DNA from: Pseudomonadota bacterium
GTDB taxonomy: Bacteria > Bdellovibrionota > Bdellovibrionia > Bdellovibrionales > SG-bin7
Length of the DNA: 15,032 nt
Reading direction: 5' to 3'
NCBI GenBank assembly: GCA_034439715.1
Contig: JAWXAY010000099.1
Coordinates: 1 to 15,032, forward strand
The notes under the pieces: model-generated
The model's input: only the letters and a program-made list of their open reading frames with translations
The model's database searches: none
Told to the model about the DNA's origin: nothing
Shown: piece by piece, positions 1-15,032 of the stretch
Position numbering within the stretch: the stretch's first letter is position 1
Layout of the letters: each line of letters opens with the position of its first letter
Made by a program: the position numbers and the translations under genes

Positions 1-107
1 ACCAGAGAAATCTGTTTACTCATAGAGCCTCGATTGAATGGACGGTAGTCCTTGACCAAATCCGCAGTCTCCTTGAGAAGTTCAAAAAACTTTACATCAC
101 TTTCCAT
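1..107 (-). CDS. hypothetical protein, N-terminal part (runs off the window)
   Basis: ATG at 107 preceded by GGAGGG Shine-Dalgarno; frame open to the window edge (MESDVKFFELLKETADLVKDYRPFNRGSMSKQISL...); co-directional with the resolvase. Not in the ORF track. Confidence 0.55.
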   Translation of the reverse strand, partial: MESDVKFFELLKETADLVKDYRPFNRGSMSKQISL

Positions 108-123
108 TTAACCCTCCATACAT

Positions 124-153
124 GCGCATCGAAATCGGCCGATTAAGATGCGC
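124..153. repeat. 30-bp near-perfect palindrome
   Basis: GCGCATC-GA-AATCGG|CCGATT-AA-GATGCGC, between the resolvase stop and the next gene's RBS. Confidence 0.75.
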
Positions 154-160
154 GGTTTTG

Positions 161-799
161 TCAATTCTCGGCCCGTGTTTTTGCAGCTGATTTTTCGTCT
201 ATGACAGGACCCGTTTTAGATGCGGTCCTCAATGCACGACAAACAGTACCCATTGAACAATTTAATTGAACGGCGATTGCCCGATAGCTAAGACCCTGGC
301 GCCTGAGATTGACGACGGCATCAAAGTCATTTTCTTTTGGACGGCCTAACTTTTTACCAATTGAGACGGCATGATCTAGGCCAATGAGTGTGCGCTCTCG
401 AATGAGAGCTGCTTCAAACTCAGCAAAGCAGGCTAATAAATTTCTGAGTAAGCGACCTGCGCTGGTTGTAAGATCAAATTGATCTTTGACTGACACAAAT
501 TCAACACCCAACTCTTCAAACTCTTCGACAGTCAATACCAGGTGTTTTAGCGATCGGAAAAGACGATCAAGTTTAAGAACGACGACGACATCGACTTGCC
601 GCTCTCTAACAAGAGTCAATAGTCTTTTGAGTCCTGGCCGTTCAGCGTTTGTACCACTATATCCGTGATCGACAATCTCTTCTGCAATCGTCCACTCACG
701 AGCCTTGCAATAGGATCTTAACTCTGAAAGTTGAACTTCTGGTTTCTGATCTCGAGTGGTCGAACATCTTGCATAGACGGCAATACGTTTGGAGGTCAT
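161..799 (-). CDS. small serine recombinase (resolvase/invertase family) with C-terminal HTH
   Basis: IAVYARCST (catalytic Ser), GxSG...RPGL, KLDRLFRS, FAEFE..LIRERT..GL, GKKLGRP, then HTH GLSYRAIAVQLNCSMGTVCRAL. Confidence 0.95.
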   Translation of the reverse strand: MTSKRIAVYARCSTTRDQKPEVQLSELRSYCKAREWTIAEEIVDHGYSGTNAERPGLKRLLTLVRERQVDVVVVLKLDRLFRSLKHLVLTVEEFEELGVEFVSVKDQFDLTTSAGRLLRNLLACFAEFEAALIRERTLIGLDHAVSIGKKLGRPKENDFDAVVNLRRQGLSYRAIAVQLNCSMGTVCRALRTASKTGPVIDEKSAAKTRAEN

Positions 800-1254
800 A
801 AAATCCCCCAGGCAACTACTGAGAGGACTTCTTGAATGAGTGCATGATTAGTTGGTCGTTCTGGGCCATCAATAAATAGTCGATGAACTTTGATTCTGAA
901 ATCTTGATCTGAGACTTTTGAATGTTCACGAACGAAGAGTGCAATAAAATGTCTGTCGTCTGAATTGAGTTCTTCAAGAAGAACGGTGCCATACCAAGGA
1001 TGAGTGCGTAGCTTGCGGAATTCATTTTCTCTTTGCTCAGCAGATGAAATCTTGATGCCGGATAACTCGAGAGCTAATTGTCGAGCTGACTTTGAAGATC
1101 TACACTTGATTGTGAACTTGGTTGAAGCATCTGATTCATCGTAATTTCCTATTTCTACTTCTGAACCAGTTTGAAGTATGAGATTTTTTGTTGATGTTCC
1201 CTGCGTTTTATTTTTTGTTTTCGATTGAGATGGTTGGTCTTGGTTAGACTTCAA
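796..1254 (-). CDS. hypothetical protein
   Basis: 152-aa ORF; GGAGG 7 nt before the TTG start; 4-nt ATGA overlap with the resolvase start. Confidence 0.75.
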   Translation of the reverse strand: MKSNQDQPSQSKTKNKTQGTSTKNLILQTGSEVEIGNYDESDASTKFTIKCRSSKSARQLALELSGIKISSAEQRENEFRKLRTHPWYGTVLLEELNSDDRHFIALFVREHSKVSDQDFRIKVHRLFIDGPERPTNHALIQEVLSVVAWGIL

Positions 1255-1329
1255 CCGTTCACCTCCAAAAGATCCCTTGTGACCTAAAAAATCGCGGCAA
1301 CAATTTGATTATTGACTGGATTGAGCCAA

Positions 1330-1465
1330 AAAGCAAGTTAAATCAATATCTTGCGACTCGCTTCGAGTCGTCAATCTACGTAGCTTTGCGAGACACTTTT
1401 ACTTTTAACCGGGGACAAGGGCGCGGCCCCCTTTTGAAAAACTCAGCTATGGGGTTTGCAGGAGG
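1330..1465. other. hairpin-rich non-coding segment, possible replication or transfer origin
   Basis: CGACTCG-CTT-CGAGTCG (1354-1370), CTACGTAG palindrome, GC-rich GGGGACAAGGGCGCGGCCCCCTTTTG stem and GGGGTTTGCAGG in an otherwise AT-rich intergenic region. Confidence 0.3.
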
Positions 1466-1497
1466 CTGAATTTCTTATTCATAACGTTCGATGTCGT

Positions 1498-1947
1498 ATG
1501 CAAGGTAAGCATGAGTTAATCATATCAGCCAAGGTACTTAGTGCCGTTAAAGCAATAAACGACGGTCACGGTTGTAAAGTAAGAAAGAAAATCTCTGCGG
1601 GTGAATACCTCTTTCGTGATTGGCTCATTTGCGACCATCCTGAATGCCAGCGCCAGATTACCTATGATCCCAAAACGAAAATCATAAAAGAAACTGGCGA
1701 GAAGAAAACCTATCATTACTATCGTTGTTCCAACTTAAGAAAGATTCACATGAAACTTGTGAGTGTATCCGAAGAGAAAATCTGGAAACAGTTTGCGCCT
1801 GCTGTTGAAGCTTTATCCATTTCGCAAGAGTTTGCTCAAGAAATTACCGACGCGCTCAATGAAATGCATGAGAAACAAAAAGCTGCGATCAAAAAATAAA
1901 TGGAAGGATTTAAAGTTGAGTTGTTGAATCTGGGAGGCAAAGAAGAT
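1498..1947 (+). pseudogene. large serine recombinase (integrase) remnant: end of recombinase domain, zinc ribbon and start of coiled coil
   Basis: QGKHELIIS (cf. GxHEPIIS), YLFRDWLICDHPEC...YHYYRCSN zinc ribbon; no catalytic N-terminus; in-frame TAA at 1897-1899 followed by in-frame MEGFKVELLNLGGKED up to the IS66 junction. Confidence 0.8.
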
Positions 1948-2445
1948 TAAGCGAGCTATCGGCCCCAGGTTTGACAGCTAGTTTAATGTAGCGAAGTCTG
2001 CCGGACCAAAAGTTTTGACAATGCCTCAAAGTCCTCAACGGTCTCGGCTTGGTTAATCTTTCCCAGCATTTCCACCAACACCGGAAACGGATCTTTGCCG
2101 GTGACCTTTACGGTAATTACCAAGCTATAAAAAAGGCTCGACGCTTTTGCACCATCTACCGAGTCGCAGAAGAGCCAATGTTTCTGCCGATGGCAAATTT
2201 TCTGATCGCGCGCTCGATCCAACCGTTGTCTATTTCAAAACGGCCATCTTTAAGGACCGGCGTCAACCTAGTATATTCATCAAGGTAATAGCTGATCGCA
2301 TTCCCAAGAGGGCTTTGCGGCAAAACCTTGGGCTTCTTCTCTTCGCACCAGATCTGGATTTTTTCGATGTACGGTTTCACCTCAAGCTGCCTAGCCTCGT
2401 GCCGCTGCTCAGCCGTCAGTCCCTGGTCTTTGTAACTCGTGCTTC
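1947..2445 (-). mobile_element. IS66-family insertion sequence remnant (3' part)
   Basis: tnpC C-terminal homology, plus TTAAGCGAGCTATCGGCCCC at 1947, which resembles the GTAAGCG-type IS66 terminal repeat. Confidence 0.75.
1983..2445 (-). pseudogene. tnpC: IS66 transposase TnpC C-terminal fragment, frameshifted
   Basis: LTAEQRHEARQ...VLPQSPLGNAISY...DGRFEIDNGWIERAIRKFAIGRN/WLFCDSVDGAKASSLFYSLVIT..GKDP; an apparent 1-nt deletion near 2178-2179 splits it between track ORFs 2156..2380 and 1983..2222. Confidence 0.9.
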
Positions 2446-2495
2446 TAAATTACACCGCATCTGTACTTAAGACAATTTAGTGTCTATAAACAAGT

Positions 2496-3287
2496 ATGCC
2501 AGAATTAGCTGAAGTTGCTCTCTACGCCAGAGACTTAAACGAAATTTCCCGTGACCAAAAAATTCTCAAGGTCACTTTTCCTAATCAGAATGATTGGGGC
2601 TCAACAATTATACCCGCCGTAGCCAGAAAGAAATTTAAAAGCCTAACGAAAAAATCAATTCAGTTCCAATCCCATGGGAAGGCACTCCAGCTGCACGTAA
2701 AGGGCACAGCGAGCCCCTTGCTCGAGTTTAGATTAGGAATGACCGGACAGTTTCATTTATTAAAAAAATCTGAAGACTGGAGAAGGCATTACTTCTTGGC
2801 GCTGCATTTTGAACAGAACACTATTTATTATGCCGATCCTCGTCGCTTCGGACGAGTCATTGATCCTATTTCTCGTGATCATGCACTAGGTGGTTTTGCG
2901 CCAGGCGATGGCTTTTGGATAAGCGATAAAGTTGCTGTTCCCGGTGGCTTTAAAACGCTACCTAGAATCACGTGGCTTCTCTCGACGGGGGACCAAACAG
3001 GTGTCGGCAATTATATGGCAAACGAAGCCCTCGGCGCTTTAAAGCTTTCACCCTTTTTGCCTTGTTCTACCGTTACCGAAGCAAAAGCCATCTTAAAAAA
3101 ATGCCGAGACATCGCCCGAAAAAGCTTTAAGTATGGCGGCAACTCTTTTGGATCAGGGTACTACTTGTTAAATGGTGAAGAGGGAAAATACTCAAAATTT
3201 TGCCGCTTCTATCAAAACCAACAGGTTACTAGACATGTCTTTAGAGGTCGGCCGGTCTTTTCCCACTTCGCCGGGCCAAATTTATAA
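2496..3287 (+). CDS. Fpg/Nei-family DNA glycosylase/AP lyase, zinc-less finger (NEIL1-like)
   Basis: N-terminal MPELAEV (catalytic Pro2/Glu3), HGK, FRLGMTG, DPRRFG, H2TH motif GVGNYMANEAL; no CxxC zinc finger, C-terminal RGR instead. Confidence 0.9.
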   Translation: MPELAEVALYARDLNEISRDQKILKVTFPNQNDWGSTIIPAVARKKFKSLTKKSIQFQSHGKALQLHVKGTASPLLEFRLGMTGQFHLLKKSEDWRRHYFLALHFEQNTIYYADPRRFGRVIDPISRDHALGGFAPGDGFWISDKVAVPGGFKTLPRITWLLSTGDQTGVGNYMANEALGALKLSPFLPCSTVTEAKAILKKCRDIARKSFKYGGNSFGSGYYLLNGEEGKYSKFCRFYQNQQVTRHVFRGRPVFSHFAGPNL

Positions 3288-3766
3288 CCCTCTACTCATC
3301 TATCTAAAATTATTTTTTATATCAAAAAATACGAAAATAGTGGGCGCAGCTCAAGTTTAGAAGTGCTTAAAAGCCAAGCAATCACAGCAACTTAAATAAC
3401 GCCATAAAGGAGCTAGTTTTCAATCCGAAAACTCTGCTATGCCTTTACTGACAGGCATTCTAGAGGATCGGCATCTTGACAAAATGGTGCGCAATAGCAT
3501 ACTCTAGAAAGAATACAGGGATTCGTGTGTCTACCTTTCACTTTGTCGAAGCGTTTCTGAGAAATGTTTTGGCTCGAAAGAAAAGGCGCAGTGACAGTCC
3601 CTCCAATCAAATCCTGCTGGTCAGGTGAAGAGGTACAATATGAACAGCTCATCATAAAAATCCCATCAATATAAAATTCAAAGTTTAAAACTAATAACAC
3701 GGTCAGTGCATCGCTTTGACTTAAATTCAATTCGACATTTTGACCCGATCAATTGCGGAGATATTT

Positions 3767-4855
3767 ATGGCTCTACAGAGCACTGCTACGCCTTTTTTAA
3801 AGAATAACGCCCTCGAAACTCAAATTAAATTCAATATGGACTTGGGAAAAGAAATCACCTGGCGCCTGGTGAGTGTGGATTTACCTGACATTGGATTAAA
3901 TCACCTCAATAACCGTTTTGCGCCTGATGAAGCTATGACTGAAGAGGAACACGAACAAGCAATTATTGAAGAGGATGCAATTGCCTTTGAAAATTTAGAA
4001 AAAAGTTGGACCAATAATCCACAGTTTGAACAGCTTATCGGCTTTACCGATGACAAATCTTCGATGGTAAATTTAATCGCTGGTCATAGAAGATTCTTTG
4101 CTGCCAAGAGAACAAAATCAAAATCGGCTCTCATTTGGGTGGCTCACGGCCTTACCGCCGACGAAGTTGAACATGTCAGAGATTGGCCAGAAATTCATCA
4201 GACCAAAGTTCCTCACGCATCGTTTGCGAGATACAAAGCAATTTACAATGACCTCAAGGGTAGAAACGAACTGGATCGTGAAAAGCGTGTAAATGTATGG
4301 AAACAGAAGGGCTATACAAAACCGCAGATTCTAAAAGCTGAACGAGTTTTTGGCCGTATGGATTCATTTTGCAAATCAGTTGGTGAGAAGACTCAAAAAC
4401 GGTCAGGGCAAGTAAAGGCATTTGAAACGTATGACCAAATTTGTGAAACCAAATTCCAAGAGCTAAAGGATCAAGGTGAGATTGCCCGAATTGTTACGCT
4501 TGATAAAGTCGCGAAAGCTTTCTTAAAAAATCAAATTGCACATGACGATTTGAAGGTTACCATTGAGGGTTTGGCAGAGCTATCTCCTTCGGATCCAGTG
4601 TATAAGTCCATTAAGGATAACCCCGATTATCTGAATGATGTTCAAAATCTTAGACGTCTAACAAATCTAGCAAGAGCCCAACGCAATGCTGACAATATTG
4701 TAACTGAGGTTCAAGAGTTTACGGGCCGCATTTTTTCTAAACTAGTTGATCGTGCTGATGTTGCAGAAATGACGGCTTGTTTAGTTGAACTTAAAGACAC
4801 CGCAACTCGTATTGAGGCCGCTCTGAGTAATATCAACAGTCGAGGTTCAAAATGA
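3767..4855 (+). CDS. ParB/Srx-like N-terminal domain protein
   Basis: LIAGHRRFFAAK (GxRR motif, 4082-4093), N-terminal NNRF, helical C-terminus; ATG 3767 has a GGAG RBS and is preferred to TTG 3740. Confidence 0.75.
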   Translation: MALQSTATPFLKNNALETQIKFNMDLGKEITWRLVSVDLPDIGLNHLNNRFAPDEAMTEEEHEQAIIEEDAIAFENLEKSWTNNPQFEQLIGFTDDKSSMVNLIAGHRRFFAAKRTKSKSALIWVAHGLTADEVEHVRDWPEIHQTKVPHASFARYKAIYNDLKGRNELDREKRVNVWKQKGYTKPQILKAERVFGRMDSFCKSVGEKTQKRSGQVKAFETYDQICETKFQELKDQGEIARIVTLDKVAKAFLKNQIAHDDLKVTIEGLAELSPSDPVYKSIKDNPDYLNDVQNLRRLTNLARAQRNADNIVTEVQEFTGRIFSKLVDRADVAEMTACLVELKDTATRIEAALSNINSRGSK

Positions 4856-6369
4856 TTTGCCAAGTAAAAATTGTTGGTGGCTGTGGATTTATTTGTGATT
4901 GGACTGATGACTGTAATGAACTTTTTGATTTGGTGTTGCAGCCGTTGCCTCATCAGAAAGCCTCAAAAAAATATGAGACAACACAGCTCAGAGCTTTCAA
5001 CCTAGTAAACTTCTTCAAGGCTAACGGTGTTGAAGTTCAAGTTGATATCGAAAATCCCTCAGAACACGCTCGACTTACGATCTGGACTCAGAAACTTAAA
5101 ACAATGCGAAATGATGTTTCTGTGGCAGAAGTTGACGGCTTCATCAAAAATGTCGGTATTGACCTCCGAGAACTACAAACTCGAGGTCTTCACCGCCTTT
5201 TGCAGTCTCATTTCGCTTTGTTAGCGGCGGGGTGTGGTGCTGGAAAAACTCTTCTTAACCTCTGCACAGCGCAGTTTAAAAAACGGAAGACTGGCAAGGT
5301 TCAAGTATTTGTTATTGCACCGTCCGCTTGTGCTGGTGAATACATTAAGGAGCTGGAGCGCTTTAGAGGCTACTTTGACTTAACCATGGTGGACACCTGC
5401 GGACTTAGCTCAAAAGAAGCTAAAGCCATAATTCGTGATGGCGATTGCGATGTTGTCCTAGTAAGCGTGGATTCCATTTCTCAGCTGGGTGACACCATCG
5501 CAGCGAGGCTACAGGAGTTTGATGGAGAAACTTTACTAATTGTTGAAGAGGGACACTCCGTAAAAAACGTGGCTTCAAAAAGATCCCAAGGAGTCCAGGC
5601 AATCGCTCCGCTTTTTGATCAGGTGATTGTGTCCACCGCAACACCACTTCCCCTGGGAGCGAAAGATTTGCGTGGCTACATTGGCTTAGTGGGGCTTCCT
5701 CAGCCTGAGGAGGCGTACACTAGTGGAATTCCAACTCAAGACTATGCACTCCTTAAAGGAGTCGCCTTTGTTACTGACGAAGATGACGTACCCTACGCCG
5801 CACTTGATACCGAAAATATCGAGTTTACTGATTTGCAGGACCTCAATAGTCAGATTTCTGAATCTGTAAAATTAGAGTTGAGCGCAGGTCATAAAGTTGT
5901 AATTTTCACCTCTACGAATAGAGCCCTGCAATCGGCCTATGAGCTTTTTCAAGGGATTCCAAGAACGGTTTTGAGCGGATCCTTTTTTATCGCAGACTGC
6001 AACGGTGAGCAACTCGGGCACGGCCGACGCAAAGAGCTTCAGAAAAAAGCAATTGATCAGTTCAACCACAATCCTGATTGTAAAGTTCTAATTGCAAACT
6101 ACCGAGTTGGTTCAACGGGCTTAAACTTGCAGTACAGCGGCGCTCGTATGGCAATATTCTATGAGGTCACAAACTCTGGGGCTGATTTCTTTCAATCTAA
6201 ATATAGAATCCGCCGACCGAATGTATTTCCTGAAGGTGGCTTCAGGTATGTATATGCTGTTCCAACCGATCCAAATCTTCGGCGAACCGTAAACCGCCAA
6301 TTTCTAAAACTGGCTGACCAACGAGCTACTCTGCGAGATTTAAAACTCCAATCAGGTAGTGGATTATGA
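4852..6369 (+). CDS. compact SNF2-like superfamily 2 helicase/ATPase
   Basis: Walker A GCGAGKT, Ia VIAPSA, motif II IVEEGHSVKN, III STATP, IV KVVIFT, V GSTGLNLQ, VI QSKYRIRR; ATGA overlap with the upstream gene. Confidence 0.88.
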   Translation: MICQVKIVGGCGFICDWTDDCNELFDLVLQPLPHQKASKKYETTQLRAFNLVNFFKANGVEVQVDIENPSEHARLTIWTQKLKTMRNDVSVAEVDGFIKNVGIDLRELQTRGLHRLLQSHFALLAAGCGAGKTLLNLCTAQFKKRKTGKVQVFVIAPSACAGEYIKELERFRGYFDLTMVDTCGLSSKEAKAIIRDGDCDVVLVSVDSISQLGDTIAARLQEFDGETLLIVEEGHSVKNVASKRSQGVQAIAPLFDQVIVSTATPLPLGAKDLRGYIGLVGLPQPEEAYTSGIPTQDYALLKGVAFVTDEDDVPYAALDTENIEFTDLQDLNSQISESVKLELSAGHKVVIFTSTNRALQSAYELFQGIPRTVLSGSFFIADCNGEQLGHGRRKELQKKAIDQFNHNPDCKVLIANYRVGSTGLNLQYSGARMAIFYEVTNSGADFFQSKYRIRRPNVFPEGGFRYVYAVPTDPNLRRTVNRQFLKLADQRATLRDLKLQSGSGL

Positions 6370-6731
6370 GTCGAATCAATCAAGGAGCCGCCGCTGAGGA
6401 AATAGCGGTAGCTCATGAAAGACTAAGGCTAGGGTCTGAAAATGCTGGGAGACTCAAGTATGTCGGCAATAGACATGGAATGGGCTTTGACATTCAAAGC
6501 TGCAATTCATCTGCAGATTCTTCGGCCAGATTTATCGAAGTCAAATCTTCAAGCGAAAACGGATACGTATTCTTAACAGAGCGGGAACGGGCTAATCTAA
6601 GTGCCCTGGGGGCATCAGCATGGCTTTATATAGTTGATGTCCACCTTCGCAAAGTTATTAAGACTATCCAAAATCCAATTAGTCTCATCGAAATCGATGG
6701 GACCGCCCTTACTTACAAAATTAAAATTTAG
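6366..6731 (+). CDS. DUF3883 (NO VEIN C-terminal-like) PD-(D/E)xK nuclease domain protein
   Basis: GAAAEEIAVAHE..RL, GMGFDIQS, RFIEVKSS, FLTERE, AWLYIV; ATGA overlap. Confidence 0.85.
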   Translation: MSRINQGAAAEEIAVAHERLRLGSENAGRLKYVGNRHGMGFDIQSCNSSADSSARFIEVKSSSENGYVFLTERERANLSALGASAWLYIVDVHLRKVIKTIQNPISLIEIDGTALTYKIKI

Positions 6732-6740
6732 GAGTTCAAA

Positions 6741-7967
6741 ATGAAATCAGTAAAAGCGACTTGCCCCGAATGTTCTCATCAGTTCCCTCTCGATGAAATC
6801 TTAACTAAAGAGATTGATTCGATGGTTAGCAAGGAAACCAAAGAAATTGTCGAGAAGAGAGATGCTGAAATCCGTTCAATGAAATCTCAATTCGTGGAAA
6901 TGGAAAGCCAAAATAAAATTAAGGCTCAGCAACTTGCCCACGAGGAAGTAAAGAAAGCCCTTAAGGCTCAAGAACAGCAAATCAAAGCTGAAAATAAAAT
7001 GATACTGATAGCCCTTGATGAAGAAATAAAAGATGCAAAAACACGGCTGCAGGAAGCGCAAAAAAATGAGCTGTCTCTTAGAAAGAAAGCCTTGGAGGTT
7101 GAACAAAGGGAAAAAGAGATCGATTTAGAGATCGCACGTAAAACTTCAGAGCAAGTGACGGTTGTTAGAGAAAAACTGACCAAGCAAATTGCTGAAGATT
7201 TTCACAGAAAAGATACGGAGCGGGAACATTTGATTTCAGAGTTACGAAAACAATTGGTGGAGATGAAGCAAAAGGCGGAGCAAGGCTCTCAGCAAATTCA
7301 CGGTGAACTTTTTGAGGATGAAATAGGCGCACTACTACGCGAGGCCTTCCCCACTGACACAATCGAAGATGTTCCAAAAGGTGTTTGCGGAGGGGATCTA
7401 ATCCAAGCAGTAGTAACCCGTTCAGGACAGCGGGCCGGAAGAATTCTTTGGGAGGTTAAGCAAACAAAATCATTCCAAACCGCCTGGCTTGAGAAACTGC
7501 GCGATGACCGCAATGAGCTTGGAGCAGAGCTGGCAATTTTAGTAACTGCGACTATGCCGAAAGGAAAAGTCGGAGCTTATCTGGACCAAGGTATATGGGT
7601 AGTTGATCCGATCGTCGCCATCAGTGTGGCCCAAGTGGCTCGCCAAAGTCTGATCGATGTTCATCAAGCAGTTGTAGTTTCAAGCGCTCGGCATGAGAAA
7701 GCCGACATTCTGTACAACTACCTAACCAATCCCGTCTTTCGTCAACGGCTCGAAGCAGTTGTTGAGAGTTTTCACCAAATGAGAGAAGATTTGGAGAGAG
7801 AAAAAAGAGCAATTTCAAAAAGTTGGAAACAGCGAGAGCGACAGATTGATTCAGTTGTTGAGAACACCGTGCATATCTATTCTGACATCCAGTCAGTGGT
7901 TGGCCATAAAGTTCTTACTATTCAGCGCCTTGAACTTCCAACTAGTGAGGTAACCCAGCATGAGTGA
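6741..7967 (+). CDS. DUF2130-family protein (CxxC, coiled coil, PD-(D/E)xK-like C-terminal domain)
   Basis: CPEC at the N-terminus, long coiled coil, QGSQQIHGELFE, FPTDTIEDVPKG..GGDLIQ, ILWEVKQTK, WLEKLRDD, AILVT; AGGAG RBS. Confidence 0.88.
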   Translation: MKSVKATCPECSHQFPLDEILTKEIDSMVSKETKEIVEKRDAEIRSMKSQFVEMESQNKIKAQQLAHEEVKKALKAQEQQIKAENKMILIALDEEIKDAKTRLQEAQKNELSLRKKALEVEQREKEIDLEIARKTSEQVTVVREKLTKQIAEDFHRKDTEREHLISELRKQLVEMKQKAEQGSQQIHGELFEDEIGALLREAFPTDTIEDVPKGVCGGDLIQAVVTRSGQRAGRILWEVKQTKSFQTAWLEKLRDDRNELGAELAILVTATMPKGKVGAYLDQGIWVVDPIVAISVAQVARQSLIDVHQAVVVSSARHEKADILYNYLTNPVFRQRLEAVVESFHQMREDLEREKRAISKSWKQRERQIDSVVENTVHIYSDIQSVVGHKVLTIQRLELPTSEVTQHE

Positions 7968-9552
7968 ACTTCAAATGAAAGTACCACCCTCGGATCTATA
8001 TCTATCGATCCGAGGTATTCAATACGCTTTTCACGAGGCCCTGGCTGACTTAGTCGATAACTGTATCGATGCTAATGCGGCTCGAATTTGGATCAAAGCT
8101 GATAAAGGTGAAATTATTATTGCAGATGATGGCGATGGAATGGGCCGTGACGATCTCGAAACAGCTATTACTCCGTGGCGAGCTGGAAGTACAAAGGCCC
8201 ATCTTCGCAAAGGAAAACGCGGCAAATTTGGAATCGGGATGAAGTCGGCTTCGTTCTCATTAGGTGACTGTCTAGAGGTTCATACTAAGGCTGATGGCTC
8301 CAAATTTGAATACATTGAATTAGACAAAGATAAAGTCGCAAAAATTAAAGACCCTGATCATAAATTTAAAACTGAGAACACCACGACTGAATTGTTTAAA
8401 TCATTTTGCAAAGATGGCCATGGAACTGTCTTGAAAATTACTAGAGTAAATAAAAGAAAAGTAATTGATCAAGCTTTGGAATCCTTAAAAAATTTATTGG
8501 GCTTGGTGTACTATCAACTTATTGAAAATGGAGAGTTAAAAATAATTATCAATAATTCGGATGTTAAGCCGTTAGACCCTCTAATGCGTGGATTAAAGAA
8601 AAACTCACCGAAAAATAAATATGAACTCTTTGAAAAGAAAACGATCACTGTCGAACATGATGGAAAAAAAGCAATATTTAAAGTCCAGGGAGCCTATGTA
8701 GGTAGAGGAGCTTTTTGGGCCGACGATGATAAAAAAAGTTTTAAGTATTTTTTAAAGAGAAATCCCGACGAAACTGAAGCGGCGACTAGAGGCCTACTTA
8801 AATTAGATGAGCAAGGAATTTATACTTTAAGAAATGGGCGATTGATTACATTAGGCGGCTGGTTAGGGTTGGCCTCCAAAAACACATTATTACACCACAA
8901 CGGCTCGACAAGGGTGCTTCTCGAGTTTGATGAAGCCGGTGATGACTTCATGGGCCTTGATACGAATAAAACTCAACTAAAGGTCGAAGAACTTCTTAAA
9001 GAAAAGGTCGGTGCTTACATAAGAGAAATTGTAGGTAGAGGCGAAGACGCCTATCGCGCTGAAGGCGATATTATCAAACGTGCTAATATGCGAAAGTCAT
9101 CGTCAGGAAATGTGAAAAATTTGAATCTTAGCAAGGACTCTGCAATTGCTCAGTACAATTTGGAGCAAAGACGAAAGAAAGCTATCCCAGAGTACGATGA
9201 CAAGCAAAAAAACATTGCTGCCGAAGACAGGTCGGAAGCTCAAAAGTCAGAAGAACTCGTCATCTTGAAAGAAAAGATGGCTTATGGAAATCTTTGGGGA
9301 TTTGAGAAAAATAAAAATGGTGAAGTGATTTTATTTATTAATGAGCAGCACCCTGGTTATGCTGCTTTATTCCTTGAAGACGATGATGATAAATTCAGAA
9401 AAAATCTTATTCATCTTTTCTATACTCTAGCCCTACACGAAGCTTCAATAAATGAACTTCACTCAGAACTCAAACCGGCTGTTTTAAAAGAGCTGGAAGA
9501 TGCCTTTGGAACTTTCAGGCGTTGGGTTTCTAAGCACTATACTGAGTTTTAA
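7960..9552 (+). CDS. MORC-type GHKL ATPase (HATPase_c_3-like)
   Basis: EALADLVDNCIDA (N box), DDGDGM (G1), GKFGIGMKSASFSLG (G2), HGTVLKI, QGIYTLRNGRLI (S5-like domain); 8-nt overlap with the DUF2130 gene. Confidence 0.9.
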   Translation: MSELQMKVPPSDLYLSIRGIQYAFHEALADLVDNCIDANAARIWIKADKGEIIIADDGDGMGRDDLETAITPWRAGSTKAHLRKGKRGKFGIGMKSASFSLGDCLEVHTKADGSKFEYIELDKDKVAKIKDPDHKFKTENTTTELFKSFCKDGHGTVLKITRVNKRKVIDQALESLKNLLGLVYYQLIENGELKIIINNSDVKPLDPLMRGLKKNSPKNKYELFEKKTITVEHDGKKAIFKVQGAYVGRGAFWADDDKKSFKYFLKRNPDETEAATRGLLKLDEQGIYTLRNGRLITLGGWLGLASKNTLLHHNGSTRVLLEFDEAGDDFMGLDTNKTQLKVEELLKEKVGAYIREIVGRGEDAYRAEGDIIKRANMRKSSSGNVKNLNLSKDSAIAQYNLEQRRKKAIPEYDDKQKNIAAEDRSEAQKSEELVILKEKMAYGNLWGFEKNKNGEVILFINEQHPGYAALFLEDDDDKFRKNLIHLFYTLALHEASINELHSELKPAVLKELEDAFGTFRRWVSKHYTEF

Positions 9553-10751
9553 ACTGAGCGAGATTTTCGGTGAAAGAGAACTACCTCTTTGCATCGAAGC
9601 TGTCTTGATTCAACCCGATTGAACCATCTACGGTTAGGCACTTCTCTCCAAAGTCGTCCATCGTGGCTACTGCGATCAATATTGCGGATTTCTTCAAATC
9701 CGGCTTCGTTCATCGCAGCTAGATATAATGGAAGCTGATTCTTAAGATCGCTAAAAGCTAGTACTTGAACAAACACACCGTTTTTTTGCATCACTTGATT
9801 AATATTTTCAAAAACTAACATCATATTTGAAATATAAATTTCGAGACTTGCGGAGCTCTCTCTAGAAGACATCGTATAGAATGGTTCATTCTCTATTTGA
9901 TCGCTTTCGATAATCCAATATGGCAAGCGAGTTTCTGAGCGGCCGTTTACTTGCCACTTATGATAAAGAATATGTCTTTCAGGGTATGGCGGTGAGGTCA
10001 GCACTAAGCTAAATTGTCGATCATTTTGGTTCCAAATATCGACAATGCCAGGATCAGTTGCATTCGCTATATGTATGCCTGAAGTGGGAATGAAATCTAT
10101 CGACCCATGCTCTAACTCGAGGTGAAGTTTTATTGATTGCTCGATATTGATATTTAGAATCTGCCTGAATACCCGATGAGCATGTGCTGAGTCAGTAACT
10201 GAAAGCCTTTGTTCGATTTCCAATTGACCGAGGCGCAACAATGCCCCTTTTGCAAAGTTCTGAGTGCGTCTTGAGGGAAGCTGCCGAATCGCCGCGAATA
10301 TCTTTCGCGTGGAAGTTTCAACCACCTTAGGGACATTTTTAAAGTAAAATTCATCACCTGTTCGAAATTCAGCCTCCACATTACGGCCACTTAGATTTTT
10401 AGACCAATTATCTAATGCTCTAATGTCGGCTTTTGTGAGGAGCAAGGTTTTAAGCTTCGAGGAAAAAATCGCAAGGTCGTTTATATCGGTGCCGACAAAG
10501 TTTCGTCTAGCGACCATTGCTTCGACGGCACTGGTACCACCTCCAACAAAGGGATCCATTATCCAATCATCAGGCTTTGAAAAACTATTTATAACTGATC
10601 GAGGAAAGCTTGGTGGAAAACAGGCCGGGTACTTATAAAGAATATGAGTCCAATCAGCAATCTTTTGATTGTGTGACATACTCTCTTTTATAGAAGAAAG
10701 AGCTTCCTTAGTGGATTGGTGATGATTGGTGTTGAGTAATCTTTCCAGCAT
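9549..10751 (-). CDS. DNA amino-methyltransferase, probably N4-cytosine (motif I before motif IV)
   Basis: THILYKYPACF, DPFVGGGT (motif I), GTDIN, LVLTSPPY (motif IV; SPPY is typical of m4C enzymes). Alternative start at ATG 10679. Confidence 0.9.
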   Translation of the reverse strand: MLERLLNTNHHQSTKEALSSIKESMSHNQKIADWTHILYKYPACFPPSFPRSVINSFSKPDDWIMDPFVGGGTSAVEAMVARRNFVGTDINDLAIFSSKLKTLLLTKADIRALDNWSKNLSGRNVEAEFRTGDEFYFKNVPKVVETSTRKIFAAIRQLPSRRTQNFAKGALLRLGQLEIEQRLSVTDSAHAHRVFRQILNINIEQSIKLHLELEHGSIDFIPTSGIHIANATDPGIVDIWNQNDRQFSLVLTSPPYPERHILYHKWQVNGRSETRLPYWIIESDQIENEPFYTMSSRESSASLEIYISNMMLVFENINQVMQKNGVFVQVLAFSDLKNQLPLYLAAMNEAGFEEIRNIDRSSHDGRLWREVPNRRWFNRVESRQLRCKEVVLFHRKSRSV

Positions 10752-10784
10752 TATAAAATTCTAACGTCTTTGGCAGCCTCTGCG

Positions 10785-10806
10785 TAGGCCAGGAATCCCT
10801 GGTCTA
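10785..10806. terminator. stem-loop between the RHH gene and the methyltransferase
   Basis: TAGGCCAGG-AATC-CCTGGTCTA, 3 nt after the RHH stop; no clear U tract. Confidence 0.3.
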
Positions 10807-10809
10807 GGT

Positions 10810-11022
10810 CTATGCCTTTCCGCCCTTTCTTGTTTTCGATAAATCTTCCATAAAACTTTTCATTAATTCCTCCATCACCCGCGAAGCCGGAGCGGATCCA
10901 CATACTTTTTTAAATCGTTCATAAAGTGATCGCGACAGGTACAGCGACACTTTTTCCCGATCTTCTTCGAGCGATAGTTTATCAAGGATCTTATTAGCGT
11001 TGATCCTAGCTTCGATAGTCAT
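10810..11022 (-). CDS. ribbon-helix-helix (CopG/Arc-like) DNA-binding protein
   Basis: 70 aa; beta strand KVSLYL, helix SRSLYERFKKVC, turn, helix ASRVMEELMKSFM. Confidence 0.75.
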   Translation of the reverse strand: MTIEARINANKILDKLSLEEDREKVSLYLSRSLYERFKKVCGSAPASRVMEELMKSFMEDLSKTRKGGKA

Positions 11023-11054
11023 ATACCGTAAGTATACCCCTTAATGCGGTATAT
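11021..11054 (-). promoter_or_regulatory. putative RHH operator and -10 element
   Basis: Perfect inverted repeat ATATACCG (11021-11028) / CGGTATAT (11047-11054), with a third TATACC at 11033-11038; minus-strand TATACT (11031-11036) lies 8 nt before the ATG. Confidence 0.55.
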
Positions 11055-11103
11055 TAATCAAACCAAAATATCGAGAGATGTCCCTTACGTTAAAGTTCTG
11101 GAC

Positions 11104-11271
11104 TTAGGTTTTGTTACGACCCCCGTTTTTGCTGCTGAATAAGTTTACAACTTTTGCCATAGCCTCTTCTGGCGATGTGAATTTTAGAGAGTTCGTAACT
11201 CCCTCGACTTCCACACCCGCTAAGCGAAGGTAAATTTGCATTGTTTTTGAGCAGGCTGAGTCAATGGCCAT
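11104..11271 (-). CDS. possible 55-aa protein
   Basis: MAIDSACSKTMQIYLRLAGVEVEGVTNSLKFTSPEEAMAKVVNLFSSKNGGRNKT fills the TET-RHH gap in the operon's orientation; no clear RBS. Confidence 0.3.
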   Translation of the reverse strand: MAIDSACSKTMQIYLRLAGVEVEGVTNSLKFTSPEEAMAKVVNLFSSKNGGRNKT

Positions 11272-11329
11272 CAGAGCCAAAATGATTTGCCGAAATATAC
11301 TTTGGTTTGATCAAGACATATCAGCACTA

Positions 11330-12124
11330 TCAAAGGCCAAGATTAATTTTGTTTGCCATCTTGCGAAGTTCTTCTTCGTAGGACTTACCTATGATTTCTT
11401 TTTTGACGTAGCAAACAATTGTAAGTCTGGTGCCATCGCCATTGATCTGAGTATTGCCATGCCAGATTTCTCTACCATTGAATCCAAAGTAGTCTCTTGG
11501 CCTCATGTTTATGGCTACTCTGTATTCAGGTAACACGAGGTATCCGCCAGAGAATGAATTGTCCCCCAGGCAAATCATGTTGCTATAGGTACCTTCTGCA
11601 TTGCTTCTGTCTCGGTGCAGGCACGTTCGAAATGATTTATTCAAAATGCACTGGCTGAAAACCGTTCTTCCAACTAAAAAGTGAGGATCAATATCCAACT
11701 TCTCCTGAAAATAATAAATGGCTGCGAACTCACGTTTGTAAATTGAATCAATCATTTCAATTATCCGAGTCATCTTCTTGTATTTAGCGTGCTCGGATCT
11801 CGTGAACTTAGTTTCAGCGACACACCCATAGGATCGCAAATTCAGATCATATCCAATGACTCTTGATTCTTCATAAGTTTGAAGACCGGCCGCATCGGAC
11901 CTTAAACTTGCGGTGCGAACACAAATATCCGAAAGTCGATGATATTCATTATTTACTTCTGCTGGCACAATTGTTTTTCTGAATTTAAATAGTAGCCGTC
12001 CCTGAGGGTCGTATGCATCTACGTCCGATTCAATCAGTAAATCAAAGTCGTAAAAACCTGGGGCGGTACCTTTCAGCTGTTCGCAGTTTTCTACAAATTT
12101 GGTCAACGTAATTTTATTGACCAT
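11330..12124 (-). CDS. TET/JBP-family 2-oxoglutarate/Fe(II) dioxygenase (5-methylpyrimidine oxygenase-like)
   Basis: VFSQCILNKSFRTCLHRD (HxD at 11609-11617), GGYLVLPEYRVAINMRP, WHGNT (distal His), R-LTIVC-Y (Rx5-aromatic, cf. TET RISLVFY). ATG 12124 overlaps the upstream gene by 11 nt; the track gives TTG 12145. Confidence 0.85.
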   Translation of the reverse strand: MVNKITLTKFVENCEQLKGTAPGFYDFDLLIESDVDAYDPQGRLLFKFRKTIVPAEVNNEYHRLSDICVRTASLRSDAAGLQTYEESRVIGYDLNLRSYGCVAETKFTRSEHAKYKKMTRIIEMIDSIYKREFAAIYYFQEKLDIDPHFLVGRTVFSQCILNKSFRTCLHRDRSNAEGTYSNMICLGDNSFSGGYLVLPEYRVAINMRPRDYFGFNGREIWHGNTQINGDGTRLTIVCYVKKEIIGKSYEEELRKMANKINLGL

Positions 12125-13010
12125 TTTGATTCGCAACTTGATCAATAAAAGTTATGGTCGTTTCATTTTGGCTTCGTAGGTCGTTGAGAATTGCAGCCAA
12201 CCTTTTGAGAAAGGCTAAGTTGATAGCTTCAACCCCATCGTTAGCGGCTTCAACCATCCGTGCATAGGCCATACATTTTTGTTGGAGGTGCTTTAAGGTC
12301 ATGATGACTAAGGCCCGCTTGTGTTCTGGAATCTCTGACTCAGCAGAGGAACAAGTTGAACTGTCCGGCGTATTCTGTGGAAGGAGTAAGTTAAGCATAT
12401 GATTATAATCTACAGGTGCGTCGGCATGACCTAAGTCACTTTTTTGTAGGCCTTTGCCAATATCGTGAAATGGTCCGTCGTCATTTGATTGCGATTGTGG
12501 CGGGATAACTCTTACGACGTGGGGCTTTCCATTTCTGATGCAGTTTATTTCTCGTATCCCCGAAATTTTCGGGGATGCTGATCGAAGGTATTTTCTAACG
12601 TTTGCTACTGTTCTATCGGTGGTGCCGGCGATGGTGGCTATCACTTGGTCAGACCAGCTATCGTCAATGCGCAAGATGCGCTCGATAACTTTTCTTTTAT
12701 CTTTGCCAGTCAATGGATGCCCATGCGTTGAATTTTTCTTCACACCCTCGACATAGCGATCAAGCTCAGTTTCTTTGGCAGAAATCTCGATATTTATGGT
12801 CCCTGCATTTGCTTTTAAAGCTGCATGATAGGTGTGAAATCCATTTAAGATGACATATTTTTTTGTAACTGGGTCTTCAAAGACACTAATTGCTGGAAGT
12901 GAAATATTGTTGCTTACCAAATCTGCATAGTGTTCGACTAACTCACTATTGATTTCTTCTCTGGTGAAAAATTCTGTGCTGTCACTGATCTGTTCTAATC
13001 TTACGTTCAT
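12114..13010 (-). CDS. ParB-like N-terminal domain protein with HTH
   Basis: VEHYAD, LPAISVF, ILNGFHTYHAA (ParB GxHR-like), NSTHG..LT..DKRKVI, HTH WSDQVIATIAGTTDRTVANVR; GGAG RBS before GTG 13013/ATG 13010. Confidence 0.8.
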   Translation of the reverse strand: MNVRLEQISDSTEFFTREEINSELVEHYADLVSNNISLPAISVFEDPVTKKYVILNGFHTYHAALKANAGTINIEISAKETELDRYVEGVKKNSTHGHPLTGKDKRKVIERILRIDDSWSDQVIATIAGTTDRTVANVRKYLRSASPKISGIREINCIRNGKPHVVRVIPPQSQSNDDGPFHDIGKGLQKSDLGHADAPVDYNHMLNLLLPQNTPDSSTCSSAESEIPEHKRALVIMTLKHLQQKCMAYARMVEAANDGVEAINLAFLKRLAAILNDLRSQNETTITFIDQVANQNGQ

Positions 13011-13131
13011 CACTTTAGGCTCCAATAGTCCAAGAGGTTTTTACCCGCCGCACAGTGGACTGATCCATGTGGTGAGCGAGACGGATTAAACCAAACTGGG
13101 AGTGCAGGAGATGGGTGTAGAGCTGGGGTAG

Positions 13132-13149
13132 AATAAAAATATTTTTATT
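13132..13149. repeat. 18-bp perfect AT-only palindrome
   Basis: AATAAAAATATTTTTATT, overlapping the stop codon of the rep-like gene. Confidence 0.6.
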
Positions 13150-13956
13150 TCTCCGACGTTGATTTATTTATCTGGGATCTTTTGTGAATTGGAGAGATCT
13201 CCTTCCAGTTTTCTTTAAGCTGATAGAAGTTTTTCTTGGGCTTTCCACTGGCATTTAGTATCGAGGTCTTGATCAAAATCCCGTCGTCTTCATTGCTCAG
13301 ACGTTTCAGCATTTCAGAGGTAGGACGCTCATCAGCAGGCACGGTAGATGGATCGTAGCTACCACGCCTATCAAGCCAGTCGATGAGGTGAGAGTAGGCA
13401 GGTCCTTTTACTCCTCTTACACGATATTCCTTGAATTTATTGCGAAGAGTGTTTGTGTCTAGGCGTTTGCAGGTGTGATCAGAAAGTACTGGAACAATTG
13501 TTTTAAATATTGCTGAAGCAACAATATGCAAGTCTTCCAGTAGAATTTTGCTCCTCAATACGACTGTTTCTGGACTGTTGTTTGAGTATGCAGATGGATG
13601 TAGATCTTTTGTGCGGAACCCTCTGAAAGAAACTTCAAATCTGATTCTACATCCTTTATCATATAGTTTAAGTCGTATCTTCTCGTTGCGATATTGCTTA
13701 ACAGGATGATCAATCTCCCAGGTCTGTTCAAATTTACTCCTGACAGTCTTCCTCTCATTTATTTGTCGAAGATCATGGGCTTCCCTAGTAGCTATTCCAA
13801 AGAATTTTGAAATGGTCGTGGCATAGCTTTGAAATAGTTCCTCTCTAAACAGAGGACTTGGAAATTCAACGTAGAATTCGATGTATCCAAAGTGGATAGG
13901 CTGTCTGAATAGATAGGAGTCTGGAAATGTATTCTTTGCAAAAGCATAAAGACTTA
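13145..13956 (-). pseudogene. 5'-truncated putative replication initiator/relaxase (Rep_trans-like) with C-terminal winged-helix-like region
   Basis: Stop-free frame from 13954 to the stop at 13145 (269 codons), continuous with track ORF 13145..13558; IHFGYIEFYVEF and IRLKLYDKGCRIRFEV (KLYDKG..RFEV at 13631-13669); cut at the IS3 left end. Confidence 0.6.
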
Positions 13957-14935
13957 TGATCTTACCCCGATTTTACGGACAGAGGATTTTGTGGTAAACA
14001 CACAAAAGACAAGGGGTCTATATGAAACAAAGGCACACAAAAGAGTTTAAAATTCAAGCGCTGGAGCTTGTTAACCAGCTAGGATCGTACGCTGAAGCTG
14101 GGCGACAGCTGGGCATTAGAGATAGCGCACTTCACACTTGGAAGAAAAAGTTAAAATTTGAAATGAAAAAAGATTCTGAAAAGAATTCAAATTCGAATTT
14201 AGAATCTGAAGAAATCAAGCGGCTAAAAAAAGAAGTCGAAGAACTCAAAAAAGTGAATTATATTTTAAAGCGAGCCGCTGCTTTTTTTTCACAAGACCAT
14301 CTGAAATAAAGTATCAGATGGTCGAAGAATTGGCTTTTGAGAAACAAGATATTAGCAGGTGTTGTTTGGTTTTAAAAATGAGTCGCAGTGGTTATTATGA
14401 TTGGCGTAGCCGACCAGTGTCGGCGCGAATATTAGCCAATGAAAAACTCACTCAGAAAATAAAGCAGATCTGGACACAAAGTCGTGGGATTTATGGGCTA
14501 CCTCGAATTTGTAAAAAACTTAAAACCGAAAATGTCATTGCTGGCAAAAATAGGGTTCAAAAAATTATGAAGATTAATAAAATCCAGGGCGTTGGAAAAA
14601 AGAAATTCAAAGTTATGACAACCGATTCAAATCACGATTTGCCAATAGCAAGTCGGGTTTTCAAGGCTGAAAATCATGGGCAGCAAGTTACACGCCCAAA
14701 TCAGTTTTGGGGTGGTGACATTACGTATATTCCGACGGAAGAAGGCTGGCTTTATCTGTCGATATTTTTAGATTTATGTACCCGAAAAGCTGTCGGGCAC
14801 GCGATGTCGGACTCAATGACTAGCGAACTCGTGATAGAATCGTTGGACATGGCCCTAAAGCGCCAGGACATTGTCACAGGAGACGATCTCATGGCGCACA
14901 GTGATCGTGGAAGCCAATACGCTGCAGAAGATTAT
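13957..14935 (+). mobile_element. IS3-family insertion sequence, 3'-truncated
   Basis: Left end TGATCTTACCCCGATTTTACGGACA closely resembles the IS3 IRL (TGATCTTACCC...GGACA); orfA/orfB arrangement; no right IR seen. Confidence 0.92.
14022..14309 (+). CDS. IS3-family transposase OrfA
   Basis: HTKEFKIQAL...AEAGRQLGI..SALHTWKK HTH, leucine zipper EIKRLKKEVEELK, ILKRAAAFF. Confidence 0.93.
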   Translation: MKQRHTKEFKIQALELVNQLGSYAEAGRQLGIRDSALHTWKKKLKFEMKKDSEKNSNSNLESEEIKRLKKEVEELKKVNYILKRAAAFFSQDHLK

Positions 14936-14965
14936 GTGGTGTTCACGCAATTTCTTCCGCTTTAA
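14318..14965 (+). pseudogene. IS3-family transposase OrfB, truncated before the catalytic Glu
   Basis: SRSGYYDW, IYGLPRI, WGGDITY (D1), GWLYL, HSDRGSQY (D2); homology ends near 14935 and the DNA..ESF (E) region is missing. Confidence 0.9.
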
Positions 14966-15032
14966 ATTGGCGCGGTTGATTGCCTCTGGTTATTGTAATT
15001 AGCGAGAAGTCCTGCATCGTTTTTAATATTTC
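14935..15032 (-). mobile_element. possible end of a second element inserted into IS3
   Basis: TGTGGTGTTCACGCAA begins where OrfB homology stops; a minus-strand frame (..NIKNDAGLLANYNNQRQSTAPI*) ends at 14962, just inside this end. Confidence 0.3.

Follow-up and report, generated by a model that had tools for sequence, protein, structure and literature searches.

According to the available excerpts of the respective reports, MORC operons that also encode SWI2/SNF2 proteins, nucleases, and methylases have been described (PMC2292703); HmaA combines SNF2 and a NOV_C nickase, and the anti-phage role of Hma is proven (PMC11232893); Tiamat is a GHKL and NOV_C protein with proven anti-phage activity (bioRxiv 10.64898/2026.09.30.754977); in BapA-Brig3, a modifying enzyme broadens the range of a defence glycosylase (bioRxiv 10.64898/2026.02.25.707755); and ParB-fold proteins serve many roles (PMC12704722). 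TET enzymes with a ParB-like partner were published in 2025/26 as ParB-dependent thymine dioxygenases, whose product is 5-hydroxymethyluracil (5hmU) (bioRxiv 10.1101/2025.08.14.668559; PMC13229309).

Organization of the locus

The window, a stretch of 15,032 nucleotides, comes from an uncultured Bdellovibrio-like bacterium (genome G000). An initial annotation had proposed that 10.5 kb of it encode a single base-modification system. Our analysis indicates that this 10.5-kb stretch probably comprises two separately inherited mobile units, modules A and B, with a recurrent accessory glycosylase gene alongside; the interpretation as one system is very unlikely. All nine annotated genes are present and intact as ORFs at the positions listed, seven recognized by Pfam and two by predicted fold.

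161–799, minus strand: serine resolvase/invertase of the left mobile flank (Pfam Resolvase, 5.5e-43, plus HTH)
2496–3287, plus strand: Fpg/Nei-family DNA glycosylase/AP lyase without zinc finger, member of a sparse subfamily (Pfam Fapy_DNA_glyco, 7.6e-17)
3740–11022: module A (RHH-like ORF, SPPY methyltransferase, ParBa, SNF2, NOV_C, DUF2130, MORC-type GHKL ATPase)
3740–4855, plus strand: ParBa, ParB-CTPase fold with GHRR motif and long helical C-terminal half (Foldseek/AlphaFold2 model)
4852–6369, plus strand: SNF2/SF2 helicase (Pfam SNF2-rel_dom, Helicase_C, DEAD, ResIII)
6366–6731, plus strand: stand-alone NOV_C (DUF3883) PD-(D/E)xK nuclease (Pfam NOV_C, 3.4e-9)
6741–7967, plus strand: DUF2130 protein, nuclease-like (Pfam DUF2130, 1.9e-59)
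7960–9552, plus strand: MORC-type GHKL ATPase (Pfam HATPase_c_3, 2.8e-23)
9549–10751, minus strand: N4/N6-class DNA methyltransferase (Pfam N6_N4_Mtase, 5.8e-17)
10810–11022, minus strand: short RHH-like ORF that immediately precedes the methyltransferase gene (by position)
11104–11280, minus strand: tyrosine integrase C-terminal remnant marking the A/B module seam (similarity to the G654 integrase)
11330–13025: module B (ParB-fold protein and Tet_JBP enzyme)
11330–12145, minus strand: TET/JBP (5mYOX) Fe(II)/2OG dioxygenase (Pfam Tet_JBP, 3.2e-17)
12114–13025, minus strand: ParBb, ParB-CTPase-fold partner of the dioxygenase (Foldseek/AlphaFold2 model)
13145–13972, minus strand: 5'-truncated homologue of a 398-aa gene on contig L003 (tblastn)
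14022–14965, plus strand: IS3-family transposase OrfA/OrfB, multi-copy, at the contig end (Pfam HTH_Tnp_1, HTH_21, rve)

Gene spacing is operon-like, with 4-nt overlaps at 4852 and 6366 and an 8-nt overlap at 7960; the ParBb and TET genes overlap by 32 nt. The comparators are few, namely two loci syntenic with module A and one with module B, all from a single phylum; in every one of them that was read, the TET/ParBb pair, the Fpg-like gene, and module A show separate inheritance.

Module A and its glycosylase companion

Conserved synteny and intact catalytic motifs suggest that module A is a rare restriction-modification-like defence operon, which an unusual glycosylase of DNA-repair type often accompanies. 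It is syntenic in two other Bdellovibrionota genomes, G320 and G654, at 30–65% identity. Contig C11 of G320 encodes RHH-like, methyltransferase, ParBa, SNF2, NOV_C, DUF2130, and MORC proteins on a single strand (34–44% identity to the window proteins); contig C9 of G654 encodes the methyltransferase, ParBa, SNF2, NOV_C, and MORC (34–65%) within a defence island that contains AbiE, RES-Xre, Schlafen, and an integrase. This synteny supports the restriction-like reading originally given to these genes. Tet_JBP is absent from both G320 and G654. Distribution is sporadic (1/400, 1/383, and 0/75 other genomes). A PADLOC scan matched components of module A and no complete system, and no description of the module was found in PADLOC or in a literature search.

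The signature gene of module A is ParBa. ParBa had zero Pfam matches; the “ParB-like” designation nevertheless holds for it and for ParBb, as AlphaFold2 models of both match ParB folds. The best Foldseek match of the ParBa model (mean pLDDT 79.2) was MxParB of M. xanthus (7bnk, E 1.6e-5), followed by CcParB of C. crescentus, Noc, and KorB. Across 13 sequences, G115, R117, and R118 never vary and H116 hardly does; a B. stolpii homologue is named a ParB/Srx N-terminal domain protein in UniRef.

The SNF2 helicase contains a CGxGKT Walker A motif and a DExH-like box, has orthologues of 43–44% identity in G320 and G654, and matches DrmD, ZorD, and HmaA weakly in PADLOC. The NOV_C gene, translationally coupled to it, encodes a protein with PADLOC matches to PD-T4-1 and to TmtA (Tiamat), in the latter case to the C-terminal part; its D...EVK motif is kept in 3/3 orthologues. 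The DUF2130 protein consists of an N-terminal CPEC zinc-ribbon-like motif, a coiled coil, and a C-terminal nuclease-like domain with a D...ExK motif; both proteins initially called PD-(D/E)xK-type retain the motif. Its orthologue is present in G320 (35% identity) and missing from the G654 module, making DUF2130 an optional member. The MORC-type ATPase matched the NCBIfam models MzaB (7.1e-24) and BbrUII/HgiDII (5.4e-16), both far under their cut-offs, and its Bergerat motifs ExxxDNxxDA and DDGxGM are kept in 3/3 orthologues.

The methyltransferase, presumed to be the self-marking enzyme of module A, places motif I before TSPPYP; TSPPYP and DPFVGGGT are unchanged in 3/3 methyltransferase orthologues (65% identity in G654, 44% in G320). 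It matches 48 PADLOC methyltransferase families, and the 25 listed comprise 24 MTase_II and one orphan methyltransferase. Its earlier label, “m4C-type”, stands as an N4/N6-class assignment, while the m4C part derives solely from the SPPY motif. In the window the gene differs in placement from G320 and G654: its strand is the opposite one and the TET operon immediately precedes it, so TET, the RHH-like ORF, and the methyltransferase may be co-transcribed, a point against the two-module explanation. A copy of about 98% identity in run X7 has different flanks on both sides. The RHH-like ORF had zero Pfam matches; at the same position G320 has a 91-aa ORF with a weak RHH_1 match (0.0075), which aligns with it poorly (11 identical columns). 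Its position makes it a possible controller protein.

The glycosylase had been called NEIL1-like. That comparison holds for the missing zinc finger only; in sequence it resembles bacterial Fpg (1ee8, 7.8e-13) more closely than NEIL1 (about 1e-3). It begins with MPE, lacks CxxC pairs at its C-terminus, and has a weak H2TH match in Pfam (0.0038); NCBIfam Fpg models align with residues 1–242 (1.5e-22) yet far under their cut-offs. Its sparse subfamily accounts for 68 of 82 homologues, the other 14 being canonical three-domain Fpg. None of the 68 members contains the zinc-finger domain PF06827; 64 have PF01149 alone, and four short members have no Pfam domain. Close homologues occur in 3/400 other genomes of the phylum, and a second Fpg gene in G000 (contig C88) scores better than this one. 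G320 and G654 lack the subfamily, each having only a canonical Fpg of about 30% identity on another contig, and in three genomes (G296, G133, and G403) the Fpg-like gene occurs with neither TET nor MORC. Contigs of 10602, 12361, 15510, and 33253 bases are common to the lists of ParBa and Fpg-like homologues, or 4 of the 11 ParBa-homologue contigs of at least 10 kb, with co-location here deduced from equal contig size and not from reading their DNA. Counting these four further co-locations by size, the Fpg-like gene is a frequent, non-obligatory companion of module A. Elsewhere, homologues lie downstream of a methyltransferase-McrBC operon, beside a different SNF2 helicase, beside an AlkZ-like repair glycosylase, or within a polysaccharide cluster. 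The zincless enzyme possibly acts in defence, a role so far unreported for glycosylases of its fold class. Nei/Fpg-type enzymes have been reported to excise 5hmU; if this were valid here, functional interplay with module B would be conceivable.

In the operation we envisage, the SPPY methyltransferase would mark host DNA, perhaps under control of the RHH-like regulator. The ParB-fold NTPase, MORC-type GHKL clamp, and SNF2 translocase would load on and scan unmarked DNA, and two nucleases, NOV_C (nickase-type) and DUF2130, would cut it. The Fpg/Nei enzyme might contribute base-excision and AP-lyase activity. Vsr repairs collateral damage in dcm-vsr loci, and the glycosylase might act likewise or else target unusual or modified bases of invaders.

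Module B, the seam, and the flanks

Module B appears to be a thymine-oxidising enzyme pair of the recently described kind. Its pairing, fold, and motifs, together with the lack of a C5 methyltransferase in the genome, point to a ParB-dependent TET/JBP pair that makes 5hmU, an activity assigned by analogy with published phage enzymes; TET is accordingly a predicted thymine-to-5hmU hydroxylase. The TET protein keeps the HxD...H...R motif, with H177, D179, and G230 invariant and H229 and R240 nearly invariant in the alignment. It has seven close homologues (58–66% identity), and in a set of 61 genomes comprising its own and relatives, only G000 itself scored above cut-off.

ParBb also had zero Pfam matches. 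Its model (mean pLDDT 79.2; low confidence at 152–157, 176–207, and 215–228) comprises an NBD, a helical segment, a disordered linker of about 50 aa, and a helical CTD, and Foldseek matched it best to CcParB (7bm8, 8.1e-7), then MxParB, Noc, and KorB. Among 5352 ParBb homologues at E<=0.001, 9 of 30 sampled had a ParB_N match at the same threshold. On the Oligoflexia contig L003, a ParBb orthologue of 37% identity lies directly upstream of TET (58%), in the order 398-aa ORF, P-loop protein, ParBb, TET, PDDEXK_4 nuclease. This contig also encodes Phage_rep_O, ParA, and a CI-like repressor and is plasmid- or phage-like; its genome, G427, has no MORC or Fpg-like match. T-hypermodification genes, the usual companions of ParB-dependent enzymes, are absent from the window in a Pfam scan, which counts against our explanation.

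The integrase remnant at the seam is 46% identical over 48 aa to residues 314–361 of the Phage_integrase protein of the G654 island (E 1.6e-6 in the small L097 database and 8.9e-5 in the window). Beyond module B, positions 13951–13190 match residues 141–394 of the L003 398-aa ORF that precedes the ParB-TET pair (57% identity, tblastn). The open frame begins near 13972, with its first ATG, GTG, or TTG only at 13558; this truncated gene is probably a pseudogene. The last ~98 bases of the window are repeated at the ends of five other G000 contigs. Resolvase, IS3, integrase remnant, and truncated gene bear out the decayed mobile flanks noted at the outset. Contigs of run X4 span 10673–11887 and 11869–14540 without differences and bridge both stretches, so the module junction is genuine and not an assembly artefact. 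The G+C content of the island (0.420) equals that of the genome (0.423), and composition therefore gives no hint of recent or separate arrival.

Alternative explanations and relation to described systems

We consider it moderately probable that the stretch combines two modules, each mobile in its own right, on a decayed mobile element, together with the accessory glycosylase. Module B would be the leftover of a plasmid- or phage-like element whose marks shielded its DNA from restriction, and its position next to module A would be an insertion accident and not an evolved pathway; the original caveat of a chance assembly of cargo modules was apt for the TET part. The single system first proposed, in which methyltransferase or TET marks, Fpg/Nei excises, and SNF2, MORC, and nucleases finish, with foreign DNA (mark and destroy) or self DNA (a reversible epigenetic cycle) as target, is very unlikely. 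All its components occupy a 10.5-kb stretch and have intact motifs, TET and the methyltransferase share a strand with about 580 bases between them, and the excerpted BapA-Brig3 report (bioRxiv 10.64898/2026.02.25.707755) offers a precedent. However, the three parts are separately inherited, none of the seven TET-homologue contig sizes equals that of a ParBa or Fpg-like contig, and module B is flanked by the integrase remnant and the truncated gene. Moreover, the methyltransferase is of the N4/N6 class and PF00145 (C5 methyltransferase) is absent from the 95.7%-complete G000, in a search whose control was positive in 9/14 genomes, which leaves a demethylation chain of writer, TET, and glycosylase unsupported.

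That modules which arrived apart now cooperate in this strain is unlikely, if the least so of the alternatives; the 5hmU that TET/ParBb would produce might, for example, serve as a further self-mark or shield the element's own DNA, the pair being expressed with the methyltransferase from a single minus-strand transcript. Short gaps separate ParBb, TET, integrase remnant, RHH-like ORF, and methyltransferase in minus-strand order, the methyltransferase is relocated relative to G320 and G654 and differently flanked in X7, and the arrangement is stable in at least the X4 contigs and metagenome contig L010. Yet these may represent the same population as the window, no comparator has the arrangement, and promoter- and terminator-like sites are no commoner than in shuffles (promoter-like, 15 versus 21.1 +/- 4.5 expected). 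It is quite unlikely that module A serves DNA repair or maintenance or a mobile element's own upkeep, with ParB-like partition or silencing, repair by helicase, nucleases, and glycosylase, and an orphan methyltransferase. The unmatched PADLOC systems, the Fpg-like homologues beside an AlkZ-like glycosylase or in a polysaccharide cluster, and the varied roles of ParB-fold proteins (excerpts of PMC12704722) would fit such a unit; its sporadic distribution and the defence-island setting of the G654 copy argue against it. So do the published restriction-modification-like pattern of methyltransferase, helicase, nucleases, and GHKL ATPase (PMC2292703, in part) and, in the accessible portions of the reports on Hma and Tiamat, the proven anti-phage action of NOV_C and GHKL partners (PMC11232893; bioRxiv 10.64898/2026.09.30.754977).

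The SNF2 protein and separate NOV_C gene of module A resemble a split HmaA. ParBb has the domain layout of 5mYOX-associated ParBs and shares their best structural matches, MxParB and CcParB (PMC13229309).

Layout and flanks of the island

The window is the whole of contig C99 (15,032 bases). The genome that harbors the island (designated G000) spans 3.26 Mb in 111 contigs with a completeness of 95.7%, and named homologs of the island proteins come from Oligoflexia, Bdellovibrionaceae, and Bacteriovorax. We divide the island into module A (3740–11022), module B (11330–13025), and an upstream gene of the Fpg/Nei family. The genes and the elements on either side of them are arranged as follows.

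Genes of the island and its flanks
161–799: resolvase, left flank
2496–3287, plus strand: Fpg/Nei-family gene (Fpg-like gene), 450 bases ahead of ParBa
3740–4855, plus strand: ParBa, without a Pfam match
4852–6369, plus strand: SNF2 helicase (Pfam)
6366–6731, plus strand: NOV_C nuclease (Pfam)
6741–7967, plus strand: DUF2130 protein (Pfam)
7960–9552, plus strand: GHKL ATPase, HATPase_c_3 (Pfam)
9549–10751, minus strand: N6_N4 methyltransferase, whose 3' end overlaps the 3' end of the GHKL gene
11330–12145, minus strand: Tet_JBP gene (TET; Pfam)
12114–13025, minus strand: ParBb, without a Pfam match, overlapping the Tet_JBP gene by 32 bases
14022–14965: IS3 transposase, right flank

The initial annotation had described an SPPY methyltransferase, a TET-family enzyme, an oxidized-base glycosylase, two ParB-like proteins, SNF2 and MORC ATPases, and two PD-(D/E)xK-type proteins; our analysis recovered this gene content in full, with AlphaFold2 and Foldseek identifying the ParB-like pair. 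The run from ParBa to the GHKL gene is tightly packed, with start/stop overlaps of 4, 4, and 8 bases, and two small minus-strand ORFs lie between the Tet_JBP and methyltransferase genes. Promoter- and terminator-like sites in the window were not above the frequency in shuffled sequence.

The last ~98 bases of the window (14935–15032) recur with 100% identity at the ends of contigs C38, C100, C5, C94, and C40; at this end, the assembly is broken by an IS3-family element present in multiple copies. On the left, an ORF at 1456–1899 has a weak serine recombinase match (CcrB, E 5e-4), and overlapping short ORFs at 1983–2380 resemble what we take to be C-terminal transposase remnants. Among the repeats in the window, none was convincing as an att site or as a terminal repeat. 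The G+C content of the island (0.420) equals that of the genome (0.423), so composition is uninformative about separate arrival. In a protein collection, the ParBa and Fpg-like proteins of the window have identical copies whose longest contig measures 19,147 bases, and its TET has an identical copy whose longest contig measures 16,636 bases; a longer assembly of the same element exists.

Module A and the loci that share it

Sequence comparison indicates that module A is a conserved operon of five to seven genes that does not include TET. It is found in two other Bdellovibrionota genomes, G320 and G654, with the following gene content and identities.

Module A in other genomes
G320, contig C11 (locus L094), one strand: RHH-like ORF, methyltransferase 42–44% (range from tblastn and alignment), ParBa 34%, SNF2 44%, NOV_C 43%, DUF2130 35%, GHKL ATPase 39%; serine recombinase alongside
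G654, contig C9 (locus L097): methyltransferase 65%, ParBa 34%, SNF2 43%, NOV_C 38%, GHKL ATPase 42%; without DUF2130

The catalytic motifs of all module A parts are conserved. Compared with these two genomes, the pair formed by the RHH-like ORF and the methyltransferase gene is inverted in the window and located at the operon's far end. Tet_JBP is absent from both G320 and G654, and their only Fpg is a canonical enzyme, ~30% identical and encoded on another contig than module A.

The surroundings of these loci contain further genes. Positions 4730–18161 of the G654 locus form a typical defense island with Schlafen AlbA_2, RES-Xre, AbiEi/AbiEii, an SNase-like nuclease, and a tyrosine integrase. 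At the G320 locus, a UDG-superfamily glycosylase gene (15977–16540) lies behind a recombinase fragment, ~700 bases past the RHH–methyltransferase end of module A. It may encode another kind of glycosylase at a corresponding site, or may merely belong to the host.

Searches with ParBa matched 1 of 400 other genomes in a sample of the phylum Bdellovibrionota and 1 of 383 other genomes of the order. When two families were searched, only G320 itself was found among 237 genomes of one and none among 75 of the other; these searches did not reach the QDK41235.1 locus in B. stolpii, whose genome contains ParBa and gave no match to the Fpg-like subfamily described below. Viral contigs scanned with the DUF2130, MORC, and ParBa proteins yielded no relatives. 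Plasmid searches gave no match with either island DNA or ParBa and only partial matches with SNF2 and the methyltransferase (0 records covering at least 80% of the query). Plasmid relatives of the window's MORC protein are only 22–33% identical and reside in dcm-vsr-HNH-helicase-EcoRII_N loci, which display the dcm-vsr-HNH pattern of MORC operons.

Sequencing run X7, obtained from a microbial mat in another year and study, contains a methyltransferase gene ~98% identical to window positions 9480–10771 with unlike sequence on both sides; this cassette therefore has other neighbors elsewhere. In run X4, which may represent the same population as the window, difference-free contigs bridge 10673–11887 and 11869–14540, which argues that the junction between modules A and B is not an assembly artifact. 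Runs X5–X7 leave parts of the window uncovered, which does not count as evidence that those parts are absent.

The TET–ParB pair and the zincless glycosylase

AlphaFold2 models of ParBa and ParBb were generated from input alignments of 13 and 15 sequences, respectively, and reached a mean pLDDT of 79.2 in both cases. Top Foldseek matches of both proteins in the PDB are M. xanthus ParB (MxParB), C. crescentus ParB (CcParB), Noc, and KorB, with best E-values of 1.6e-5 for ParBa and 8.1e-7 for ParBb. As judged from these models, both proteins have the ParB fold. ParBa keeps a GHRR motif, in which the histidine is nearly invariant and the other residues are invariant across the 13 aligned sequences. 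ParBb has 5352 homologs at E ≤ 0.001; 9 of 30 sampled homologs match ParB_N at the same threshold, and some of those sampled are fused to MT-A70 or N6_N4 methylases. HTH_23 is present in some ParBb homologs, and phage records contained no ParBb match. The ParBb model comprises an NBD (residues 1–101), helices (107–149), a low-confidence stretch (176–228), and a second set of helices (234–300).

A subclass of phage TET/JBP enzymes converts thymine to 5-hydroxymethyluracil (5hmU) only if a ParB-like partner is co-expressed, according to two reports from the same group (O'Toole et al., bioRxiv 10.1101/2025.08.14.668559; PNAS 2026, PMC13229309). These reports describe a partner composed of an NBD, a short helical segment, a disordered linker of ~50 residues, and a CTD, without a classical DNA-binding domain and with MxParB and CcParB as closest structures; they also use the missing C5 methylase as an argument for the thymine substrate. 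The window pair resembles them in several respects. Its TET scores above the Pfam cut-off (Tet_JBP, 3.2e-17) and contains the active-site pattern HxD...H...R, in which H177 and D179 are invariant and H229 and R240 nearly so. The gene is directly preceded by ParBb, a ParB-CTPase-fold gene whose best structural matches (MxParB and CcParB) are those of the phage partners and whose modeled layout resembles theirs, with helices 107–149 as a possible residual HTH. No C5 methyltransferase is located alongside: Pfam detected none in the window, and PF00145 occurred in 0 of 1 genome searched (G000, 95.7% complete), with control searches positive in 9 of 14 genomes. In contrast to the published pairs, which are found in phages, the window pair is bacterial and lies on a decayed mobile element, and the usual companions of such pairs, the thymine hypermodification genes (P-loop kinase, AADT, and GATase), were not detected in the window by Pfam. 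Identity of its TET to those of cultured phages is only 23–33%. By analogy, module B is assigned to the known kind of ParB-dependent thymine dioxygenase pairs and is predicted to make 5hmU.

Close homologs of the TET number only seven (58–66% identity). Tet_JBP exceeded the cut-off in 1 of 61 genomes (G000 and relatives), namely G000 itself, and a scan of genome contigs with the TET protein as single query gave no match. A narrow ParBb profile, too narrow to bear on ParB partners of phage TETs, revealed ParB-like neighbors at only three of 86 TET-bearing loci: L003 (a contig of the Oligoflexia MAG G427), L010 (a metagenome contig), and L011. Prediction of a TET–ParBb complex from their own alignments gave a score of 0.02, which is uninformative. 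TET/JBP operons were reportedly surveyed by Iyer et al. in NAR in 2013.

Module B travels alone. L003, the sole close TET homolog examined with its surrounding DNA, encodes a 398-aa ORF, a P-loop protein, the same ParBb–TET pair (37% and 58% identity), a PDDEXK_4 nuclease, Phage_rep_O, ParA, and a CI-like repressor; it contains no homolog of island genes other than those of module B, and G427 gave no MORC match. In the window, the homolog of the 398-aa ORF is missing its first ~140 codons, has no start codon before 13558, and ends near IS3. A 58-codon ORF between TET and the RHH-like ORF/methyltransferase pair is 46% identical over 48 aa to the C-terminus of a tyrosine integrase. Relics of mobile-element genes thus flank module B on both sides.

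The P-loop protein of L003 (8320–8964; 214 aa) lies between the 398-aa ORF and the ParB–TET pair and has a weak Ploopntkinase3 match (E 0.049); its gene is absent from the window. It could be a 5hmU kinase, in which case the L003 element may hypermodify thymine further.

The Fpg-like protein begins with MPELAEV, which contains the catalytic Pro2-Glu3, matches PF01149 (Fapy_DNA_glyco, 7.6e-17), and is covered over its whole length by Fpg models. Its C-terminal zinc finger is absent, and there are no CxxC pairs. The initial annotation had called it NEIL1-like, a label that fits only as regards the missing zinc finger; by sequence, bacterial Fpg (1ee8, 7.8e-13) is a closer match than NEIL1 (~1e-3). 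Both NEIL1 and plant Fpg are zincless. Among 82 homologs, 68 constitute a subfamily in which PF06827 never occurs (PF01149 alone in 64, no Pfam domain in four short members), and the remaining 14 are canonical three-domain Fpg proteins with PF06827 and ≤35% identity. These comparisons place the Fpg-like protein among the zincless Fpg/Nei members, in a distinct subfamily. It is an extra copy, since G000 has a second, better-scoring Fpg-family gene (L134; contig C88, 13302–13643; 343-aa frame, Fapy_DNA_glyco 9.2e-27) that presumably encodes the housekeeping enzyme. Close homologs (51–55%) were found in three of 400 other genomes of the phylum (G296, G133, and G403), at four loci.

Loci with the Fpg-like gene
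G296, contig C100 (L129), 9671–16274, minus strand: four-gene operon encoding a 692-aa N6_N4 methyltransferase, a McrB-like AAA_5 protein with a Methylase-associated X1 domain (MTaX1), McrC, and, last, the 51%-identical homolog
Another locus: Fpg-like gene precedes a 931-aa SNF2 helicase
Another locus: Fpg-like gene adjoins an AlkZ-like glycosylase
Another locus: Fpg-like gene inside a polysaccharide cluster

None of the three genomes gave a MORC match. ParBa-like and Fpg-like database homologs share longest contigs of the same size (10602, 12361, 15510, and 33253); these account for four of the 11 ParBa-homolog contigs of at least 10 kb, co-location being judged from equal size alone. We read the Fpg-like gene as an optional gene that often accompanies module A and other restriction-like operons.

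Defense glycosylases have been established for the UDG and HhH folds, in reports on Brig1 (PMC11078745), Dag1/2 and Brig2 (bioRxiv 10.1101/2025.10.29.685425), and Brig3–BapA, a glycosylase with a helper (bioRxiv 10.64898/2026.02.25.707755). The report on Dag1/2 and Brig2 describes a search for H2TH-family enzymes in integrons, lists only UDG-like ones, and notes that overexpressed housekeeping Fpg gave weak protection. Like these enzymes, the window glycosylase is encoded by a sporadic gene on mobile DNA with restriction-like genes alongside. The published enzymes, of UDG or HhH fold, work by themselves or together with a single helper, whereas the Fpg/Nei (H2TH) fold of the subfamily occurs within multi-gene operons. 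It is possible, but on the whole rather unlikely, that this subfamily represents the first H2TH-fold defense glycosylase, serving as effector inside restriction-like operons without involvement of TET. If it does, base-excision defense gains a third glycosylase fold.

Separate units, one pathway, and known systems

We hold with moderate confidence that modules A and B are separate units and that the glycosylase is a companion. The evidence against one pathway is that every comparator examined shows separate inheritance of the three units, that no contig size of a TET homolog equals that of a ParBa or Fpg-like homolog, that the writer's chemical class does not fit a TET substrate, and that mobile-gene relics bracket module B. 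Against the composite reading, there are only a few comparators, all of them from one phylum, and TET and the methyltransferase are co-directional and close together in the window. The latter arrangement would also fit a recent recruitment, in which modules that arrived separately now cooperate. Nei/Fpg enzymes are reported to excise 5hmU, which makes interplay between the glycosylase and TET possible in the window strain; we nevertheless regard such recruitment as improbable. A role for module A outside defense appears less probable still. A fully integrated pathway is very improbable: G427 contains TET without an Fpg-like match, and G296, G133, and G403 contain the Fpg-like gene without Tet_JBP. 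Least probable of all, and less likely than the TET-free effector role of the glycosylase given above, is mark-and-destroy immunity, a bacterial counterpart of TET plus base excision. Here, TET, steered by its ParB partner, would hydroxylate thymines of incoming DNA without the methyltransferase mark. The 5hmU formed would be excised, and the strand nicked, by the zincless Fpg/Nei enzyme, leaving degradation of the DNA to the SNF2, MORC, NOV_C, and DUF2130 proteins.

Mammalian TET–TDG/NEIL demethylation likewise combines a TET-family enzyme with an Fpg/Nei-family glycosylase in one organism. The island differs in that it contains neither a C5-cytosine methyltransferase nor TDG, its TET is of the ParB-partnered, predicted thymine-oxidizing kind, and TET and glycosylase are not co-inherited. 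We rejected such demethylation for the island: its methyltransferase is PF01555 with SPPY, G000 has no PF00145, and joint inheritance fails in G427, G296, G133, and G403. Of the initial interpretation, the restriction-like module survives, supported by synteny in G320 and G654; the single TET-based demethylation system does not, given separate inheritance and the missing C5 writer. Its own reservation, a possible chance gathering of cargo modules, is borne out for TET. An attractive but misleading gene cluster is thereby split into separately testable units, and what is new is module A and the company kept by the glycosylase subfamily, which recurs beside restriction-like operons, rather than TET-based demethylation. 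The favored composite reading also leaves a predicted ParB-dependent thymine dioxygenase pair outside phages, on the mobile DNA of predatory bacteria, which raises the questions of whether naturally occurring bacterial or plasmid DNA bears 5hmU marks and whether such marks are restricted by a ParB clamp to the encoding element.

The initial annotation did not recognize the combination as a named system, and a PADLOC-DB 2.0 scan agrees: it returned only scattered single-protein matches (DrmD, ZorD, TmtA, MzaB, and MTase_II) and no complete system. Literature searches found no paper that combines at least four of TET JBP, ParB, SNF2, glycosylase, and MORC, and the module A gene set was not found described in the literature on MORC restriction-modification systems, defense glycosylases, or Hma. 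The paper on prokaryotic MORC/paraMORC operons (Iyer, Abhiman and Aravind 2008, PMC2292703) describes SFII helicases including SWI2/SNF2, nucleases, and methylases, read as restriction-modification systems whose GHKL module forms DNA loops. Module A shares with them an HATPase_c_3 GHKL ATPase (2.8e-23, Bergerat motifs intact), a SWI2/SNF2-type SFII helicase, nucleases, a DNA methylase, and lateral spread; synteny in G320 and G654 shows the helicase, nuclease(s), and methylase in a conserved neighborhood. The partners differ. In that text, they are HNH or EcoRII-like nucleases, mostly cytosine-5 methylases, and Vsr, with 0 occurrences of ParB; in module A, they are NOV_C, DUF2130, a ParB-fold protein, an SPPY N4/N6 methylase, and often an Fpg/Nei glycosylase.

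The Hma system (HmaA–HmaB–HmaC; Liu et al. 2024, PMC11232893, and Payne et al. 2021 as cited there) also contains an SNF2 helicase, a NOV_C (DUF3883) PD-(D/E)xK nickase needed for defense against T4, a methyltransferase, and an ATPase. HmaA is one 1183-aa protein, whereas SNF2 and NOV_C are encoded here by two coupled, overlapping genes that match the PADLOC HmaA model only at E 0.008. HmaB is a DUF1156 methyltransferase and HmaC a DUF499 ATPase; their module A counterparts are PF01555 and GHKL (HATPase_c_3), respectively. Membership in Hma was rejected, as the HmaB and HmaC families are absent. Tiamat (TmtA; bioRxiv 10.64898/2026.09.30.754977) shares the GHKL and NOV_C catalytic domain families; it is a GHKL ATPase with a C-terminal NOV_C DNase and has ATPase and ssDNase activity, and some of its genes adjoin helicases, methyltransferases, and nucleases. 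In this one giant polypeptide, GHKL is separated from NOV_C by TPR-like and metalloprotease-like folds, whereas module A has separate small genes (7960–9552 and 6366–6731) with DUF2130 in between. Module A was therefore rejected as Tiamat, the two domains not being one polypeptide and the TmtA models matching only partially. Because it was found neither in PADLOC-DB 2.0 nor in these literature searches and the defining parts of Hma and Tiamat are lacking, we place module A outside both, as a MORC/SNF2 restriction-like variant. Domains known from HmaA and Tiamat, both proven anti-phage proteins, are brought together in module A as separate genes, with the addition of a ParB-fold NTPase, as in the Dnd, Dpd, and GmrSD systems, in which ParB-fold proteins serve (PMC12839542).
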